Made by a program: the position numbers and the translations under genes. This document shows, in pieces, positions 1-64,000 of a DNA stretch of 64,000 nt. Positions within the stretch are counted from its first letter, which is position 1. Each line of letters opens with the position of its first letter. Origin of the DNA: a virus (lineage: Duplodnaviria > Caudoviricetes); IMG/VR virus record IMGVR_UViG_2884371665_000002; one strand, written 5' to 3'. The notes beneath the pieces are model-generated. The model was not told the DNA's origin. It did not search any database and was given only the letters and a program-made list of their open reading frames with translations.

Positions 1-8
1 ACCGGGCG

Positions 9-770
9 GTGATTAAGTTCCGCTTGAAGGGAATTGAATTTGGTAACTGGCTAACCAACGAAGATGCCTACAATTACCTGGCTGCTTTAGTGATTGCGCT
101 CAATGATCTAACCAGGATCGTAGGGTACAGTAATATTGGGTTGAATGGTACGATAGGCATTGCCTTTGGTGCCCGTGGCTCCCAACGGGCAGCCGGACAT
201 TTTGAGCCGGATACGTTTATGATCAATTTGACCCGCTATAAACGCTACATCGAAGATCTTTCGGGTAGGCGCATCGATGTGCCTAAGCAGGTAAAGTTCA
301 TGGAAACGGGTGGTGTAGGGGCGCTTGCCCATGAATACGGACACGCCCTGGATTACTTTTTTGGCACGTTCGTCGAGCAAAGCAAGTTTTACCGCTCCCT
401 GACCTACGGTTCTGATACATCACTCATTACCAAGAACATCGACAAAAAAGGCTCACTCAGGTATCAAATGACTGAAATCATCCGGGCCATTCAACAGACC
501 AGATCCTATCGATACATGCGTAAAAGCCTGGTCACGAAAGGGGAATCGGATTCGTACTGGCTTCGGCACAATGAGCTTTGGGCGCGGCTGTTTGAAGTGT
601 GGGTGAACTACAAAATGCGGGAAAAAGGCATTACCAACCGGTTCCTGCACAAAGAGAAATACAAGTCCTTAGCCAAGTCGATCGGCTGTTACCAAACCCA
701 AACCGAATTTTCCAAGATACGGCCGCTGGTGGATCGGCTCATACTTGACATCTCTAAACAGGCTAACTAA
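9..770 (+). CDS. LPD1-like zincin domain protein (large polyvalent protein-associated), possibly 5'-truncated by the window edge
   Basis: Motifs GIEFGNW, GIAFGARG, AGHFEP..INLT and GALAHEYGHALD (HExxH) are typical of LPD1. The reading frame is open to the window edge. Confidence 0.75.
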   Translation: MIKFRLKGIEFGNWLTNEDAYNYLAALVIALNDLTRIVGYSNIGLNGTIGIAFGARGSQRAAGHFEPDTFMINLTRYKRYIEDLSGRRIDVPKQVKFMETGGVGALAHEYGHALDYFFGTFVEQSKFYRSLTYGSDTSLITKNIDKKGSLRYQMTEIIRAIQQTRSYRYMRKSLVTKGESDSYWLRHNELWARLFEVWVNYKMREKGITNRFLHKEKYKSLAKSIGCYQTQTEFSKIRPLVDRLILDISKQAN

Positions 771-776
771 TAAGTT

Positions 777-1265
777 ATGGCAACGACCTATAAAAGTGGT
801 GATATCGTCGGCACCTGGAGTACTAGATATAGAGTAGGTGATGGCATTATTCCCGCACTTGGCCATTGGGTTGATGAAACGTATGTCTGGCGGTTACGCT
901 ATTTGAGCGATGTCAATTTGTGGGTATTGACCGTAAAGAGCAGCCTTTCAACAGCCTGGGATGGAAAGGAGCGGCTACAGAGCGCTACTGACATCAATCA
1001 ATATACCCTTGATCCTGAATTCATCGCGAGTGAATTTGTTCAGAAAAAAATTTTAGCGGATAATGCTGCTTTAGAAAAAGTTCATCTTCAACAAAGTATG
1101 CCTTTATCGGATAGCCAGGTTCAGGATAATACGACCACGCTAACAATAGCCAATTCAACGAAGCCCGAAGTCCCTGACCCTAAACCACGCGTCAACACAA
1201 CGTATCTGCTTATTCTAGCCGCCCTGGTCTTGTTAATTCTGGTCGTAAAACGTAGATCTTCCTAA
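777..1265 (+). CDS. Hypothetical protein with C-terminal transmembrane anchor
   Basis: C-terminus YLLILAALVLLILVVKRRSS is a hydrophobic helix followed by a basic tail. Confidence 0.6.
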   Translation: MATTYKSGDIVGTWSTRYRVGDGIIPALGHWVDETYVWRLRYLSDVNLWVLTVKSSLSTAWDGKERLQSATDINQYTLDPEFIASEFVQKKILADNAALEKVHLQQSMPLSDSQVQDNTTTLTIANSTKPEVPDPKPRVNTTYLLILAALVLLILVVKRRSS

Positions 1266-1268
1266 AGA

Positions 1269-1856
1269 ATGGCTACTACCCCACAATACGCCGAACCGTA
1301 CTATTCAGCCTATATCAATGCAGATTGTAAGGTCATTTCGCCCCTATCGGCTAACTATCACGCGTTGTCAGAAAATTGTCAACAGGTCAATTACCTGATC
1401 GATCAGATCAATAAGCCCTACACCGGCAACAGCAACAGCGAACGGCTAGCCTGGCTAAAACGGAGACAGACGCTCTTAATGCAACGCGCGGTCATTATTA
1501 GCAAAGCATTACGTGATTTAGGGAGTCAGGACGTAATTGATCATACGGCCGTTGATATACGTACGATTAGCCGTTTAGTGGCTAGCCTTTCAAGTGCCTT
1601 GCCTGGTATCGGTACAGCTATCGGGTTGGGGGTTGGTATTGCTGGCCAGGTCATTGGCGGTATAATTGATACGACCAGTGAAAATACGGCTAAACGCAAC
1701 GAAGAAATTGCATACTATCAAGCAGATCTTGCCGGTTTACAGGATATTTTAGAGCAGACTAATCAGGAATATGACCGGCTTAATGTGTTCAATTACCTGC
1801 TTTGGGCTGGCATTGTTGTGCTGGTCTTATTGCTAATCTTTAAGAAAAAGGGTTAG
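1269..1856 (+). CDS. Hypothetical membrane protein with Gly-rich hydrophobic segment and C-terminal TM anchor
   Basis: Central ALPGIGTAIGLGVGIAGQVIGGII; C-terminal YLLWAGIVVLVLLLIFKKKG. Confidence 0.6.
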   Translation: MATTPQYAEPYYSAYINADCKVISPLSANYHALSENCQQVNYLIDQINKPYTGNSNSERLAWLKRRQTLLMQRAVIISKALRDLGSQDVIDHTAVDIRTISRLVASLSSALPGIGTAIGLGVGIAGQVIGGIIDTTSENTAKRNEEIAYYQADLAGLQDILEQTNQEYDRLNVFNYLLWAGIVVLVLLLIFKKKG

Positions 1857-1887
1857 TTTGCTTCTAATATTTTGAATAAGTTGTATA

Positions 1888-1918
1888 AAACCCCGCGCCT
1901 AACTTGGGCGCGGGGTTT
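1888..1918. terminator. Bidirectional intrinsic terminator between convergent genes
   Basis: aaaccccgcgcc-taacttg-ggcgcggggttt inverted repeat. Confidence 0.8.
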
Positions 1919-1923
1919 ATTGT

Positions 1924-2493
1924 TTATTTATTCAACTGCATTGACCGACATTGTCCATTAATAACTGTAATACTTCCCTCCCATTTTGCTGGAATCAATG
2001 CTTTTGACTTAGCAACAAAACTATAACTGCCTTGAGGTAGGGTAACTGTTACAAAACCTTGTTGACCACAGCCAGGAGCACCACCAGAGGTAATATATTG
2101 AGTCATTGTTCCTATTAACTGATTGTTTACAAACACTTCAATGTATGGGCCATTGAAATTTGTCCAGAAAACAACGTTACCCGTAGTAGGCAGATTTCGG
2201 ATTTGAATAGTTCTAACAGCACTATCGGTACCGCCTTCACCTTTGGCTATTAGAGTTACATTGTAATCGCCATTATTCGAGAAATCTATGATTGGTGATT
2301 GGTCGATAGTTGTACGCCCGTCACTAACTATCCATTGAAAAGAAGACGCATTCTTTGAATCATTATTTAGCCAGACTCGACCATTAGCCTGATAGTTTAT
2401 TGAAAAGGCGGCAATGGGTTTTGGGGGTGGATCATTCTTTTTACAACTGGCAAAAAGTAGTGTAATGATGAACAGTAAACAGATCTTTTTCAT
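1924..2493 (-). CDS. PKD-domain lipoprotein (possible superinfection-exclusion or surface moron)
   Basis: Lipoprotein signal LLFASC; PKD-like segment PIAAFS...NASSFQW...GDYNVTLIAKGEGGTDS. Confidence 0.7.
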   Translation of the reverse strand: MKKICLLFIITLLFASCKKNDPPPKPIAAFSINYQANGRVWLNNDSKNASSFQWIVSDGRTTIDQSPIIDFSNNGDYNVTLIAKGEGGTDSAVRTIQIRNLPTTGNVVFWTNFNGPYIEVFVNNQLIGTMTQYITSGGAPGCGQQGFVTVTLPQGSYSFVAKSKALIPAKWEGSITVINGQCRSMQLNK

Positions 2494-2712
2494 AGTAAAC
2501 GGTGGTTTAAACTGAGCACAATAGTAAGAATTTGTAAATACATTTTAAAGACGTATTTACAATACATTGTTAAACAGAATAATCTTCGGTGTTGAATTGT
2601 AAATTCCTGCTCGAGCCTGGTTGATATCGCTCGGATTCGGGCCTGATCAGCCGCCGGCACCGGCTAAATTTTAGTTCTTCTCCAAAGATTATTCTGTTTG
2701 AAGGTTATCAGC

Positions 2713-3993
2713 TTAAGACTCTGAAACCGGATCTGGTTGCAAATTCATTTCCCGGATCATTCGCCGTTCGTCAATATGAGCGTAGTGCTTCAAATATTCT
2801 ATTGAACTTAATCCCATCATTCGAGCCGTCGTGTGTACGTCAGTGGCATGTTCGTTCAAATTATGGTCGGCAAACGTCTTTCGGGCTGACTTAGTGGTCA
2901 ACGTTTTATGAAACCCTAAATAGGCTGAAATCAGCGTAAGACCGTCGTTAAACTGCGTCAGCGAGCAGGTCGGTAGTTTATCAAACCCGCCGTATTTTTC
3001 TGCCAGGCTAAAGTTTATTGGCTTGAGTGGGGCTATCAAATACTTTTTGGTTTTCTTCCGTTTCATCCGAATGAACGAAACGCCCGATACCACCCGCAAA
3101 TAGCTTGATGGAGCAGCCACAAACTGTTTATATTCGGCGTGGTGGGTGCCAATCTGCTGCATAAAAATATAGGCATCCCGCAACCGTTCCAGTCGAACAG
3201 CCCGCTCGGGCTTGATGGACAATGAATGAAAATTGAAGGTTTGGAGCAGAGCCAGCTCATCGGGATAAAGAAAGACCATATCGTCAGGATCAGGTTCGTC
3301 TTTTTCCACCTTGTAGGGTTTAATGGAATTACTCCGAACGGCCTTTTTGAGCACGGCATAATCAAGCAGACTTTTGATGTAATACAGATGCTTTCCCAGA
3401 TAATTGATCGCAAATTTGCGTTGCCCCCACGCTTTAAACTCATTGAGCCAGGCTTCGTCAATCTCATCAATATAAGCCCTGGTCTGCTTGCTGTCGACCA
3501 GGTAGTCCAGGATATTGTTGGTGTATTTCTGGTAGGCTTCGTAGGTATCACCGCTAATTACATCTTTACTGGTGGCCAACTCGTCAGGGTCATCGCTAAT
3601 CCGTTCTTCGTGCTGCTTTAATAACCGTTCCAGCATGGTCTGAATGGTGTAGCGGACTCGCTTTTGCCCTCGATACACTTCCAGAACTTGTTGGGCGGTG
3701 ACGTGTACGTCGTCCTGGTCTAATAGATTGAAGGCTTTTTTTAGCTTCACCTTCATTCGCTCGAGCAATTGATTGTCCAGATCAGCCGTGGGTGCAGCAT
3801 CAGTAACTTTCTGTTTTGCCTGGTTCCAGTGCCTGGGGTTTACCTTGACATTGGTTGAAATGTCAGCCGTGTAGGTGTTGACCGTGATTCGGGCATAAAG
3901 AGCCACTTCAGCCGGTTTCGGCTTGCCCCGTTTGGAAGGTCGGTAATTGCGTCTGAGTTTGAACAGAACCTGCATTCGATTTTGGTAAAACAT
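2713..3993 (-). CDS. int: Tyrosine recombinase/integrase (Bacteroidota type: arm-binding, SAM-like and catalytic domains) with an atypical catalytic motif
   Basis: N-terminal LYARITVN...ISTNVKV...WNQ arm domain; C-terminal LTTKSARKTFA and KHYA boxes. Confidence 0.85.
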   Translation of the reverse strand: MFYQNRMQVLFKLRRNYRPSKRGKPKPAEVALYARITVNTYTADISTNVKVNPRHWNQAKQKVTDAAPTADLDNQLLERMKVKLKKAFNLLDQDDVHVTAQQVLEVYRGQKRVRYTIQTMLERLLKQHEERISDDPDELATSKDVISGDTYEAYQKYTNNILDYLVDSKQTRAYIDEIDEAWLNEFKAWGQRKFAINYLGKHLYYIKSLLDYAVLKKAVRSNSIKPYKVEKDEPDPDDMVFLYPDELALLQTFNFHSLSIKPERAVRLERLRDAYIFMQQIGTHHAEYKQFVAAPSSYLRVVSGVSFIRMKRKKTKKYLIAPLKPINFSLAEKYGGFDKLPTCSLTQFNDGLTLISAYLGFHKTLTTKSARKTFADHNLNEHATDVHTTARMMGLSSIEYLKHYAHIDERRMIREMNLQPDPVSES

Positions 3994-4200
3994 AGCTCAC
4001 GCCTGTTTGGTGAGCTATTGCACATACATTAATGATACTTAAATACAAAAATTAAATACTTATTTAATTCATTATTTTTAACTAATCGTGCACTAAAAGA
4101 TCATGGGTTGTGTACCCGGTCATCCTAAGTGGTGACCCCGGATTTGTACCCGTTTCGTAAGTAGTATGAAAACCAGAAAGTTAGAAGGGGTTATAAACGC

Positions 4201-4231
4201 AAAAAACCAGTTCGCTTTCTAGGCTAACTGG
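4201..4231 (-). terminator. Intrinsic terminator downstream of the tRNA 3' fragment
   Basis: Minus strand ccagtt...aactgg stem followed by T6. Confidence 0.6.
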
Positions 4232-4256
4232 CTTTCCCAAGTAATTCCCGTAAGGG

Positions 4257-4281
4257 GTGGCAGAGAGCGAGGGATTGAACC
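4257..4281 (-). other. att core candidate: 3' end of a tRNA (Ser-like), T-loop to CCA
   Basis: Minus strand GGTTCAATCCCTCGCTCTCTGCCA, with no D-arm or anticodon arm upstream. It sits between cI and int. Confidence 0.7.
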
Positions 4282-4340
4282 TCTACTATCTAATAATCTG
4301 ATTGTTACCGTGTTAAGCACATAGCTCAACGGGGTGATGC

Positions 4341-4847
4341 CTACTTTGAAGCCAGAGGTATATGCGTTCTAAAAGCATACGGTGCATTGACTAAACTTAA
4401 TCCAAGTCTGTTCATAGCAAGTAATGCATTTTCGACTACTGCCTCATAACCTAAAGTCGGTTGATTGGTATCACCCTCAGACTTTCCCAGTACTGATTCA
4501 AGCATCCGCTGAAGACCATCAATCTGTCGATTCTTAGTGCGAATTTCTTCTTCAAAGAAATGTCTTAACTCACCGATGTCTTCAGCCATCTTTTTTGCTA
4601 TCTGATCGCCAAACGTTTCTTTGGGAATATCATTTTTTGTGGTGCTTGGCCCATCACCATAAAAATATGACACTGGCACCTCTAAGAACTCTGCAATCTG
4701 TGCCAGTTTGATAGCCGAAATTGTGTTGTTCTTGAGCATCGCATCAAATCCTTGGCCGGTCATTTTGAGATGCTCAAATAGGCTTTTCTTCGTTCTCCGC
4801 CTTTCCTCGAGCAGTTTTTCAATAGACTCCCTAAAATTATATTCCAT
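4341..4847 (-). CDS. CI-like HTH (Cro/C1) repressor without an S24 peptidase domain
   Basis: N-terminal HTH ...LKNNTISAIKLAQIAEFLEVPVSYFYG; divergent from the early operon. Confidence 0.8.
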   Translation of the reverse strand: MEYNFRESIEKLLEERRRTKKSLFEHLKMTGQGFDAMLKNNTISAIKLAQIAEFLEVPVSYFYGDGPSTTKNDIPKETFGDQIAKKMAEDIGELRHFFEEEIRTKNRQIDGLQRMLESVLGKSEGDTNQPTLGYEAVVENALLAMNRLGLSLVNAPYAFRTHIPLASK

Positions 4848-4898
4848 TGGAAATCAAGTTATTGTGAAACTAACACCCAAAATATTAACTTTTTAATG

Positions 4899-4958
4899 AA
4901 TATATATTTGGTTTTAAAACCAAATATATATTAGTATTGCAGTACAAATATTTGTACT
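4899..4958. promoter_or_regulatory. Palindromic operator candidates in the cI/cro intergenic region
   Basis: Perfect 34-bp palindrome aatatatatttggttttaaaaccaaatatatatt (4899-4932) and perfect 18-bp palindrome agtacaaatatttgtact (4941-4958). Confidence 0.6.
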
Positions 4959-5063
4959 AAGAATTGCAAATTATTGTACTCAGCACAAAATCTTGTGTTC
5001 TATAACACAAAAATTGGTGTTGGCAACTACAAAAACAAGTAATGCCTATTACTAAAATCGGTA

Positions 5064-5330
5064 ATGTGTATGGCAACAATGGAAAAAGTGCCTGTTGGAA
5101 AGAACCCTCTGTGGCTTAAATACAAAATGGCCAACCCAATTGTACGGGCAGAAGTAATTCTTGAATTGAAAAAACGGAATGTTTATCGGCATTGGCAGAC
5201 GGTAGCTTGTAAAGAAGGCTATGACCTTGAAAGAAAAGCGAATGCTCAATTGAGAGACATCTTTATAAAACTGATGCCAGAAACAGCTCCGCTTTTCGGT
5301 GTGACAATCGACCAAGCCCTACATCATTAG
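5064..5330 (+). CDS. Small basic protein at the Cro position
   Basis: First gene divergent from cI; 88 aa. Confidence 0.5.
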   Translation: MCMATMEKVPVGKNPLWLKYKMANPIVRAEVILELKKRNVYRHWQTVACKEGYDLERKANAQLRDIFIKLMPETAPLFGVTIDQALHH

Positions 5331-5396
5331 ACGATTATTGGTTAATAGGCGTCATATGCTTTTTGTGATTTTTAATTCCTAAATATTTCCACCCCG

Positions 5397-5708
5397 ATGA
5401 AAACCTTGATTTTACCCCTTCTGTATGCTGCTCTGGCAGCCTGCAACCCTAAGCAAACCAAATCGGACTTGGCACCAGCGCCAGTATCTGATTCCCTTTA
5501 TATAGCTGGCTGTATGGGGCCAGCCGAAATTCACGTTTCGGTGCTCGTGGCAAGAGCCAAGCTCACTACTTACAACGTGGGCGATACACTTCAGTGCTCT
5601 CCTCCTCAGGGTGATCCCGATCGGATGGGTATTGTCTTCGTCGAGGATGCCCAGGGTGCATTTCCCGTAGTCATCAAGTCTTTAAACCTGCATAACCATG
5701 GCAACTAG
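5397..5708 (+). CDS. Hypothetical lipoprotein
   Basis: Lipobox AALAAC. Confidence 0.55.
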   Translation: MKTLILPLLYAALAACNPKQTKSDLAPAPVSDSLYIAGCMGPAEIHVSVLVARAKLTTYNVGDTLQCSPPQGDPDRMGIVFVEDAQGAFPVVIKSLNLHNHGN

Positions 5709-6069
5709 TCTACCCAATCAGTTGATGCTGCCGATTCTTTACCGGGAACATCAGCGAGTTAAGCTGCTCAAGGATCAATACCAAGTCAGCAGACGAGCTG
5801 GCTCCCAAGGCTTTTTTGCCCAAAGTCCGAAGCGGGTACGGATTGTCCCGATAAGCGATATGATTACTCAGGTGCAGCAGGGCTTTAGCCATCAACCGGA
5901 TCACTTGTCTCTTGGTCTGCTCACGGATGGCAATACTGACCAGCTTGTCATTTCGCTCGTGTTCAACCAAAATCCAGAATCCATCAGCACGCTCGGCAAG
6001 GGTTCTCTGGTTGACATAAGCGTCCCCCAGGCCACGCAGAATAAGCAGTTCATAGGTGGTAGCGTATGA
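5698..6069 (+). CDS. Hypothetical phage early protein
   Basis: Overlaps its neighbours in an operon-like run. Confidence 0.5.
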   Translation: MATSLPNQLMLPILYREHQRVKLLKDQYQVSRRAGSQGFFAQSPKRVRIVPISDMITQVQQGFSHQPDHLSLGLLTDGNTDQLVISLVFNQNPESISTLGKGSLVDISVPQATQNKQFIGGSV

Positions 6070-6422
6070 GCGTAATTCATCGTCAGTCATATCGCTGGAT
6101 TTATAAATATAGTGGACGACAAATGTATATATCTATGCCAAGTGTGCCAAACAGAAATCCACTCTTTCAATTGCTGCGGCAATTGCCAAAGCCCATTGGC
6201 TGGCAAAAGCGGAGAGCGATCAAAGCGGACCTGGTAGCACTTGGCAAGTGGGAGCATTATCGCCAGCGTGTGTTGCGCTCAGAGTGGAAACTGGGCAATA
6301 CGCACATCGCCTGTGCTGCCGTATTGGTCAGGCAATTGGGCATCAGTTACTCGTTTTTTACGGATTCTGCTCAGCAGCAACAGCAGGAGGTCGAGCAGAT
6401 TTTATCCTCATATCAACACTAA
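6066..6422 (+). CDS. Hypothetical phage early protein
   Basis: ATGA overlap with the previous ORF. Confidence 0.5.
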   Translation: MSVIHRQSYRWIYKYSGRQMYISMPSVPNRNPLFQLLRQLPKPIGWQKRRAIKADLVALGKWEHYRQRVLRSEWKLGNTHIACAAVLVRQLGISYSFFTDSAQQQQQEVEQILSSYQH

Positions 6423-6435
6423 ACCGACCTTCCAG

Positions 6436-6642
6436 ATGATCTCATCACTTCAATCAGAACAACGTTTTTTGGAACATATTCAGACCACACCCGAAATCGG
6501 CATCTGTTTTCGAGATTCTGAGAACAAGTTGTTGATCCAAATTTTTATCGATGATCCCGCGCTCCGGGAAGCCATCCTCGAATACCAGTCGCAACGGGTT
6601 CGGGAACTTGAGTGCTCTGCTGGTCAAGCAGTTGGCCGCTAA
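6436..6642 (+). CDS. Hypothetical phage early protein (probable ATG start at 6436)
   Basis: In-frame ATG within ORF 6241..6642, just after the stop of the upstream gene. Confidence 0.45.
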   Translation: MISSLQSEQRFLEHIQTTPEIGICFRDSENKLLIQIFIDDPALREAILEYQSQRVRELECSAGQAVGR

Positions 6643-6698
6643 TTGTGTATTACCGCTCGGCGGACCGTCAATTTTCATATCATATATCAATTTGTAAA

Positions 6699-7232
6699 AT
6701 GGAAGCACAAGTTAAATCACATCCGTCACGGGCCATAGGCCTAGTCGCACAGTTACTCACCCGGATCACACCGGAACCTGTTCAACCACGGCCAAAGCCG
6801 GCAACAAATCAGCATTACAATGTGGCGCTCGACGTCGATTACCAATGCCTACTGGGATACTACCTGTTGCACCAGTTAATGATTAAGGATTACGCCCAGA
6901 TTAGGGCGACTCCACCCTTGGGCTACACGCCCTTTGATATTACACTACCAGAGCTGCTCAAGCTGCAGGCAGTACTCCCCTGCCGCGATCCGGACAATAC
7001 GCTCCATAGCGATCATGCACAACTGATTCTTAATCCCGAACAGTATCGAATTCTTAGAAAATACCTGGGCAAGGAATTGCGCTGGCTGGCCACGCATGGC
7101 ACAAGCCGATTGAAAGATATTTCAGTGTACACCCTGCAGATGGCCTTAATGGCTGTCATGGAGGCTACCCTGAAGCGAGTGACTAAAATTTTAACCTGGG
7201 ATGAGCTATGCAAATACAAACAACCAAGTTGA
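6699..7232 (+). CDS. Hypothetical phage protein (probable ATG start at 6699)
   Basis: AT-rich initiation region precedes ATG 6699. Confidence 0.5.
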   Translation: MEAQVKSHPSRAIGLVAQLLTRITPEPVQPRPKPATNQHYNVALDVDYQCLLGYYLLHQLMIKDYAQIRATPPLGYTPFDITLPELLKLQAVLPCRDPDNTLHSDHAQLILNPEQYRILRKYLGKELRWLATHGTSRLKDISVYTLQMALMAVMEATLKRVTKILTWDELCKYKQPS

Positions 7233-7359
7233 TTGACTGGCTGCAACTGCACGTGCAGTATGTATACTTCACTTTGACGATGGCCCTGATTCTGCTGGCC
7301 ATCAAACTGGTTGCCCCTGCTCGAACGAAAGATCATCCTACTAAACCACGTCGATCGCC

Positions 7360-7605
7360 ATGAGTATACAGCAGATCCTGGACAGTGGCCAGGTCGATAA
7401 CAATGCGGAGACATCTGTGCTCGAGGCTGCACAGGGCATGATCGAGTTTCAGCTGGGCGAACTAAAAGCGAGCAGCTGGGGAGCAATGGGCATGGCCCGG
7501 ATCAAACAGCTGACGGATCTCCAGGCCAAAATACAATCAATTTTAAACGGCCGGCGTGGTATCGACGGCATGACTCTTCTGTCAGATGGACCATCGGATT
7601 TTTAA
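7360..7605 (+). CDS. Hypothetical phage protein
   Basis: ORF in the early operon. Confidence 0.45.
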   Translation: MSIQQILDSGQVDNNAETSVLEAAQGMIEFQLGELKASSWGAMGMARIKQLTDLQAKIQSILNGRRGIDGMTLLSDGPSDF

Positions 7606-7867
7606 CCTGGGCGAAAAGGTAATCCTGCTCGATCGAATGGAAGAGGAAGACGGCCGCTGGCAGGTCATGATCAGCACGTACGTCACCATCCAATACCGGT
7701 TTGACGAGTGGGCCTATTTCGATCAGCCTGAAATGGCCAGGCAATTTATTGTCGACTATTCAGAGCACGCCGCTATGCAGTTTCTCGAATTCGCCAAGGA
7801 AAGATGGCAATTGATCTGCGCCAGGCAACGGATCATGCAACCTTACCCAGCGCTGAATGCCAATTGA
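7586..7867 (+). CDS. Hypothetical phage protein
   Basis: Overlaps ORFs on both sides. Confidence 0.5.
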   Translation: MDHRIFNLGEKVILLDRMEEEDGRWQVMISTYVTIQYRFDEWAYFDQPEMARQFIVDYSEHAAMQFLEFAKERWQLICARQRIMQPYPALNAN

Positions 7868-8204
7868 TCGCAAACGCTACCCGCCGGACTGGAAGCAGAT
7901 CAGCAAACGAATCCGATTCGATCGGGCGGGTGGGCGTTGCGAAGTAAAAGGATGCGGAGCCGTGCATGGCGAACCCTATCCAATCACAGGCAAAATAGTC
8001 AGGCTTCAGACGGCCCATTTAAACCGGTTGCCTGAAGAAACGACGGACGAGAACTTGATGGCGATGTGCGCGCGGTGCCACTTTGCTTACGATCGGGCAG
8101 ACAACATCTGGAAAATGAAGTATGGCAAATTAGCCAAACTGCTTCCCCAGCTGCCCTTCGGTGGTAACGAAAACAGCCCGCTACCAGGTGGAAACGAGCT
8201 GTAA
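7857..8204 (+). CDS. HNH endonuclease-like Zn-finger protein
   Basis: YPPDWKQIS..IR..RAGGRCE..C...LQTAHLN...DENLMAMCARCH pattern. Confidence 0.75.
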   Translation: MPIDRKRYPPDWKQISKRIRFDRAGGRCEVKGCGAVHGEPYPITGKIVRLQTAHLNRLPEETTDENLMAMCARCHFAYDRADNIWKMKYGKLAKLLPQLPFGGNENSPLPGGNEL

Positions 8205-8266
8205 GTATCATATATCAAAATTGTGATAGAAGCATCACAGCGCAAACTTAACGCAAAATTGGTCAT

Positions 8267-8671
8267 ATGCTGACACAGATCTTCACCGAGGAACAACTGG
8301 AAGAACTGCTCTATATTCCCAAGTACCTGGGCGAGCCGTTTTATCCCGGTGGGTTCCCGTTCCAGCCAGACAGTTTCAGCCTGTCTACCGAGATAGGCAT
8401 GCCGTCTAAGTCGATCCGGGAGCGGATCAATGAGTACTATCGGGTTTGCGTTACAGAAGAAGGCAAATTACTGCCTGAGCCTCCGCTATCGGACGACGAC
8501 TTTCAGGTTTTGCGCCAGTGGGCGATATACCTAGTACATGCGCCGATCTGGACTTTGCACGCTACTGAGGAATTTGAGCAGTTGAAAGCGCAGGCCCTGG
8601 CAGTGACCAATTGGGCCGAACTCGATGAGGTTGCGCACCTGGCATTAGACTTTGGTTTAGACCCTTTGTGA
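8267..8671 (+). CDS. Hypothetical phage protein
   Basis: ORF in the early operon. Confidence 0.5.
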   Translation: MLTQIFTEEQLEELLYIPKYLGEPFYPGGFPFQPDSFSLSTEIGMPSKSIRERINEYYRVCVTEEGKLLPEPPLSDDDFQVLRQWAIYLVHAPIWTLHATEEFEQLKAQALAVTNWAELDEVAHLALDFGLDPL

Positions 8672-8672
8672 T

Positions 8673-8873
8673 ATGGTTACACTAACAGAATTCGCGGCCT
8701 CGGTCAGCAAAATGCGGAAAGCCCAGAAGGATTACTTCCGCCTTAAAACGAACCAGAAGCTTTCGGAAGCCAAAACGGTTGAGGCTGAGGTCGACCGGCT
8801 CCTGGGCGAACTGGCACCCAATAACGTAGCTGTACGTGCTGATTTAGGGCAGCAGGCGAGGCTGTTCTCATGA
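8673..8873 (+). CDS. Small phage hypothetical protein
   Basis: MRKAQKDYF...EAEVD motif recalls small Bacteroidota phage proteins. Confidence 0.5.
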   Translation: MVTLTEFAASVSKMRKAQKDYFRLKTNQKLSEAKTVEAEVDRLLGELAPNNVAVRADLGQQARLFS

Positions 8874-9004
8874 TATAGGTCAGCCGTTGGTTGATCAACG
8901 ATCTGCCGTCACCGGCAGGCCTTCGGGGGGAGATAGGTAGAGCCTGAGGGCAATGGTGTGGATAGAAGCGAGTATTACCAGATCAACTTTGACCTGGTAA
9001 ACTT

Positions 9005-9078
9005 GGCAGGATAGCTCAGTTGGTAGAGCATGACTCTTTAAAAGTCAAGGTCGCTGGTTCGATCCCCGCTCCTCGCCA
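9005..9078 (+). tRNA. tRNA with UUA anticodon (ochre-suppressor-like or Lys-derived), imperfect acceptor and T stems
   Basis: GGCAGGA-TA-GCTC AGTTGGTA GAGC-A-TGACT CTTTAAA AGTCA-AGGTC-GCTGG TTCGATC CCCGC-TCCT(C)GCC-A; anticodon TTA at 9038-9040. Confidence 0.8.
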
Positions 9079-9495
9079 CTACGGTAGGATTCCACTTGCC
9101 GTTTTGATGAAAATATAATCATGCGAAATCCATTCGCCCGCTATTTCTACACCCCACCCTAACTATGTAGGTGGTCATATCGCCCCCGGATGCCTGGTCT
9201 GAGTTGCAAATCAGATCAGTCGAATGCTTACGCGCATCCCGTACCTGCTATACCCTCGAAAAAAAATCGATTCGAGAGTTGATCGGGAAGACTATGTCAT
9301 TTCTGATTAGCCTTTTTTTTGGGACCCGATTTGCAGTTATTCGGTTAGGGTAGAGTATGTAAAAAAGTTAATCTGGTTAATCTAGGGTTCTACCGTTACT
9401 CAACCTCGTTAACAGGTTAACAGGTTAACTGAGTTAGGGCGCGCGAAAAAATCGAAACCGATTCCCCTCTCATCTAGTCCCTAACACCCATCACA

Positions 9496-10260
9496 TTGGC
9501 TCAACGCGCACCTAGTAGGGCGCATCTTTCCCAAATTTATCTCGCTATGAAATCCTCCGGCACAATTGCTCGCAAGCCCAATACCGGTATACCAAAATTC
9601 GAAGCCGATCCGATCAACAGCACCTTTCGCTGGGAGCTATATCTGACTGCTGGTCGTAAAGGCAATAGCGTCCCTTTAATGGATGGCTATAGCAAAGGCA
9701 TGGGCTTTGAGAATACCAACAGGCTAGAATTGCTTTATAAAAAATTGATTAACCCTGTTTTACCCTATTTAACTCGCTGTGATTTGATCGTCATTTATGA
9801 AAACGATAGACGTATTCTCAAGCAGCTTCAACCTAAAATTCTCGAGCTCTATCCTCACGACTTTGTTGCTCATGGCTGGGTCAAGGAAACTGCCGTTATA
9901 ACCGATTTTCTTTCGACGTATTACAATGAATATGTGCATACCGGTATAATGCCACCAATTGAGGATCGTCGGAAAAATGTACGTCAGACGGTCTATTTCG
10001 CCGAATTAGATCACAGCAAACAAAATTTTGAAACGTTGGAGCAACTACGAGCATTCTGCGAGTCCAAATTTTCCAAATACTCAGCTCAGTGCATGACTGG
10101 CTGGTTTTACCGACACGCCGACTTCCAACCTGAATTATTTGAGGCAGATAAAAGTGAAGCCTTAGCCCATACAATACACACAGCCAGTACTTTGGAGGCT
10201 GCTCAGGCCGCTCAAGTTGGTTTAAATAGTTTGTATGGAAAACACGCCAGTAAACGCTGA
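9496..10260 (+). CDS. Hypothetical protein (probable ATG start at 9547)
   Basis: Long ORF; no motif recognised. Confidence 0.6.
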   Translation: MAQRAPSRAHLSQIYLAMKSSGTIARKPNTGIPKFEADPINSTFRWELYLTAGRKGNSVPLMDGYSKGMGFENTNRLELLYKKLINPVLPYLTRCDLIVIYENDRRILKQLQPKILELYPHDFVAHGWVKETAVITDFLSTYYNEYVHTGIMPPIEDRRKNVRQTVYFAELDHSKQNFETLEQLRAFCESKFSKYSAQCMTGWFYRHADFQPELFEADKSEALAHTIHTASTLEAAQAAQVGLNSLYGKHASKR

Positions 10261-10269
10261 GAATGAGCC

Positions 10270-10617
10270 ATGTTAACACTCAAGCTGTATCCAATAGATG
10301 TGCTCGTGATGATTGGTTATCTACGCGCTAATCTCAATGGTCAGGATCAAGTACCTCTGGTCCACAAATCAGTTAACACGCTTGTGTTATTAAATTATCT
10401 CAAAAGCTGGAAAACCCTAAAAATGATCAGCTGGAGTCAGCGACGAGCCGATAAACTCTATTCGTTTTCTATGCCGGAGGTAGTCGCTAAAGCTTTATAC
10501 TTGGATATGCTGTCGATGGTCCTCACCAGTCATCAACAACTTTTTCTGGGTAAGCTGGACCATGCAATTGTCAATTATCAGATCCCCATTACCCAGATGT
10601 ATAACATTGGGGAGTAA
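10270..10617 (+). CDS. Hypothetical protein
   Basis: Follows the previous gene and precedes a terminator. Confidence 0.55.
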   Translation: MLTLKLYPIDVLVMIGYLRANLNGQDQVPLVHKSVNTLVLLNYLKSWKTLKMISWSQRRADKLYSFSMPEVVAKALYLDMLSMVLTSHQQLFLGKLDHAIVNYQIPITQMYNIGE

Positions 10618-10650
10618 TTCCTTTTATATTATTCTTTTCAACTTTATATA

Positions 10651-10680
10651 AAGCCAGACAGCCTTGTAGTCTGGCTTTCT
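10651..10680 (+). terminator. Intrinsic terminator ending the early operon
   Basis: aagccagac...gtctggctt stem followed by tct. Confidence 0.6.
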
Positions 10681-10846
10681 GCTAGTTTAACTAACAGAGG
10701 CTTTATCCTTGGCAGCCGTTTATTAAATTAATGGTTTTTTGAAGTGATTCAATAATGATTATAGAAACAAAAACTACTTTATTACAACATCACAATAACC
10801 CAAAAAATTATATTTTTTTATTCTTTTACTTTAGAATCCACACACT

Positions 10847-13800
10847 ATGTCCGAACTAGCCCTAAAACTGGTTAAAGCAAATAGAAGAACTAAAGCAAAA
10901 TTCCTGGATCTTGGAAACTGTGGTATAGTTGGTGAAGTACCGGAAGAAATAGGAGATTGTATCTGGTTGGAAGAGTTGTCATTTTCTCAAGAATGGTATA
11001 ATTTCAATTCCCTAAATTCAACATCCAATATTGGCTTACCAAACAAAATTGACAGCTTACCTCCATCTTTTATTAAATTAACTAACTTAAAAAACCTTTG
11101 GATAAATGGAAGCGAAAGTAATAAATGGGGATTAAAAGATTTATCTCTACTTAAAACTCTCACAAAGTTACAACAGCTTACTTGCTCTTTTACTGAAGTG
11201 CAAAGCTTGCTTCCACTTAATAGTTTATTACATCTAAAATTACTCTACTGTGATGAGACGCAGGTCAGCGACCTGTCTCCCTTAGCCAACTTAACTCAGC
11301 TAAAACTGGTATCTTTTGACAAGACTGCCATTGCTGATCTGTCTCCCTTAGCAGGACTATCCTCGCTTGAAAAATTATACTGTGATGAGACGCAAGTCAA
11401 CGACTTGTCTCCCTTAGTTAACTTAACCCAGCTTAAGATTCTATCTTTTGACAAGACTGCCATTGCTGATCTGTCTCCCTTAGCAGGACTATCCTTGCTT
11501 GAAAAATTTTATTGTACTGAGACGCAAGTCAGCGACCTGTCTCCCTTAGTTAACTTAACCCAACTTACTATTCTTAGTTGTTCCACGACTACCATTGCTG
11601 ATCTGTCCCCCCTAGCGGGACTATCCTTGCTTGAAAAATTATACTGTATTGAGACACAGGTTAGCGACTTATCCCTCTTAGCCAACTTAACCCAACTTAC
11701 TATTCTTAGTTGTTCCAAGACTACCATTGCCGATCTGTCCCCATTATCGAACCTAACCTTGCTTGAAGAATTATACTGTGATGAGACGCAAGTCAACGAC
11801 TTGTCTCCCTTAGCCAACTTAACCCAACTTACTCTTCTTAGTTGTTCCAAGACTACCATTGCCGATCTGTCCCCATTATCGAACCTAACCTTGCTTGAAA
11901 AATTATACTGTGATGAGACGCAAGTCAACGACTTGTCTCCCTTAGCCAACTTAACTCAGCTAAAACTGGTATCTTTTGACAAGACTGCCATTGCTGATCT
12001 GTCTCCCTTAGCAGGACTATCCTTGCTTGAAAAATTTTATTGTACTGAGACGCAAGTCAGCGACCTGTCTCCCTTAGTTAACTTAACCCAACTTACTATT
12101 CTTAGTTGTTCCACGACTACCATTGCTGATCTGTCCCCCCTAGCGGGACTATCCTTGCTTGAAAAATTATACTGTATTGAGACACAGGTTAGCGACTTAT
12201 CCCTCTTAGCCAACTTAACCCAACTTACTATTCTTAGTTGTTCCAAGACTACCATTGCCGATCTGTCCCCATTATCGAACCTAACCCTGCTTGAAGAATT
12301 ATACTGTGATGAGACGCAAGTCAACGACTTGTCTCCCTTAGCCAACTTAACCCAACTTACTCTTCTTAGTTGTTCCAAGACTACCATTGCCGATCTGTCC
12401 CCATTATCGAACCTAACCTTGCTTGAAAAATTATACTGTGATGAGACGCAAGTCAACGACTTGTCTCCCTTAGCCAACTTAACCCAACTTACTCTTCTTA
12501 GTTGTTCCAAGACTACCATTGCCGATCTGTCCCCATTATCGAACCTAACCTTGCTTGAAAAATTATACTGTGATGAGACGCAAGTCAACGACTTGTCTCC
12601 CTTAGCCAACTTAACTCAGCTAAAACTGGTATCTTTTGACAAGACTACCATTGCTGATCTGTCTCCCTTAGCAGGACTATGCTCGCTTGAAAAATTTTAT
12701 TGTACTGAGACGCAAGTCAGCGACCTGTCTCCCTTAGTTAACTTAACCCAACTTACTCTTCTTAGTTGTTCCAAGACTACCATTGCCGATCTGTCCCCAA
12801 TATCGAACCTAACCCTGCTTGAAGAATTATACTGTGATGAGACGCAAGTCAGCGACCTGTCTCCCTTAGCGAACTTAACTCAGCTAAAGATTCTATCTTT
12901 TGACAAGACTACCATTGCTGATCTGTCCCCCCTTGCGGGACTATCCTCGCTTGAAAATTTTTTTTGTGCTGAGACGCAAGTCAGCGACTTGTCTCCCTTA
13001 GCCAACTTAACTCAGCTAAAACTGGTATCTTTTGGCAAGACTACCATTACCGATCTGTCCCCATTATCGAACCTAACCCTGCTTGAAGAATTATACTGTG
13101 ATGAGACGCAGGTCTGCGACTTGTCCCCCTTAGCCAACTTAACCCAATTAAAGATTCTTACTTGTCGAAAAATTGCTATTGCTGATCTGTCTCCCTTAGC
13201 AGGACTATCCTTGCTTGAAAAAATAAACTGTAACGAGACGCAAGTCAACGACTTATCTCCTTTAGTTAACTTAACTCAGCTAAAACTGGTATCTTTTGAC
13301 AAGACTGCCATTGCTGATCTGTCTCCCTTAGCAGGACTATCCTTGCTTGAAAAATTTTATTGTACTGAGACGCAAGTCAGCGACCTGTCTCCCTTAGTTA
13401 ACTTAACCCAGCTAAAACTGGTAGCTTTTGACAAGACTACCATTGCTGATCTGTCTCCCTTAGCAGGACTATCCTTGCTTGAAAAATTTTATTGTACTGA
13501 GACGCAAGTCAGCGATCTGTCCCCCTTAGCCAACTTAACCCAACTTACTATTCTTAGTTGTTCCAAGACTACCATTGCTGATCTGTCCCCCCTTGCGGGA
13601 CTATCCTCGCTTGAAAAATTATACTGTATTGAGACACAGGTTAGCGACTTATCCCCCTTAGCCAACTTAACTCAACTAAAGGTTCTTAATTGTCGAAAAA
13701 TTGCTATTGCTGATCTGTCCCCATTATCGAACCTAACCTTGCTTGAAGAATTATACTGTTCTGAGACGCAGGTTAGCAATCTATCTCCATTAGTCGATCT

Positions 13801-16378
13801 AACCAATCTGAAGGTCCTATCATGTAGCAATAACTCCGTTGAAGATTTGTCGCCCTTAGCCGGCCTAACCCTGCTTGAAAAAATATACTGTGATGAGACA
13901 CAGATTAAAGATCTATCCGCTTTATCAGGCTTAAGTCTGCTAAAGCAATTGTCTTTCCCTCGAACATTAGTCAGGGACTTATCACCTTTACGCTGCCTAA
14001 TAAATTTAGAGGAAATTTCTTGTTATGATACAAAAGTTGAGGATCTATCTCCATTATCTGCTTGTACTCAATTAAGAATATTATATTGTTACAAAACGCC
14101 CATTAAAACTTTATCATCTATTACCTGGATTAACTTTAATAAGCTCACAAACCTATCAATATCGCAGACCCAAGTTGATGATCTTTCACCAATTCTTCCG
14201 TTGCTCGAAAAAGGATTATCTGTGAACTGGAAATTATGGGGAGATGGTATTCATATAAGGGATTGCCCACTTATTGAACCTCCATCTGAAATTGCTAAGC
14301 AGGGGAATGAAGCCATTTTGCGCTATTTTGAGGCCAAAAATCAGCAGGGCGAAGAAAAATTATATGAAGCAAAAATTGTCATTGTTGGTGCTGGTGAATC
14401 AGGGAAAACTACGCTCATTCAGAAACTTCTTGATCCTACCCACCAAGTACCAAACTTAGAAGATAAACGCACGGAAGGAATTAAGGTAAATTCTTATGCA
14501 TTTATCAGGCGAATAGAAGGTCAGCCCAAATTCTTACAGGCAAATCTTTGGGATTTTGGTGGTCAGGAGCTTTATCATACAACCCACCAACTGTTTTTAA
14601 CACCAGATACTCTCTACATATTATTAAATGATAATCGAAAAAACGACACAGACTTTTACTATTGGCTCAATATAGTTACCCTTCGAGCCAGCAAAAAATG
14701 TCCAATCTTACTGGTTTTTAATGCTAAAGACAATGCCGTCCGTCAGATTGTTTTAAGTGATGAATTATTTTTTGCATTTGAAAATCTTGTTCCGCAAGTC
14801 ATAGATGTCAATTTTGCAGATAAGGATCTAACTAAAGTCCATGGAATGAGAGAACTTATTGAAGAAAATTTCTCTCAGCTTGACGTACTCGGTAAGGCCT
14901 TTCCCGCTTACTGGGTAAAAGTGCGCGAAATGCTAGGTAAATTAACCGACGAACACATCAGTTGGGCACGATTTGCTCAAATCTGTAATCAATGCGAAGT
15001 TGAGGACGATCAACAAATGCGTATTTTAGCTCAAACGCTACATAACTTAGGAGTAATACTTTATTTCCCAGATGTCTTTGGGTTGGAGTATTTAATTATT
15101 CTGAAAATGCAATGGTGTATTGATGCAATTTATGGTGCCTTAGATACCCAAGAGATTATAAACAATAATGGGCGTTTCAATGAAGATGTCTTGGCTCGCA
15201 AATGGTCGGACAATCGATTTTCTGGCAACAGATTGCAATTGCTCAAGCTCATGCAGCATTTCGATCTGTGTTATCCAGTAGAAGGTACTTCTAATTTTAT
15301 AGCTCCACAATTACTTCCGCTGGAAGGGATTCGCGACTCTGCCTTTCCTACTAATGGAATAATTATACACCAGTTTACTTATACATTTATGCCTGCTGGT
15401 ATGCTCACTCGATTAATTGCCCGATTGAGCCGCTACATTAAAACACCGTATGTCTGGCGTATGGGGGTAACCCTTCAATGGGATGAAGGAACGATCGCAG
15501 AAATAATTGAAAATCAGTATTCTCGTCAGATTGTTATTCGCGTCGCGGGTACCGAACGTAAACGCAGACTCGCAGAAATTCGTAAGACGCTTTATGATCT
15601 TCACAAAAACTTTCTTGGATTAAAGTTTGATGAATTAGTAGCCTGTAACTGCCCGGACTGTATCGACAGCTCGACTCCTACTACGTTTCCCTTGCATGAA
15701 TTAGAGCAAGATGCTGAAGATAACGACGAGGTAAAATGTAGAAATGGCCAAAGAAAAAAAATTCCAGCCCATCAGATTCTTGATGGAATTGAATACTTTG
15801 ATAAACCCCGAGTTTTCATCTCCTACTCGCACAAAAACGAAGACTTAAAAGGTGAATTCCGCACAATGATTGCTCCATTGGAGCGGGAAGGTCACTGGAA
15901 AATCTGGGATGATCGGTGGTTATTACCAGGAGATCAATGGAATAAAGAAATTATGCGACATCTGGCAGAAGCCAATGTGATTGTGTTGATGTTGACGGCT
16001 GATTTTTTTGATTCAGATTATATCTATGATATTGAAATGTCCCGAGCTATTCAACGTCACGAATCTGGGGAGGCCTTGGTTATTGGTATTGTCGTCAGTG
16101 ACTGTATGTGGGAAGAGACGCCGCTCGCAAAAATCCAGATGATTCCCAAAGACGGACAACCTGTTGTACGTTTTGCTAATCGAGCTGAAATCTGGAAAAC
16201 TGTAGCAAATAAAATAAAGGAAACTTTAGCCATTCGGGAGGGAAAGAGAAAACGTAAAAGCGGGTGGGACCTAGAAAAATTAAACAAATTAAATTTACTA
16301 GAACCCTCTTTTGTCATCAATAGCAACATAGCGATCTCAGATATCCGCCAAGCTAGCCTGCATGGCAGATTTGATTGA
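10847..16378 (+). CDS. Roco-family protein: LRR array - Roc GTPase - COR - TIR
   Basis: About 45 22-aa LRRs; P-loop GAGESGKTT (from 14387); WDFGGQ (G3); LVFNAKD (G4-like); COR-like HNLGVILYF / PAGMLTRLIARL; TIR RVFISYSH...IWDD...SDYIYDIEM from 15800. Confidence 0.92.
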   Translation: MSELALKLVKANRRTKAKFLDLGNCGIVGEVPEEIGDCIWLEELSFSQEWYNFNSLNSTSNIGLPNKIDSLPPSFIKLTNLKNLWINGSESNKWGLKDLSLLKTLTKLQQLTCSFTEVQSLLPLNSLLHLKLLYCDETQVSDLSPLANLTQLKLVSFDKTAIADLSPLAGLSSLEKLYCDETQVNDLSPLVNLTQLKILSFDKTAIADLSPLAGLSLLEKFYCTETQVSDLSPLVNLTQLTILSCSTTTIADLSPLAGLSLLEKLYCIETQVSDLSLLANLTQLTILSCSKTTIADLSPLSNLTLLEELYCDETQVNDLSPLANLTQLTLLSCSKTTIADLSPLSNLTLLEKLYCDETQVNDLSPLANLTQLKLVSFDKTAIADLSPLAGLSLLEKFYCTETQVSDLSPLVNLTQLTILSCSTTTIADLSPLAGLSLLEKLYCIETQVSDLSLLANLTQLTILSCSKTTIADLSPLSNLTLLEELYCDETQVNDLSPLANLTQLTLLSCSKTTIADLSPLSNLTLLEKLYCDETQVNDLSPLANLTQLTLLSCSKTTIADLSPLSNLTLLEKLYCDETQVNDLSPLANLTQLKLVSFDKTTIADLSPLAGLCSLEKFYCTETQVSDLSPLVNLTQLTLLSCSKTTIADLSPISNLTLLEELYCDETQVSDLSPLANLTQLKILSFDKTTIADLSPLAGLSSLENFFCAETQVSDLSPLANLTQLKLVSFGKTTITDLSPLSNLTLLEELYCDETQVCDLSPLANLTQLKILTCRKIAIADLSPLAGLSLLEKINCNETQVNDLSPLVNLTQLKLVSFDKTAIADLSPLAGLSLLEKFYCTETQVSDLSPLVNLTQLKLVAFDKTTIADLSPLAGLSLLEKFYCTETQVSDLSPLANLTQLTILSCSKTTIADLSPLAGLSSLEKLYCIETQVSDLSPLANLTQLKVLNCRKIAIADLSPLSNLTLLEELYCSETQVSNLSPLVDLTNLKVLSCSNNSVEDLSPLAGLTLLEKIYCDETQIKDLSALSGLSLLKQLSFPRTLVRDLSPLRCLINLEEISCYDTKVEDLSPLSACTQLRILYCYKTPIKTLSSITWINFNKLTNLSISQTQVDDLSPILPLLEKGLSVNWKLWGDGIHIRDCPLIEPPSEIAKQGNEAILRYFEAKNQQGEEKLYEAKIVIVGAGESGKTTLIQKLLDPTHQVPNLEDKRTEGIKVNSYAFIRRIEGQPKFLQANLWDFGGQELYHTTHQLFLTPDTLYILLNDNRKNDTDFYYWLNIVTLRASKKCPILLVFNAKDNAVRQIVLSDELFFAFENLVPQVIDVNFADKDLTKVHGMRELIEENFSQLDVLGKAFPAYWVKVREMLGKLTDEHISWARFAQICNQCEVEDDQQMRILAQTLHNLGVILYFPDVFGLEYLIILKMQWCIDAIYGALDTQEIINNNGRFNEDVLARKWSDNRFSGNRLQLLKLMQHFDLCYPVEGTSNFIAPQLLPLEGIRDSAFPTNGIIIHQFTYTFMPAGMLTRLIARLSRYIKTPYVWRMGVTLQWDEGTIAEIIENQYSRQIVIRVAGTERKRRLAEIRKTLYDLHKNFLGLKFDELVACNCPDCIDSSTPTTFPLHELEQDAEDNDEVKCRNGQRKKIPAHQILDGIEYFDKPRVFISYSHKNEDLKGEFRTMIAPLEREGHWKIWDDRWLLPGDQWNKEIMRHLAEANVIVLMLTADFFDSDYIYDIEMSRAIQRHESGEALVIGIVVSDCMWEETPLAKIQMIPKDGQPVVRFANRAEIWKTVANKIKETLAIREGKRKRKSGWDLEKLNKLNLLEPSFVINSNIAISDIRQASLHGRFD
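11138..14197 (+). repeat. Tandem 66-bp LRR-coding repeat array with higher-order 132-bp and 528-bp duplications
   Basis: 11442-11955 is repeated nearly exactly at 11970-12483; alternating LYCxETQVxDLSPL and SCSKTTIADLSPL/SFDKTAIADLSPL units. Confidence 0.9.
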
Positions 16379-16499
16379 GTCGTCTCAATTACACGTTAGT
16401 TTAATTTGAATTCGTTGCACGGCATAATATTGCAGTATTCTGCCATTATAATCAGTGCATTTTAAATCTACACTTATAAATTAAAACTGTTTTAAACAT

Positions 16500-16982
16500 A
16501 TGGATAAGCCCCGAATTTTTATCTCTTACGCCCACAAAAATGAAGATCTGAAAAATGAATTTCGGAGCATGATTCGTCCATTGGAACGGGAAGGTCACTG
16601 GCAGGTCTGGGATGACCGCTGGCTGCTTCCAGGTGATAACTGGAATGAAGAAATTATGCGACATCTGGCAGAAGCGAATGTAATCGTTCTGATGCTGACA
16701 GCCGCCTTTTTTGATTCCGATTACATTTATGACGTCGAAATGACAAATGCTATTCAACGCCACATAGATGGCGATGCACTCATGATTGGTGTTGTTGTAG
16801 ATGACTGCCTGTGGGAAAAAACTCCACTTCGATCAATTCAGATACTTCCTAAAGATGCATTGCCTGTTTCGCGCTCGCTAAATAGAAATGAAATCTGGAA
16901 AACCATTGCCAATACAATCCAGCATACTTTCGCTGTTCGGTCAGGTGATCAAAAAAGAAAAGGAGGATGGAATTCCATTTGA
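16500..16982 (+). CDS. Stand-alone TIR-domain protein, paralog of the Roco TIR
   Basis: DKPRIFISYAHKNEDLK...WDDRWLLPGD...FFDSDYIYDVEM aligns without gaps to the Roco C-terminus. Confidence 0.9.
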   Translation: MDKPRIFISYAHKNEDLKNEFRSMIRPLEREGHWQVWDDRWLLPGDNWNEEIMRHLAEANVIVLMLTAAFFDSDYIYDVEMTNAIQRHIDGDALMIGVVVDDCLWEKTPLRSIQILPKDALPVSRSLNRNEIWKTIANTIQHTFAVRSGDQKRKGGWNSI

Positions 16983-17137
16983 TTTGATTTGATTTGATTT
17001 CATTTTAACATCTTATCCGATTTCAAAATTTACTAAAAAAAGCATCTTTAAAAAAAATTTTGAAGTTTTATTCTCGCTAAAGTTTACTTATTTCTGGTTA
17101 TCTTTCCAGTAATTTTCCAATACTCTCCGTAACTATA

Positions 17138-17722
17138 ATGTACTTCTCTGAACCAGTACTTTTCGAGATCCCGGTACGTCCGCGGATTAGAAAGTACATC
17201 GCCGTCAAACTCCAGGGCGCGGACGGCCGCCCACAGCCCCTGCTGGTTACTCCAGACGCTCAGGGAGCCGGCCTGATGCTTTGGGCAATGGCGCAATCTG
17301 AAAAAGTTATGCTGCAAACCGGTTGGCGACGAGGAGCGGCCGGAAAAAACTTTCTTCAGGACGGTTCGGGCCGCATCATTGCTCCCCTCGACATGACTGA
17401 GCGCCTAGGGCTTGGTATCAGTGAGTTTCACAAATCACGCCACCAGTATCTTTTGAACCACGCTGAGCTGGAGGTCTTTTCTCAGTTTGTTGATTACATC
17501 ATTCTCAACGAAATGGTGTCGTTTTGCCAGCAGGATCAATCGAGTCCCCCCCTGTTACTCATCAAGCAGTTCACCGATCGGTACGATTTTTCGGAAGATG
17601 ATCTCAACGAAGGATCCCTGCGCGTTGCCTATTGGCGATTCCGAAAAGGACTTGCGGCAACCAACTTCGATGTTCGCGTTACCCAACTTCAGCATTTTGT
17701 GGCCTACGAAATGGCCGCCTAA
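17138..17722 (+). CDS. Conserved phage protein, candidate late transcription regulator
   Basis: IPVRPRIRKYI N-terminus and IKQFTDRYDFSEDDLNEGSLRVAYWRFRK helical C-terminus. Its stop abuts the first 18-bp box. Confidence 0.5.
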   Translation: MYFSEPVLFEIPVRPRIRKYIAVKLQGADGRPQPLLVTPDAQGAGLMLWAMAQSEKVMLQTGWRRGAAGKNFLQDGSGRIIAPLDMTERLGLGISEFHKSRHQYLLNHAELEVFSQFVDYIILNEMVSFCQQDQSSPPLLLIKQFTDRYDFSEDDLNEGSLRVAYWRFRKGLAATNFDVRVTQLQHFVAYEMAA

Positions 17723-17769
17723 GTCATCACGCCTGTAACGGGCAATCCCCATGGCAGACAATAGGTTTA
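17723..17769 (+). promoter_or_regulatory. Late-promoter box 1 (GTCATCACGCCTGTAACG, N22, -7-like element)
   Basis: Exact 18-mer at 17723-17740; taggttta at 17762-17769. Confidence 0.75.
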
Positions 17770-17794
17770 GCCCGAACTAAGCCAATTGTCTGCC

Positions 17795-18175
17795 ATGAAT
17801 GATGATGTAAAACCTTTCCTCTTTTTAGTTTTTGTAGTGCTGATGGGGCTCGCCCTGGTTGATTGCGCCGGTGGCAAAAAACGCTTTTGCCCTGGCGTTG
17901 TTCGTCAGCACATTTTTAAAGACGCTTACACCTCGCTTTCCTGCACCCACGACAAACAGGGCACGCATTGTCATACAGTGTATCATCCAGCCCAATATCG
18001 ACTCCTGGTCGAGTGCCATAACCCAGATCACGTGGCCGATATCAACGCGGGGAAAACGTATTATACAGTAATCCAGAATGGCGAGTCGATTACCGTCGGC
18101 GAACGCATTGGGCTCTGGACGCATATTATCTGGGGAGATTGGGTTCAGGCCAGAAACGCCCCTAAAGACTACTAA
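17795..18175 (+). CDS. Hypothetical membrane or exported protein
   Basis: N-terminal hydrophobic helix FLFLVFVVLMGLALVDC. Confidence 0.55.
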   Translation: MNDDVKPFLFLVFVVLMGLALVDCAGGKKRFCPGVVRQHIFKDAYTSLSCTHDKQGTHCHTVYHPAQYRLLVECHNPDHVADINAGKTYYTVIQNGESITVGERIGLWTHIIWGDWVQARNAPKDY

Positions 18176-18178
18176 GCC

Positions 18179-18580
18179 ATGCAGGAAGAAACTACCCCAT
18201 CCAGCCGTCGACGGATTTTAATCCTTGGCTGTTGCCCTTCCAACATGGCCAGGTTACTGGCTGAATGCCACGCGCTGAACATTGCCGCCGAAGTAATACC
18301 CAATACGGTTCAGCTGGCGCTCGATCGGCAGGCCATGATGGACAGTCAGGTCAAGCTGGAAATAGCCGCAGAGCAGGTAGCCGAGCGGGCTGCCGAATTT
18401 GCTAAAGAATTCTGGACTCTTCAGGAACAGAGGCCATTTTTCCGATCCATTGCGCTGGATGAGTTTCAAATTGTCGGCTATAACTCATTGGAGCGGGCAA
18501 CTCCCAAAAAATCCCGCCGAACCAAACGCGGCCATATCGCTGCTCGTGACCGGGTAATCTGTAAAGAAGGATATTGCTGA
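18179..18580 (+). CDS. Hypothetical protein
   Basis: ORF in an operon. Confidence 0.5.
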   Translation: MQEETTPSSRRRILILGCCPSNMARLLAECHALNIAAEVIPNTVQLALDRQAMMDSQVKLEIAAEQVAERAAEFAKEFWTLQEQRPFFRSIALDEFQIVGYNSLERATPKKSRRTKRGHIAARDRVICKEGYC

Positions 18581-18594
18581 TCGGCTAATACCCT

Positions 18595-18641
18595 GTCATC
18601 ACGCCTGTAACGCTGTAGCCTCATTGCTAAAGCTAGGTTTG
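18595..18641 (+). promoter_or_regulatory. Late-promoter box 2
   Basis: Exact 18-mer at 18595-18612; taggtttg (perfect TAnnTTTG) at 18634-18641; ATG at 18646. Confidence 0.8.
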
Positions 18642-18645
18642 TTCC

Positions 18646-19119
18646 ATGACGGATCTTACGTTCGACAATGGCAACAACATAGCGGGCAACTCCCTAATCC
18701 GGTTCGTGCCGGTGGTCGGCATCCAGGCGCTGCCCACACCTGCCACCGGTGGCCTGACCACAGCGCCCACCTTTCAGGCCGGTTACCGCTGGTTTACTTG
18801 CTATGGAACAGAAGGTACGAAAAACTACCAGGAACAGCAGAGCATGGATGATAACGGCTCCCTCTGGAGCATAACCGTTTCCCTGTTTCTACCCGGCGAT
18901 GATCAGATACGGCGCAGGGCGCTGGCCGATATGACTCGTCACCGGTTCATCCTGGAAGTGGAAGACAATGCCGGCCTGATGCGCCGGGTTGGTACGATGA
19001 CCGAAACCCTGGAGTTTAACTACACCTTCGGCATTGATGCCCAGATGGGCGGCCGGCGTGGATATACGCTCAGCTTCAAGCAAAGCTTCACCGAAGCCCC
19101 ACCCCTACTCCATTACTAA
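18646..19119 (+). CDS. Tail-tube-fold structural protein, paralog of 22962..23486
   Basis: FLPG...RFILEVEDNAGLMRRVG...GGRRGYTL resembles FYPG...KFLFIVELPDGKMLQIG...GRGRGTEF. Confidence 0.55.
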   Translation: MTDLTFDNGNNIAGNSLIRFVPVVGIQALPTPATGGLTTAPTFQAGYRWFTCYGTEGTKNYQEQQSMDDNGSLWSITVSLFLPGDDQIRRRALADMTRHRFILEVEDNAGLMRRVGTMTETLEFNYTFGIDAQMGGRRGYTLSFKQSFTEAPPLLHY

Positions 19120-19128
19120 ACCACCACC

Positions 19129-19380
19129 ATGAAAACCGCCAACTTTCTCTCCAGTCAACAAACCCAGACGCTCTGCTCCCAAATAAGCCAGAGCCATATT
19201 ACCGATCAGTATGGAGCCGGTCAGGTTCCTTTTTACGAAGATCTGGCCATTCAGCGGGATCTGTATCAATTACTGAATGGTTCCTACCAATGGCGGTTCA
19301 TGGCTGGCCAACTATCGATCGATAGTGAATGGGATGGATTGGTCCCCGATTTATGGAATGATGGGCTAATACTGGCCTAG
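19129..19380 (+). CDS. Hypothetical protein
   Basis: 83-aa ORF. Confidence 0.4.
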   Translation: MKTANFLSSQQTQTLCSQISQSHITDQYGAGQVPFYEDLAIQRDLYQLLNGSYQWRFMAGQLSIDSEWDGLVPDLWNDGLILA

Positions 19381-19430
19381 CGACAATGCAGTTGTAATTT
19401 TTGGTACTTTTTTACGATGGTTAAGTGATC

Positions 19431-19465
19431 AAAAAGCGTGGATGCCCTGCACACACGCTTTTTTT
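19431..19465. terminator. Bidirectional terminator
   Basis: aaaaagcgtg...cacgctttttt. Confidence 0.7.
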
Positions 19466-19694
19466 ATGCCTTGCCCAGCCAGCCATGCTGAATCAGATCA
19501 GCCACAAAATTTTCGGGTGTATCCGTACGTAACTGAAGGCCACCACTCACCTGGTGAAAGACGTCTGCGAATTGAGCCATGTACCCGCTCAGGGTTGGTG
19601 ATTTGAAAAAACGGCTCTGGCGGTGCCAGTTTCGTAAGAGTTCATCGGCCGATCGGGCCGGAAGTGTTCGGACAGATCCGGGGATTTGATACAT
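19464..19694 (-). CDS. Small hypothetical protein (probable ATG start at 19694)
   Basis: C-terminal half of ORF 19464..19844 (SADELL...LRTDTPENFVADLIQHGWL); the longer version overlaps box 3. Confidence 0.5.
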   Translation of the reverse strand: MYQIPGSVRTLPARSADELLRNWHRQSRFFKSPTLSGYMAQFADVFHQVSGGLQLRTDTPENFVADLIQHGWLGKA

Positions 19695-19740
19695 AGGCGA
19701 AGTGAAGTTTACGGATAAAGCCTGCAAAGATACAAAAAGC

Positions 19741-19787
19741 GTCATCACGCCTGTAACGGCTGAGGGGCCCTGATCGGGCCACCTTCG
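19741..19787 (+). promoter_or_regulatory. Late-promoter box 3 (head operon)
   Basis: Exact 18-mer at 19741-19758; caccttcg at 19780-19787; ATG at 19792. Confidence 0.8.
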
Positions 19788-19791
19788 GGCT

Positions 19792-21240
19792 ATGAATCGG
19801 CAATGGCGAACCATTTCTTCTTTGTTACGTACCCTTTGGTGCATCGAGCCAATCTGGGCCGAACAGCATTTACCACTCGTTCAAAGCTTTTTGAGCGGCC
19901 AGTTTCCCATCCAAACCAATGAAGACGACGAAACCCAAACCCAGGATCCAATTGCTGGCAAAACGTTCGCAATTGCTGCTCAGTCAGGCAGTAACTATGC
20001 CGTCCAAAATCGCTACGCGCTTGACGATCCGGAACTGCCCGACAATTCCGTCTACGTGCTGGATATGCGGGGCGTCGTCGTCAAAGAGTCGAACTGCTGC
20101 TCGATCGGTACCGAAGAATACGCCCGGCTCATTCGCCAGGCGTATGCCCACGAAAAAATTATTGGTTGCGTCGGCCTGGTCGACAGTCCCGGTGGCCAGC
20201 TGTCGGGAACACCCACGCTGTACGATGTCATTCGGGATCCGATCAAGCCTTTTGTGGTCGTCGTCAATGAAGGACTCATGGCCTCGGCGGCTTACTGGTA
20301 TTCCTGTGGTGCCGATTATATCTACGCCAGCCAGCAAACCGATCAGATCGGCAGCATCGGTGTGTACATCGAATTTGACGATGCCACCGAGGCCCGTGAA
20401 AAAATGGGCATTAAGCGCCATACGATCTATTCCGATCGCTCCAGCCAGAAAAACAGGCCCTTCCGGGATGCTAAAGAAGGAAAAACCGAACTCATCCGGG
20501 AAGACTTGAACCAGGCTGCGGACCTGTTCCGGGCTGCTGTCGAGCAGGGTCGAGGCAAGCGCCTGAAGGTTGCCAAAAAAGGCGGTCCCGATGTGTTTGA
20601 AGGCGGTCTGTTTTACGCAGGCAAAGCTATTGAACTGGGTCTGATCGATGGCTACGGTAATCTGGAAACAGCCATTGCCAAAGTAGCCGAACTGGCCAGC
20701 AAACCCAAAGGGGAAGCGGTGGAAGAGCTTCCCGATGACCATGACGAAACCGGCGATAACACGCCTGAAGTCGTTGATCTGCCCGACAACGACGATAGTG
20801 ACGAGCCTACTGCCTCTGTCGAACCTACTACCTCTCAATCCAATCTAATCTCTACAACTATGTCCCTGTTTGGTAACCCACACAAGGTGCTTTCGGGCCT
20901 GGCCGGTGTCGAAGGCTCAAAAATTACAAATGAGCAGCTCAACGCGGCCAATGCCGAACTGGATGCTGAAAAAATTACGGGCGTACGCGTCATCAGTACG
21001 ACTTATCTGGAGCAGGCCAAGCAATCCATTGCGGCACTCAACCAGAAAAATGCCGAGGTCGAAACACTAACCAAAGAGCGTGACGATGCCCGCGCTGAAG
21101 CCGCCAAGTTCGGATCGCAGCCTGGTGCCCAGCCGACCAAATCCGAAAAAGTCGAGGAGAAAATCACGACGGTCGAAAAAGACACCTACATCAGCCAGAC
21201 TGATGCCGATCTGGCAGCCATGAAGGCCCAAATGCAGTAA
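19792..21240 (+). CDS. S49 (SppA/ClpP-like) prohead protease with C-terminal scaffold-like coiled coil
   Basis: VDSPGG, LMASAAYW and IGSIGV motifs; acidic linker followed by a coiled coil. Confidence 0.88.
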   Translation: MNRQWRTISSLLRTLWCIEPIWAEQHLPLVQSFLSGQFPIQTNEDDETQTQDPIAGKTFAIAAQSGSNYAVQNRYALDDPELPDNSVYVLDMRGVVVKESNCCSIGTEEYARLIRQAYAHEKIIGCVGLVDSPGGQLSGTPTLYDVIRDPIKPFVVVVNEGLMASAAYWYSCGADYIYASQQTDQIGSIGVYIEFDDATEAREKMGIKRHTIYSDRSSQKNRPFRDAKEGKTELIREDLNQAADLFRAAVEQGRGKRLKVAKKGGPDVFEGGLFYAGKAIELGLIDGYGNLETAIAKVAELASKPKGEAVEELPDDHDETGDNTPEVVDLPDNDDSDEPTASVEPTTSQSNLISTTMSLFGNPHKVLSGLAGVEGSKITNEQLNAANAELDAEKITGVRVISTTYLEQAKQSIAALNQKNAEVETLTKERDDARAEAAKFGSQPGAQPTKSEKVEEKITTVEKDTYISQTDADLAAMKAQMQ

Positions 21241-21314
21241 GCCCTGCCCATGCCCCAGCGGCCGGGTAGGGCCGCACATTTCCCCTTCCGTAACTTATCA
21301 GACAGCTAAATTAA

Positions 21315-22391
21315 GTGGCAACAGTAACGCAAACCGACATCACCGCGATTCAGAATTACGCGGGAACATTCGACAAAAAAATCATTACGCAAATCGTCAA
21401 TGGCCTCGATATCGCCAAAGATCTGACGGTTCGGCGTAACCTGACGGCTCCCGTCACCTTACCAAAATTCTCGGCTGAAGACGGATTCCGGCCGGTGGAT
21501 ACCTCCATCGAAGAACCAGACGGTTCGTCGGGTACATTCGGGGTTCGTAAACTCATCCCACGCACCGGGATGAAGATCCTTAAAATCGTTCCGGAAGATC
21601 TGCGCGGCACCTTCCTCTCGGAAGGTCTGGATCCAAACGCGAAAGAGTATCCAGCTGGTTTTGCGCAGTATTTCTGGGAAGCGCAAATCAAAAAACTTCA
21701 GGCTGAAATCAACAATAACAGCTTCTACGGCGTGGATTCCTTTGATATCACAGCCTTTGATGCGGGAACAGCCTATAACGTTGATCAGAAGGTCCAGTAC
21801 AACAAGAGCTTCTATAAAGTGGTAACGGCCACTTCAGCCGGTCAAACGCCCGATACGCACCCAGCCAAGTTCAAGAAAATCAACAACTCGTCGGTTGCTA
21901 AAGGTCTCGGTACGATCATCGCCGAAGAGTATTCCACTCTTCCTGCCCGCAACAAAATCACAACGGGTGCCCTGGATAACACCAACGGCTTCGATAAGAT
22001 TACTGGTTTTTATACCTCGTTGCCGGAGGAAATTCGCCCGCTGGGTGGTGAGTTTAAAGTGTCGCAGTCTACGTACGACAAGTACATGCTGTCGGCCCTC
22101 AACAAATTCACCAACGGCACCAGCCTGCTTCAGGTACCTGGCAAACCGGGTGCTTCGGTTTACGGATCGGATGGCAAATGGATCATTAAGCCCTGCACGT
22201 GGATGGCAGGATCGGGCCGTATCATCGCGACGCTCGATGGCAACTTGCAAATGGGTACCGATCAGACGAGTGCCTTCAGCTCGATCGGCAACATCGTTCC
22301 ATTCCTGCACGGCTACAAGGCCATCATGAAAATGATCCTGGCTTTCCAGATCGCTGACCTCGAAGTACTCTTCGTTAACGATCAGGCTTAA
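21315..22391 (+). CDS. Major capsid protein with an inserted carbohydrate-binding-like module
   Basis: Directly follows the protease; 358 aa; ends KAIMKMILAFQIADLEVLFVND; insert at 21753-21881. Confidence 0.75.
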   Translation: MATVTQTDITAIQNYAGTFDKKIITQIVNGLDIAKDLTVRRNLTAPVTLPKFSAEDGFRPVDTSIEEPDGSSGTFGVRKLIPRTGMKILKIVPEDLRGTFLSEGLDPNAKEYPAGFAQYFWEAQIKKLQAEINNNSFYGVDSFDITAFDAGTAYNVDQKVQYNKSFYKVVTATSAGQTPDTHPAKFKKINNSSVAKGLGTIIAEEYSTLPARNKITTGALDNTNGFDKITGFYTSLPEEIRPLGGEFKVSQSTYDKYMLSALNKFTNGTSLLQVPGKPGASVYGSDGKWIIKPCTWMAGSGRIIATLDGNLQMGTDQTSAFSSIGNIVPFLHGYKAIMKMILAFQIADLEVLFVNDQA

Positions 22392-22474
22392 TCCTGCCTG
22401 CCCTTACTCGATAACTCCAACCCCCCGGCCGGTAGCTCCACGTGAGTTGCCGGCCCTATAAAATCAAGCCAACC

Positions 22475-22909
22475 ATGGCAGACCAAGCGGAAGACAAAGA
22501 CAAAACAATTCTGGCCTTAACCAAGCAGAACGAAACACTCACCAAAGAGAACGTCCAACTCAAATCGCAGACTGGATCGCTCAGTAAAGAGAATGAACAG
22601 CTGAAAGCGCAGGCTGGAACGCTCTCCAGTGAGAATGAGCAATTGAAAAAAGCTGTGACGCAGAAAGACAAAGATCTGGAGGATGCAGCCAGCGTTGTCG
22701 AGCAGCTCAAGAATCAACTGGCCGAAAAGCGAATCGGCACCGTAGAGCTTCCAACCGTAAAACTTGGGAAAGAAACCTACGAACTGGTGGGTGGCAATTT
22801 CTACTACGGCGGCCGGGAAGTCTCTCTTGAAACGCTACTGGAAGACGCTAAACTCGTCGCTGAACTGGTCAAGGAAAAAGCAGGCAACCTGCGCCTGCTG
22901 AAAGCATAA
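22475..22909 (+). CDS. Coiled-coil phage protein
   Basis: Repeats of the form LSKENEQLKAQAGT. Confidence 0.55.
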   Translation: MADQAEDKDKTILALTKQNETLTKENVQLKSQTGSLSKENEQLKAQAGTLSSENEQLKKAVTQKDKDLEDAASVVEQLKNQLAEKRIGTVELPTVKLGKETYELVGGNFYYGGREVSLETLLEDAKLVAELVKEKAGNLRLLKA

Positions 22910-22961
22910 TCCAGGCCACTGCGAAACTGTATTTAACCGACATTTTCTTCCAAGACAGCTC

Positions 22962-23486
22962 ATGAACTACAACGACCTGACCGGGCCTGACGGCACCGAG
23001 GTGAACATGGGGGGGACCTCCCAGATCGCCTATTTCGCCCGGATTGACGACATTTTAACGTTTGCGACGCCGGCAGCATCCCCCGCCAATCAGTACATCC
23101 TGACCGTAGCCCACGTGATGAAAACGGGCAAGAAGTTTACCAAAGTCTACATCACCCAGGATACGGGTGAAGTTGAATTTGGCTCAAACGGAGAAGCGGA
23201 TGGAAAAAGCTTTAAACCCGTCTTTAAGTTCTTCTACCCAGGACTGACCGACGATGCCCTGCAATTCGTCAACGACTCCAAAAACGATAAGTTTTTGTTT
23301 ATCGTCGAATTGCCGGATGGTAAAATGCTTCAGATCGGCGCCCGCAACTTCTTTGCGACTCTGACGGGTAACTTCAAAACGACGACAACCAGCGGCCGTG
23401 GCCGGGGTACGGAGTTCGAAGTCGTATGCTTTACGCCTTACATCTACCGGTACGCGGCCGCTGTGCCGTTGACACCTGGTGCTTAA
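22962..23486 (+). CDS. Probable major tail (tube) protein
   Basis: NMGG...AYF N-terminus, beta-rich, 174 aa; located after the MCP. Confidence 0.6.
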   Translation: MNYNDLTGPDGTEVNMGGTSQIAYFARIDDILTFATPAASPANQYILTVAHVMKTGKKFTKVYITQDTGEVEFGSNGEADGKSFKPVFKFFYPGLTDDALQFVNDSKNDKFLFIVELPDGKMLQIGARNFFATLTGNFKTTTTSGRGRGTEFEVVCFTPYIYRYAAAVPLTPGA

Positions 23487-23496
23487 TTGAACCCGA

Positions 23497-23718
23497 ATGG
23501 CTAAGCCAACCCAACCCACCGTGCAGGCTCTACAGGCAGAGCCTACACGGTCCTACGACATTGTCGGCCTTCAGATAGCCGACCGGATGCCGATAGCGTT
23601 CGCCGGGCGTGAATACGACCTGGCGAATCTGTCGGCCGAGGAAAGGGATTTTCTCCTCCAGTTTCCGGAGCAGGTTCCTTACCTGAAGAAATTAGATGTG
23701 AGCCAGGCGAGCGTCTAG
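23497..23718 (+). CDS. Hypothetical phage protein
   Basis: 73 aa, followed by a terminator. Confidence 0.5.
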   Translation: MAKPTQPTVQALQAEPTRSYDIVGLQIADRMPIAFAGREYDLANLSAEERDFLLQFPEQVPYLKKLDVSQASV

Positions 23719-23739
23719 TGTGGTGGTAATTGGCAAATG

Positions 23740-23768
23740 AGCCCGGTTTTGCCGGGCTTCTTTGTTTG
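23740..23768 (+). terminator. Intrinsic terminator
   Basis: agcccgg-ttttg-ccgggct followed by tctttgttt. Confidence 0.6.
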
Positions 23769-23808
23769 ATCGAATCACTATCAACCATGATTTATTTTTT
23801 AATCGCCC

Positions 23809-24522
23809 ATGAATAGGCAGGAACTCAGTACACTCGCTTTAGACCTTTGGTCAGACCGGGGATCGCACTCAGAAATTAACCAGCTGGAGCAACTCAGCCA
23901 CTGGCTCGATCGGCCTGTGTATACCGAAGGCGTTGTGCTTTATGAGCAGCTGATCGGAGCCGGTTTCCTGCTGACCATGCTCAAACGTGGCCCGGACGAC
24001 TACAACCGGCAGCGGTTAACCGATGCACTCCAGGCAAAGCGCGATGAACTGGCCAGTACCTTACGGGCCCGCCAGTTGGCCTACCCCGAACCGATTGTTG
24101 CGGCTAAAGCCGACGAGAAATTGCTGCTCGACGAGCGTACCGTTACGAAAGAACGGTTTCGCATGAAGCTCAACAGTGGCTCGACTGGTGACGAGGAGAC
24201 AGAGGAGTGGGCTTTCCGGGTGCTTGACATTCGGGACCAATTGGGAGCTATCTATGGTGAGCGTGATTTCTTCGATCAGCATGGTTATCTGCCCGAAGTG
24301 ACCAGCATCGACCCCGAACAAAACCAGGCCGATCTGCTCAAGCGTCGCAATACCCTGCGCACCTACGTCACCCGCTATAAAAACCGACTGCAACAACCGC
24401 TGATCACCGACGAACAGCAGCAGTCCTGGGTGCAATTGCTCCAGCAATACCAGAGTGAATTGCACCAGGTTGATCAGCAACTAACGGCCCTTACCAACGA
24501 TGGCAACCCTATTCTCGACTGA
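23809..24522 (+). CDS. Helical phage protein
   Basis: C-terminal LLKRRNTLRTYVTR coiled coil; overlaps the PLD gene. Confidence 0.55.
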   Translation: MNRQELSTLALDLWSDRGSHSEINQLEQLSHWLDRPVYTEGVVLYEQLIGAGFLLTMLKRGPDDYNRQRLTDALQAKRDELASTLRARQLAYPEPIVAAKADEKLLLDERTVTKERFRMKLNSGSTGDEETEEWAFRVLDIRDQLGAIYGERDFFDQHGYLPEVTSIDPEQNQADLLKRRNTLRTYVTRYKNRLQQPLITDEQQQSWVQLLQQYQSELHQVDQQLTALTNDGNPILD

Positions 24523-25126
24523 CGATGCCAGCGACTACGCTATTCCCCAACATCGACAGGCCGGCGTCCGTGAAACGACTGAGTCACATCCGCATACACT
24601 CCTTGGTCGAGTATCGGATGCTGTCGCTGATGTCTTCCCACCCATCCAGTCCGGACACAGCTACCACTACGCTACCGCAGGCCTGTGGAGTTCCCATGAC
24701 TTGCTGTTGCACCTGCTCCGACAAACCGGACCAGCCCGGATCTGGATCGCCACCTGGTCAATGACCGAGGATGCCGTTCGGGTGCTGGTCCAGGGACTGG
24801 CCAGTGGGCTGATTGAATCGCTCGATCTGCTGATCGATGCGCGCGTTATTCGGCGCAATGCCAGCGCCTATGCGTTTGTGCAGGCCCATGCCGACAAGGT
24901 GCGTATAACCGCCTGTCATGCGAAAGTATCAGTGCTCATCAATCAGAATTGGCATATCAGCATTGTTGGCTCAGCCAATTATACCAACAATCCCCGCATT
25001 GAAAGCGGAGTCGTCACCGAACGTGAAGACGTTGCCCGATTCCATCAGAACTGGATCGAGGCTGAAATGAAAAAGGCCAAACCCTTTGGCGATGCAACCC
25101 CCAAAAAACGCTCCTCACAACGATGA
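24500..25126 (+). CDS. Phospholipase D-fold (single HKD) nuclease-like protein
   Basis: CHAKV...ISIVGSANYTNNPRIE. Confidence 0.8.
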   Translation: MATLFSTDDASDYAIPQHRQAGVRETTESHPHTLLGRVSDAVADVFPPIQSGHSYHYATAGLWSSHDLLLHLLRQTGPARIWIATWSMTEDAVRVLVQGLASGLIESLDLLIDARVIRRNASAYAFVQAHADKVRITACHAKVSVLINQNWHISIVGSANYTNNPRIESGVVTEREDVARFHQNWIEAEMKKAKPFGDATPKKRSSQR

Positions 25127-25353
25127 AATCCGATCTGATACAAATAACCCTGGATGAACAGGATGAGCCCGTACTGGCCTTCACAGTGACCGCAAACGAA
25201 CGAACACTGGAGCATAAACTACTCGGTGCACTCATCCGCAAAATAAGCCAGCAGGGCATTCAATTACACCTGGTGCGAACGTATCCCGATGCTGAAGAAA
25301 AAGTGCACTGGGACTATCAAATCCGAGCCAAACGAGACGATGAACCTATCTAA
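25123..25353 (+). CDS. Hypothetical protein
   Basis: Overlap-coupled ORF. Confidence 0.45.
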   Translation: MKSDLIQITLDEQDEPVLAFTVTANERTLEHKLLGALIRKISQQGIQLHLVRTYPDAEEKVHWDYQIRAKRDDEPI

Positions 25354-25618
25354 CGATCAATTGGCTGAGCTGGAAAGCCTGGCCAGCTATTTATTCAGTC
25401 CTGACGAAATCGCTATCGTCCTCGATGTCGATACCGATCAGTTGGAAGACGAATTGCTCGACGAAACCAGTACCATCTACAGAGCCTACCAACGCGGCAA
25501 GCTTAAATCAAAGCTTGAACTCCGCAAATCCATTCTCACCCTCGCCAAACAGGGCAGTTCGCCAGCTCAGACGCTGGCCATGCGCATTTTGGATGACCTT
25601 GAAGCCCGAGAATTATGA
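25340..25618 (+). CDS. Small HTH-like DNA-packaging-associated protein (terminase small subunit candidate)
   Basis: EIAIVLDVD...YQRGKLKSKLELRKSI..LAKQGSSPAQ; upstream of terL. Confidence 0.55.
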   Translation: MNLSNDQLAELESLASYLFSPDEIAIVLDVDTDQLEDELLDETSTIYRAYQRGKLKSKLELRKSILTLAKQGSSPAQTLAMRILDDLEAREL

Positions 25619-26244
25619 GTACTGATCTCACCTTAACAACCAATGAATTAACGCGCTTTGATGATAAGTTTGACCTGATCGTCAAGTATTACAGGGATCG
25701 ACGGGCTGATGATGATCCCAAAAAGATCAAACTCGCCAAAGATCTGCAAAAGCAGTTAGGCCACTGGATCACCATTCATGCCCTGCTCTCGACTGGCCGC
25801 TACCCCAAAACCAGCCAGCAGATCAATGCCATTCTAAAGGCCATCCCCAACATTTCACCCCGAACGGCCCGCAATTACCTGGAGGATACCCGGCGCTTTT
25901 TTGCCATTACCGATGAGCCGAATCTGGCCTACGAGCGGGTCATGCTCATTGAGGAGCTACGGGATGACATGCGGATCTGCAAAAAGAAAGGCGACATGCG
26001 ATCGCTGGCTCCGCTTCGCAAACTGTACGCGGAAGTGATTGGTGCTGATAAGCCGATCAACCCGGTTGAAAACCGCACCATTATCAACGTAATCAACTAC
26101 AATCCCGAACAGCTGGGTGGTCAGCAGATTTCGGATGCCGCCCTGGAAAGTATGGTCGAGCGGTTGCTGGGCGAAGACAGGAAAAAACAGGAAGAATTAT
26201 TCTCCGACTACGAAGATGTCTCAAGCCCCCAAAATCCTGCCTGA
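25615..26244 (+). CDS. Terminase small subunit-like / packaging protein
   Basis: Immediately upstream of and overlapping terL. Confidence 0.5.
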   Translation: MSTDLTLTTNELTRFDDKFDLIVKYYRDRRADDDPKKIKLAKDLQKQLGHWITIHALLSTGRYPKTSQQINAILKAIPNISPRTARNYLEDTRRFFAITDEPNLAYERVMLIEELRDDMRICKKKGDMRSLAPLRKLYAEVIGADKPINPVENRTIINVINYNPEQLGGQQISDAALESMVERLLGEDRKKQEELFSDYEDVSSPQNPA

Positions 26245-27964
26245 CCGCTATCAGCTGGAGGAGCTGCTAAAATCCGATCTGGAAGCCTCGGTGCGACTGG
26301 CACACGTCGGGCTGGACTGGAATACACTCTCCGAGGACGTGACAACGATGCACCGGCATTTCAATAAGCCGCAGCTGCGTTCGATGTCGGTAGGGGCCAA
26401 TGAAGAGTATGCCGTCTGGGGTCGTGGTACGGGGAAATCGGAAGGGCTGATTGCACCCAGAACGTTTCGAAACGTAGAGATCATGCCCCGCTCGCACGGT
26501 TGTTTTGTGGGTTCGACGTATCTGCAATTGCTTGAACGAACCCTGCCGCCGGTTATTAAGGGCTGGGAGCAGATGGGCTGGCAGCGGGGCCGTGATTTCT
26601 GGATCCGGGAGCGTCCGCCTAAACACCTCAACATTCCCCAGCCCATTGTTGGGCCCATCACGACCGAACACTGCATTTTCTTTCGCAATGGTGCGGTGGC
26701 CAGCATGGTTTCGCAGGATCGGCCCGGTAGTGCGAATGGTAAAACGGTGCACTGGATCGCCGGGGATGAAGCCAAGTTTTTAGATAAACAAAAGCTTGAC
26801 AATGAACTGCTGATGACCAACCGGGGGGATGAACGCTACTTTGGCGGCATCCCTGAATTTCATAGTCTGCTCTTCTGCACCGATATGCCCACCTCCAAAG
26901 CTGCGATGTGGATACTGGAGGAAGAAAAACGGATGGATAAAAAGCGCATTCAGACCCTTCTTGACCTGCGCACCAAAATCTATTCGTTGTATGGAGCACT
27001 AGCGGCCTATCCGGGCAAGCGTAAATCCATCCTGAAGGAAATCATCAAGTTCCAGACCTTCTGGGATGAACTGCGAAAGAACACGGTTTATTTCTCGGAG
27101 GCCAGTACGCTGGATAACATCCACGGATTCGGTGCCAAAAACATTGCCCGGCTTCGGGAGAAGCTACCGACCTTCATCTTTCAGACGGCTATTCTCAACC
27201 GTCGCCCGTTTCTAACTGAAAACGCCTTTTATCCGGATCTGGATGAGCATCACTTCTACGATAAGGAAGATCATGCGTTTCTGGACTTACAGCCCGTCGA
27301 TCTGTTTGGTAAGGGCTTATTTGATGATAGCCGTAAGGATGCTGATGTCGATAAGTATCGGCCCCTCGATATTAGTCTGGACTATGGGGCACACATCAAC
27401 CCCATGCTGGTAGGCCAGCCACATGGTAGGGAGTATCGGATTCTCATGGAGTTATACGTCAGGCACCCTGACCGGGTAGCTGATCTGGCGCGCGCGTTCT
27501 GTCGCTACTACAAACACCATCCGGTTAAGATTGTCAATTACTTCTTTGATCATACCGCTATTGGGACAACGGCTACCTCGGCTAGCTCACCCAAGGATGT
27601 CTTCAAGGAGTATCTAATGAATGAAGGGTGGACAGTAGAGGATCGTTACCTAGGCCACACGCCTGATGCCGAGAACCGCTATGAACTATGGGGCCGTGCG
27701 CTAAGAGGAGGAGACAACCGGTTGTTTCGGGTAGCCTTCAACCGACACAATACCGAGTTCGTTCGTATCTCCATGCAACAGGCTCAGATTGAGCAAGGCA
27801 CCGTAGGCTTTCGGAAAGACAAGAAGGACGAAAAGAAATTGCACCTCGATCAGCGCGAAACGACCCACTTCTCTGATGCCATTGATAACCTCTTGTATGG
27901 GGCACACCTGTTACACCGCTTCGAGTCATCAAGTGGCGCACTGGATAGCATCTTCCTGACCTAG
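26216..27964 (+). CDS. terL: Terminase large subunit (probable ATG start at 26216)
   Basis: Walker A WGRGTGKS, Walker B WIAGDEAK, RNase H-like ISLDYG and HFSDAIDNL. Confidence 0.88.
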   Translation: MSQAPKILPDRYQLEELLKSDLEASVRLAHVGLDWNTLSEDVTTMHRHFNKPQLRSMSVGANEEYAVWGRGTGKSEGLIAPRTFRNVEIMPRSHGCFVGSTYLQLLERTLPPVIKGWEQMGWQRGRDFWIRERPPKHLNIPQPIVGPITTEHCIFFRNGAVASMVSQDRPGSANGKTVHWIAGDEAKFLDKQKLDNELLMTNRGDERYFGGIPEFHSLLFCTDMPTSKAAMWILEEEKRMDKKRIQTLLDLRTKIYSLYGALAAYPGKRKSILKEIIKFQTFWDELRKNTVYFSEASTLDNIHGFGAKNIARLREKLPTFIFQTAILNRRPFLTENAFYPDLDEHHFYDKEDHAFLDLQPVDLFGKGLFDDSRKDADVDKYRPLDISLDYGAHINPMLVGQPHGREYRILMELYVRHPDRVADLARAFCRYYKHHPVKIVNYFFDHTAIGTTATSASSPKDVFKEYLMNEGWTVEDRYLGHTPDAENRYELWGRALRGGDNRLFRVAFNRHNTEFVRISMQQAQIEQGTVGFRKDKKDEKKLHLDQRETTHFSDAIDNLLYGAHLLHRFESSSGALDSIFLT

Positions 27965-28041
27965 TGGCTTGCCTGTTGATGCCTGTTACGTAACACGTAT
28001 CAATCAGCTAACTGATAATCAAACACATCTGGACTGTGAAA

Positions 28042-28072
28042 ACAAGGGGCTGATAACACATCAGCCCCTTGT
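28042..28072. terminator. 13-bp hairpin after terL (terminator or packaging-site element)
   Basis: acaaggggctgat-aacac-atcagccccttgt. Confidence 0.55.
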
Positions 28073-28230
28073 CATATATGCCCCCCCCCACCCCCTGTGC
28101 AATTGCATTTCTCCCCTGTGCGTGGCATTGGGGGCATTCGCCCAGAAAGACGCGAAGCGTTCCAGAAAAAACAACCAACTCCCTGAAACAGAGTAGTTTA
28201 GACTAATTCTGAATTGCAAAAAAAGTAATA

Positions 28231-28267
28231 AAAGCGTTTGTAATTACAAACGCTTTGTGTATCTTTA
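28231..28267 (+). promoter_or_regulatory. ardC promoter with a perfect 26-bp palindromic operator
   Basis: aaagcgtttgtaattacaaacgcttt (28231-28256), then -7-like tatcttta (28260-28267). Confidence 0.7.
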
Positions 28268-28313
28268 TGTAGTGAAAGTCAGAGAGTTATACACATTTAA
28301 GCACTAAAAAAAC

Positions 28314-29222
28314 ATGGAAACGTCAAACGCAAAACGCGATCATTTTGCAGAAGTAACCAACAAAATTATTGCCAGTCTGGAAAAGGGTGTAGTGCCTTGG
28401 TATCAACCTTGGGGATTCGTAGAACCCGCGCAAAATCACTTTACGGGCCATCGATACCGGGGTATTAACTCGCTGTTAATGCTCATGGACAACTACCAAA
28501 CGCCCTATTTTGGCACCATCAAACAGATAAACGACGCAGGAGGGAGGGTAAAGAAGGGGAGCAAAAGCACTGCCGTTTATTTTCACGATTGCATTTACAA
28601 AGACAAAAATGGGGCACGACTCAGCGAGGCCCAAGCGACCGAGCGTATTAAATCGGGAGACAAAACCGTCAAAAAATACCCTTATCTACGGTTATATCCG
28701 GTTTTTAACATGGCCGATGTTGAAGGTTGCCCCATCAAACCTAGTTCCCAATTTGGGAATGAAGACAATCAGCCGCTTGCCGTTTGTCAGGATTTTTTAA
28801 CCAGTCTTGACAATGGCCCCCGCATTCTAAACTCACCCATAGAAGGTGCCTATTTTGAAAAAGTGCAGGACTACATTATGATGCCTGATTTAAACCGGTT
28901 TGTCAGTTCAGAAGCCTATTACGGTGTGCTGTTTCACGAGCTAACCCACTGGACGGGCCACAGTTCACGGCTGAACCGTGCCACCGTAACCGACGCGCTT
29001 AAGTTTGGCGATACCAATTACAGTAAAGAAGAGTTGATTGCAGAATTAGGAGCCTGTTTTTTGTGCCACCATCACGGCATAAACACCCCTGAAACGCAGC
29101 AGAATACAGAAAGTTATCTGGCGCACTGGATAGCTGTACTCAAAAAGAACAGCCGTTTCCTGTGGGAGTCGGCCAGCGAAGCCCAAGCCGCTTATAGCTA
29201 CCTCCTAGAGCTAACCGCTTAA
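28314..29222 (+). CDS. ardC: ArdC antirestriction / ssDNA-binding protein with a zincin-like domain
   Basis: LEKGVVPW..PW, YRGIN, GGRVKKG, VFN; HELTHWTGH..RLNR; YSKEELIAE. Confidence 0.9.
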   Translation: METSNAKRDHFAEVTNKIIASLEKGVVPWYQPWGFVEPAQNHFTGHRYRGINSLLMLMDNYQTPYFGTIKQINDAGGRVKKGSKSTAVYFHDCIYKDKNGARLSEAQATERIKSGDKTVKKYPYLRLYPVFNMADVEGCPIKPSSQFGNEDNQPLAVCQDFLTSLDNGPRILNSPIEGAYFEKVQDYIMMPDLNRFVSSEAYYGVLFHELTHWTGHSSRLNRATVTDALKFGDTNYSKEELIAELGACFLCHHHGINTPETQQNTESYLAHWIAVLKKNSRFLWESASEAQAAYSYLLELTA

Positions 29223-29344
29223 ACCTCCTTTTTTCTGGATAGCCTAGCACCCCGCTTTTGCGGGGGCGGGCGAATACACCCCAAATTATCACCTTACGTA
29301 GTACCTTAATTAATTCATAATCAATCAATTTACACATTTAAGCC

Positions 29345-29902
29345 ATGAAAAATACCCCAAACGTCAACGGTCAGACCTCGTCAAACGGAGCTAAAAACAA
29401 TTCACCGTTTACCATCACACCGGGCGAAGCCGTACCCGTAAGCAAACTGATCGAACAGGCAAAATTGCAGAATCCGGACGCGATTAAACAGCCGACAACC
29501 TACCCTCAACCCGCGAAACCTGAACCAGAAGAAACAACGCCAGCCCCCCAAACCGCGAGTGCAATTGCACCGGAGCCTACACTCGTTGTCGAAACGCCAG
29601 CCAGCCGGAGCCGAGCCGAAGAAATTGAATTTCAGGTTGACAAAGCGCAGAAACTGCAACTCATTAACACGCAGTTACTGAGTTTGAAAGCTAAACAAGC
29701 CGAGTTAAAGCAGTTTAGTTACGCAGTCGATAAGGACGAAGATTACCGCTATGGGCGTATTGTCATCTATGACGATGCCAACCGGGAGTTTATTTGCAAA
29801 AATCACGGTCTGGCCGCTATCGTCGTAGAGAGCTTGAAAACGCTGTTCGGTGAAAAGATCGAGGAGAAAGAGAACGAACTGCTAACCGTCTCTAAATCGT
29901 GA
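29345..29902 (+). CDS. Hypothetical protein (Pro-rich linker plus coiled coil)
   Basis: Second gene of the ardC cassette. Confidence 0.55.
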   Translation: MKNTPNVNGQTSSNGAKNNSPFTITPGEAVPVSKLIEQAKLQNPDAIKQPTTYPQPAKPEPEETTPAPQTASAIAPEPTLVVETPASRSRAEEIEFQVDKAQKLQLINTQLLSLKAKQAELKQFSYAVDKDEDYRYGRIVIYDDANREFICKNHGLAAIVVESLKTLFGEKIEEKENELLTVSKS

Positions 29903-30126
29903 GTGAGTTTGATTTATTGCTAGTGGACGAGTTGCGCCGGGAATTTCGGCGCACTCGCCCCCCGGTAAAAGTCCTAGAATGTGACTATACAGCCGGAATT
30001 TTTCGACTGACACACCGTCATCAGATAGGCTTCCGCATTTTCTGGTATCCTGCCAATCTATTGCACCCCTTGTGCTTTACGCTGAATAATACACAGTTTG
30101 AACTCATTGAGCCTTTACCATTATGA
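29899..30126 (+). CDS. Hypothetical protein
   Basis: Overlap-coupled with both neighbours. Confidence 0.45.
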   Translation: MSEFDLLLVDELRREFRRTRPPVKVLECDYTAGIFRLTHRHQIGFRIFWYPANLLHPLCFTLNNTQFELIEPLPL

Positions 30127-30596
30127 CCATAATACCCCAAGCCGCCAGCCGTTTGTTTTCGGTGGGCGAAATATCCGTACAGTACAATACAGACCGAAAC
30201 GTAAAACGCGAACAGGTAAAAGGAAGCCTTGACGCTTTTTACATTCTGCGCCAGTACTGGAGTAATCAGATAAACCGGCTGGAAGAATTTTACATCCTTT
30301 GTTTGAACCGAAATAACGAAGCAATAGGTATTTATCTGGTTTCCACGGGTGGCACATCGGGCACACTGGCTGACCCTAAAATCGTTTTTCAGGTTGCACT
30401 GGGTTGCCATGCCAGCAGTTTAATTATTGCCCACAACCACCCCAGTGGCAACATGGCCGCCAGTGAAGCCGATAAACAGCTAACCCGACGCTATAAGGAA
30501 ATTGGAAAGCTGTTAGATTGTACCCTGCTTGATCATTTGATTTTAGGGCCAGATCCGCACCTCTACTATTCGTTTGCCGATGAAGGATTGATGTAA
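30123..30596 (+). CDS. radC: RadC-like JAB/MPN domain protein
   Basis: EEFYILCLNRNN...GGTSGTLADPKIVFQ...IIAHNHPSG...SEAD...LLDHLIL. Confidence 0.9.
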   Translation: MTIIPQAASRLFSVGEISVQYNTDRNVKREQVKGSLDAFYILRQYWSNQINRLEEFYILCLNRNNEAIGIYLVSTGGTSGTLADPKIVFQVALGCHASSLIIAHNHPSGNMAASEADKQLTRRYKEIGKLLDCTLLDHLILGPDPHLYYSFADEGLM

Positions 30597-30611
30597 ACCC
30601 CCATTCTACCC

Positions 30612-31157
30612 ATGAATTATTTTATCAGAATATCACACCAGAATAACCCCGCAAACCGGCTCCAAGAGTATATTCTAAAACTGGTTGAAAAATACGACCA
30701 CCTTCTTTGTGAAGATGCCGAGACGATTTTTACGCAGGTTGAACAGTTAGTCAGTCAGGCAAACCGCGCTTATCCGCGCTGTACGGCCCAGAAAGCACAA
30801 GCCAGCCACGACCACAAAAGTAAAACCCTGAACAGTTTTCATGTGGGCGGTCTGTTTACCATGAGCGTACACAAGGTAGCCGGACAGCACCCTAAGCCAA
30901 CCGATCATCCCCCCGCACAACCAGCTCAGGCATTACCACTATCGCCAGCCGAGGAACAACCCGCCACCAGCCAGCCCCGACAGGCTATTTTAAAGAGCCG
31001 CGAAGATGATACCATTATTCGCCTAGAGTTCTGGAATCGGTTTTCATCTCGTACGCAAACCCTGCTTACCAAAGGCGTGATCTGGAATATTTATTACGAT
31101 GCCTCCAAAAATATCGTAGCAGAAGAGTTTGGAGGACAGATTCACCCCGCATTCTAA
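30612..31157 (+). CDS. Hypothetical protein
   Basis: Last gene of the cassette. Confidence 0.5.
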   Translation: MNYFIRISHQNNPANRLQEYILKLVEKYDHLLCEDAETIFTQVEQLVSQANRAYPRCTAQKAQASHDHKSKTLNSFHVGGLFTMSVHKVAGQHPKPTDHPPAQPAQALPLSPAEEQPATSQPRQAILKSREDDTIIRLEFWNRFSSRTQTLLTKGVIWNIYYDASKNIVAEEFGGQIHPAF

Positions 31158-31372
31158 TCAAACAGCTTCCTGTACTAGTTGCCCGTAGCACCCTGCTATG
31201 GGCTTTTTTGTGGCTTGTATAACTAAAAGATTAGTTGATTTGTAGCGAAGTGACTTCTTTTTTTCTTTTCCTTGCTTGGGGAAAAGAAATAAAGAAGCAA
31301 AAAAAGAAAAGCCCGCTATTGGCCTGCCGAGGAAGCAGCCTCTACCCACTTGCTGACGCTTTCAGTAAGAAC

Positions 31373-31403
31373 AAAACACCCCCGACGCAAAGCTCCGAGG
31401 GTG
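31373..31403 (-). terminator. Minus-strand intrinsic terminator for the 31648->31433 transcript
   Basis: caccctcgg...tcgggggtg followed by tttt; the G-U wobbles pair only on the minus strand. Confidence 0.65.
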
Positions 31404-31432
31404 AATAATTACACATTTAAGTTCTTGACTGC

Positions 31433-31648
31433 CTAGCCTGGCAGTATCCATATCTTTTCCTGTTTAACCAGAAAGCCTGCTTTCTCCAGCAAAGCTTCCT
31501 TGCGATCCAGGGTGATGCCTTTGCCGTTTTTGAGCATGAAAGCCGCCTGGCGACGATCTGCGGTCGGTAAGCCCGTTAGTGACCAGTAATACGGGTCGTT
31601 GACCAGTATGTCGAATGCGTCGTGCGTGGTTTTTTCGCTGCTTGCCAT
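31433..31648 (-). CDS. Small protein, candidate repressor of the ardC cassette
   Basis: 71 aa from ATG 31648; preceded by a palindrome related to the ardC operator. Confidence 0.5.
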   Translation of the reverse strand: MASSEKTTHDAFDILVNDPYYWSLTGLPTADRRQAAFMLKNGKGITLDRKEALLEKAGFLVKQEKIWILPG

Positions 31649-31651
31649 GCA

Positions 31652-31686
31652 CAAAAATACAAAAAAGCGTTATGAATTCATAACGC
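31652..31686 (-). promoter_or_regulatory. Promoter with a 20-bp palindromic operator related to the ardC operator
   Basis: gcgttatgaattcataacgc (31667-31686); minus-strand -7 box tatttttg (31659-31652). Confidence 0.65.
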
Positions 31687-31766
31687 CTCTACAAGTCTTT
31701 ATTGATGCAAACTATTTTCTAAAAAAAATCCAATTTAGCCCAAACCCAAGAAGAGCTGCTTGATCT

Positions 31767-31916
31767 TTAAATATTGTTACCCTCGAGTCGGTTGAGCAGG
31801 TCGGTAACCGCATCATGGCCCACCCCCCTGTCAGTTAAGCGAGCCAGGCCGGTGGCCGTCGTCTGTCCTAAGCTACTGAGCAGGTAATCGGTCTAGAGGT
31901 CAAGATTTGTTTGCAT
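31767..31916 (-). pseudogene. N-terminal fragment of an IS701-family-like transposase with an in-frame TAG
   Basis: Translates MQTNLDL*TDYLLSSLGQTTATGLARLTDRGVGHDAVTDLLNR. Confidence 0.6.
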
Positions 31917-31967
31917 ACCCAAATTTATACCGTCCGCCCAAAAGCTGGTGTAACATCAGATGTAAAT

Positions 31968-31997
31968 TAGCAAGTACACTTGGGAGTGTACTTGCTA
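31968..31997. terminator. 13-bp hairpin downstream of 32065..32490
   Basis: tagcaagtacact-tggg-agtgtacttgcta. Confidence 0.6.
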
Positions 31998-32064
31998 TTT
32001 GAAATTTAACTAAAAAGAGATTTGATGGAATCGAGATAACTTATGTTACGATTATTAAACCGAG

Positions 32065-32490
32065 TTAATCTTTCGACTGGGTTTCGATGTATTGAATCTG
32101 GGGGCCAGCCGTTGCGTCTGTATAGAGTTTATAATACTCTGTTGCCTTAGGCTCGCCATACATTTTTTTGAGCATCGGATGAATGTCATAATTAGCCCCT
32201 TTTATCACCGGGTCCATAACGAACAAGTAAGCATACGTGCCGTTTTTCTCAGCTTTGGTCGGGTGTAAAATGCGCGTCTGTTTAAATAATTTCTGCTCTT
32301 CTTTACTCAGCTTACTGGCACCAGGCCAGAATATTTCGTGTATAAACCGTTCATACTGAGCCTTTTTGTTTGCTTTCACCGGATTCACAATAACCCATAC
32401 GGTTTCGCCTGATTTCGAGCGGGGTGTCTGAGCGAAGGTTGTAAACGAAGCCAGTACAAACGAAGCAAGAAGGAATAGTTTGGTTTTCAT
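32065..32490 (-). CDS. Secreted hypothetical protein (moron)
   Basis: Signal peptide MKTKLFLLASFVLASFTTFA-Q; antisense to the late genes; AT-rich flanks. Confidence 0.65.
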   Translation of the reverse strand: MKTKLFLLASFVLASFTTFAQTPRSKSGETVWVIVNPVKANKKAQYERFIHEIFWPGASKLSKEEQKLFKQTRILHPTKAEKNGTYAYLFVMDPVIKGANYDIHPMLKKMYGEPKATEYYKLYTDATAGPQIQYIETQSKD

Positions 32491-32730
32491 GATTTGTGGG
32501 CTTGTTTGTTAAGTGGATTGTAAAAGAAAGCGACAATGTAAAGTGCTCAATTTCAATAATTATATCCTTATTTTCGAGGATTTTAATTAAATTATAATAC
32601 CCTGATTTTAATGAAGCCATTATTAACTGGCGTAACGTCACTTATCTAATTAATTCAAATTGTTGATCCGTATTGGCCTAGACGTAACCGCTGATTAGAG
32701 CAGATTTTATAGGTAATCTATCTTCTTTCT

Positions 32731-32777
32731 GTCATCACGCCTGTAACGCCCATCCGAGCCTGCTCCGGCCAATTTGC
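32731..32777 (+). promoter_or_regulatory. Late-promoter box 4 (portal operon)
   Basis: Exact 18-mer at 32731-32748; caatttgc at 32770-32777; ATG at 32786. Confidence 0.75.
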
Positions 32778-32785
32778 TGCCCTTT

Positions 32786-33046
32786 ATGATCAAGGTAGTA
32801 GATATGGTGAAACAGATGCGGCTGACGGTTGGGCTGGGTAAGCCCAAACCCTTCAGCTGCATTTACGTAACCGCCGATCGGAAACGAAAAAAGGGTGGTC
32901 AATTCCGCGAATTACACAAGGCTGTGCTGCTTACCAGGAAGCGCACACCCAACCGTATGCTGCTGCTGCAACCCCTTGGTACCAAAAACCCGATTCTGGT
33001 TAGCCTCGATCTGATCATCTACTTCAACGGGCAACCAGTCTCATGA
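32786..33046 (+). CDS. Small phage protein preceding the portal
   Basis: YVTADRKRKKGGQF...LIIYFNGQPV; overlaps the portal start. Confidence 0.6.
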   Translation: MIKVVDMVKQMRLTVGLGKPKPFSCIYVTADRKRKKGGQFRELHKAVLLTRKRTPNRMLLLQPLGTKNPILVSLDLIIYFNGQPVS

Positions 33047-34458
33047 GCAGCGTTCATTATTTCCCAGGGGACTCTTACGACGTAGCCATTTTAAGTGCTG
33101 CGGGCATCAGCGTAGCACTAGAAAACGATAAACCCGCTCAGCATCGATCGGGCATCATTACCTCGTCCTTCGATGCGCCAGCTGGTAAACCAACATCAGT
33201 CATACCCGACTGGTCCATGTACCCCTCAGCGAGTGGCGATCTGATGCCCTGGGGCGAAGCCAATGATTTTCCCCAGCGTATTGTCAGTCTCTACCAGAAA
33301 GACCCCATCATTCCCACAACCCTGGGAAAAGTAGCGTCCATGCTCAAGGGTAGGGGCGTCATGGCCGTCGAAGAAGATCTCGACGACAATGGCGACGAAA
33401 TTGTACGGGCCCTGCCCAAAAACGATTTTATAACCGCCGAAATCAATGCTTTCCTCAACAACATCAATTTTCAGCTCTATCTGCGCGAAATGTCGGCCGA
33501 CGTGGCCTGGTTCTTCAACGGCTGGCCTGAAATGCTGCTCAGTAAGGATCGCAAGAAAATTGTGCAATTGCACCCGCTGAATGCCGAAGAGGTTCGCTGG
33601 TGCCGAATGGATAAAAACGGCAACCTGCCGTATGTATGGGTTAATGCCAACTGGCCCAACGTCACCACCTCCGATCCGAGGACCAAAACCGTACAGGCGC
33701 TCGATCCCTACCGATGGGACCGGGTAGACTGGCTACGCGGGCAATCGTTTTACAACTGCGTTTATCCGATTTCCTATCCAACCCCGGGCCAGCGGTTTTA
33801 TTCACTGGCTCACCACTATTCGATTGTGGAGTCGGGCTGGCTCGATGTGCACCTGGCGGTGCCCGCCTTCAAAAAATTCCTCCTCAAAAACCAGATGTCG
33901 ATCAAGCAGCACATTAAGGTCGACAAGGAGTACTGGGGTGAGCTCTACGGATCCGCCTACACTAACGAGAAATCGGAAGAGAAAAAAAGGGCGATGCGCA
34001 AAAAGTGGATCGACGATGTGATCAAAATGCTCACCAACGTCGAGAACGCCGGCGCCATGCTCGTGACCAGCATCGCTCAGTCACTGGACGGCAAATCGAC
34101 CCGCGATTACGTGCAGATTGTCCCGATTACTGACACCATGAAAGATGGTAAGTACATCGAGGATAACCTTGAAGCAGCTGCCAATATCTTTTATACGCTC
34201 GGTGTCGATCCTACCCTGGTTGGGTTTGCCGGTGGCTCCAAACAGGGTGAACGCTCCGGCGGCTCCGATAAACGGGAAGCCTACCTGATTGCCCTGCAAA
34301 TGCTGGCACCGTTCCGGGATATGCTCATCGAGCCGCTCGAATTCGTGGCCGAATTCAATGGCTGGAAAGCCCGCTTTCCCAATCTGCGTTTCCGCTTCCG
34401 GGATACACTGCTCACCACTCTGGATACCGGTGCCGGCACCCAGAAAACTTTAAGCTAA
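33043..34458 (+). CDS. Portal protein
   Basis: 471 aa; PWGEANDFPQ..., IFYTLGVDPTLVG, SGGSDKREA; position before the connector gene. Confidence 0.75.
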   Translation: MSSVHYFPGDSYDVAILSAAGISVALENDKPAQHRSGIITSSFDAPAGKPTSVIPDWSMYPSASGDLMPWGEANDFPQRIVSLYQKDPIIPTTLGKVASMLKGRGVMAVEEDLDDNGDEIVRALPKNDFITAEINAFLNNINFQLYLREMSADVAWFFNGWPEMLLSKDRKKIVQLHPLNAEEVRWCRMDKNGNLPYVWVNANWPNVTTSDPRTKTVQALDPYRWDRVDWLRGQSFYNCVYPISYPTPGQRFYSLAHHYSIVESGWLDVHLAVPAFKKFLLKNQMSIKQHIKVDKEYWGELYGSAYTNEKSEEKKRAMRKKWIDDVIKMLTNVENAGAMLVTSIAQSLDGKSTRDYVQIVPITDTMKDGKYIEDNLEAAANIFYTLGVDPTLVGFAGGSKQGERSGGSDKREAYLIALQMLAPFRDMLIEPLEFVAEFNGWKARFPNLRFRFRDTLLTTLDTGAGTQKTLS

Positions 34459-35399
34459 TGGCCCTGTTCACTGGAGAAATCAAGCAGTTTAGAGCCTATG
34501 TACCAGGCATTACCATCAACTTTTCGGTACCGGATGTGCTGCCCGAACTCGGGCAGACGCAGCAGCGTATTTTGCCCACGTTTTTTGGCGAAACGCTAGC
34601 CAGCCAACTCGTTGCCCTGGCTGATGAGCAGGACCTGACGGATCCCTACAAAAAACAGGCTTTACACCTGGCGCGAACAGCCGTCGCCCGCATTGGCTTT
34701 GCGGCCTATTTACCATTTTGCGAAGTGCAGATCGGTGATGATGGCATTACCATTACGGCCGTCGAAGGACGAAAAGCCGCCTTCGAATACCAGACCAACA
34801 AGCTGACCAGTTCGCTACTGGAGGTAGGCTGGCGGGCCGTCGATGAATTAATTCGCCTGGTAGACAGTAAACCGGATCTGTTTCCGGGCTGGCCCGACTC
34901 CCCTTATTACGACGAGCACCAGCAGGCGCTGTTTAAATCCCCGGCTGAATTCAGCAAATACTATCCCATCCAGGAGCGCTGGCTTACCTTCTGGGCACTC
35001 CGCCCCTTTATCCGGGCTGTTGAAGAGAATCAGGGCGAAGCCGGTAAGGCCCGGATCGATGCGCTGACAGATCTGCAAGCTGCCACCCGAACCAGTCTGG
35101 AGAAAAAGCTGCTGCGCGCTCTGGCCTATCAGAGTGTGCTGGAAGGATTACCCTTTTTATCCGTCGAGCTGAAGGGCGTCAATGTGCAGGTAAACTATGC
35201 ATCCCAATTTGGGAACGCTACCTATTTCGAGCCACCCAGTAAAGACCAGCTGGCTTTCGTGACCAGCAATCTGGAGCGCATGGCCGATCTGGCCTGGAGT
35301 GCCTTCGATACGGCCGTCATAGCCGCCTCTCCTGCACCAATTCAGGAAGAAACCATGGGCCAGGGCATCCTGGGCGGTGGACCTGTCACAATGCTGTAA
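34458..35399 (+). CDS. Probable head-tail connector (DUF6712-like)
   Basis: Directly after the portal; helical; GITI...AFEYQ motif. Confidence 0.55.
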   Translation: MALFTGEIKQFRAYVPGITINFSVPDVLPELGQTQQRILPTFFGETLASQLVALADEQDLTDPYKKQALHLARTAVARIGFAAYLPFCEVQIGDDGITITAVEGRKAAFEYQTNKLTSSLLEVGWRAVDELIRLVDSKPDLFPGWPDSPYYDEHQQALFKSPAEFSKYYPIQERWLTFWALRPFIRAVEENQGEAGKARIDALTDLQAATRTSLEKKLLRALAYQSVLEGLPFLSVELKGVNVQVNYASQFGNATYFEPPSKDQLAFVTSNLERMADLAWSAFDTAVIAASPAPIQEETMGQGILGGGPVTML

Positions 35400-35429
35400 A
35401 ACCTGCCAATCTACGAACCAATTACGCCC

Positions 35430-35771
35430 ATGGAAATCCAACCTAATAAGCCACAAGTACCCGCCTGGATCGAGTTTATCTTCGATAAACTGGTGATGAT
35501 TCTTCTGATTTTACTAGAAAACTGGCTGATCATCTTCATCTTCTGTATGGCGTTTGGCCAACTCTCCAGTTGCAAATCCAAGCCACAGAATCCCCCTCAA
35601 TCCGTCCCCATTACGCTCCCTGTTGATTCCGTTCGCCTACAACTTGAGCGAGAAGTCCAGTGGTCGACCAGTAAAGGCATGGCAACCACGAAAGAAAATT
35701 CAAAATCTGCCGTAACCGACTATGAAAAAGCTAAAGAGAAATTTGATAAAAGCAGCGTTACTCTGCCTTAG
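35430..35771 (+). CDS. Membrane or lipoprotein, spanin-like
   Basis: Hydrophobic segment ending LSSC; overlaps the next gene; upstream of the lysin. Confidence 0.45.
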   Translation: MEIQPNKPQVPAWIEFIFDKLVMILLILLENWLIIFIFCMAFGQLSSCKSKPQNPPQSVPITLPVDSVRLQLEREVQWSTSKGMATTKENSKSAVTDYEKAKEKFDKSSVTLP

Positions 35772-36312
35772 CATCGCCCTTGGCATTCTGCTCAGTCAGC
35801 TATCCTATGGCCAGTCGCAACCCATTCCGATGGTACAGGCAATGGTCAAAAATCAGCCGTTCCCGTATCCGTGTGGTGTGGCGATGGATACCACGCTTTA
35901 TGTAAAAGTACGGGCCAGATTGCTCGCAGCGGATTCCCTTCGGTCTGCATCTGAGCGGGCGATCCGAGCCCTTCAGGCTGAAATCGTGGCCACTCGTAAA
36001 GTGATCGACGATCAGTTTCGGCTGAATCAGTACGATGAGGCCAAAGCGAAAACCCTGCTCGCTCAACTCAATAGCTTACAAGGCCAGCTCATCCAGGCGC
36101 AAACGACGCTCCGGGAAGCTTCGCTGGCCCGTGATGCTATAGTGAAGGAGCTACCCCGCAAGGTTCGTAATCAACTCCAGCAGGCTACTCCGGATCAGAT
36201 TGCTGCGGCAACCGTGACCTACATCCATGTACTGCAAAATCGGAAATGGAAGTGGGCAGGCTGGGCAGCGGGCAGTGGTGTTTTCCTGGGCTTTATCGCA
36301 CACCTCTTCTAA
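35722..36312 (+). CDS. Signal-peptide coiled-coil protein with a C-terminal TM, spanin-like
   Basis: N-terminal hydrophobic stretch, long coiled coil, C-terminal WAGWAAGSGVFLGFIAHLF. Confidence 0.5.
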   Translation: MKKLKRNLIKAALLCLSIALGILLSQLSYGQSQPIPMVQAMVKNQPFPYPCGVAMDTTLYVKVRARLLAADSLRSASERAIRALQAEIVATRKVIDDQFRLNQYDEAKAKTLLAQLNSLQGQLIQAQTTLREASLARDAIVKELPRKVRNQLQQATPDQIAAATVTYIHVLQNRKWKWAGWAAGSGVFLGFIAHLF

Positions 36313-36314
36313 CC

Positions 36315-36887
36315 ATGAGCAAAATCCTCACGCAAGCGGGTTTGCTTTCGGCCGCGCAAACCCTTCGTACTGGCATCGCTGAAATCAAAACGCTGGCTGA
36401 TGTTGAGTCAAGTGGCCAGGGCTTTCTCGATGACGGCCGGGTAACGATCCGGTTTGAACCGCATATTTTCCATGATCGAACAAAAGGCCGTTACGATGCG
36501 ACGTATCCGCAGCTGAGCTATCCGGAATGGAATCCCAAAATTCCCCGCAGTACCGAACACTCCTACCAGCTGTTTAATCAAGCCTGTGACCTGAACGCCA
36601 CAGCTGCTGTGCTTAGCTCCTCCTGGGGCATGTTCCAGGTCATGGGGTTCAATTTTGCCAATTGTGGGTGTAATAACCTGAAGCAGTTTGTCAGCCTGAT
36701 GGAGAAGTCCGAAGATTCCCAGTTGGAGCGGACAGTCATTTTCCTGTTGACGACCGGCCTCGATGACGAATTGCGCGAACATCGCTGGGAGGATTTAGCC
36801 AGGCTTTATAATGGGAAACAGTACAAGAAAAATCAGTACGATACCCGATTGGCCAGTCGCTTTGCCTGGCATACGGCCCATCCTTAA
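36315..36887 (+). CDS. N-acetylmuramidase endolysin (DUF3380-like; probable ATG start at 36315)
   Basis: VESSGQGF...IRFEPHIF, SSSWGMFQVMGFN, LARLYNG..Y..NQYD. Confidence 0.88.
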   Translation: MSKILTQAGLLSAAQTLRTGIAEIKTLADVESSGQGFLDDGRVTIRFEPHIFHDRTKGRYDATYPQLSYPEWNPKIPRSTEHSYQLFNQACDLNATAAVLSSSWGMFQVMGFNFANCGCNNLKQFVSLMEKSEDSQLERTVIFLLTTGLDDELREHRWEDLARLYNGKQYKKNQYDTRLASRFAWHTAHP

Positions 36888-36891
36888 TTTT

Positions 36892-36935
36892 TCACGCCTG
36901 TAAATAGCCACTGGCTTTTTACAACCGTAACTTTT
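36892..36935 (+). promoter_or_regulatory. Degenerate late-promoter box upstream of the holin candidate
   Basis: tcacgcctgtaa (12 of 18 bp) at 36892-36903; taactttt at 36928-36935; ATG at 36937. Confidence 0.5.
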
Positions 36936-36936
36936 T

Positions 36937-37341
36937 ATGAAACGTCTGATCACATTTCGCAATTCACTGGCCATTAGCTGGCCGACGTATTCAGCCATTC
37001 TGCTGAGCTGGCTGGAGCAGGTTGGCACCTGGGTGCTGACGCTGGGTGTCGATTGGACCAAATTGCCCTGGGCTTTTGCGGGGGCAACGATCGCTACCCT
37101 GAAGGGAAAAAAGGACGCCAATGGCCAGCCCATTCACAAACCATTCTGGGAATGGGCTTCCATTGCCATCAGTGGTACCGTTATCGCCATGGCAGGCTGG
37201 AAAGATGTCATGAATTTTACCAAGCTCAGCCCTGAACTGAGTACGATAATAGCGGGACTCATTGGCTGGATACTGGCCGATTATGTCTTGAAACGAGCCA
37301 AAAAACAATTCGAAAACGACGAATTAACCCCCAAACCGTAA
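36937..37341 (+). CDS. Holin candidate (multi-TM)
   Basis: Several hydrophobic helices; adjacent to the lysin. Confidence 0.55.
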   Translation: MKRLITFRNSLAISWPTYSAILLSWLEQVGTWVLTLGVDWTKLPWAFAGATIATLKGKKDANGQPIHKPFWEWASIAISGTVIAMAGWKDVMNFTKLSPELSTIIAGLIGWILADYVLKRAKKQFENDELTPKP

Positions 37342-37346
37342 CGACT

Positions 37347-37718
37347 ATGTTAGCCAATCCTTATTTCTGGCTGGGTGAACTGGGTCTTGTCCTGTCCATC
37401 GTCAGCTGTGCCGTGCTGCTGCACCGTTCCCGCCACGGATCCTGGTATGAAATTATTCCACTATTCCTGATGCTCATTTTTAGCCTGGCCATACTGGTGC
37501 AACCCGCCATCTGGACCCTTAAACATACCATTCCGGCTATACCCTATCTGTATCGACTGGCTGTTGGGCTGGTGCTCGCCAGCCGGGTCTGGACAATCCG
37601 GATCAAAAGCAAGCCGAAGGAAATCCTCGAAATGGACCGGGTGATGAAGTGGTCCAGCATCACCCTTACCCTACTGGTAGCCTATATTGTCTATCGCATT
37701 CGCCACCTGGGCCGATGA
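37347..37718 (+). CDS. Multi-pass membrane protein (lysis-associated?)
   Basis: About four hydrophobic helices. Confidence 0.5.
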   Translation: MLANPYFWLGELGLVLSIVSCAVLLHRSRHGSWYEIIPLFLMLIFSLAILVQPAIWTLKHTIPAIPYLYRLAVGLVLASRVWTIRIKSKPKEILEMDRVMKWSSITLTLLVAYIVYRIRHLGR

Positions 37719-38596
37719 ATACCCTGGAACTGTACATTAAAGGGAAACTGCATCGCTTCAGCGGGCCGTCCAGCTGGTCCGAATTGTCGAATCAGCAGGC
37801 CGTTTCATTAATGCGACTGCGGGCGCAGGTACAGACAAAACCCGAAACCCTGTTTGTGGCCATCAAGCTGCTCTATGGCATGAACCACCGCCAGCAACAG
37901 TGGCTGTTCGACGAACGCTTCCTACGCCGAAAAAAGCTTGATGAGGAGTCCATACTGCTCACCCTGGATATGGGACAGCAGCTGCTGGATTCCCTTGACT
38001 GGATTGGTCAGGACGATTCAGCGGCCAGTTTCCCAGCCAGCTTCCAGCTTTACGATTATCAGTTTGGCACACCCCGGATCTGGCTGAAGCGGCTGCTTCA
38101 CAAACAGCGATACGCTGGCCCCAAAGCGGCTCTCTCCAGCTGCACCTTTGCCGAGTTTATGTTTGCTGACAAAGCGTTTCGGGAAGGCAAACTGGCCCTG
38201 ATGGCAGCCATTCTCTACCGACCAGTACTGATAGATGCCCCTGAGGAGCCACAGCCACTCGACCGGGATGGTATCGAAGCGCGCGCGCGTTTATTTGCCC
38301 GGCTCGATGCAGCCCTGCTGGAACGAATTGCGTTCGCCTATGGATCCACGCTACTGCTGCTGCAACGCAGTTTTGGTTTGGTCTTTCCCCAAAAAACAGA
38401 ATCGGATACGACCGCCAAAAAGTCAAAAAAAGCGGGCAACTGGCTCGACGTAGCCATTGGCATGGCCAAGCTCGATGTGACCAAGGTAGCCCTGGTTGAA
38501 AAAACCAATCTGTACCTGGCCCTGAAAGTATTAAATGAACAGTTGTGGCAGGCCGAAGAGATGGAGCGGCAACTGGAAAAAATGAAAACAAAATGA
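37715..38596 (+). CDS. Phage tail-region protein (possible tail assembly chaperone)
   Basis: PSSWSELS, CTFAEFMFAD, LMAAILYRP motifs; probable ATG start at 37715. Confidence 0.5.
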   Translation: MNTLELYIKGKLHRFSGPSSWSELSNQQAVSLMRLRAQVQTKPETLFVAIKLLYGMNHRQQQWLFDERFLRRKKLDEESILLTLDMGQQLLDSLDWIGQDDSAASFPASFQLYDYQFGTPRIWLKRLLHKQRYAGPKAALSSCTFAEFMFADKAFREGKLALMAAILYRPVLIDAPEEPQPLDRDGIEARARLFARLDAALLERIAFAYGSTLLLLQRSFGLVFPQKTESDTTAKKSKKAGNWLDVAIGMAKLDVTKVALVEKTNLYLALKVLNEQLWQAEEMERQLEKMKTK

Positions 38597-39102
38597 GCGA
38601 ACAGGAATACATCGACTATTTTGAGTACCTGGCTCGACAGCATAAGGCGCTGCTGCACACGGATACGGAGCCTCGTTTTTACGTCCTAAGGGATGACAAC
38701 CGGGCCGATCTGGAGCAGGCCGTGCGCAGTAAACTACTGTTACCCGCCCTGGTGCTGGATCAGTATTATGATGATCTGGACCGCTCCAGTGATAATTTTC
38801 GGGCAACCATTCTGGGTGGTCTGTCCGTACTGGTTAAATGTAAAAAGCAGGATCCGGATGATGTACGGCGAGCACGCGCGGAAGCCCGTCAGCTGGCGCT
38901 ATCCTTTATCAACCGTATGTACCGCGATTGCCGGCATCCCAATGGAATTCTAGCGAGTAAACGAATAAATCCTTCGATGCAATTCCAGGGCGAGCCAGCA
39001 CCCATACTGGCCGAAATCGCTACCGGGTGGGGCTATCCATTTGAATGGTCCATGCCTACTTCTGTAGCGGTCAGCCCCGACGACTGGGCCGATCTGCCCT
39101 AG
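38593..39102 (+). CDS. Phage tail completion-like protein
   Basis: YFEYLARQHK..LH, LPALVL; probable ATG start at 38593. Confidence 0.5.
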   Translation: MSEQEYIDYFEYLARQHKALLHTDTEPRFYVLRDDNRADLEQAVRSKLLLPALVLDQYYDDLDRSSDNFRATILGGLSVLVKCKKQDPDDVRRARAEARQLALSFINRMYRDCRHPNGILASKRINPSMQFQGEPAPILAEIATGWGYPFEWSMPTSVAVSPDDWADLP

Positions 39103-39105
39103 TCT

Positions 39106-39152
39106 GTCATCACGCCTGTAACGGGCCAGTGCCGGCTTAGCTGACAATTTCG
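39106..39152 (+). promoter_or_regulatory. Late-promoter box 5 (tail operon)
   Basis: Exact 18-mer at 39106-39123; caatttcg at 39145-39152; ATG at 39158. Confidence 0.8.
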
Positions 39153-39157
39153 CAGCT

Positions 39158-41119
39158 ATGCCAGTGACTCTTCTCAGCACGCCCGATGATTTTGCCCTGA
39201 CCCGTGGAGGCCGCATGGTCTTTCAGTTCCAGGGATCAGGCCAGCAGGCAACGCTCGGTACCCAGGCCCAGAATTTTATTAATTTTTCAGGACCCGTACT
39301 GGCCGGTACAGTGATTCGGCTTAAATGGAATGGCACTGAACATTCCATCATCGCCCGCACGAGTCCAACCGAGGCCAACGAGTTTCCGGCGGGCGATGGC
39401 TCAGCGGACTATGTTGACTCCCTGCTGGAGTTCTTTCAGACCTATTTTCCCTTTTACGAGGATTTTACGGCCGAACGGCTTGATTTTATCAACCTGCATC
39501 AGATTGTGCTGGCCAGCAAAAAGCCAGGCGCTCAATACAACATTTCTGCACCAGCGGTCAGCAATGCCATCGAGGTCGTGGTCGGTACACCCGGTGCGGA
39601 TCCGATCGTTCGCGAGCAGTATGGTGTCTATGCTGAGGTATGGGTCAAACGCCCAGATGAAACTACATTCAACCGCATTTTTGCGCCCACCATTGCCTGC
39701 AATACCCTCGGCATTGCGACCATGGACGTGGGCAAAATTCTGCACGCCCAGTTAGGACCCGACTGGCCCACCTGGAGTTTCAACCAGCCGGCTGGTTCCA
39801 CCAATTCGCAGCTCAGCTACTACGTCACCTACGCCGAGTCGTTTGGCCAGCCCCAGCAGGTCGGCAAGATCCAGAAAGACGATGTGCGCCAGGCTTATTT
39901 TGGGGGTGCTGATTACCAACATCAGGCTGGCACTGGTTTTGAACTGGCCAGCTTTGTCGCTAGCCAGTCCGATTCCGGAACGGATCGGGCTCTTCGCCTG
40001 GGTGGTTTTACGCGTTATGTACGGGCCGAAGAACCCCAGTTCTTGACCTTTCTCAATACCCGTGCCGATCGGACAGGTGTTGTGCTGGAAGTCAAACTGA
40101 CCTTTGCCGATAATTCCGTTGAATTATTCTACAACCGGTATGCGCAACAAGCCTGGCCACTGGGCAGTAAAATCACGTATGCAGTCGGTTTCAATCAGCT
40201 CTCGATTGCCGATCATATTTCGAGTAATGAAACCCTGGTCGAGTATTCTGTTCGACTAAGCAATCAGAACGCCACAGCTTATTACTCGACCAGCTATCGG
40301 TTTGTCATCAATAGCCGCTATGAAGCGTATACCCGCTATTTCGCTTACCTGAGTAGTTTGGGTGCAGTGGAAACGCTGGCCACCTTTGGCAAGGGTTCCT
40401 ATGAGCTGAACCGGTTTTACGAAGAAGCTCAGCGTTATCAGCCTGCGCATTATGATGCCCAGTTGGGTCAGTATGAACAGTACGACGTGGCCATCCAGCA
40501 ATCGCTCGAAGTCACGACGGGGTACCGTCCGCAGGCCGAACTACGGCTCTGGAATGATTTCTACCGCTCGCCCTACCTGTTTCACATGCAGGTTCTCAAG
40601 GTGCTGCCCATTGCCCTGGTTAGTAAATCCATTAAGCAGGGTAAGGATGGCGCAAACCAGTTTGCCCACTCATTTCAGTTCGTCTACCGCTGGAAAGATG
40701 ACTTCTTCACTGCTGAAGACGATCCCGAATTAATTGGGGATGGAGTGCCACCCATTGGTCTGGAGCCAGCCGGCCCCATTACCATCGAGCAGCCGACAGT
40801 GGTCGACAGCGTCGATCACACCGTGCCGGACGTGGTTCGGGGCATCACCGATCAGAAAGTTGCTAACTGGAACCAGGCCTACGCCTGGGGCTCGCATGCC
40901 GCCCAGGGCTATCTGACCCAGGCGACCGGCTCCCAGCTCTTCTACCGCAAGGATACCAAGATCGACTACCAGGATGACCTGATCAACAAGCCCTTTAGCC
41001 GCGATTCGGCGGGACTTTCCGACGTGCTGACGGCGAAAGAAACCAAAAAACTTCTCAAAAATACACTCGGCATTCGGCCCGTCCTGACCAGCTGGACGGG
41101 CAATGTAGAGCCGCAATAA
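39158..41119 (+). CDS. Tail structural protein (distal-tail-like)
   Basis: First gene of the tail operon; C-terminal NWNQAYAWGSHAAQGYL motif recalls Bacteroidota tail fibres. Confidence 0.55.
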   Translation: MPVTLLSTPDDFALTRGGRMVFQFQGSGQQATLGTQAQNFINFSGPVLAGTVIRLKWNGTEHSIIARTSPTEANEFPAGDGSADYVDSLLEFFQTYFPFYEDFTAERLDFINLHQIVLASKKPGAQYNISAPAVSNAIEVVVGTPGADPIVREQYGVYAEVWVKRPDETTFNRIFAPTIACNTLGIATMDVGKILHAQLGPDWPTWSFNQPAGSTNSQLSYYVTYAESFGQPQQVGKIQKDDVRQAYFGGADYQHQAGTGFELASFVASQSDSGTDRALRLGGFTRYVRAEEPQFLTFLNTRADRTGVVLEVKLTFADNSVELFYNRYAQQAWPLGSKITYAVGFNQLSIADHISSNETLVEYSVRLSNQNATAYYSTSYRFVINSRYEAYTRYFAYLSSLGAVETLATFGKGSYELNRFYEEAQRYQPAHYDAQLGQYEQYDVAIQQSLEVTTGYRPQAELRLWNDFYRSPYLFHMQVLKVLPIALVSKSIKQGKDGANQFAHSFQFVYRWKDDFFTAEDDPELIGDGVPPIGLEPAGPITIEQPTVVDSVDHTVPDVVRGITDQKVANWNQAYAWGSHAAQGYLTQATGSQLFYRKDTKIDYQDDLINKPFSRDSAGLSDVLTAKETKKLLKNTLGIRPVLTSWTGNVEPQ

Positions 41120-41123
41120 GACT

Positions 41124-44100
41124 ATGGCAGGCATTCGCTGTGACACCCCCATCGGCGCTGACTGGGAATACTCCCTCGATCAGCTCAACTGGCAAGCCTC
41201 GAACAAATTCTTCGAGCTGCCTTCGGGTGATCCGTTTGTGCTCGGCACGGTTTATACCGTTTACTGTCGAAACGTTACGGCCGAGCTGACGGCTGATCGC
41301 CAGATCCCCTTTGGCGAGGCCAGCTCCGAGTCGCTCATCGCCCTGGTCAAGCTCCTGGACTCTTTACAAAAGGATGGGCTGCTGCATGTGTTGCTGACGG
41401 CCATCCGGCCTGAAACGACCCTGCTCATCGCGGCGGCCCTGAACGCGATCGGCTTTAACTCCGGCTCGACGACCACTGTTCTGGAGATCGATGACTGCGG
41501 CTGCGATGAAGAAGCGGAAGGTGGGCTATCGGCCGGCATCATCACCAATCTGTACCTGGCTCCGCTGGCCGTATCGCCCCACAATACCGACTTTCTGGGT
41601 ACGGGCACCAATTTGTTTAATAAGCTCTCCCGGCTTAATCAGTCGGGCAAGTTTATCGACAATACGGGCACCGTCCACGAGAATCAGCCCAACTACACCA
41701 TCTCCCATCCGATGCTGGTCAAAGGGGATACCTGGTACACGCCCTCCTCAGATACGACTGATCCGACGGGCAACCGGCAGATGGTCGCTTATTTTTCGGC
41801 TACGGGAGCCAAACTGGATGGAGCCTCCAACGTGCGCACGGAAGATAAATTCCGAACACCACCGGGCTGCGTGTACATTCTCTGCACGGTGCCGAACAAC
41901 ATCCTGCACTCGTTTCAGGTGCAGGAAGGCGAAACGGCGACCGATTACGAGAATTTTAAACTGATATTTCCGGGGGAAACCACCCAGCAGGCCCTCATTT
42001 CGGCCCGCGCCAGTCAGGCACTTTTATTGGGCCAGATCAACCAGGCCCGTTTTACGACCGGCCGGAATCTATTCGATAAAGACAGCGAGCTGATTCAGGC
42101 GGGCCGATTCATCGATGAGAAAGGTGTCTACAGTGCTGATCCAACCAACTCGGTTTCCCACCCCATTTTCGTCAACGGGGATACGGCCTATACAGCCAGT
42201 TTCAAATCCTTTATTTCCTTTTACGATCAGCTGGGTCGGCACGTCGGTGGCGAACGCTTTGATCGGGATGACTTTACGTTCACCACGCCCGGCAACGCAA
42301 AATTTGCGCTGGTCACCGTTCCGGACGAGCTCTTTGACAGCTTTCTGTTTGTCGAAGGCGAAGAGCTGGGCGACTACGAGCCATTTGTGCAGATCGTCAA
42401 GGGCAAAACCCTGGGCGAAGCAGCCATCGATCTGAAAGCTTCGCAGGCCATCGCCCTCGTCGAGCGGGGCACCCTGAATCTATTTAAAGCGGCCAGCCGC
42501 TTTACGCAGACTGGCCGCTACATCACCAACACCGGCCTGTACGTAGCCGATTCGACCTATACGGTATCGCACTTAATCAAAGTGTCGGCGCTGAGCTGGT
42601 ACACGCCCAGCTACAAAACCTTTGTGGCCTTTTTCGATGCGGCCGGCAATCTGATCCCCTCGGATGTGGGGGTGTATAACCGGCCGACGGATAAATTCTT
42701 CACGCCAGCCCTGACCGAATACCTGCTGATTGCGGTACCCATCGAGATCCTCGCCAGCTTCATGCTGGTGGCTGGCCAGGTGTTGCCGGCTACCTATCAG
42801 CCTTTTGTCCCCCTTCTCGAATCCATTCTGCCCACCACGCTGGGCATCAAACAAACAGCACTCGACGCAAAACAGATGGCTGAAAGCTTCACCGACGAAA
42901 TTATTTATTCCATCAATTTATTCAACAAGGCCGATTCCGACCTAATCAATGACAAGCTGATTAATGAAAACAGCGTACTGGAAGATTTTGCTGACGTATC
43001 GGTCGGCGGCTTTATTCCGGTAGAACCCAACACCTGGTATACCCCCACCGATCTGTTGGGCATCGGCTGGTTTACCGAAGACAAAGAACCTCTTGGAAAT
43101 GCTCCCCGCTATGATCGGGGCACGGCCAAATTTCAGACCACCGACAAAGTCGCCTTTATTCGGCCCACAGTTTATACGGCCAATCTGGACAGCTTCATGC
43201 TGGTGAAAGGCCAGACGCTGCCCGCCCGCTATATCCCCTGGTACAAAAAATACAAGGGAACTACCCAGGACGGCTCGCAGGCACTGGCCATTGCCGAAAG
43301 CATCAACGCGCTGCTGATTCCCACCGCCAACCTGTTTAACCGCCGGGATGGCTCCATCCTGACCGGCCAGTACATCAACAACGAGGGATTTCTGGGGGCT
43401 TTCCTGACCACCAGCGTCACCCACTTTATTAAAGTTAAAGCCTCCACCTGGTACACCCCCTCGGAGGTCGGCAACTTCATTGCCTACTTCGATGAGAACT
43501 TCCAGCGCCTGGGTGAGGGGGCGTTGACCAGTCGGCCAGCGGCCAAATTCCAGACGACCAGCGAAACGGCCTACATCCGGGCCACCTTCAATACAGCCAA
43601 CCGGAACACCTACATGATCGTGGAGGGCCAGTTTGATCTGCCGATGGCTTACATCGAATACGGCAGCTTCCTGGATCCCCAGGTCAAGGTCAGCACGGCG
43701 GCTTTTGGTAAAACCGAGATCGTTTTCGGCACGTCCATTCCGGCTGGATCGGGCTATCACGAATTAGCCTGCCGGGCGCTGGGCATGACCTGCATCAATA
43801 AGGCCGTGCCCAGTTCATCGGTACGCATCAAGGATCGGTCAGGCGGTGTTGGGGGTGCAAACTGGCAGAACATCGCCTATGCCTGGGCGCATACCCTGGC
43901 GGAAAAAGCCGCCCTGATTTCGGGCTGGGCAGCCCTTCGCTCGGCCAACCTGGGCAACACCAACTGGGCATCGGCTCCGACGTCGTTTACCTCGGGCGAG
44001 CAGGCATTTATCCTGAGTTGCAGCTACGAGAGCAACCTGACGCCCTACCTGAACGGTACCTATGCGATGCCCGATGTGTTTGTGCTATCGGTTTTGTACA

Positions 44101-44588
44101 ATGATCAGTTTTTGGGGGAAATCGAGGCGGAATGGTTGGCTGATCCGACCGATACCGAGATTGCGAACCGAACCACTGCGTTTGGGGCCATTACCTACAT
44201 CATTGATTACATCCGGGGCCTGCAACCCCGTGCCAAGATTGTTTTGGAGGGGCATTACGCCGACAAGAAAACCCCCAAAGTTGCCCAATTACAGCAGAAG
44301 GTAGCGGCCTATCACTGCATTGATATTTGGGAGATCTGGAAAAAACTGCCCTTCAACTTACGAAGAATCCCCAATACGCTGACCAACTGGGATGAAGAGC
44401 CCCATTTCAGCAACAAAGCCCTGGCTGAAGCGCAGGATCCCGGCTGTACCAGTCTGAACATGGATGGCATCCGGTTCTACATGCCGGACTGGGTGCATCC
44501 CTATTCGGATCCGGCTCATCTGGAGCCGGGCCACGCCAGCTACCTGATCGCGCATGAAGTGGAAACCCATTTAGCCACGACCTTCTAG
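41124..44588 (+). CDS. Tail-associated protein with five ~130-aa repeats and a C-terminal SGNH/GDSL esterase
   Basis: Five NLF..G..I...G...SH.I.V...WYTP...F.TP...F..V.G...Y.PF modules; FGTSI (block I) and DWVHP (block V). Confidence 0.7.
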   Translation: MAGIRCDTPIGADWEYSLDQLNWQASNKFFELPSGDPFVLGTVYTVYCRNVTAELTADRQIPFGEASSESLIALVKLLDSLQKDGLLHVLLTAIRPETTLLIAAALNAIGFNSGSTTTVLEIDDCGCDEEAEGGLSAGIITNLYLAPLAVSPHNTDFLGTGTNLFNKLSRLNQSGKFIDNTGTVHENQPNYTISHPMLVKGDTWYTPSSDTTDPTGNRQMVAYFSATGAKLDGASNVRTEDKFRTPPGCVYILCTVPNNILHSFQVQEGETATDYENFKLIFPGETTQQALISARASQALLLGQINQARFTTGRNLFDKDSELIQAGRFIDEKGVYSADPTNSVSHPIFVNGDTAYTASFKSFISFYDQLGRHVGGERFDRDDFTFTTPGNAKFALVTVPDELFDSFLFVEGEELGDYEPFVQIVKGKTLGEAAIDLKASQAIALVERGTLNLFKAASRFTQTGRYITNTGLYVADSTYTVSHLIKVSALSWYTPSYKTFVAFFDAAGNLIPSDVGVYNRPTDKFFTPALTEYLLIAVPIEILASFMLVAGQVLPATYQPFVPLLESILPTTLGIKQTALDAKQMAESFTDEIIYSINLFNKADSDLINDKLINENSVLEDFADVSVGGFIPVEPNTWYTPTDLLGIGWFTEDKEPLGNAPRYDRGTAKFQTTDKVAFIRPTVYTANLDSFMLVKGQTLPARYIPWYKKYKGTTQDGSQALAIAESINALLIPTANLFNRRDGSILTGQYINNEGFLGAFLTTSVTHFIKVKASTWYTPSEVGNFIAYFDENFQRLGEGALTSRPAAKFQTTSETAYIRATFNTANRNTYMIVEGQFDLPMAYIEYGSFLDPQVKVSTAAFGKTEIVFGTSIPAGSGYHELACRALGMTCINKAVPSSSVRIKDRSGGVGGANWQNIAYAWAHTLAEKAALISGWAALRSANLGNTNWASAPTSFTSGEQAFILSCSYESNLTPYLNGTYAMPDVFVLSVLYNDQFLGEIEAEWLADPTDTEIANRTTAFGAITYIIDYIRGLQPRAKIVLEGHYADKKTPKVAQLQQKVAAYHCIDIWEIWKKLPFNLRRIPNTLTNWDEEPHFSNKALAEAQDPGCTSLNMDGIRFYMPDWVHPYSDPAHLEPGHASYLIAHEVETHLATTF

Positions 44589-45839
44589 ATGGCAAAGCGC
44601 AAGATCATAGAGGGCACCCTGAAGGTGATCAATACGACCACCAACGAAGTCCTTTCCAGCACGCCCGTGACCAAAGTGGTCAAAAAAGGGCAGGAAAGTC
44701 AATTCGTCAAGGGCACCACCAAAACCCCCGTTCCCTGCATGGCGGATTACTCGCCTGGCCGGGACCTGTATGGGCGTACGTTTGCGCAATTACCCAAGTG
44801 TGACTCCACGACACCGACCGGCCAGCCGGACTATGTGTTTGGCGATACGTTTATTCTCACCGCCGGGGTGGCTCCGGTCAACTACCCACCCGTACCGGGC
44901 AGCTGGACGCCCGCGCCCGTTACGACGGCCGGCGATGTAACGGTGCCGGTCCCCGATGGTTTTTTTGTCGATCCGGAAGGCGATCCGGTCGTCCTGTCGG
45001 CCTTCATGCAGACCGGCGCTGGTCTGGTGAGCAATCTCGAATTTGATGCCGATGCGGAAGAGTTCCGGCTAAAAGCTGCCCTGGCCGATGCAATTTACCT
45101 GATCCGGCTGTATGGGAGCGATGGGCTGCATCCTGCGGTGCCCTATGATTTTGAGCTGGTCGTCAACCGGACCGTCGTCGTCAACCATGCACCGACCCTG
45201 GCTGCTCCAATCGGTACGCTGAACGCCACGGTAGACGAAGCGTCCGTTTTCAACCTCTCACCGGGTACCCACTTTACCGATCCGGATGGGGATGCGCTGA
45301 CCCATAGCCTTCAGTTTCATAACGGTACGGCCTACACCGGCACGCTACCCGCCTGGGCGTCGCTCGCTTCGGGTGTGCTGAGCCTGACTCCGCCAGACGA
45401 GGCTGATTATTTATTCCGCAGCATCGTAACCGATCCGGGCGGGTTAAGTGCGTTCGACAATTTCACGATTCATGCCACCGAGCCCGATCTGCCGGTGCTC
45501 AGCCAAATCCTGGCCGTTGATTTCCGCTACTTCCATAGTACCTCGGCAACCTTCCACTGGTATGTCAAAACCGATCTGGCTGCCGGTGTCGAGTACAACA
45601 TCGAATGGCCAGCGCAAGGCGCCTATGCGGCACAGGCGAAACTGATTATCTGGCTGGTGGGCACAACCGTGGACGGGGATCCTGCCGGCTACCAAAAACT
45701 CTGTAGCCTGGTTCGGGACACCCCACCTGAATTTACGCTGTACCTGCGCACAGCGGATAATCGATCGATTGAACTCCCGCTGACCATCACCCGGCCGGTT
45801 GCCAACCAGGCCCGGCAAACCATTTATACCGCTCCGTAA
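44589..45839 (+). CDS. Protein with cadherin-like (CADG/Ig-like) domains
   Basis: NHAPTL...FTDPDGDALT...LPAWASL..GVLSLTP...VTDPGGLS; a second FVDPEGDPV-type domain upstream. Confidence 0.7.
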   Translation: MAKRKIIEGTLKVINTTTNEVLSSTPVTKVVKKGQESQFVKGTTKTPVPCMADYSPGRDLYGRTFAQLPKCDSTTPTGQPDYVFGDTFILTAGVAPVNYPPVPGSWTPAPVTTAGDVTVPVPDGFFVDPEGDPVVLSAFMQTGAGLVSNLEFDADAEEFRLKAALADAIYLIRLYGSDGLHPAVPYDFELVVNRTVVVNHAPTLAAPIGTLNATVDEASVFNLSPGTHFTDPDGDALTHSLQFHNGTAYTGTLPAWASLASGVLSLTPPDEADYLFRSIVTDPGGLSAFDNFTIHATEPDLPVLSQILAVDFRYFHSTSATFHWYVKTDLAAGVEYNIEWPAQGAYAAQAKLIIWLVGTTVDGDPAGYQKLCSLVRDTPPEFTLYLRTADNRSIELPLTITRPVANQARQTIYTAP

Positions 45840-45850
45840 CCAACAGACTG

Positions 45851-46375
45851 ATGGCAACCAGAAACCTAAAATTCCTCGCCCTCGACATCGACACCAAGGA
45901 AATTGTCGAGCTCACCCGACAACAGGTCATTGACTACCTGGATCTAACCACACCGGTTCCTCCGGTAATTGACCCGCCCGTGATTGATCCGCCGGTTGTC
46001 GTGCCCCGCAAACTGTATGGGGCTCCCCGTTCGCTGATCGGCAACTGGACCAATGATAAAGGCACTACCTATGGCGTCTATCTGGGGACAGGCATTACCA
46101 CCAACCTGATCGTGGTTCTGGGCAGTGATCCGGATGCGTTCATGCCCGCCGGGTTCAACCTGGGCTACACCGTTTTGTCGGGAAAAACCAAACCTACTGG
46201 CCCTGAATCACCCTGGGGCGTGAAAGCACCCGCTGGTTTTGTGCCGCCCCTGGAAGACTACGATGTGGTCAAATTCCCCGTCGATGGGGCAACCTATTAC
46301 CGGCTCAAGGCTGGCTCTGCTTCCGTAAAAACCCTAGAAACCGTCTTCGGCGACACCTATGTCCTCAACAAGTAA
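45851..46375 (+). CDS. Hypothetical tail-region protein with a Pro-rich linker
   Basis: PVPPVIDPPVIDPPVV repeat. Confidence 0.55.
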   Translation: MATRNLKFLALDIDTKEIVELTRQQVIDYLDLTTPVPPVIDPPVIDPPVVVPRKLYGAPRSLIGNWTNDKGTTYGVYLGTGITTNLIVVLGSDPDAFMPAGFNLGYTVLSGKTKPTGPESPWGVKAPAGFVPPLEDYDVVKFPVDGATYYRLKAGSASVKTLETVFGDTYVLNK

Positions 46376-48584
46376 TTACATCGAAGTAATCAATGTCGGG
46401 GGGACGTCCCCGGCAGACTTCAAGGCAGGCGAGCTTCGGTTTTACCTCTACGACAAACCCGTTCCGCCTAAAACGGAACAGCAGGCGGAAGCCGAAGCCA
46501 AAGCCCGCTATCTGGGCTTATCCCCCGATGAAAAAGCGACCAAAACGCAGCCGAACCGGCCGGTTGCACCCGCCGACAATACCTACGAGCTGGCCGCTAC
46601 GATGGGGGACGTGCGGGTGATTCTGGACCCCGATTACGTGATCGTCGATCCTGATCCGACGACGGGCGATGGGTTTGATCCCAGCTACAGCTATACCCAA
46701 TCAGGGCAGGATGCCTTCGGTAACACCTTTATCTCGACGCCTGCCCCCCGGCTAACGGCCGTTACCCAACTCAAGCCCCGGCTGACCGGCAACAACTACG
46801 TCTTTACGGCTCAGACGGCCTTAAATACCGTTTTGCCCAAGCGGCTGCCCACGTTTACGGTGCACGAAAAAAAGGTGATCGGTTATCCCGGTGCCCTCTA
46901 TACCGACTGGGACAATGTAGCCGATATCATTGGCCGGGGCTATACCCACGTGACCGAATCGGCCAAACCGGTCGATGTGGACAATTACCCGACAACCCTG
47001 CGTCGGATGATTGAGGGCTCGTTTTACAGTCTGGCCAAAGATGCCGCTGACTCGTTGTCTCCCGGTGATCCCAAGAAACAGCAACTGCTCGACTGGGCCG
47101 GGCCGCAGCAACCCGATGGTTCGTTTGAAGGACCACACCTGATCATTACCGATCCCGATTCGGGGCGGTACTACGGTCGGCAGTGGTGGATTCTGTTTCG
47201 GGATAATCCAGGCTGGCGCGGTGCGGGGATTGACTTTTTCTCAGTCAATTTCGAGCACATGACGCCCCGCGATGGTATCGGTTTCAATGCCCATCAGCAG
47301 CAATATCGGATGGTGGGCTGGGTGACTGAAGGCTGTATTGCCGCAGCAGCGCTGGATGGTAAAACACTACGGTCAGGCTATTCTGGTGAATTTGGTAACC
47401 TGACGACTTATGCCCCCTGGTTTTACGATTTACCCGCGACGCATGACCGAAACGGCAATCCACTCGCCGAACCCAATGCGGGTATTCCCCAGTACATGCA
47501 TTACAGCACGCTGGACGAACCCTACCAGGGCAGCTCGCTGACTGCGCCCCTGGGTGAAAATTCCGTACTGGCCACGCTGGTTAAAACGGGCAAAGCGCAT
47601 TTTGGGGTAGGGCGGTACCTCCAGCATACGATGGATGGCCAGACCTATTTCCAGAAAAATGGCAGTGCTTTTGTGCTGGATGGCGATGGCAATCCCCTCT
47701 GGCGAACCGACGAACGGACAACGACCATCACCGGCCAGTCGTGCACGATCTATATCGACGATTACTTCATGAGCATGATGAAGCTCTACGGCATCGTAGC
47801 GCAGTTCTGCTCCAATATGGACTATATGGCCGGGGGTAAACGGTTGCCCCTCTCCACCGATCGGCAACCGGGCTGGGAGGCCATGCGTGGGCAGGTGTCC
47901 CAGTTTCGTCTTGATGGCGAAGGCGAATCCGGTTCACCTCGACCGGACGCTCCGGCTCTCAACGAGCGGCCTTTGTCTCCCGATATGGTTGAAGGGTATG
48001 CGCTATTGATGTATCTGTTCGCGGAGTATTTACGGGGCTGGATGCGCTCCCAGCAACCTCAGGATTTAGGGGAGGACAATGATTATGGCTCGAAGGCAAG
48101 GGCATCCGCCGAAATCTATGCGAAAGGCTTTCAGCGGGGGGCTAACCTCAACTGGATACACGACACGTCCTGGCAATTACTCCAGCCTAAATTCTGGATC
48201 TTCAAACAGGGCATCAATGGCCCGGCTGACCCCGATGAGCACTTTGCCCGTAAACCCATCATTCTGGGCGGTCTGGCCGAAAAAGACGGGCATCCGGCCA
48301 TGTGGCTGTTCGCCTGGTGGCCCTGTCAGGATGTGGACCGGGTGACGGACGTCAAGATCTGGATCAATAAGGGCAATGGCCCTGTCACGGGTACGTATGT
48401 GGCCCGGATGGCAGGGCGTAAGCCTTTTCTGGATTACTGGCAACTACCCGACGCAGCCGCTGGCGCAACGCCGAAGGACGTCTACAATCAATTTCCAAGC
48501 CTGACCGATCAGCTGATTACGCAGCGTATGGACTACCGTACGGCGAAAATTACCAATCACCCAACACCCCCACCGGCAGCATAA
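46359..48584 (+). CDS. Large hypothetical tail-region protein
   Basis: 741-aa ORF with structural-gene composition; no motif recognised with confidence. Confidence 0.6.
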   Translation: MSSTSNYIEVINVGGTSPADFKAGELRFYLYDKPVPPKTEQQAEAEAKARYLGLSPDEKATKTQPNRPVAPADNTYELAATMGDVRVILDPDYVIVDPDPTTGDGFDPSYSYTQSGQDAFGNTFISTPAPRLTAVTQLKPRLTGNNYVFTAQTALNTVLPKRLPTFTVHEKKVIGYPGALYTDWDNVADIIGRGYTHVTESAKPVDVDNYPTTLRRMIEGSFYSLAKDAADSLSPGDPKKQQLLDWAGPQQPDGSFEGPHLIITDPDSGRYYGRQWWILFRDNPGWRGAGIDFFSVNFEHMTPRDGIGFNAHQQQYRMVGWVTEGCIAAAALDGKTLRSGYSGEFGNLTTYAPWFYDLPATHDRNGNPLAEPNAGIPQYMHYSTLDEPYQGSSLTAPLGENSVLATLVKTGKAHFGVGRYLQHTMDGQTYFQKNGSAFVLDGDGNPLWRTDERTTTITGQSCTIYIDDYFMSMMKLYGIVAQFCSNMDYMAGGKRLPLSTDRQPGWEAMRGQVSQFRLDGEGESGSPRPDAPALNERPLSPDMVEGYALLMYLFAEYLRGWMRSQQPQDLGEDNDYGSKARASAEIYAKGFQRGANLNWIHDTSWQLLQPKFWIFKQGINGPADPDEHFARKPIILGGLAEKDGHPAMWLFAWWPCQDVDRVTDVKIWINKGNGPVTGTYVARMAGRKPFLDYWQLPDAAAGATPKDVYNQFPSLTDQLITQRMDYRTAKITNHPTPPPAA

Positions 48585-48585
48585 C

Positions 48586-50946
48586 ATGGCAACCGAACAC
48601 TTAATCGTCGAGTCCTTCTCGTCTGGCGCGAATGCCTATCAGATCACCGTCGAGCGGGATCTGACTAAATTCCCCCGAACAATAAAAGGGAATGAAGCCT
48701 TTGAAAAGGCCGTGCGGGGCGGCGGTTTCCCCTGTACGGTGGTCGGCACGGGTTGCGTGATTCCCAAGGGAACCCGCCTGACACTGATTCCACCGGATTG
48801 TTCCAGTAATCCAAATCCAACGCCAGTCACTTACTCCTGGGGCTATTTTGGCGGCAACAGCTTCAATTTCGTGCCCATTATTCCAAGCAGTGAATGGACG
48901 CATGGATCAGGCATGGCGGCCTCGAGTCTGGACAAGGATTTTGCTCACCGGCTGGAAGCAAAAATCAAAACCCGGTATCCGGCTTTTCAGGCATACGTTA
49001 CCTCCCAGCTGTCTCCCTTCGAGACCGAATACCTGACCGATGACTACAATTATGCAGCCCGGATCACGGGCGATCTGAATACAAATTTCAGCAATAGCCC
49101 ACCAGCCTTCGATCTGATCGATCTCTCGATCGGGGAGAATATCGACGACGGCACATTCAATAAAACCAAATTCTTTGCGGAGCTTGATCAGCTCATTGCC
49201 ACCATTCCCAAAGCAGCCACCTACACGGTGATGCTGCGGAGTTCATTCTGGGGTGGGCATACCGTCTCCAGTGCAGCCCTGCAGGAATACGCGACTCTGC
49301 ATAATTACCTGTTCGTTGACTTTTCCGACCGGGTGGATTATCCGGCCTATCAGTCGGATTACGACGATGCCGGCATTGCCCGGCACTGGAATGACGATGG
49401 CCATGAGTTGATCGCTGAACGCAAGGCGAGCAAACTCGGCATTACCACCGGCTCATCGGCCAGCAGTGATTTCGTCTCGCAGACGGATGAGGGCTGGTCG
49501 AAAACCGACGATAACCTCAAGCTCAAATACATCGAAAACGATCTGATCAAGGTCGGCTTCCTGCGCGATACGGGGGCTGTAATCGGTTATGCCGCGTTTA
49601 AATCGACCAATCGAAATCTGGTTAACGACTACCAGGTCGATAATGCGTTGCCTGGCGATCCGCGTCACGGCACCGTCTTTGGCGATAAGGGTCGGCAGTG
49701 GATGTGGAAAGGGTCGCTCTACTGGACACCGGGTTCGGGCTGGCAGGTGGTCCCCGGCAAGAATACGAACCAATATGGCTTCGATACCGGTGGCAACGTT
49801 GTCGAGGGAGGTAGCCTGGGACCGTTTTACGATGAATCCGAAGTGCTGGCAAGCCGAATCTACAATCACCCCAAGTATGGCCAGATGTTTTACTCAAAGA
49901 TCCGCCCCAGAGTCTGGGCTGTTCCGGATGAATACGTCGATATCGTCGAGGAGGGCTGGGCCTGGCTACAGGGGACCAGCATTGCTTATTTCTCCCGCCA
50001 GATCATCGGGCCGGGCATTACCAATCCGCAGATGATCTATCAGGCCCGGGCGCAGGAGCTGCCCTGTCTGTATTCTCTGGCGCCGTTCACCTACGTTCGT
50101 ATGGCCGATGCCAATTCCGCTCCGTGGACCAATTCGTACGTGGATCGGTTCAAATCCGATTTTTCGGATAACCAAAACTTCACCAAAGCCTACATGACGC
50201 CCGAATGCCTGGTCACCCACGGAGAAGGGCCGGACAGTGTGACCGTAGGCTTGTATACACCGGGCATTGATCGGGGGGATGGGGTTCGGGTTGGCCTGAA
50301 TTCGCGCTTTAATACGGGCCAGTTTGTGGGCGTGTTTGGCGAATGGGATGACAATGCCTCCAGCTACGTCAATGCGAACCCGCTGGTCAATTACGACAAT
50401 CCGGGCACCTACGAAAATGCGGGCTACATCGTCCTGGGCACCTCGTTTTCCGACGTCCGTAGTAAAGTCAACGCCCTGCCCCGACCTGACCAGAGCTTCG
50501 ATTTTGATTTTACGACCGACAACCACCGCTGGTGGAACTTCGATTGCCGGATGATCAAGGAGAATGGCCTGTGGAAAGTCTACATCGGGGACGTTAAAAC
50601 CGATAACAACGTCACCTCCGCAAACGGCATTTTTGCCGCTCCCTATGGAGCCTGGGAGGCCTCAGGTATCCAGACCATCGAGTTTGATATGGCCGTAACG
50701 GGTATCACGGCGCTCTGGCTGGAGTGGTACAAGCCTGGCGAAGAAAACGACCAGAGCAAAGTTCACCGCAAAGCCTTCACCGGCCTGATCGGGGATGGTG
50801 TTCGGCGGACGTACTCGATCAGCACCGCCGATCCCAACTGGAACGGGATTGTTACCAGCGTGGGGCTACGGGCCACCAAAGTCAACGAAGGTCTGCCCAT
50901 CACCAACGGGGGCCATTTAATTCCGTACCGATTCCGTAAAGTGTAA
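48586..50946 (+). CDS. SGNH/GDSL esterase-domain tail-region protein
   Basis: FGGNS (block I), LSIGEN (block III), RHWNDDGH (block V); long beta-rich C-terminal part. Confidence 0.7.
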   Translation: MATEHLIVESFSSGANAYQITVERDLTKFPRTIKGNEAFEKAVRGGGFPCTVVGTGCVIPKGTRLTLIPPDCSSNPNPTPVTYSWGYFGGNSFNFVPIIPSSEWTHGSGMAASSLDKDFAHRLEAKIKTRYPAFQAYVTSQLSPFETEYLTDDYNYAARITGDLNTNFSNSPPAFDLIDLSIGENIDDGTFNKTKFFAELDQLIATIPKAATYTVMLRSSFWGGHTVSSAALQEYATLHNYLFVDFSDRVDYPAYQSDYDDAGIARHWNDDGHELIAERKASKLGITTGSSASSDFVSQTDEGWSKTDDNLKLKYIENDLIKVGFLRDTGAVIGYAAFKSTNRNLVNDYQVDNALPGDPRHGTVFGDKGRQWMWKGSLYWTPGSGWQVVPGKNTNQYGFDTGGNVVEGGSLGPFYDESEVLASRIYNHPKYGQMFYSKIRPRVWAVPDEYVDIVEEGWAWLQGTSIAYFSRQIIGPGITNPQMIYQARAQELPCLYSLAPFTYVRMADANSAPWTNSYVDRFKSDFSDNQNFTKAYMTPECLVTHGEGPDSVTVGLYTPGIDRGDGVRVGLNSRFNTGQFVGVFGEWDDNASSYVNANPLVNYDNPGTYENAGYIVLGTSFSDVRSKVNALPRPDQSFDFDFTTDNHRWWNFDCRMIKENGLWKVYIGDVKTDNNVTSANGIFAAPYGAWEASGIQTIEFDMAVTGITALWLEWYKPGEENDQSKVHRKAFTGLIGDGVRRTYSISTADPNWNGIVTSVGLRATKVNEGLPITNGGHLIPYRFRKV

Positions 50947-50948
50947 GT

Positions 50949-51035
50949 ATGAAAAAACTGCTCATTCTGTGGCTGGTGTCGGTATCGGCACTGGCCCAGA
51001 CGCCCAACCGCACCATGAACCTAACGGAATTATGA
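50949..51035 (+). pseudogene. Signal-peptide-only micro-ORF (28 aa)
   Basis: MKKLLILWLVSVSALA-QTPNRTMNLTEL*; its stop overlaps the ATG of the next gene (ATGA). Confidence 0.45.
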
Positions 51036-53122
51036 TCGCCATCACCAACGAAGCCGGTGAAACGCTCCAGCTCTTCGCCGATCAGAACCTAATCACCGAG
51101 CAGGCTGTCGCCTGGCTGACCGACGATGAGCTGCCGGCCGAGATTTCCTATCCGATCGATGCGCCGTTAAACGATGCCAACAAGAAGTTCGTCGGCTATG
51201 GCTACCGGGTCGATGCGGCTCTGCCTCGTCAAAACTTACCCGTCAGCGTACAGCTGGAGGGCGTTTTGTACCGTCGCTGTGTGTTTTCCTTTAAAGTTCA
51301 GAATGGAAATTTAAACGGGTATTTGAAGATCGACAGTGCTGAGGTGTATGATAAACTTAGAAAACTCTCCTTACTGGAGGCCTTTCCGGATGTCATACGG
51401 TTAGGAACGGGTATTATCGATGCAGTGGGTAACGTGACGCCGATCCTGGCCGATCGAATGAAAGCCATTGCGGCTATGCCCCCCGGTCAGTTTCCGCTCA
51501 CGTTCTTTCCCATTCGAAACGAGACATTTTATGAGGATAGCCTGACGGCGGAAACGCTACCCGGTTTTACCCGCCAAACTTATGTGAATGTCTGGCAACG
51601 ACTTCCCACCGGTCAGCCAGGTTTTCACCAGGATGGCGGCTTTGTGCCGAATGAAAAAGGGTTCACAGTTGTACCGCAATTTTATTTATCGTGGGTGCTG
51701 GAGCGCATTATGGCCCTGGCCGGTTACAGGATTGAGTCAAGCTGGCTGGCCAGTGATGAAGTGCAGCGCCTGGTGATTGTCAACCAGACCGCTATTAACT
51801 CGAAAATTGGCCCAATCTTTTCCGACCCGACTGGGATTCTACACGGCCACCGGGTGACGGCCGGTATGCACCTGCCCGATATGAGTGTATCGGATTTTCT
51901 GAAAGCCATTAAAGGAAGGTTTGGCCTGGTCTTCGGTTTCAATGCCAATACCCGCACCTGCTACATGGAGCGGTTTTTAGATGTGGTTCGAGCAGGAGCA
52001 GCCATCGATCTGACTGACTACCAATCAGGCAGCTATGATATTGATTCGCCGGAACAAAAAGGATTCTCGGTTGAAGAGTTTATCGATGAGGGTGACGATC
52101 TGTTTAAGGATCAAAAAGGCCATGTCATTCGCCCTGCTCCTTATGTGACAGGTAAAGGTGGCCAGCCGATTAGTCTGAAAGTCGGCACCTGCCAGATGAT
52201 TATTGAACCCTCACCTTTATCGCCAACGGGTCAAACCGCGCAGTGGCAGGTTCCGACCATGCGTCAGGCAGGTAACACGCTTGATCCAACCTACAAAGTC
52301 TCGCAACGCTACCTCAACGACCAGGGCAAACGACAAAACGATATCGGGCTAAAACTGCTCTCCTATCGGGGTATGACGCAGGACAGCGCTGGCCATCTTT
52401 ACCCATTTGCAACCAATGACGTGCGTGATGGTCGTCAAATCATCACCGGATCGCAGGCCCTGACGATATCGGGCCGGTATGGAGCCTGGCGGCAATTTTT
52501 ACGGGCCTACTATTATTTCCGGGATAACACCCAGAAAGTGTCGGTACCGCTCTTATTGCCGGTAGCCGTGCTCGCCCAGCTGCAGCTGCACCGGGCCGTA
52601 GCACTCTGTCTGGAGGATCAGATCCGTCGGATTTACCTAATATCGAAATTACAGGCGGATTCACCGGGTCTGGCGGGAAAATCAATGGTTCGTCTCGAAG
52701 TGCTTAGTTTGCCATCCGGTATCGATCAGGCAGCTGATGTCGATGATCCGATCGTGTGGGTGGAGTGGGTGGCCAGCGCTGAAACGCGAACCGGTTCCAT
52801 CGGCAATGAAACGACGGTGAAAACTTACTCGGTGAAATTCTGGGCCGATCAGGCCAAGACGACACCAGCTGTTGTCAGTAATCTGGATTTGACCCTTCGC
52901 CGGAAACGGTATGTCGGCTATGATGCCCTGACGAGTCTGTTCCGGGAGGTGTATGATGAAGGACAGCTTCACTACACCGCGAATGGCACAACGCAAGTCC
53001 TGGAAACCAATTACATCATCATGCAGGTCCGACCCGTGATCAGCGACACTGGTGATAAACCCAATTCCCTGCGCCAAACGCTTCAACTCGACCCCGGCGA
53101 AGGCTATAATCTACTGACATGA
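51032..53122 (+). CDS. Tail hub / baseplate-like protein (probable ATG start at 51032)
   Basis: EISYPIDAPLNDAN, PQFYLSWVLERI, HLPDMSVSDFLKAI motifs typical of siphophage tail proteins. Confidence 0.6.
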   Translation: MIAITNEAGETLQLFADQNLITEQAVAWLTDDELPAEISYPIDAPLNDANKKFVGYGYRVDAALPRQNLPVSVQLEGVLYRRCVFSFKVQNGNLNGYLKIDSAEVYDKLRKLSLLEAFPDVIRLGTGIIDAVGNVTPILADRMKAIAAMPPGQFPLTFFPIRNETFYEDSLTAETLPGFTRQTYVNVWQRLPTGQPGFHQDGGFVPNEKGFTVVPQFYLSWVLERIMALAGYRIESSWLASDEVQRLVIVNQTAINSKIGPIFSDPTGILHGHRVTAGMHLPDMSVSDFLKAIKGRFGLVFGFNANTRTCYMERFLDVVRAGAAIDLTDYQSGSYDIDSPEQKGFSVEEFIDEGDDLFKDQKGHVIRPAPYVTGKGGQPISLKVGTCQMIIEPSPLSPTGQTAQWQVPTMRQAGNTLDPTYKVSQRYLNDQGKRQNDIGLKLLSYRGMTQDSAGHLYPFATNDVRDGRQIITGSQALTISGRYGAWRQFLRAYYYFRDNTQKVSVPLLLPVAVLAQLQLHRAVALCLEDQIRRIYLISKLQADSPGLAGKSMVRLEVLSLPSGIDQAADVDDPIVWVEWVASAETRTGSIGNETTVKTYSVKFWADQAKTTPAVVSNLDLTLRRKRYVGYDALTSLFREVYDEGQLHYTANGTTQVLETNYIIMQVRPVISDTGDKPNSLRQTLQLDPGEGYNLLT

Positions 53123-53598
53123 CCGGTCTGGACACTTCTAATCTGGATATTAATCAGCGCATCAACCTGAGAGGATTGGTACAGGCCTGGCTGGCTATCT
53201 CGGAAGAGCGCTTTCAGGAAGATCTGGATAAAAAACTTTACAACAAGCCCCGCAGCAGAAAACGGAAAAAGTTGTATCGAACCGGAAATCTGCGAAACAA
53301 CTGGCGTAAAAGTATAAACGGGTCGGGTGATGATGTCCGATCGGCACAACTTAGCTTTTTACTGTATGGGCGATTCGTCGATATGGGTGTTGGACCGGGA
53401 CTGAATTACGCACTGGCGAAATACCAGGGTGTTCGAAAGAATGGAGAAAAACCCAGCCGCAGGCCGGTTCGCTGGTATAGTAAACGAAAAGGTTACGAAA
53501 CGCACCGGCTCCGTGAATTACTGGTCAAATACCACATTGACATTCCCCTCGAAATGCTGGAGAATGCCTTAACCACCAAGGTCGAACTAACGGCCTGA
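53119..53598 (+). CDS. Basic neck/tail-completion-like protein (HK97 gp10-like)
   Basis: RTGNLRNN, YGRFVDMGVG, RWYSK motifs; precedes the TMP. Confidence 0.55.
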   Translation: MTGLDTSNLDINQRINLRGLVQAWLAISEERFQEDLDKKLYNKPRSRKRKKLYRTGNLRNNWRKSINGSGDDVRSAQLSFLLYGRFVDMGVGPGLNYALAKYQGVRKNGEKPSRRPVRWYSKRKGYETHRLRELLVKYHIDIPLEMLENALTTKVELTA

Positions 53599-53647
53599 CA
53601 CCACACTTAACTAGCCTGGCTCACTGGAACGATTAACCAACACTCCA

Positions 53648-56600
53648 GTGGCTAAAACCCAAACCGAGCGCGCCGTCATTGATTTAGTGATCAATGGTCA
53701 GCAAGCCAAAACGACGCTGAAAGAAGTCAGCCTGGCCGTCACCAAAACGCGCAGCGAGCTGAATAAAATGAAGGAGGCCGACAATCCGGAGGCCTACCGG
53801 GCGAAACTCGCCGAAATGCACAAGCTGGTTTCAGCCCAACGGGACATGACGGCCCGGATCAACGATTCGACAACGGCCTGGGGACGATTCAAAAAAGAGA
53901 TGGCTACCGTTGCCGTTGGCGTCGTAGGAGGCAATGTGATCACCTTCGCTCTCCAGCAGTTAGCCGCTCTGATTCCAGGTACGATCGATCGGACCATGAA
54001 GCTCAAGGATGCCTTTGCCGATATTGAAAAAGCAACGGGTCTAAGTGCAGAAGGGGTTCAGAAACTCAACAAGGAACTTAAAAACATCGATACGCGCACC
54101 AGCAACAAGGAACTGCGCGATATCGCCGTCGCCGGCGGTCAGTTGGGTGTGGCCAATGATGAGCTGGTGGACTTTGTTAAAAATGTCGATAAAGCCGTCG
54201 TTGCCCTGGGGGATGAATTTACGGGTGGTGTTGACCAGGTGGCCAAGGAGATTGGCGGCATCGCCAAACTCTTCGACGAAACCCGGAGCCAGGCGATTGG
54301 TACCAGCATCAACAGCATCGGCTCAGCGCTCAACGAACTGGGTGCCGCTGGGGCGGCTACCTCGCCGGTCGTAGCCGAGTTTACCACCCGCATGGGTCAG
54401 CTGGGCAACCTGGCTCCCAAACTGCATGAAACACTGGGTTTGGGAGCCGCCCTGCAGGAACTGGGTTTGACGGCCGAGATTGCCGCCAGTGGTTTGTCAG
54501 GATTGATGTTAACTGCGGCTAATAAATCCGATCTGTTCGCTCAGCATCTGGGCATGAGCAAAAAAGCGCTGGAGCAACTCATCAATACGGATCCCAATAA
54601 ATTCCTGATGATGCTGGCCCAAAGCTTTCAGGGCCTCAGCTCTACGCAGGTCGCACAGCGGTTAAAAGAGCTAAAAGTGGAGTCCCAGGAATCGATCAAG
54701 GTGATGAGCCTATTGGCGGATCAGACTGACTTCGTTGCCGAAAAACAGCAGTTAGCTAATAAAGCGATGATTGAGGGGACTTCCCTCACGTCTGAATTCG
54801 ACAAGAAAAATCACCAGCTGGCTCGTGATCTGAAGGAATTAAACGAATGGTTTAATAGCCTGCTCACCAGCGAAGGGCTACAGAATTTTCTGGTATCAGC
54901 GACCCACAATGCCGTCGAGTTTATTCGGGTATTGCCCCAGGTAGGAAAATGGCTCTCCAGTAATAAAGATCTGCTTTACCTATTAGCCGCTGCTACCGTC
55001 GTCTACTATGGCAATCTGATCAAAGCCACCGCAGCTGCGATTGCTAATACAACCGCTGAACTGGCCCGTAAGGCTGCCTATGAAATAGGCTTTCGTTGGC
55101 TGGTTATTTCGGAAGCAGCCACGAAAGCCTATGCCTTTACCACGGCCGTACTGACGGGTCAGATTTCCCTTCAGACAGCTGCGGTCACACTAGCACGGGG
55201 AGCCTGGTCGGCTCTATCAGCCATTATGCTGGCCAACCCGATCGGCGTTATTGTCGCCGGCATGGCTGCCCTGGCTTATGCGGTCAAACTGTATTCTGAT
55301 AATACAGAAACGGCCATTCGGCTGGAGCGAGAGAAAGTTCGTCTTCAACGCGATATGCAGGTATTAACTGAACTGCAAAGCAAGACGCTGGCCACGCTCA
55401 ACGAGCAGCTTCAGGATTACACGGAAATGACCAGTGCCGAACGGGCTGAGTACGTCAAAAATGTAGCCGTGGCCCGGCTCGATCTGGAGAGTCGGCTGGC
55501 CCGGATGAAGGCACGCGAGAAAGAAATGGAAATGCTGGCAGCCGAACCAACCCTTTGGCAGCAACTGTGGATTGCTATCAAGTCAGGAGGAGATCCGGCT
55601 AAAATGGCTCAGAATGTCACTCAGCAGGTAGCCGACAACATGCGGGGTGTCCGGGAGCAGTTTGCGGCAGGAATCACCGCCGTCGAGGGCCAGCTGAAAC
55701 AGTACGATTCGATCTTCAAACAGATCGAACGTTACGAAAAACCGACCAAAACGGGCGGGGGAAAACTCCGTACCATCACGGATCCGGAAGATGCGAAAAG
55801 TAAAACCGATAAAAAGAAAGCGGAAGCCAGGCGTCAGGAAGATGAACTGGAAGGGATGCTGTCTGATGCCCGCGAGCGGACCATGCGGGGAGAGCGCTCC
55901 CAGTACGAAAACGAAGTCGCAGCGTTTGCCGATAAATACAGTAAAATGTACACGCTGGCCAAGGACAACGAGGCTAAAATTAATGAAATCCGAATCCTGA
56001 GCCTGGCTGAATGGGCTGAGATCGAAAAGCGATTCTACGAGAAGCAGGATGAAGATGCCCGTAAACAGCAGGAAAAGGACAATAAGATTGGCTTTGAGGC
56101 TGCGTTGAATGAGGCCGATCAAACGCATTCGGACACCATTGGGAGCATCGAGCGAACGCAGGCCAAAGCGCCGGCCGCCATCGGTGATGCCGAGGTGCAG
56201 ATGCAGAAGCTCCAGGCTGATCAGGTTTATCTGACGCAGAAACTTTTACTCGAGCAAACTTTTGCCCAGCAATCCGCCGACACCCAGCGACAGCTGACTG
56301 AAAACTGGAATGAGCAGGTAAAACTTCGGGCGACCACGGAGCACCAGTATGCCGAGCAGATGAAGCAGGCCGAATGGGCGCTTCAGGATGCCAAACGTGC
56401 CGCCATGCAGCAGGGACTGGAGGTGCTGATGGGCTTTTTAGGAAAAGGTACGATTGCCTATAAAGCGGCTTTGATTGCTCAGAAAGCCTTCGCCATCGCC
56501 CAGGTTGTTGTCGATCTGAATCGGGAGATTGCCCAGATTTATGCAAACCCTGCCTGGTCGCTGATGCCAGACGGTGGACTCGCCATAAAAACAGTTAATG

Positions 56601-57118
56601 CGACGGCCGCTAAAGTTCGGGCTGGTATCAGCATCGCCTCGATTGTGGGGACTACGATTGGTGAACTGGCCGCCAAAGCGGACGGTGGTTTTACGGGCAT
56701 GCGGGAATTATATCCGGGTGCTGGTGGACCCAGCGGCTTTACCAATGGGCCAACGCTGTTTAACATGGGCCGTCGATCGTACATTGCTGGCGAAGCCGGC
56801 CGGGAGTTTGTCATTTCGAACCGCGCTCTACAAAATCCAGTCGTCGCCGATTTTGCCCGCATGATGGATGTAGCCCAGCGAACGGGTAATTACTCGCAAT
56901 TGATGGCAGAGGCTCAGGCCAGTACCTCAGCAACGTCGGCTCCATCGAGCAGCAATTCGGGCAGCAATGATGATTTGCTGATGCTGCTCCTTCAGGAACA
57001 GCGCCTGACGCGCAGTTCCCTGGAGAAGAAAAACAGCCAGAACGTTGCCTTGAACTACCGCTTGTTTGAGCAGTATCGGGATAATCTGGAAGAAGCCCGG
57101 ATCGATAATAAATTGTAA
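53648..57118 (+). CDS. Tail tape measure protein (TP901-family core)
   Basis: ADIEKATGL...DTRTSNKELRDIAVAGGQLG core; hydrophobic Ala-rich middle; long coiled coil; EAGREFVI near the C-terminus. Confidence 0.9.
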   Translation: MAKTQTERAVIDLVINGQQAKTTLKEVSLAVTKTRSELNKMKEADNPEAYRAKLAEMHKLVSAQRDMTARINDSTTAWGRFKKEMATVAVGVVGGNVITFALQQLAALIPGTIDRTMKLKDAFADIEKATGLSAEGVQKLNKELKNIDTRTSNKELRDIAVAGGQLGVANDELVDFVKNVDKAVVALGDEFTGGVDQVAKEIGGIAKLFDETRSQAIGTSINSIGSALNELGAAGAATSPVVAEFTTRMGQLGNLAPKLHETLGLGAALQELGLTAEIAASGLSGLMLTAANKSDLFAQHLGMSKKALEQLINTDPNKFLMMLAQSFQGLSSTQVAQRLKELKVESQESIKVMSLLADQTDFVAEKQQLANKAMIEGTSLTSEFDKKNHQLARDLKELNEWFNSLLTSEGLQNFLVSATHNAVEFIRVLPQVGKWLSSNKDLLYLLAAATVVYYGNLIKATAAAIANTTAELARKAAYEIGFRWLVISEAATKAYAFTTAVLTGQISLQTAAVTLARGAWSALSAIMLANPIGVIVAGMAALAYAVKLYSDNTETAIRLEREKVRLQRDMQVLTELQSKTLATLNEQLQDYTEMTSAERAEYVKNVAVARLDLESRLARMKAREKEMEMLAAEPTLWQQLWIAIKSGGDPAKMAQNVTQQVADNMRGVREQFAAGITAVEGQLKQYDSIFKQIERYEKPTKTGGGKLRTITDPEDAKSKTDKKKAEARRQEDELEGMLSDARERTMRGERSQYENEVAAFADKYSKMYTLAKDNEAKINEIRILSLAEWAEIEKRFYEKQDEDARKQQEKDNKIGFEAALNEADQTHSDTIGSIERTQAKAPAAIGDAEVQMQKLQADQVYLTQKLLLEQTFAQQSADTQRQLTENWNEQVKLRATTEHQYAEQMKQAEWALQDAKRAAMQQGLEVLMGFLGKGTIAYKAALIAQKAFAIAQVVVDLNREIAQIYANPAWSLMPDGGLAIKTVNATAAKVRAGISIASIVGTTIGELAAKADGGFTGMRELYPGAGGPSGFTNGPTLFNMGRRSYIAGEAGREFVISNRALQNPVVADFARMMDVAQRTGNYSQLMAEAQASTSATSAPSSSNSGSNDDLLMLLLQEQRLTRSSLEKKNSQNVALNYRLFEQYRDNLEEARIDNKL

Positions 57119-57120
57119 GT

Positions 57121-57153
57121 AAAAAAGCCTGACCGTAAAAGTCAGGCTTTTTT
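57121..57153 (+). terminator. Intrinsic terminator ending the tail operon
   Basis: aaaaaagcctgac-cgtaaaa-gtcaggctttttt. Confidence 0.85.
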
Positions 57154-57228
57154 GCCTTTCACTAAAGTTGGTTTATCACTATTCATCTAATTGGTAACTT
57201 GCCAGACTTATCCATATAATTAATCCCT

Positions 57229-57867
57229 ATGAAATCAGTATTTACCTTGATTGGCCTTGTGGTTTCCATTGCCTGCTTTGGTCAATTAAATCCGAGTCCC
57301 GTCGAAATGCCAATCGATAGTAGTTCTGGAGGCATACAGTTCCGGGAAGTGGTTACGCTCGACCCATCGTTGGATACCAAAGCCATTGTTCAGAAGGCCA
57401 AAAACTGGGTAGCCACAGCCTACCGGAGTGCGAATGATGTAGTGCAGCAGTTTGATCCGGAAACAGGCATTCTTATCGTGAAAGGTCAGTTTCCCGTTAC
57501 ACGAACCAGTTACTATGGGAATCAGGTGACGACAGCAGCTATCACAGTTTACCAGACGCTAACCATTGAAGCCAGACCAGGTCGATACCGGGCTACCTTA
57601 AACAATTATGAAATTGGTGCAGCTGGCCAGCGGGCAGTACTGGCAGCCAACCGGGGGTCAATGGGCCGGGATGAGTATATGGAACTGGTTCGCAAGCAGG
57701 CTGCTGGCATGAGTATGGAGCGAACTATTATCAAATCTGCTGAAAAGAATCTGGACTCGACCATTACCTCAGAACGATTGTTTATGGCGGATGTCAAGCA
57801 GCAGAGTTTAAACCTCTTGGAGATGCTCAAACGGCACATGCAGAAGAAGGCCGAAAAAGACTGGTAG
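57229..57867 (+). CDS. Secreted DUF4468-like protein (moron)
   Basis: Signal peptide; IVQKAKNWVA..Y.SANDVVQ..DPETG.LIVKG pattern. Confidence 0.65.
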   Translation: MKSVFTLIGLVVSIACFGQLNPSPVEMPIDSSSGGIQFREVVTLDPSLDTKAIVQKAKNWVATAYRSANDVVQQFDPETGILIVKGQFPVTRTSYYGNQVTTAAITVYQTLTIEARPGRYRATLNNYEIGAAGQRAVLAANRGSMGRDEYMELVRKQAAGMSMERTIIKSAEKNLDSTITSERLFMADVKQQSLNLLEMLKRHMQKKAEKDW

Positions 57868-57941
57868 TTTCACTAGTCTAGGACAGTTATATATAAATTA
57901 GCCCAATCGATAGGATGGGCTTTTTTTGTTACTTTTGCGAC

Positions 57942-58058
57942 GCTGAGTTCATTTATTCCAAGGGTCGGCACCGCCAGCAAACAGGCGGTGCTGTACCCCC
58001 GTATCCGTTTGACTGTAATAGTCCGGATAGTTTTTCGACCCTTGGGCGTGAACTCAGC
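57942..58058 (+). ncRNA. Structured multibranch RNA, candidate C4/CI-like antisense regulator
   Basis: Perfect -7 box tacttttg (57930-57937). Stems: 57942-51/58049-58 (10 bp), 57958-67/58036-45 (10 bp), hairpin 57968-57991, and tatccg/cggata hairpin 58002-58029. Confidence 0.65.
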
Positions 58059-58106
58059 AGCGGGTCAGGCAGCACCGCCTGTTTGTTGCTGGTAGCCATC
58101 ACTGTT

Positions 58107-58268
58107 ATGCCCAAACTTTCCCAGACCGAAATCGACCGTCGAAAACTCGAACGGCTCGAAGCGCGTATCCTTATTCTACGCAGTAAAATTGAGCAGTTAC
58201 AGCAAGGATTAAATACCAGTATTGCCCAGGCGCAAAAACTCAGCTCATCACTGGCCAATCAACAATAA
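58107..58268 (+). CDS. 53-aa coiled-coil protein downstream of the structured RNA
   Basis: MPKLSQTEIDRRKLERLEARILILRSKIEQLQQ...; the upstream extension to 57915 runs through the RNA. Confidence 0.5.
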   Translation: MPKLSQTEIDRRKLERLEARILILRSKIEQLQQGLNTSIAQAQKLSSSLANQQ

Positions 58269-58529
58269 AAACTGGTTTTCCTGTTTATACCGTACCCACC
58301 GTAACTTGCTTTTTATCAAGTATTAAACCGTAATTCTTTGGAAGAACACTACTCTAGTATTTAGCTTAATTCCTGTTCAATCGGTTAAAAGCAGCAACAA
58401 TGACATCTTTGCGGGTTATGGCAACAGCATTCTGAAGTTGTTGGATCGTCTTATAGCCCGACCGGATATCTTCCTGCATCATGTGAGGTAAAGGTTTGGC
58501 CCGATATTTAGCCTTCTTAAACGAAAAGA

Positions 58530-60281
58530 TCAATTTGAAAACTGAATACTCTGAAATAGCGTGATCATTTCTTTTGGAATAACCGAATGCATCTTCTTTA
58601 AGACTAAAAGTGCATTGCGGAAATGGTAAAGATTTTTTGTAAATGCCTTTAAAAAAACTTCACTTATTAAATCTTTACCCCGACAATTCAATAACCAGGC
58701 AGGGTAGTTTAGTTTTTGTCCCCCAATAAACTCTACCTCCACTGGTGTGTAATCAATTGTTGGGCTATTAGTTAAAGTAGCTGCTTTCAGATACGGCTCT
58801 ACTTGGTTGAAGATATAGTCTGCTATTAACTGTAATTCAACTGAAGACATCTCTGTAAACTTGGCTTCCTGACCAAACGCTATATTGACCCCCGCAATCT
58901 TTGGAGCCTTATCAAAGTGCAGCATTACAGCATAGACCAAAATTGGATCGATTAAATAGTTTTCTATGCTATAACGATTTAATACAAATAAATTCGGGGA
59001 ACTTTCATTTCCGGCATCTTCATCAATTAAACCATATATAAAGGTGTTCAATCCTGAGTTGACTAATTTTTTTACCCAATTATCAACTACAGTTTTGCCG
59101 CCAGATTTTTCGTTTGTGGATGCAGGAATGAATACAATTTGCCGATCGCGAGATAAGGATTCGACATCGTTAAGATGGCCGTAAATAGTTGTGTAAAACG
59201 AAACATCATCCTTGTCTTCCACAAGAACGTATTTGGTGTGCTCACCGACAAAGAGATAGCCTGATGTTAATAAAGAAATAGTACTACTTTTTGATTTAGA
59301 GGGAAGGATTGCGGTTTTATATTTTGTCATTTCATAAATTGAACTTTCAGGGGCGAATGCAATCGTTGATGGTGAATGTGTAGTCATGATCACCTTAGCG
59401 CCGTACTTTTTTACAATTGTATTAACGATATTTTCTATGAAATTTTTCGCCAATTGAGGGTGTAAGTGAGCATCTGGTTCATCTAATAAAAACAATGAAG
59501 GTACTTCTCCATTGACTTGCCCAACAAAAACGTGGAGCAAAAGCGTGATAATCACTTTTTCACCAGAAGATAAATAGGAGGGTTCAATACGATTATCGTG
59601 TCCAGTAGGACCATCTATATCAATAAAAGTCAAATGAAAGGTGGAAGAGTAATCCTTTTCCGTAGGTACCGTAATCCTATATGGAAGGTTAGCGTTAGCC
59701 AATAAGCTGTTTAGAATGTCCCATGGCTCATCTCCATATAATTCAACAAATTTTTCATGAGGCCAGCCTCTAAGGTTTATTTTGCTCAGGTAATTCGCCT
59801 TATATGTAAGGAAATACTGGTTAATTGAGGCTAAACTGACATTCTGTATACTAGTTTGTGGTCGATAATTTTCGTCAAATTCTTTAAATGTAATGTTGTT
59901 GATATCTAATCCTTTAGCCTTGAGATGATCGCTGATGGGCTTTGGACCTTGATGGCCTTCGAGCTCTCTTTTAAAGAATCCTTCATATAGGGCTTTCATA
60001 TCAGTTAAATAAGTCATCATATTGCCAGTAGCACTTTTAAGCTCTGGCCAATCGGCACCTAATGAAACCCAGTTGTTTGTAAGAGTAGTATCTATAATAT
60101 CTACGGCTGGAGAAGTTACATTTTTCCCCATTGTATTTCTAGCTTGCAGTGTTCTGGTTAACTGTTTTAGCAAAGCTGTTTTTCCAACCCCATTGATGCC
60201 GGTAATGACGACAAAATCAGGCAAATCGTCAGTTTCGAATTTGGTAAGTGGAGGCTGATCAGTATATATTTTGATCCTCAT
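58530..60281 (-). CDS. ABC-type (AAA_21-like) ATPase fused to a TOPRIM/DUF4435-like domain; OLD-family-like, putative defence nuclease
   Basis: Walker A GINGVGKT, signature LSSGEK, Walker B LFLLDEPD, H-loop TTHS; TOPRIM VLVED...LIDED...YSIENY; AT-rich. Confidence 0.8.
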   Translation of the reverse strand: MRIKIYTDQPPLTKFETDDLPDFVVITGINGVGKTALLKQLTRTLQARNTMGKNVTSPAVDIIDTTLTNNWVSLGADWPELKSATGNMMTYLTDMKALYEGFFKRELEGHQGPKPISDHLKAKGLDINNITFKEFDENYRPQTSIQNVSLASINQYFLTYKANYLSKINLRGWPHEKFVELYGDEPWDILNSLLANANLPYRITVPTEKDYSSTFHLTFIDIDGPTGHDNRIEPSYLSSGEKVIITLLLHVFVGQVNGEVPSLFLLDEPDAHLHPQLAKNFIENIVNTIVKKYGAKVIMTTHSPSTIAFAPESSIYEMTKYKTAILPSKSKSSTISLLTSGYLFVGEHTKYVLVEDKDDVSFYTTIYGHLNDVESLSRDRQIVFIPASTNEKSGGKTVVDNWVKKLVNSGLNTFIYGLIDEDAGNESSPNLFVLNRYSIENYLIDPILVYAVMLHFDKAPKIAGVNIAFGQEAKFTEMSSVELQLIADYIFNQVEPYLKAATLTNSPTIDYTPVEVEFIGGQKLNYPAWLLNCRGKDLISEVFLKAFTKNLYHFRNALLVLKKMHSVIPKEMITLFQSIQFSN

Positions 60282-60305
60282 CTGATATGTCTTATGGTTT
60301 AAGTG

Positions 60306-60884
60306 TTAATTGGTTTGCATTAGACCACGATGTCGCAGATAACTGTACAGCGTAGACTTTGATATGCCCAGCTGCCTGGCTATCTCTTTCACAGGTAACT
60401 TCCCTTCTTTATAGAGGCTTTCAGCAATTCGTGATTTATTCTCCGCTTCTTTTGATAATCCGGTCGGCCGACCGAGCAGTTGGCCACGCCGTCGAGCGGA
60501 TTGCAAACCTGCCTGGGTACGCTCTTTAATCAACTCCCGCTCAAACTCCGCCAGACTGGCAAAGATTCGGAACACGAGTCGACCCTGTGCTGTCGTGGTA
60601 TCGACGGGATCGTTTAGACTAATGAGTCCAATACTGTTTCTCTCCAGTACGTTAACCATCTCTACCAGGTGAGCTAGGGATCGGCCGAGCCGATCGAGTT
60701 TCCAGATTACTACCGTATCGCCTTCGCGCACGTGCTCGAGTAGTTTCGTCAGTTCAGGCCGGTCGCCTTTGGCTCCCGAGGCTTTTTCCTGAAAAATCTT
60801 TTCACAGCCCTGTGCTTTGAGAGCATCGAGCTGCATGGATAAATTCTGGTCCTGGGTGGACACGCGGGCGTAGCCGATTTTCAT
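60306..60884 (-). CDS. Serine recombinase (resolvase/invertase family) with a C-terminal HTH
   Basis: IGYARVSTQDQ, WKLDRLGRS, EFERELIKER, ISKSTLYSY. Confidence 0.92.
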   Translation of the reverse strand: MKIGYARVSTQDQNLSMQLDALKAQGCEKIFQEKASGAKGDRPELTKLLEHVREGDTVVIWKLDRLGRSLAHLVEMVNVLERNSIGLISLNDPVDTTTAQGRLVFRIFASLAEFERELIKERTQAGLQSARRRGQLLGRPTGLSKEAENKSRIAESLYKEGKLPVKEIARQLGISKSTLYSYLRHRGLMQTN

Positions 60885-61081
60885 TAGACAGGATTTTCGT
60901 TAATGAATGATTGTGCCGCTTCAGCAATAGATAGATCATAGTTCTCCCAGACATTATAGAGCCAGTCACACTCTTGCTGGCTGAGGGGATCTGTATGATG
61001 TAGCTCGCGCAGTTCATCGACTACTTCGACAAGCCAGGAATCGAAGGATTGAGGTAGGCTGGGTTTATGGTACTCAGACAT
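60884..61081 (-). CDS. Small hypothetical protein coupled to the resolvase
   Basis: Its stop overlaps the resolvase ATG. Confidence 0.5.
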   Translation of the reverse strand: MSEYHKPSLPQSFDSWLVEVVDELRELHHTDPLSQQECDWLYNVWENYDLSIAEAAQSFINENPV

Positions 61082-61084
61082 AAA

Positions 61085-61225
61085 AATGGTTCAAATAAGC
61101 CTTAACAAGATACGAATAATTAGCCTATTTAATCGAACCGTTTTTTTGTACAAATTTTGGGCGAAAAATGACTGTTTGTAGAATCAAGAGGTAGGTTTAG
61201 ATAAACGGTCGTTTTTCTGTACCAG
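61085..61225. promoter_or_regulatory. Probable res site / resolvase promoter
   Basis: AT-rich region upstream of the resolvase operon with accgtt/aacggt inverted half-sites. Confidence 0.4.
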
Positions 61226-61298
61226 CGAATTTTGAAAAGGGTAATAAAAAGACTTAACTTACCTCGAATCATATTTTGTATGGTGTGGATAGAAGCGG

Positions 61299-61330
61299 AA
61301 AGCCCGGACCACTAGATCCGGGCTTTTTTT
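61299..61330 (+). terminator. Terminator hairpin
   Basis: aaagcccgga-ccactaga-tccgggctttttt. Confidence 0.7.
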
Positions 61331-61453
61331 GATGAGTTAACTTATCAATCGTCGATGGTACTCGAACTAATAAAATTGGTAATGACATAGCAATTTACAC
61401 TTGGTAAATACGGCTTGTTCCAAGATTTTACAACGGATGAATAACGACTTACT

Positions 61454-61858
61454 TTATTGGCATTTTTCAAATATTGCCTCTTCCTTAAAATAAGTCCTGT
61501 ATAATACCATACGCGTTGGCGTTAAAGATTTTATAAGATAGAAGTTGTCTTGTAATTGCTTAGGAACACCCCAGTTAATAGCAAGCGTATCCTTCACCAC
61601 GGCGTATGGGTAAGCTACAAATGAAAGTACTCGCTCACAACTGGTTGATTTAACCGGCGTTTCAGCCAACGTTTCCTTGTCTAAAGTCCAGCGTAAATAC
61701 GGTTGACCGTTCGGAATGGTAGTCCAATTGCCAATCAAATAGGCTGGCTGAATCCCTTTCTCTTTGTTGCAACTAAGTAACATGACAAGTAAAGCCGTTA
61801 TTAACGCCCTTATAGAATATACAGGGTAGTGCATATAACATCGTGACTTTCCAGCCAT
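61454..61858 (-). CDS. Hypothetical lipoprotein (true start probably downstream of the GTG)
   Basis: Lipobox MLLSC; LIGNW lipocalin-like start. Confidence 0.55.
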   Translation of the reverse strand: MAGKSRCYMHYPVYSIRALITALLVMLLSCNKEKGIQPAYLIGNWTTIPNGQPYLRWTLDKETLAETPVKSTSCERVLSFVAYPYAVVKDTLAINWGVPKQLQDNFYLIKSLTPTRMVLYRTYFKEEAIFEKCQ

Positions 61859-62003
61859 TCAACTAATACCAGTTTCATAGGTGGAAGTTAGCAATTTTGG
61901 CGAAGTTACCAAATCGGTGTAAATTGGTTGGTTTATCATTACCATAAAATCTGTGTACATTCTCGTCGTCATGCTTAGCTTCGCATTGCTATCACGTTAA
62001 GAC

Positions 62004-62237
62004 ATGAATAAAAGAGAGGTGATTCAAAACATAATTAATAAAGAGGTTATTCTGGCAGCTTTACAGCGGCATTTACTGGGTATAGCCGATGAAAATGTTC
62101 ATCACTTTGCTCATCGGTTGTTCAGATTTCCCATTTATAGAGAGGACGTACTCCAGTATGAGCAATTGATTCTCGACTATGGAGAGCCATGCGAAACGCT
62201 ATTGATGGATATTTATCCGATGCATACTGACGTTTGA
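62004..62237 (+). CDS. Hypothetical protein
   Basis: 77-aa ORF. Confidence 0.4.
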   Translation: MNKREVIQNIINKEVILAALQRHLLGIADENVHHFAHRLFRFPIYREDVLQYEQLILDYGEPCETLLMDIYPMHTDV

Positions 62238-62428
62238 GCGGACACAGTTCAGATGTCATTGCCTTACCAAATCCATTGATGTATATGCCTGATCAACAAT
62301 CACCCACTCCCAGCGAGCTCGAACGTCAAATCCGGGAATTTGATCGGGCTCTATTCCTCTTTGTGGGTAGAAACTTTCATAAACCAGCCATCCAACAGCA
62401 GAAACATCAGGAGCGCGACCTGTTCTAA
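62234..62428 (+). CDS. Hypothetical protein
   Basis: 64-aa ORF; true start may be an internal Met. Confidence 0.35.
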   Translation: MSGHSSDVIALPNPLMYMPDQQSPTPSELERQIREFDRALFLFVGRNFHKPAIQQQKHQERDLF

Positions 62429-62509
62429 CAAACTTACGATGTGGCTAGAAGGGGAAATCCCGGATCGGGTGATCCGGAGTTTGTTAGCCTTTTGACAGGG
62501 TTAATTTAT

Positions 62510-62701
62510 CTACTGCTCATAGTCGATCAAGTTAAGCAGAAACCGCATGTCATGCTCGAAGGCGACACCGAACCGAAAGCCATCGAAGAAAAATACCCCG
62601 GCTTGCTCATCATGTGTGCCCGCAAATGCCTTATAGTGATAGCGAGTGGAGGAATCCTTCACAAAGCCTAGACTCATAAGCAGATTCTGCGTTATTTCCA
62701 T
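62510..62701 (-). CDS. Hypothetical protein downstream of umuC
   Basis: 63-aa ORF co-directional with umuC. Confidence 0.45.
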   Translation of the reverse strand: MEITQNLLMSLGFVKDSSTRYHYKAFAGTHDEQAGVFFFDGFRFGVAFEHDMRFLLNLIDYEQ

Positions 62702-62713
62702 AAAGCAAAGTTA

Positions 62714-64000
62714 CTATTTCACTTGTAAGATTTCTTTCCAGTTGGTCGTGTAGCGTTTCGACAGGTAGGACTGTTTCATAGGCCATTCCGGATTGTAAAG
62801 CTGACTGGCCAGCCTCAATTTGTCCTGGCCGTGCCGGTGATTAATCCGGTCAATCACTTTAGCCAGCTTGATCAACCGCTCGTCCGGCCCTTCCGAGAAT
62901 ACCCCTTTCTGCCGATAATCGCCATGCACAAGATCAGATAAAATCAAGCCTACTTTCTGATACTGGTAGCCCGGTGCATAAATGGATTTGAGCACCTCCA
63001 TGGCGTACCGGAGTAGTTCGGGTGTGCTACTGGTCGGATGGGGCAAATCAACCGATCGGGAATTGGAATACTGCTTACTGGGCAGATCCGGGCGGCCTGG
63101 TGTTTTGCGAAAGCGGTTCGTGTGAATAAAGACCGTAATGGAACCACACAGCGAGTCCTGTCGTCGAAGCTTCTCGCCCGCTCTACAGAGATGATTGGTT
63201 AACGCGTCTTGAATTTGGCGAAAATCAGGAATCATCTTGCCGAACGAAGGAGCGGCACAAATGGTCTTTTTTGGCGGTGCATTGACCTCCAACATTCGAC
63301 AGGGCATACCCCTGAGCTCATGCACAAGTCGTAAGCCGTTAATAGTCATCACCTGCTGCACCCAATCATCGTTCGCGTTTCGTAGCTGGGCAGCTGTTTC
63401 AATGCCGTGTTTCTTAAGCATTCGGGCATACCGGTACCCAATGCCCCACAAATCCTCAACCTTGAAGCTGGAGAGGATTTCATTAGCCGTTTCTACGCTA
63501 TCAATTACGCAGATACCACCGAGTTCGGGGCGTTTCTTCGCGATCCTGTTAGCCAGTTTAGCCAGCGTTTTCGTAGCACCGAAGCCCACGCACACTGGAA
63601 TCCGAAGCCATTGACTGACTGTCTTTCGAATCGATTCCCCCAGGCCCTGAAATGTCGGGTATAACCCCTGGTAGCCATCCACCTGCAGAAAGGCCTCGTC
63701 AATCGAATATACTTCCACGTCCTCCACGAACTGATTCAAAAGACTCATCAGTCGGGAACTCATGTCCCCATACAGCGTATAGTTCGAGCTAAACACGGCG
63801 ATGTCGTGCTGCTCCCGCAGCTCCTGGGTTTCAAAGAAAGGTTGGCCCATTTTTATCCCTAATATTTTGGCCTCATCCGAACGGGCGACAACGCAACCAT
63901 CACGGTTCGAGAGTACAATAACAGGCTTACCAATGAGCGCCGGGTTAAAACTTCGCTCACAGGAGACGTACATGGCGTTGGCGTCGACGAGTGCAAACAT
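62714..64000 (-). CDS. umuC: Y-family DNA polymerase V catalytic subunit (UmuC, DUF4113 tail)
   Basis: FALVDANAMYVSCER, VLSNRDGC, SSNYTLYGDMS, YSIDEAF, LSKRYTTNW. Confidence 0.93.
   Translation of the reverse strand: MFALVDANAMYVSCERSFNPALIGKPVIVLSNRDGCVVARSDEAKILGIKMGQPFFETQELREQHDIAVFSSNYTLYGDMSSRLMSLLNQFVEDVEVYSIDEAFLQVDGYQGLYPTFQGLGESIRKTVSQWLRIPVCVGFGATKTLAKLANRIAKKRPELGGICVIDSVETANEILSSFKVEDLWGIGYRYARMLKKHGIETAAQLRNANDDWVQQVMTINGLRLVHELRGMPCRMLEVNAPPKKTICAAPSFGKMIPDFRQIQDALTNHLCRAGEKLRRQDSLCGSITVFIHTNRFRKTPGRPDLPSKQYSNSRSVDLPHPTSSTPELLRYAMEVLKSIYAPGYQYQKVGLILSDLVHGDYRQKGVFSEGPDERLIKLAKVIDRINHRHGQDKLRLASQLYNPEWPMKQSYLSKRYTTNWKEILQVK

Follow-up and report, generated by a model that had tools for sequence, protein, structure and literature searches.

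A temperate Spirosoma phage carries a candidate NLR-like LRR-Roc-COR-TIR conflict protein beside a detached paralogous TIR domain

A Spirosoma prophage, contained in the 64,000-nucleotide stretch of viral DNA analyzed here (the window), carries a gene for a 1843-aa Roco (AP-GTPase) protein with a C-terminal TIR domain and, next to it, a gene for a free-standing TIR. We consider it probable, if well short of certain, that the large protein is a self-contained, NLR-like conflict or defense protein that was acquired horizontally and is carried as a moron by a temperate phage, and that the free TIR is neither a conserved nor an obligatory partner. The features of the locus, with positions in the window, strand, and basis, are as follows.

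10651–10677, plus strand: terminator-like hairpin, a 9-bp GC-rich stem followed by TTTCT (RNA fold, GC profile)
10847–16378, plus strand: LRR-Roc-COR-TIR (Roco) gene, 1843 aa in a single open frame (ORF, Pfam)
11069–14197, plus strand: LRR array, ~44 units of 22 residues, A and B types alternating (motif spacing, DNA repeat analysis)
14372–14731, plus strand: Roc GTPase domain, aa 1176–1295 (Pfam Roc, E 3e-19)
14903–15787, plus strand: COR-A (aa 1353–1490) and COR-B (aa 1506–1647) (Pfam, E 1e-34 and 3e-30)
15800–16270, plus strand: C-terminal TIR domain, aa 1652–1808, putative catalytic Glu E1730 (Pfam, alignment)
16271–16378, plus strand: C-terminal tail, 35 aa and stop (comparison with close relatives)
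16379–16499, no strand: AT-rich spacer, 121 bp (fold and similarity checks)
16500–16982, plus strand: free TIR (P0002), 160 aa, putative catalytic Glu E80 (ORF, Pfam, alignment, model)
17138–17722, plus strand: first conserved downstream phage gene, 194 aa, without a family match (homologs in related prophages)

An earlier note on this DNA, made from the letters and their open reading frames, had read the large gene as encoding LRRs, Roc, COR, and a TIR, and the Pfam domains found along the open 1843-aa frame bear this out. The LRR_4 family matches 18 stretches of the protein (E 6e-116), and the note's estimate of about 45 LRRs was sound: a DLSPL-type motif occurs 44 times, with a spacing of exactly 22 residues in 40 cases. 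At the DNA level the array is a 132-bp tandem repeat (~20 copies, 82% match) with cassette-like repeated blocks, and the LRR regions of the closest relatives are much shorter or are replaced by a second Roc-COR. The GTPase motifs are intact, as the note had also stated, with a P-loop (GAGESGKT, at 1181), a switch II (DFGGQE, at 1236), and, at the G4 position, NAKD (1292), the N-x-K-D/Q form usual in the compared homologs. COR-A and COR-B lie directly C-terminal of Roc, forming the tandem of Roco proteins. A cysteine cluster of the form CxCxxC...C (C1600, C1602, C1605, and C1631) is present at the end of COR-B where the note had placed it, though not as a special feature: it is kept in 128–130 of 130 bacterial Roco homologs regardless of their effector, and is therefore generic to bacterial COR-B.

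This architecture is not new, and the earlier note, which knew of no characterized defense system built this way, overstated its novelty. Roc-COR homologs numbered 502 matches, and many of the 120 listed also carry LRRs and a TIR; the complete LRR-Roc-COR-TIR arrangement is shared by hundreds of proteins, in Nostoc, Saprospiraceae, and Verrucomicrobia. In eLife 2021 (PMC8195603), Kaur, Iyer, Burroughs, and Aravind described LRR-AP-GTPase-COR proteins with TIR or other C-terminal effectors as counter-invader (conflict) systems, a computational prediction. In that paper, the layout consists of rapidly evolving N-terminal LRRs, the AP-GTPase (Roc), COR, and a variable C-terminal effector, TIR being one of at least 24 effector types. 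The 1843-aa protein has this same order of domains and differs in its location in a prophage cargo slot and in its unusually long array of ~44 LRRs; the passages of PMC8195603 consulted say nothing of carriage by phages or of a separate, paralogous TIR. The general logic of sensor, switch, and TIR effector that the earlier note had put forward agrees with the prediction as given there. Bacterial Roco proteins are prokaryotic relatives of LRRK2, and the conflict-system role, proposed computationally, is the sole function suggested for them; we found no experimental test of any member of the LRR-AP-GTPase-COR class in the literature.

Pfam assigns TIR_2 both to the large protein (at 1656–1766) and to the free TIR, for which a confident AF2 model was obtained (pLDDT 87). 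The glutamate in YDIEM of the large protein and YDVEM of the free TIR (E1730 and E80), which the earlier note had taken as putatively catalytic, is kept in both and is invariant across 36 of 36 aligned TIRs. It aligns with the glutamate of the two top PDB TIR matches, 7uxr and 7uwg, at the catalytic position of AbTir-type NADases. Among the best PDB matches to the free TIR model are the TIRs of SPARTA, Cat1, and SARM1, which are NADases, together with non-enzymatic TLR-type TIRs. When PADLOC was run, as the earlier note had advised, its ThsB model PDLC00420 matched both TIRs (E 2e-38 and 1e-33), so that the TIR part was recognized as ThsB-like while no system was called. The resemblance to Thoeris goes no further: sensor, switch, and TIR form one polypeptide here, PADLOC and Pfam show no ThsA-like protein among the neighboring genes, and SIR2_2, the sole ThsA-type domain searched genome-wide, is absent from the genome, which rules Thoeris out.

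We propose that the long, cassette-built LRR array would sense a trigger, for which a superinfecting phage's protein is the most plausible candidate, and that the Roc-COR module would serve as a conformational and oligomeric switch. The C-terminal TIRs, once brought together, would hydrolyze NAD+, and this hydrolysis would abort the infection and protect the lysogen population. The free TIR may share a transcript with the large gene and take part in the TIR assembly or modulate it; alternatively, it may be all that is left, at the 3′ end, of another Roco-TIR gene. Formation of a TIR-nucleated filament, as the earlier note had it, is purely conjectural. In its proposed operation the protein resembles Avs and bNACHT, which likewise combine repeats for sensing, an NTPase as the switch, and an effector in a single chain, and also SPARTA, TIR-STING, and Cat1, in which a TIR is activated by assembly (the TIR model matches the SPARTA and Cat1 TIRs). 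In contrast to Avs and bNACHT, it has a small Ras-like GTPase joined to a COR dimerization module in place of the STAND ATPase as its switch, and therefore lies outside the NLR/STAND family. If the proposal is true, the ATPase-switched NLR-like defenses gain a GTPase-switched class, and phages are shown to spread such receptors.

The setting of the locus matches the earlier description of an AT-rich prophage insert following a terminator. The insert has a GC content of 0.395, compared with 0.526 in the downstream phage genes. The hairpin lies 3′ of an upstream 115-aa phage gene and coincides with the left edge of the AT-rich cargo. The right edge of the slot is formed by the 194-aa gene, whose homologs occupy the same position in related prophages. 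The flanking genes have homologs in related prophages of two further genomes (G028 and G056) and of the same genome, among which the content of the slot differs, and the window additionally encodes an integrase, a head protease, a tape measure protein, and an ArdC-like gene. With conserved phage genes on either side, a distinct composition, and a slot that varies among related prophages, the insert has the characteristics of a moron. The insert edges carry no direct or inverted repeat of at least 10 bp, which rules out a mobile cassette with flanking repeats. The prophage itself is highly divergent, with few PHROG or Pfam matches; the left-flank protein was absent from the five genus-relative genomes compared, and the right-flank gene is multi-copy in that comparison.

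Carriage by a phage is the unusual aspect of the two genes. No Roco homolog occurs among 50,697 phage genomes, phage records hold no match to Roc-COR or TIR, IMG/VR yielded just two weak TIR matches (26–29% identity), and megablast against E. coli genomes and phage records returned no near-identical DNA. Our data suggest that the Roco-TIR gene was acquired horizontally, because its COR-B domain is the only one in the 8.9-Mb genome, the distribution is patchy (27 of 150 family genomes), and the nearest relatives come from Saprospiraceae and Chitinophagales, outside Spirosoma's own family, within which the top TIR match is 36% identical. Its presence as prophage cargo beside phage genes in a culturable Spirosoma gives circumstantial support to an anti-phage role, for which the lysogen is a natural test system.

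The genomic context of related loci is mixed, with defense genes beside some and not beside others. Restriction-modification, GmrSD, Mrr, or toxin-antitoxin genes adjoin four of the nine loci: P0006 has a type I restriction-modification system on one side and two GmrSD genes on the other, the neighbors of P0008 are IS91, a PLD gene, a CAP12-type TIR, and an Mrr nuclease, and P0005 and P0025 each adjoin toxin-antitoxin pairs. At the other five (L021, L024, L027, L029, and L031) the large neighbors are solely housekeeping or metabolic genes. This absence of defense context would fit a protein that serves phage or host in some way other than anti-phage defense, for example, through regulated cell death or signaling in Bacteroidota that form filaments, or through attack on eukaryotic grazers as an LRR/TIR effector. 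Internalin-type 22-residue LRRs and TIR proteins also occur in host-directed effectors. Roco proteins are, moreover, enriched in multicellular and filamentous bacteria (PMC7159879 and PMC8195603). However, the N-terminus of the 1843-aa protein shows no signal-like hydrophobic stretch by eye, Pfam finds no type IX secretion C-terminal domain in it, and a cytosolic Roc-COR switch with a fused effector is the layout of an intracellular immune receptor. Prophage carriage, together with the restriction-modification, GmrSD, Mrr, and toxin-antitoxin neighbors at four loci, likewise suggests phage conflict, and we regard a role outside anti-phage defense as very improbable.

Aligned without gaps to aa 1652–1808 of the large protein, the free TIR shares 73% of its residues (DNA identity 74%), in keeping with the two-thirds or more estimated by eye in the earlier note. 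Its ATG lies exactly at the TIR domain boundary, its frame is free of frameshifts and stops, all 56 of the 56 clade-invariant columns are retained, and it ends, like intact relatives, a few residues from its G-W motif. An intact frame beginning at the boundary and the 56 invariant columns fit a selected function better than a random remnant. These features, E80 among them, would also be expected of a true two-component system in which the free TIR works in trans with the Roco TIR. It would then either amplify the response by extending the NADase assembly, as the earlier note proposed, or inhibit or guard the Roco TIR by capping it before activation (compare the plant RRS1/RPS4 TIR pair). The spacer contains no strong terminator, which makes co-transcription plausible, and both TIRs come from one tight clade. 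The RPS4/RRS1 TIR heterodimer is also among the fold matches of the free TIR model, a match that indicates a shared fold only. Side-by-side homotypic domain pairs are, according to PMC8195603, a recurring design of conflict systems.

Comparison with other loci argues against such a partnership and leaves the two-gene system proposed in the earlier note unsupported; a second TIR that is not conserved is one of the outcomes which that note had named as refuting it. Within 8 kb, a second TIR is absent at all 12 close loci and at all ~15 more distant loci with a Roco-TIR gene, and none stands downstream of P0005, P0006, P0008, or P0025, the four neighborhoods inspected; these relatives evidently function without a free TIR. 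No free-standing close relative of the free TIR occurs in either 5.8 billion or 1.84 billion proteins, and in the exhaustive search of the 1.84 billion representatives all matches of at least 56% identity either form the C-terminus of 516–978-aa proteins or are pieces left by a broken gene. The free TIR thus appears to be a lineage-specific, detached member of a clade otherwise always fused to Roc-COR, and probably a single-genome offshoot rather than a conserved partner. A functional trans-acting partner is therefore, in our judgment, unlikely but worth serious consideration. That the free TIR is not required is itself something we infer, because the features it retains favor a selected function.

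Divergence between the two TIRs is substantial (dS ~1.6, 1.64 as calculated; dN/dS 0.12). We do not use the low dN/dS as proof that the free TIR is functional: most of the divergence (dS 1.64) could predate detachment, when both copies belonged to full-length genes, so the ratio does not demonstrate selection on the free form. In the TIR tree both domains fall in the same tight clade, within an unresolved polytomy that does not place them as sisters, and the free TIR is as divergent from its neighbor as Roco-TIRs of different genomes are from one another. A recent local tandem duplication of the TIR is ruled out by the 74% DNA identity, the dS, and the unresolved sisterhood. Nor is there support for a second Roco gene that lost its interior but retained its start and promoter: the spacer holds no COR-B remnant and does not significantly resemble the sequence that precedes the Roco gene, the two upstream regions being no more alike than shuffled sequences (348 of 500 shuffles scored equally high).

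The same depth of divergence and lack of sister placement are consistent with a free TIR that lacks a function or persists incidentally. Another Roco-TIR gene would formerly have occupied the variable slot and been truncated by recombination down to its 3′ end, with the large gene working alone. Its end resembles that of intact relatives, whereas the large protein continues for 35 atypical residues that are missing in close relatives (these stop a few residues from the G-W motif), a tail that fits a rearrangement junction. Slot content varies among related prophages, and broken Roco-TIR genes with COR-B/TIR fragments are present elsewhere. Yet no COR-B remnant precedes the free TIR, an ATG placed exactly on the domain boundary would be a lucky break point, and the frame has kept every invariant residue without a frameshift or stop; we consider this origin quite improbable.

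Paired TIR domains are known from plant RPS4/RRS1 and from TLR-MyD88 signaling, which the present locus resembles in having two paralogous TIR domains, here encoded adjacently. Pairing in those systems is conserved and experimentally shown, whereas the pair described here is known from the sequence of one genome. It is conceivable, albeit doubtful, that a temperate phage captured a GTPase-switched, NLR-like receptor (a homolog of LRRK2 from bacteria whose effector is a TIR) and split off a trans-acting TIR that pairs with the receptor TIR as an amplifier or safety catch. If so, the locus would represent in bacteria what the paired TIR receptors (RPS4/RRS1), or signaling between receptor and adaptor, represent elsewhere, and would offer the first functional handle on prokaryotic Roco proteins. 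The detached TIR, at present a single-genome peculiarity, is in any case a simple way into whether TIR domains act in trans.

For the self-contained receptor that we favor, a close structural reference is the Roco protein of Chlorobaculum tepidum (PDB 3DPU, 6HLU, and 8R4B), with which the Roc-COR part is homologous over its full length (460 residues aligned, E 7e-46). The 1843-aa protein shares N-terminal LRRs and the conserved P-loop and switch II with CtRoco and with human LRRK1 and LRRK2. CtRoco lacks an effector domain, and where the present protein has its TIR, LRRK2 carries a kinase and WD40. At the G4 position, the Spirosoma prophage protein has NAKD rather than NKxD.

We moderately favor a reading in which the large LRR-Roc-COR-TIR (Roco-TIR) protein is a self-contained AP-GTPase/Roco conflict protein, horizontally acquired as prophage cargo, and the adjacent small TIR is a detached paralog specific to this lineage, with an accessory role at most. 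The features concerned are:

2713-3993, Bacteroidota-type integrase
9496-10260 and 10270-10617, genes upstream of the insert with homologs in related elements
10651-10677, terminator-like hairpin, after which the insert begins
10847-16378 (+), large gene, a single unbroken ORF of 1843 aa
16500-16982 (+), free TIR gene, a 160-aa ORF 121 bp past the large ORF, with Pfam TIR_2 only
17138-17722 (194-aa gene) onward, downstream genes with homologs in related elements
19792-21240, head-maturation protease

A flanking host protein clusters at 90% identity with one from Spirosoma endbachense, which identifies the host as Spirosoma (8.9-Mb genome). The window also contains an ArdC-like anti-restriction gene, tail-fibre-like genes and a tape-measure-like gene, and the lack of a family match for many other window genes indicates a very divergent phage. 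Elements in G028 (a different genus of the same family), in the congener G056 and elsewhere in the host's own genome contain homologs of the genes flanking the insert. The related prophage-like elements (L111 in the host's own genome, C1:7781000-7799000; L112 in G028; L113 in G056) have in common the 194-aa gene, the protease and capsid-region genes, at 45–64% identity. Each has its own content in the slot preceding the 194-aa gene, and none of these elements in G028, G056 or the host's own genome has a Roco or TIR gene there. Given these conserved flanks, the variable slot and the GC contrast (0.395 in the insert vs 0.526 in structural genes), the large gene and TIR are cargo in a variable prophage slot, in line with the prophage insert of the earlier note. 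The G028 slot encodes three small reverse-oriented proteins that have type IX secretion C-terminal domains; the second element in the same genome has an HNH endonuclease there.

The large protein carries LRR_4/LRR_14, Roc (1176-1295), COR-A (1353-1490), COR-B (1506-1647) and TIR_2 (1656-1766) domains in Pfam. Its LRRs are 22-residue units that alternate between two types; a DLSPL-type motif occurs 44 times, with 40 spacings of exactly 22 residues. The underlying DNA (11246-13899, +) is a 132-bp tandem repeat (~20 copies, 82% match) in which whole blocks recur; its GC skew is strongly negative (−0.21 to −0.28). Blocks of several units recur almost verbatim (aa 142-361 again from aa 362, for example), implying that the sensor recently underwent segmental expansion or shuffling. 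Roc-COR aligned with Chlorobaculum tepidum Roco structures over ~460 residues (E 7e-46) and, less strongly, with LRRK1/2. The Roc domain has a canonical P-loop and switch II, and its G4 motif, NAKD, fits the N-x-K-D/Q form of most homologs (120 compared). The Cys cluster singled out earlier (CxCxxC...C) is present, but it is a generic COR-B feature rather than a special one, kept in 128–130 of 130 homologs irrespective of C-terminal effector.

The architecture itself is known, as a published predicted class. Kaur et al. (eLife 2021; PMC8195603) describe prokaryotic AP-GTPase proteins with fast-evolving N-terminal LRRs, COR and a C-terminal effector belonging to one of at least 24 domain types including TIR, and predict them to be counter-invader systems; the large protein has the layout of this class, with LRRs, Roc, COR and a C-terminal TIR effector. 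A Roc-COR-TIR query returned 502 homologs, and many of the 120 matches listed combine LRR, Roc, COR and TIR families, with Nostoc and other cyanobacteria, Saprospiraceae and Haliscomenobacteraceae as the main sources; the architecture as such is not new. Related Verrucomicrobia loci were found by genome scan. Our literature search found no experimental study of any LRR-AP-GTPase-COR-effector protein. New here are the protein's carriage by a phage, the great length of its cassette-built LRR array and the TIR pair, which occurs in a single genome.

The large protein's COR-B domain is the only one in the host genome, and Roco genes are patchy in the host's family (27 of 150 genomes). Close relatives come from Saprospiraceae, Chitinophagales and Flavipsychrobacter MAGs, while the best TIR match within the family reaches only 36% identity, which indicates horizontal acquisition. 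Phage carriage of such a protein appears unusual: 50,697 phage records contained no Roc-COR or TIR match to it and IMG/VR just two weak TIR matches, whereas relatives are carried on 62 plasmids. Two of the closest relatives, P0005 (locus L003) and P0008 (L007), have a duplicated Roc-COR-Roc-COR core preceding the same TIR, with no LRR family among their listed matches, and P0027 has a TIR at each end; this clade is thus highly plastic at its sensor end.

The TIR of the large protein (residues 1652-1808) and the free TIR (residues 2-158) align without gaps at 73% identity, and their coding stretches are 74% identical. AlphaFold2 modelled the free TIR with confidence (pLDDT 87), and the best PDB matches of the model include SPARTA, Cat1 and SARM1 TIRs as well as TLR-type TIRs. 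Both keep the putative catalytic Glu (Glu80 in the free TIR, Glu1730 in the large protein), which is invariant across 36 aligned TIRs and falls on the Glu position of two bacterial TIR structures, 7uxr and 7uwg. All particulars of the domain make-up and of the adjacent second TIR noted earlier were thereby borne out. The PADLOC ThsB model (PDLC00420) matches both TIRs; Thoeris (ThsA plus ThsB) is excluded by the lack of a ThsA-like neighbor and of any SIR2_2 domain in the genome. At the free-TIR stop codon begins a tandem repeat of the 5-bp unit ATTTG (5.8 copies, 16977-17005).

The evidence says that the free TIR is not a conserved partner, and the comparison of loci does not support the two-gene system put forward in the earlier note. 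No TIR gene lies downstream of P0005, P0006, P0008 or P0025, the four closest full-length relatives with readable neighborhoods. Across 12 close genome loci (same tight TIR clade, at least 50% identity) every TIR is the C-terminus of a long or frameshifted frame, and a second TIR within 8 kb occurs at 0/12, and likewise at none of ~15 more distant Roco-TIR loci. Among 5.8 billion proteins, the sole short "relatives" were pieces of broken Roco-TIR genes; when 1.84 billion representatives were searched exhaustively with phmmer, all matches of at least 56% identity were C-terminal in 516–978-aa proteins or broken-gene fragments, and free-standing TIRs appeared from ~46% identity downwards. A genuine two-component design, in which the free TIR would amplify or inhibit, is rather unlikely. 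Three points speak for a function of the free TIR: its frame starts exactly at the domain boundary, it retains all 56 clade-invariant columns, and no strong terminator separates the genes. A dN/dS of 0.12 does not prove selection on the detached TIR, since most divergence could predate detachment, when both copies were in full-length genes. A fresh copy of its neighbor is ruled out by dS (~1.64) and by the TIR tree, which places both in an unresolved polytomy with TIRs of other genomes. That the free TIR is the leftover of a second gene we consider improbable. For a history of rearrangement speaks that it stops a few residues after the G-W motif, like intact relatives, and that the large gene's product has an atypical 35-aa tail; however, no COR remnant is found in the spacer, and the upstream regions of the two genes are dissimilar.

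The genomic context of related loci is suggestive of defence but mixed. P0006 (66% identity across Roc-COR-TIR) is immediately flanked by a type I restriction-modification operon on one side and two GmrSD genes on the other, P0008 adjoins an Mrr-type nuclease, IS91, a CAP12-type TIR and a PLD gene, and P0005 and P0025 adjoin toxin-antitoxin pairs; the large neighbors at five further close loci are solely housekeeping or metabolic genes. A role other than phage defence seems very unlikely to us. As a self-contained conflict protein, the large protein would sense through its LRRs, switch through Roc-COR and act through its TIR as a putative NADase, probably protecting the lysogen by abortive infection.

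Elsewhere in the element, a tRNA in the early region (9005-9077, +) has anticodon TTA and would read the TAA stop (ochre-suppressor type, ARAGORN). The product of 21315-22391 (+), encoded after the head protease and probably the capsid protein, has a CBM_5_12 carbohydrate-binding module at aa 147-186 (Pfam E 4.5e-6, just over cut-off). Within an AT-rich block (GC 0.37–0.40) just beyond the tape-measure-like gene, 58530-60884 (−) encodes a 583-aa OLD-family ABC-ATPase/Toprim protein with PADLOC matches to AriAB (PARIS-like, 5e-35) and ATPase-Toprim_I-B (5e-27), so that the element has a second candidate defence cargo at its opposite end; an adjoining 192-aa protein has weak matches to HTH-type regulators (CasR, mad1).

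Follow-up and report, generated by a model that had tools for sequence, protein, structure and literature searches.

A putative antisense seed in the 3′ UTR of a small regulator gene matches the leaders of an ardC cargo cassette in Spirosomataceae prophages

Gene layout and expression signals of the cargo slot

The window (the whole 64,000-nt stretch of DNA analysed) contains an ardC cassette carried by an integrated Spirosomataceae prophage of a soil bacterium with a genome of 8,898,242 bp. The cassette occupies a variable cargo slot of Spirosomataceae prophages that is flanked by a terL-like gene and a portal gene; a 471-aa neighbour matched annotated portal proteins in INPHARED at 23–28% identity. 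Slot size among related prophages was 0.3–5.5 kb, with strongly varying cargo. In the window, a 71-aa gene was the sole leftward gene within this slot. The genes and their expression signals were as follows.

28231–28256, palindromic (no strand assigned): putative operator AAAGCGTTTGTAATTACAAACGCTTT, overlapping the ardC (cargo) promoter
28237–28267, plus: predicted cargo promoter of Bacteroidota type, with a −33 TTTG (28237–28240), a 19-nt spacer and a −7 box TATCTTTA (28260–28267)
28314–29222, plus: ardC, 302 aa, with ArdcN (PF08401, 5e-26) and zincin-like metallopeptidase (PF18818, 1e-33) domains
29345–31157, plus: second cargo unit, comprising a 185-aa gene (29345–29902), a 75-aa gene (29899–30126), radC (30123–30596) and a 181-aa gene (30612–31157)
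31181–31213, plus: intrinsic terminator of the cargo operon, a 10-bp stem followed by TTTTTTGTGG
31367–31403, minus: intrinsic terminator of the small gene, a 9-bp GC-rich hairpin (31403–31377) followed by UUUUGUUCUU
31433–31648, minus: small regulator gene encoding 71 aa, with four helices predicted and a tentative helix-turn-helix (HTH); stop codon at 31433–31435
31652–31659, minus: −7 box TATTTTTG of the small gene, 3 nt upstream of its ATG
31667–31686, palindromic (no strand assigned): putative operator GCGTTATGAATTCATAACGC at the small-gene promoter

The radC assignment rests on PF04002 (3e-34). Junctions between the 185-aa, 75-aa and radC genes each overlap by 4 nt, and a gap of 15 nt separates radC from the 181-aa gene. 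Using the promoter consensus TTTG/TAnnTTTG (PMC7366714), we infer that 28237–28267 is the promoter of the cargo operon, which gives a predicted 5′ UTR of about 40 nt. On the opposite strand the −7 box lies only 3 nt from the ATG, which suggests that the mRNA of the small gene is leaderless or nearly so. One motif, present in the window as GCGTTTGTAATTACAAACGC and GCGTTATGAATTCATAACGC, recurs at the promoter of ard and at that of the regulator itself.

About 135 small proteins make up the family of the 71-aa protein at E ≤ 0.001, and the regulators of related elements were 40–70% identical. This family was found in other mobile contexts as well; the window protein gave no match among isolated phages (INPHARED). 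Its structural model has four helices (pLDDT 84). The best VIA-align matches were XRE-family regulators with a Z of only 4.2 and 4.1, a Foldseek search with the model returned nothing significant, HTH Pfam models were matched by a few family members and PDB profile matches to homeodomains were weak (E 0.03–0.1). Assignment of the protein to the HTH class is tentative.

A word shared by two cargo leaders and the small-gene 3′ UTR

An earlier note on this DNA had claimed that one 12-nt word occurs at 28290–28301, 29331–29342 and 31410–31421. All three copies were located exactly there on the plus strand, with the claimed spacings of 12 nt to the ardC ATG (28314) and 2 nt to the ATG at 29345, and the third copy lies in the 3′ UTR of the minus-strand gene at a reproduced distance of 6 nt from the hairpin. 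Between copies 2 and 3 the identity extends to a 13th base (TTACACATTTAAG at 29330–29342 and 31409–31421). The elements concerned were the following.

28290–28301, plus: putative target 1, TACACATTTAAG, in the ardC leader and within its predicted 5′ UTR, −24 to −13 from the ATG
29330–29342, plus: putative target 2, TTACACATTTAAG, in the leader of the 185-aa gene (−15 to −3 relative to its ATG)
30083–30103, plus: possible third, imperfect target TGAATAATACACAGTTTGAAC, ending 19 nt upstream of the radC ATG
31409–31421, minus: putative antisense seed CUUAAAUGUGUAA in the small-gene 3′ UTR, 11 nt past the stop codon and 5–6 nt ahead of the hairpin
31428–31445, minus: small hairpin ACUGCC/GGCAGU, spanning the stop codon, 5′ of the seed

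Exactly three exact copies of TACACATTTAAG were present in the 8,898,242-bp genome, all on the plus strand and within 3.1 kb, compared to no match in the whole genome for the reversed pattern used as a control, which rules out a chance origin of the word. One-mismatch variants occurred at chance level (16 further sites vs 28 control matches across the genome). A host-wide promoter or leader motif was likewise ruled out, as the word is found nowhere else in the 8.9 Mb and did not fit TAnnTTTG in any register. The word contains a minus-strand ATG, and the frames it would open (24 codons at copy 3 and 65 aa at copy 2) were judged spurious. The imperfect site upstream of radC agrees with 31402–31415 at 13 of 14 positions with one gap; it was specific to the window cassette and was not found in the alignable relatives L060, L061 and L064.

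The earlier note had described the seed as unpaired; a mean unpaired probability of 0.64 was computed for copy 3. Rfam 15 covariance models run over 27000–33000 gave only sub-threshold, chance-type matches, none of them at the seed or the terminator. Within the last ~90 nt of the small-gene coding sequence no TAnnTTTG box was seen by eye, and a seed RNA would therefore require processing of the mRNA or action as the full-length mRNA. The predicted 12-bp duplex is AU-rich and amounts to only −12.5 kcal/mol. When 67 translation starts of the window were ranked by energy alone, the two leaders came second and third behind a patchwork chance match, and energy-only target ranking in the window was not discriminating.

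Putative seed and target sequences across related cassettes

We compared ten cassettes from four genera (the window, L026, L029, L060, L061, L064, L066, L070, L075 and L081), consisting of all nine related ardC cassettes and one with radC first (L029), which joined the set after its match had already been seen. A whole-cassette DNA search of 200 family genomes returned patchy matches only, so a protein anchor was needed to find relatives. No further ardC cassettes were added by an order-level search (400 genomes), genome contigs, metagenome contigs or distant homologues of the small protein.

A word was present at the same sites in all ten cassettes, with nine distinct words overall (L060 and L061 share one). 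The leader of the first cargo gene equalled the word in the small-gene 3′ UTR in 10/10 cassettes, and in six of them the leader of the second unit did so too. Words were ACTACTTTTTTCTA / ACTTTTTTCTATTAA in L026, TTACTTTTTACTTATA in L029 (where promoter and leader are joined directly to radC), CACTTTCAAACAA... in L060 and L061, CACACTTTCAATCAAA in L064 and CCAGTTAAAAACA in L066. The complementary blocks of L070, L075 and L081 were imperfect and 24–33 nt long, with copies differing by indels of 1–4 nt, and their unpaired probability was 0.30–0.41, the block lying partly within hairpins. On the small-gene strand the word began 3–24 nt past the stop codon and ended 0–8 nt ahead of a strong GC hairpin with a U-run in every cassette; on the cargo strand the sites of complementarity lay 1–16 nt ahead of the start codon in both the first and the second cargo unit. 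In those relatives that can be aligned (the window, L060/L061 and L064), three changes recur in matched form at every one of the three sites: an inserted A, a deleted C and a substitution with three states (G/A/T). Where the second-gene targets of L060 and L064 depart from copy 3, a copy-3 A always stands against a target G, which is compatible with G:U pairing; mismatches in the ten-cassette sample are too few to decide on such an asymmetry. Exact words with sharp edges were kept while their flanks diverged, which argues for selection on the word itself.

Longest exact runs between cognate 3′ UTRs and leaders in the ten cassettes were 12, 14, 16, 15, 18, 16, 13, 12, 10 and 10 nt, compared to mostly 5–10 nt in non-cognate pairs and at most 9 nt in the wrong-strand control. 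Outside L060/L061, the sole non-cognate run above 10 nt was that of the L081 3′ UTR against the L075 leader (13 nt), which are from the same genus. The observed sum of 136 was reached by none of 100,000 permuted pairings (mean 76, sd 8.6), a count that overstates independence because the cassettes are kin. Summed duplex energies were −241 vs −145 kcal/mol. The empty-slot elements L069 and L072 had neither the cargo promoter nor such a word, and eight same-slot cassettes without ardC, including L079 with radC, showed no cognate run above background.

TAnnTTTA-like boxes were found at the place of the cargo promoter in L026, L029 and L066. A perfect TAnnTTTG stood 3–4 nt ahead of the small-gene ATG in 7/10 cassettes, and about 22 nt upstream of it in L066 (both read by eye). 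The matched operators to which the earlier note alluded were present at both promoters, and the palindromes at the cargo and small-gene promoters co-varied as pairs in L026, L029, L066 and L070; in L060, L061 and L064 no clear pair was seen within 130 nt upstream of ardC.

Covariation in homologous cassettes, which the earlier note had named as a check on its reading, was thus positive in ten cassettes with nine words, and this covariation of seed and target sequences supports the interpretation of the word as an antisense seed. A match that is kept while its sequence changes points to an undescribed RNA-based off-switch for phage anti-defence genes. On this basis, the 3′ end of the small-gene mRNA probably serves as a trans-acting antisense RNA on the cargo leaders, beside matched palindromic operators.

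Taken by itself, the identity of three plus-strand words is as compatible with a site acting at the DNA level, or with a recombination boundary, as with RNA pairing. Two features argue for RNA: the word lies inside the small-gene transcription unit, and indels are tolerated between the copies of L070, L075 and L081, where they could be accommodated as bulges in an RNA duplex. Protein sites rarely tolerate indels of 1–4 nt. This bears on the first alternative, in which the words are double-stranded DNA sites for a prophage protein (for instance an additional regulator, a looping factor or a partition-like one) and change together with its specificity. Phage repressors do use distant operators (lambda OL/OR), the copies are identical on one DNA strand as expected of a DNA site and the cassette evidently has DNA operators that co-vary between two promoters; however, the words lack symmetry, vary in length between 12 and 33 nt and are wholly different where the regulators are 40–70% identical, and no conserved second DNA-binding gene was found in the slot. 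Moreover, two copies abut start codons and the third lies between a stop codon and a terminator, an arrangement that fits RNA and has no obvious DNA reason, and we consider this alternative unlikely.

A further alternative, which we regard as quite unlikely, is that the words have no role in expression and instead delimit cargo units that move or recombine, in the order repeat, ardC, repeat, second unit, repeat. Exactly two transcription units are flanked by three repeats in a slot of highly variable size and cargo, the promoter and leader of L029 are fused straight onto radC, and copy 3 and leader 1 align, weakly, beyond the word into the flank, a hint of ancient duplication. A site-specific recombinase, however, should keep one site, while nine unrelated words were seen and no recombinase gene was found in the slot, and repeats of 12–18 nt are too short for efficient homologous exchange. 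Neither the survival of sharp-edged exact words in diverged flanks nor the position of the right-hand copy, always on the small-gene side of its terminator so that a backbone terminator would travel with the cargo, is expected of a boundary. Finally, a plus-strand leader element (a translation enhancer or a site for an RNA-binding protein) acting at copies 1 and 2, with copy 3 as a by-product or read-through decoy, was the fallback named in the earlier note and would suit A/U-rich leaders near the AUG, where Bacteroidota initiation signals sit (PMC7366714), but it is very unlikely given that a general enhancer should recur whereas the remainder of the 8.9-Mb genome has no copy of this word, which also differs between related cassettes, and that copy 3 lies beyond the cargo operon terminator with no plus-strand ORF downstream and is nonetheless kept in place in 10/10 cassettes.

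Proposed mechanism and relation to known systems

We infer the existence of the RNA, its pairing, the direction of its effect and the role of the protein from the arrangement described above. Under the antisense reading, an mRNA of about 280 nt would start probably at or beside the AUG and end at the terminator (31403–31367), exposing, downstream of the stop codon and ahead of the terminator hairpin, the 13-nt and mostly single-stranded CUUAAAUGUGUAA. Whether carried by the intact mRNA or released by processing of its 3′ end, the seed would pair in trans with two sites of the convergent cargo transcript, one in front of ardC (−24 to −13) and one in front of the 185-aa gene (−15 to −3). A duplex of 12–13 bp at these sites should block initiation, because Bacteroidota ribosomes, which do not use Shine-Dalgarno pairing, need an open, A-rich leader, and/or make the mRNA prone to decay. 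The small protein translated from this mRNA would be the likely ligand of both palindromes, the one at the ardC promoter and the one at the promoter of its own gene. The anti-restriction cassette would in this way be subject to a transcriptional and a post-transcriptional brake supplied by a single transcript, so that ArdC would appear in a short pulse once the DNA has entered and be silent in the lysogen.

Trans-acting sRNAs derived from 3′ UTRs offer the nearest comparison. As in those RNAs, the segment follows a stop codon and precedes the intrinsic terminator of its own mRNA (10/10 cassettes), and a short single-stranded seed is complementary to the initiation regions of other mRNAs. ArgX is closest in logic. 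ArgR itself controls arc. ArgX is an sRNA arising from the 3′ end of the argR regulator gene, and it represses the arc operon (PMC9438474). The putative RNA of the cassettes differs in that its targets lie on a convergent neighbouring operon of the same mobile element, that its code is rewritten per prophage lineage whereas known seeds are conserved, and that its match is long (12–18 nt, up to about 30 nt) and perfect; it has no sequence or Rfam relationship to the known RNAs. The classic cases also depend on the chaperones Hfq or ProQ, both of which the host phylum appears to lack. Bacteroides has no obvious homologues of either, and longer seeds are expected in this situation (PMC7366714). 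Bacteroidota promoters carry TAnnTTTG, Shine-Dalgarno sequences are lacking and UTR-derived sRNAs have been catalogued in Bacteroides (PMC7366714).

The phage antisense RNAs c4 and P4 CI likewise set one short seed against two complementary sites on a phage transcript, with specificity shifting among related phages via matched changes of seed and target. The c4 RNA of P1/P7 acts on icd-ant, and the P4 CI RNA pairs seqB with seqA and seqC; both are processed from the 5′ part of the transcript that they control, and P4 CI works by transcription termination. Minor differences between P1 and P7 in ImmI give rise to heteroimmunity (PMC6906374). In the cassettes, by contrast, the putative seed comes from the 3′ UTR of a separate convergent gene on the opposite strand with its own terminator, its putative targets are the starts of ardC and of a radC-containing operon rather than antirepressor or replication functions, the host belongs to another phylum and there is no sequence similarity.

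At the protein level, establishment genes of conjugative plasmids are under comparable control (Reg576/ardC576 of p576, ArdK/ArdR of pKM101): a small repressor encoded by the element acts on an ardC gene through operators at several promoters, its own among them, and expression following entry is transient (PMC6294495). The cassettes resemble Reg576-type control in their matched palindromes at the ardC and small-gene promoters. Those systems are protein-only and plasmid-borne, whereas the cassette sits in a terL-like/portal slot of a prophage and carries a putative RNA layer; in sequence, the small protein of the window is unrelated, and it is a putative rather than an established DNA binder.

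Anti-restriction genes need brief expression on entry followed by shut-off, and the controls known to us are ssDNA promoters and protein repressors. Taken most broadly, the cassettes could represent a self-addressed RNA lock, in which the 3′ UTR of a small repressor-like gene silences the starts of anti-defence cargo and the code is rewritten per lineage, so that co-resident relatives (three in this genome) would avoid cross-silencing; it would be the first described RNA-level control of ardC-type genes and the first 3′ UTR-borne phage sRNA of Bacteroidota, independent of Hfq/ProQ. We judge the chances of this wider reading to be even. If true, a transcript that gives protein and RNA brakes on one operon would be a new control design, and a lineage-specific seed code would likewise be new to anti-restriction control. 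Post-transcriptional control in Bacteroidota is, to our knowledge, poorly understood, and the phylum would gain a compact natural sRNA/target pair of 12–18 nt, perfectly matched and Hfq/ProQ-independent. With ten natural variants of seed and target, evolution has in effect supplied a series of compensatory mutations, which makes the idea directly testable, and a terL-portal slot with its own promoter, operator and RNA lock would be a useful marker for phage anti-defence cargo.

Cargo slot and copies of the word

The window is an integrated prophage with tail-fibre genes, in which the cassette sits in a variable cargo slot between a conserved 615-aa terL-like gene and a portal gene. The first part of the cassette is ardC (ArdcN and metallopeptidase domains) and the second unit comprises a 185-aa gene, a 75-aa gene, radC and a 181-aa gene, with a 71-aa regulator gene (the small gene) as the sole convergent gene of the slot. 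In 24 related loci this order is kept: the 615-aa gene is followed by 0.3-5.5 kb of variable cargo, the oppositely oriented small gene and the portal gene.

Features of the window
2713-3993, integrase
10847-16378, LRR-Roc-COR-TIR protein of 1843 aa, encoded by the same prophage
19792-21240, S49 head-maturation protease
28290-28301, + strand, copy 1 of the word TACACATTTAAG, exact
29331-29342, + strand, copy 2 of the word, exact
30083-30103, imperfect and weaker fourth copy, TGAATAATACACAGTTTGAAC
31181-31203, + strand, cargo operon terminator
31410-31421, + strand, copy 3 of the word, exact
31648 to 31433, minus strand, small gene
33043-34458, 471-aa protein matching portal proteins annotated in Polaribacter and Microcystis phages

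An exact search returned only three copies of TACACATTTAAG in the entire 8,898,242-bp host genome, at the positions where the earlier note had placed them, with none for the reversed-pattern control and one-mismatch variants at chance level. The distances it had given were also borne out: copy 1 lies 12 nt before the ardC ATG (28314), copy 2 lies 2 nt before the ATG at 29345, and copy 3, read on the minus strand, lies 11 nt past the small-gene stop codon, separated by 6 nt from the hairpin at 31403-31377, after which comes UUUUGUUCUU. A 13th base is common to copies 2 and 3. The fourth copy ends 19 nt before the radC ATG and, with one gap allowed, agrees in 13 of 14 positions with the 3'UTR region 31402-31415, the portion adjoining the terminator; it was not found in the L060, L061 and L064 cassettes from related prophages.

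Across all ten cassettes compared, the word starts 3-24 nt past the small-gene stop codon, and 0-8 nt separate its end from a strong GC hairpin and U-run on the small-gene strand. Lying between stop and terminator, it therefore belongs to the transcription unit of the small gene and precedes that unit's terminator. Its unpaired probability is 0.47-0.93 in the seven cassettes with short words, where it is mostly single-stranded, and 0.30-0.41 in the three with long blocks, where hairpins take up part of it.

Co-variation of the word in related cassettes

Related loci were anchored on the small protein, with approximately 8 kb fetched on each side of a match where the contig allowed, and oriented with the cargo on the + strand. 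Longest exact words common to the 110 nt past the small-gene stop and the remainder of the locus were searched. The top + strand match lay just 5' of the ardC ATG in every ardC-carrying locus, and six loci had a second match just 5' of the next transcription unit. Covariation in homologous cassettes, put forward in the earlier note as a check, was positive, with the 3'UTR word equal to that of its cognate leader and the words differing from lineage to lineage. Cassettes of the slot without ardC gave no signal when 3'UTR and cargo were compared.

Words shared by small-gene 3'UTR and cargo leader
Window: TACACATTTAAG
L026 (Arsenicibacter MAG): ACTACTTTTTTCTA and ACTTTTTTCTATTAA
L029 (A. rosenii; first cargo gene radC): TTACTTTTTACTTATA
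L060: CACTTTCAAACAAAA
L061 (Spirosoma fluminis): CACTTTCAAACAAAAAAA
L064: CACACTTTCAATCAAA
L066: CCAGTTAAAAACA
L070, L075, L081: blocks of 24-33 nt with a few mismatches and indels

When the 60 nt past each stop were compared with the leader of the first cargo gene (-45 to +3), cognate exact runs were 12, 14, 16, 15, 18, 16, 13, 12, 10 and 10 nt in the ten cassettes, and non-cognate runs were mostly 5-10 nt. L060 and L061 have one word in common, and the only other non-cognate run above 10 nt was one of 13 nt between the L081 3'UTR and the L075 leader, both from one genus; runs in the wrong-strand control did not exceed 9 nt. The cognate runs sum to 136 compared to a mean of 76 (sd 8.6) for permuted pairings, and none of 100,000 permutations among these cassettes, which are relatives, reached 136. 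Nine ardC loci were selected solely by their ardC tblastn match, and L029 joined the set after its match was seen. Summed duplex energy was -241 kcal/mol for cognate and -145 kcal/mol for permuted pairings, and whole cargo regions gave the same picture. At -12.5 kcal/mol the window duplex is of modest stability, and ranking by energy was indecisive on its own.

The leaders of the window, L060/L061 and L064 can be aligned. Compared to L064, the window has one A more (CACATTT vs CACTTT) and one C fewer (TTTAA vs TTTCAA), and one position has three states (G in the window, A in L060/L061, T in L064). All of these differences recur at the three sites, both leaders and the 3'UTR. The flanks differ between copies, and the conserved part is therefore the word itself.

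Repeats at cassette boundaries would suit a variable slot with the order repeat, unit, repeat, unit, repeat, but do not account for the constant position of the right-hand copy on the gene side of the small-gene terminator, or for the exact retention of nine unrelated short words. DNA sites for a protein, like other DNA-level readings, keep some probability on sequence alone but are less likely than RNA pairing: the words are asymmetric and unrelated across lineages, carry indels between copies and are tied in placement to start codons, stop codon and terminator. A plus-strand enhancer leaves copy 3 unexplained, and no + strand ORF lies downstream of that copy.

Promoters, operators and neighbouring elements

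Upstream of ardC (28237-28267), TTTG, 19 nt and TATCTTTA fit the -33/-7 consensus of Bacteroidota promoters (PMC7366714), which would place copy 1 in a 5'UTR of approximately 40 nt. A palindrome (28231-28256) overlaps this promoter, and a related one (31667-31686) adjoins an TATTTTTG box 3 nt from the small-gene ATG. The paired operators change together in L026, L029, L066 and L070; in L060, L061 and L064 the region near ardC yielded no clear pair. The small protein, with four predicted helices (pLDDT 84) and a weak resemblance to XRE-type regulators, is a plausible operator binder. A perfect TAnnTTTG -7 box lies 3-4 nt 5' of the small-gene ATG in 7 of 10 cassettes (window 31649-31659; L026, L029, L060, L061, L064, L081) and approximately 22 nt 5' in L066. 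Its position suggests a leaderless small-gene mRNA, a rare class in Bacteroides (~3.7% of 5'UTRs <10 nt; PMC7366714).

A long inverted repeat rich in AG/CT lies between the two convergent terminators (31236-31324; ttttttcttttccttgc...gcaaaaaaagaaaag), and Rfam gave sub-threshold miRNA-like matches only for it. A 29-nt piece recurs in several other family genomes (93-97% identity), and L026 has a similar aagaaagaaag hairpin at the equivalent place.

The host genome has three elements of this slot type in total. The other two, L067 and L069 (G000:C1:6346718-6346918 and G000:C1:7803238-7803423), lack TACACATTTAAG, and each encodes a separate paralogue of the small protein (about 43-48% identity). 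In L069 the slot is empty (320 nt), and the promoter of the small gene has an operator-like palindrome, GCGTCCCGAATTGGGACG. Directly 3' of the terL-like gene, a non-coding block is kept in all elements, empty-slot ones included (window 28073-28140; L026 2860-2925; L069 and L072 intergenic regions). It runs CATATAT, C-run, TGCAATTGCA, GTGCGTGGCA, G-run and could be a packaging site or structured element. L026 also carries a ~60-nt GC-rich unit, ccgctaagggcggggccggacatagcgggtctgtggggcaggtctca, in tandem copies (2560-2800) that lie between its terL-like gene and cargo promoter, and L029 has related sequence.

Proposed antisense control of the cargo and known systems

Co-variation supports the favoured interpretation, in which the regulator mRNA would act through its 3' end as a trans antisense on the cargo leaders. 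By pairing with the two leaders it would block initiation, which in Bacteroidota works without Shine-Dalgarno pairing and depends on leaders that are open and A-rich (PMC7366714). This block would add to operator-mediated repression, giving a protein-plus-RNA brake.

In its proposed mode of action the system is like 3'UTR-derived sRNAs. It is also like the antisense RNAs of phage immunity whose seeds are specific to a lineage, of which P1/P7 c4 and P4 CI are examples. Small P1/P7 differences in ImmI cause heteroimmunity (PMC6906374). The system does not belong to the c4/CI type: the putative seed lies on a transcript convergent to that of its targets, and these are not antirepressor functions. 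No Rfam family was matched, and a limited literature search found no paper on RNA control of ardC, nor one on a phage regulator gene of Bacteroidota with an sRNA in its 3'UTR. For ardC576/Reg576 a similar scheme that uses protein alone has been described (PMC6294495). If true, the protein-plus-RNA brake would allow a pulse of ArdC at entry followed by later silence.

Follow-up and report, generated by a model that had tools for sequence, protein, structure and literature searches.

Antisense RNAs that are encoded in a leader and act as gates on early or antirepressor genes (P1/P7 C4, N15 CA, P4 CI and IsrK) have, to our knowledge, been characterised only in phages of Proteobacteria. The Rfam consensus of C4 has a closing stem of 7 + 10 bp around two hairpins and a 7-nt junction, and the P1 record for the immI operon gives the order promoter, a1, b1, C4, a2, b2, icd and ant1. 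In the P1 sequence, the a' element in the junction pairs 3 nt past the closing stem, and the b' element in a hairpin loop pairs beside the start of icd. C4 and Icd control Ant (PMC8201110). P4 CI pairs with the flanking seqA and seqC and terminates transcription, and IsrK of the Gifsy-1 prophage is a short terminated RNA made together with a read-through mRNA from one promoter (PMC4825925).

The window, here meaning the whole 64,000-nt stretch of DNA that was analysed, is a siphophage prophage with a tyrosine integrase at its left end (2713-3993, minus strand). An earlier note, made from the letters of this DNA, had proposed near its right end a multibranch RNA with an internal arm complementary to a site shortly before a small ORF, as a Bacteroidota analogue of C4 and CI. 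The RNA and the pairing, which covaries, are genuine. The architecture, the site layout and AntA genes behind four relatives agree with such an analogue, while membership of the C4 family was not borne out. With the Rfam models, P1 c4 scored 68.8 bits and c4-a1b1 51 bits as positive controls; neither C4 (RF01695, clan CL00128) nor c4-a1b1 (RF03163) had a match at E ≤ 10 in 57800-58400 or in L002, a second copy of the RNA, and neither had a match at gathering (45 bits for C4) in the whole window. The features of the locus are as follows.

57229-57867: DUF4468 lipoprotein-like moron, between the tape-measure gene and the RNA
57900-57928, plus strand: intrinsic terminator of the upstream DUF4468 gene, read from the sequence as the stem AGCCCA/TGGGCT and a T-run
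57930-57937, plus strand: Bacteroidota-type -7 promoter box TACTTTTG (TAnnTTTG), kept in homologs
57942-57951, plus strand: P1 5' strand, GCTGAGTTCA, 10 perfect bp with 58049-58058
57952-57957, plus strand: J1/2, U-rich bulge on the 5' strand only
57958-57967, plus strand: P2 5' strand, CCAAGGGTCG, 10 perfect bp with 58036-58045
57968-57991, plus strand: hairpin P3, with 5' arm GCACCGCC, loop AGCAAACA and 3' arm GGCGGTGC
57974-57993, plus strand: P5 5' strand (P3 loop, P3 3' arm and UG), pairs with 58070-58092
57994-58001, plus strand: J3/4, UACCCCCG, nearly invariant columns
58002-58029, plus strand: hairpin P4, with the conserved loop UGUAAUrG
58036-58045, plus strand: P2 3' strand, CGACCCTTGG
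58049-58058, plus strand: P1 3' strand, TGAACTCAGC
58059-58069, plus strand: linker, AGCGGGTCAGG, conserved; CGGG at 58061-58064 pairs with CCCG at 57998-58001
58070-58095, plus strand: tail, the P5 3' strand, CAGCACCGCC plus TGTTTGTTGCTGGTA
58107-58268, plus strand: 53-aa coiled-coil small ORF; homologs of it lie at an equal offset in L005, L006, L016 and L054

The likeness to C4 lies in the design. Both this RNA and P1/P7 C4 have a two-part closing stem and a three-way junction with two hairpins. As in P1 C4, a junction element pairs just 3' of the closing stem (a'/a2 there, J3/4:linker here), a hairpin element pairs next to the start of the first ORF (b'/b2 there, P3:tail here), a look-alike site lies upstream (a1/b1 there, with the P3 5' arm as a candidate counterpart here), and a small first ORF is followed by an antirepressor, here in relatives. 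The P3 5' arm shares its core with the tail (GCACCGCC), and the two have one pairing partner; this arm belongs to a hairpin of the RNA itself and not to an upstream leader. C4 is excised by RNase P from mid-leader, and the earlier note had named processing from a leader for C4 and CI, whereas the RNA here is predicted to begin at its promoter. In place of two sites of 7-8 nt there is one continuous helix of 17-23 bp, the antisense strand is sequestered in a competing hairpin, which makes a two-state switch, the antisense hairpin comes first instead of second, the small ORF has no similarity to Icd, and the host phylum is Bacteroidota. Because of the promoter start, single helix, sequestered strand, hairpin order and unrelated ORF, together with the lack of model similarity, the RNA is classed as C4/CI-like in its working and not as a member of the family. 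By this comparison it appears to be a new Bacteroidota analogue of the C4/CI leader antisense RNAs, non-homologous or undetectably diverged, with the same overall design and another solution, in which a long helix and a hairpin contend for a shared strand.

P4 CI and N15 CA resemble the design proposed for this locus: their antisense element has, on either side within one leader, two complementary sites of like sequence, and pairing brings about premature termination before early or anti-immunity genes (PMC4825925, PMC4488713); the P3 5' arm here would take the role of the P4 seqA (PMC4825925). Those RNAs are processed and were shown to act in trans, whereas in the present RNA the candidate upstream site forms part of the molecule and the evidence supports pairing in cis only. 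IsrK is likewise a leader with two alternative structures, one of them translationally silent (PMC4825925). It differs in activating translation in trans and in belonging to the enterobacterial C4/SeqA structural group, and it has no sequence or model similarity to the RNA here. Attenuator and riboswitch platforms offer a further likeness, a shared strand that would pick either an antiterminator hairpin (P3) or a terminator helix (P5 and the U-run); the difference is that about 76 nt separate the putative terminator strands here, with a hairpin and one half of the closing stem between them.

Genomic setting and predicted transcript start

The tape-measure gene (53648-57118) is the final late gene of the window prophage. 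A DUF4468-type moron recurs between the tape measure and the RNA, or just 5' of the RNA, in the window (57229-57867), L016 (7131-7736) and L067 (567-1301). The terminator at 57900-57928 parts the RNA unit from the late operon, and in homologs a terminator likewise abuts the promoter box. The TAnnTTTG box that the earlier note had placed at 57930-57937 is present there. Such boxes alone are unremarkable (28 in the window against about 40 expected), and this one matters because its position, 5-6 nt 5' of P1 in 13/13 close homologs and in most of the distant ones, is conserved, not because of the motif itself. The transcript is predicted to start 0-2 nt 5' of P1, and the placing of the box suggests that 5' processing is unnecessary. 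The element is probably the gene for a phage RNA of about 150-190 nt with its own -7-box promoter.

Past the small ORF, G+C drops from about 0.50 to 0.37. The low-GC (0.37) island after the RNA unit carries an AAA_21/AAA_15 and DUF4435 (OLD-like) ATPase and a serine recombinase of the resolvase type (58530-60281 and 60306-60884, both on the minus strand). Because this stretch with its opposite-strand ATPase and recombinase comes after the small ORF, the RNA unit is the last one of phage character; it sits at the extreme right end and is directed towards the side of the attachment site and the integrase. In L016, L032 and L053 a small serine recombinase is again found at a distance of 0.5-2.5 kb, and L048 has one about 3.7 kb from the RNA on the other side. 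A repeat search between the two prophage ends found no att-type direct repeats of ≥14 nt.

The early-region ORFs of the window prophage gave no Pfam family. Two TATATTTG boxes stand back to back (4903-4910, plus strand, and 4921-4928, minus strand) between a 168-aa minus-strand ORF (4341-4847), which is a candidate repressor, and the plus-strand early genes; by their arrangement, the boxes at 4903-4928 are likely to be a divergent immunity-switch promoter region. The early region also has a tRNA gene at 9005-9077 (plus strand; Rfam 54.5 bits; 'tRNA-Stop' in ARAGORN) with the anticodon UUA, that is, a TAA (ochre) suppressor. The long late ORFs are open under the standard code, and wholesale recoding is not evident.

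The RNA family and its two folds

Homologs were collected by BLAST, pattern and covariance-model searches, which returned 23 distinct sequences (24 with the window), 13 of them close and 10 distant. The close members, sought in 200 same-family genomes, IMG/VR and GTDB species genomes, come from Spirosoma, Arsenicibacter, Fibrisoma, Larkinella and Cytophagales MAGs, plus three viral contigs. Distant members L063, L064, L065, L067, L070, L071, L072, L083 and L068 were found by the covariance model, which reached two other families; L068 is probably a truncated copy and was excluded from the alignments. The hosts are thus prophages of Spirosomataceae and other Cytophagales, and IMG/VR contigs. 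The RNA is infrequent and patchy, with 10/151 genomes in its own family (the window's genome counted), one genome of another family among 151 at the order level and 1/150 further genomes at the class level. Thirty-one of 39 pattern matches in genome contigs, without box and tail motif, were rejected as chance in high-GC genomes, and L009, L011 and L013 as spurious BLAST matches.

Three copies occur in the window's own genome. The second (L002, G000:C1:6371781-6371971), found by BLAST, stands directly behind a homologous tape-measure gene and has a strong terminator and no ORF. The third (L069, G000:C1:7832677-7832860), found by the covariance model, stands alone, has a strong terminator and lies about 60 nt from an opposite-strand tRNA-Ser gene, which is likely the attachment site. 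Rfam 15 gave only chance-level matches, both at gathering and at E ≤ 10, blastn against phage GenBank and a pattern scan of metagenomes returned no match to the RNA, and a literature search found no paper describing it. That this is an uncatalogued RNA family, and a candidate new family for Rfam, is well supported by the sequence comparisons.

In the window, a 173-nt stretch folds at -77.4 kcal/mol, compared with -54.0 ± 4.2 in shuffles (z = -5.6, 0/200). The two nested 10-bp stems of the earlier note are both perfect; the 3' strand of P2 is 58036-58045, 1 nt off the 58035-58044 first given. The two hairpins that it had placed within the stems are P3 (57968-57991) and P4 (58002-58029). Folded alone, each close member gives this same fold, S1, in which P1 and P2, separated by a one-sided U-rich bulge, close a three-way junction that carries P3 and P4. 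Every member has a one-sided A/U-rich bulge of 3-11 nt at J1/2, and the total length of P1 and P2 is steady at about 20-24 bp. Members have almost no P1 and P2 sequence in common, yet every 5' strand matches the 3' strand of its own RNA: the duplex has -31.3 kcal/mol with its own partner and -11.9 kcal/mol with a foreign one, the own partner being best in 14/14. Covariation was measured on a covariance-model alignment of 19 sequences, in which 92.3% of the S1 cells are paired, against 76.6% when shuffled (0/500) and about 40% with the partners slid. Compensatory change affects 11/13 pairs of P1, 6/10 of P3 (93% paired, with many G·U on the 5' arm) and 6/7 of P4. The P4 loop (UGUAAUGG) is nearly invariant and is accounted for by neither fold.

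The second fold, S2, uses the P3 3' arm, the strand common to both. This arm (GGCGGUGCUG) pairs alternatively with the tail (CAGCACCGCC) in a helix, P5, that continues into the P3 loop for 17-23 bp in total. The 19-nt complementarity noticed earlier between 57975-57993 and 58070-58088 was confirmed as 18 Watson-Crick pairs and one G·U, far beyond chance, and a repeat search extends it to 24 nt at 88%. Once the tail is part of the folded sequence, the energy minimum in the window is this long-range helix and not the multibranch structure. In the alignment, S2 overall is 94% paired (0/500 shuffles), the P5 core 95%, with 4-5/10 pairs compensatory, and the P5 extension 90%, with 6/7 compensatory. 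The CGGG of the linker begins 1-2 nt past P1, and its helix of 4-5 bp with the CCCG of J3/4 stacks under P5; it is 98.7% paired and has a single compensatory case, CCUG/CAGG in L067.

P5 has been wholly replaced in L064, L070, L065, L063, L071, L072 and L083. Its rewritten strands read GACGGUGCGUUGA / UCAACGCACCGUC in L064, AAAGUGGCGGUUUGUUAC / GUAGCAAACCGCCACUUU in L070, AGCGGUGUUGCA / UGCAACACCGCU in L071 and AGCAAUGC / GCAUUGCU in L083. The shared strand of L069 carries a G>A change that has its counterpart in both the P3 5' arm and the tail, and this three-way covariation indicates that the P3 and P5 pairings are both under selection. P3 and P5 are mutually exclusive, and P5 with the J3/4:linker helix is sterically hard to combine with closed P1 and P2, so S1 and S2 are read as alternative states. 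Covariation thus shows two mutually exclusive folds, each maintained in evolution. About 30 positions are invariant or nearly so, concentrated in the junction, the P4 loop and the linker, and the P3 loop and the tail extension vary jointly between phages. Chance is excluded because of this conservation and covariation in homologs. Across the helices, G·U occurs 116 times and A·C twice, which places the selection on the plus-strand RNA and not on duplex DNA.

Genes downstream of the RNA

The 53-aa ORF starts with the ATG at 58107, which lies 19 nt beyond 58088 and 12 nt beyond the core P5 helix. An ORF begins 6-20 nt past P5 in seven members (the window, L004, L005, L006, L016, L049 and L054), five of which encode related coiled-coil proteins of 49-61 aa and two another 60-aa family. 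Values of pN/pS were 0.31 for L005/L006, 0.38 for the pair from the second family and 0.62-0.68 for the distant coiled-coil pairs, those with the window, which suggests that the small ORFs are real genes and fast-evolving. The 53-aa protein had no family match, and a protein search returned only one near-identical protein. S2 is more stable than S1 by 1.5-11 kcal/mol in six of the seven ORF-followed members and about equal in L005. No ORF follows L002, L008, L014, L069, L012 and L007, in which the tail is kept and S1 is favoured by 6.5-17 kcal/mol; L010 has no ORF at the P5 offset, yet S2 is more stable there. Control of a small ORF, as put forward earlier, fits the seven members with an ORF behind P5 and not the roughly six without any, whose existence implies that the RNA has a function of its own or that these copies have decayed or act in trans.

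Other members end P5 differently. A run of U5-7 directly follows P5 in L012, L063, L064, L065, L067, L070, L071 and L083. The window tract UGUUUGUUG is part of the helix and has no clean U-run, so termination there is doubtful; the U/G-rich window tail UGUUUGUUGCUGG aligns with the terminator U-run of distant members, and a terminator scan flagged a weak local terminator-like site at 58066-58081. Downstream of four distant members (L067, L070, L071 and L083) there are small ORFs and then AntA/AntB antirepressors, with an AntA gene in each of the four. An integrase follows L064 and an excisionase-like HTH protein follows L065, and L072, from another family, repeats the synteny of the window (tape measure, RNA, small ORF and convergent integrase). 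AntA is absent from the window's own genome, and within IMG/VR the RNA was found at just 1/24 AntA loci. Two loci alone, L064 (at about 1700-1725) and L067 (at about 1730-1745), repeat some 20 nt of the promoter-proximal P1/P2 5' strand right ahead of the downstream start codon; the P1/P2 3' strand could pair with the translation start there, or the repeat could be a second promoter or operator.

Proposed regulation in cis and the alternative readings

From the observed family, with its two folds, strand, promoter box and synteny, we infer which fold would be ON, what would flip it, any action in trans, the regulatory outcome and the role of the 53-aa protein. The reading that we favour, with somewhat better than even confidence, is a cis-antisense gate that controls a gene of the induction type and operates as P1 C4, N15 CA and P4 CI do. 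S1 would fold first during transcription, with P1, the U-rich bulge, P2 and the junction with P3 and P4. Once made, the tail would invade P3 through its loop and form P5 with the P3 loop and 3' arm, and this helix and the one between J3/4 and the linker would displace P3 and, probably, P1/P2. In the window, S2 as the stabler state would end 7-14 nt before the AUG of the 53-aa ORF and so would shut it off, whether through occlusion of the start region, termination of part of the transcripts at the U/G-rich tract, the helix serving as an RNase III substrate, or more than one of these, whereas S1 would leave the leader free. In distant members, P5 and the U-run would make an intrinsic terminator ahead of small ORFs, AntA antirepressors or an integrase. 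A cis-acting attenuator had been named in the earlier note as an alternative, and it is the reading that the data most favour: one long helix of 17-23 bp competes with P3, and nothing points to action in trans. Counted against the cis gate are the copies without an ORF, the lack of a clean U-run in the window tail, the rarity of the RNA at AntA loci and the missing AntA of the own genome, the unusual distance of about 76 nt between the terminator strands and the fact that a simple antisense gate needs neither an invariant P4 loop nor a large conserved junction. A simple gate does not suffice to explain the stand-alone copies, the invariant P4 loop and the constant length of P1 and P2 with a one-sided bulge.

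A trans-acting immunity RNA in the strict C4/CI sense, in which the S1 RNA would pair through its P3 loop and 3' arm with the tails of its own or superinfecting transcripts and silence them, is possible though unlikely. It would make the stand-alone copies pure immunity genes and is compatible with a cis gate. These copies, with strong terminators of their own, do retain the antisense strand and the tail, three copies share one genome, the P3 loop and tail extension covary between phages as a specificity determinant would, and there are precedents in C4, CA and CI (PMC4825925; PMC8201110; PMC4488713). The antisense strand is, however, mostly buried in P3, with just 8 nt in the free loop, and the cis partner is always closer. 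Beyond the three tails, further target copies in the own genome are at chance level (20 11-mer matches against 12 in the control), and there is no sign of processing signals. We give a low probability to a sensor RNA, riboswitch-like or protein-binding, whose junction (J3/4, P4 loop and linker) would bind a ligand or protein and stabilise S1 or S2, with P5 as an expression platform in terminator and translation-blocking versions. The clustering of the near-invariant positions in the junction, P4 loop and linker, one core joined to either of two platforms (a terminator with a U-run, or a helix that adjoins the AUG) and the P4 loop that neither fold explains would suit such a sensor, but pairing in S2 already explains most of the invariant bases of the junction and linker, orphan copies lack a gene that they could regulate, the RNA is confined to phages in a very small and patchy distribution, and there is no candidate ligand. 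There is a similarly small chance that a small molecule or a host or phage protein tips S1/S2 at the junction and couples a cellular signal to the prophage induction genes (antirepressor, small ORF and integrase); if true, this would be an RNA-based induction switch that replaces, or acts beside, repressor cleavage in Bacteroidota.

The constant 20-24 bp of P1 and P2 and the always one-sided bulge suggest a geometric constraint, from which one might argue for a compact RNA, pseudoknotted or self-associating, that has its own function (such as a host-defence decoy or an RNA-only assembly) and beside which the ORF would lie by accident. On this view P1/P2 would stay closed while P5 and the J3/4:linker helix form, through fold-back at the U-rich bulge or intermolecular pairing; a dimer could keep all helices except P3, and stand-alone copies do occur. 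We regard this as quite improbable: a helix of about two turns is not easily threaded through a loop closed by P2, the fixed AUG spacing and the U-runs point to a link with expression, and dimers have no computed support, cofolding being unable to represent the crossed topology. Scarcely credible is the last pair of readings, a DNA-level inverted repeat serving as a recombinase or repressor site (for example, of the nearby serine recombinase) or a type I toxin-antitoxin module. A 24-nt inverted repeat is present and several loci have a small serine recombinase within 0.5-2.5 kb, but the 116 G·U against 2 A·C mark one RNA strand as selected, which rules out a recombinase or operator inverted repeat, P1, P2 and P4 covary without sequence conservation, and the arms are 76 bp apart. 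The type I module, also raised in the earlier note, was rejected, since the small ORF products are hydrophilic coiled coils and not a small hydrophobic toxin, there is no antisense gene or promoter, and selection is on the plus strand only. Retron, type III toxin-antitoxin, tRNA-like, ribozyme and recombinase-site readings were likewise discarded (no RT, tandem repeats, CCA or Rfam match; G·U asymmetry).

As a cis gate, the RNA would offer a handle on lysis-lysogeny control in Cytophagales phages, the early genes here being without recognisable families. It is a naturally occurring RNA with two states and with a putative specificity segment, the P3 loop and tail, that differs between phages, and because one long helix competes with a hairpin for the shared strand, both states can be read from covariation alone. 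The tails of the stand-alone copies L002, L008, L014 and L069 read CACCUCCUUU, the sequence of the anti-Shine-Dalgarno 3' end of 16S rRNA, a match that may be coincidence; their partner strand, AGG(C/U)GGUG, is Shine-Dalgarno-like.
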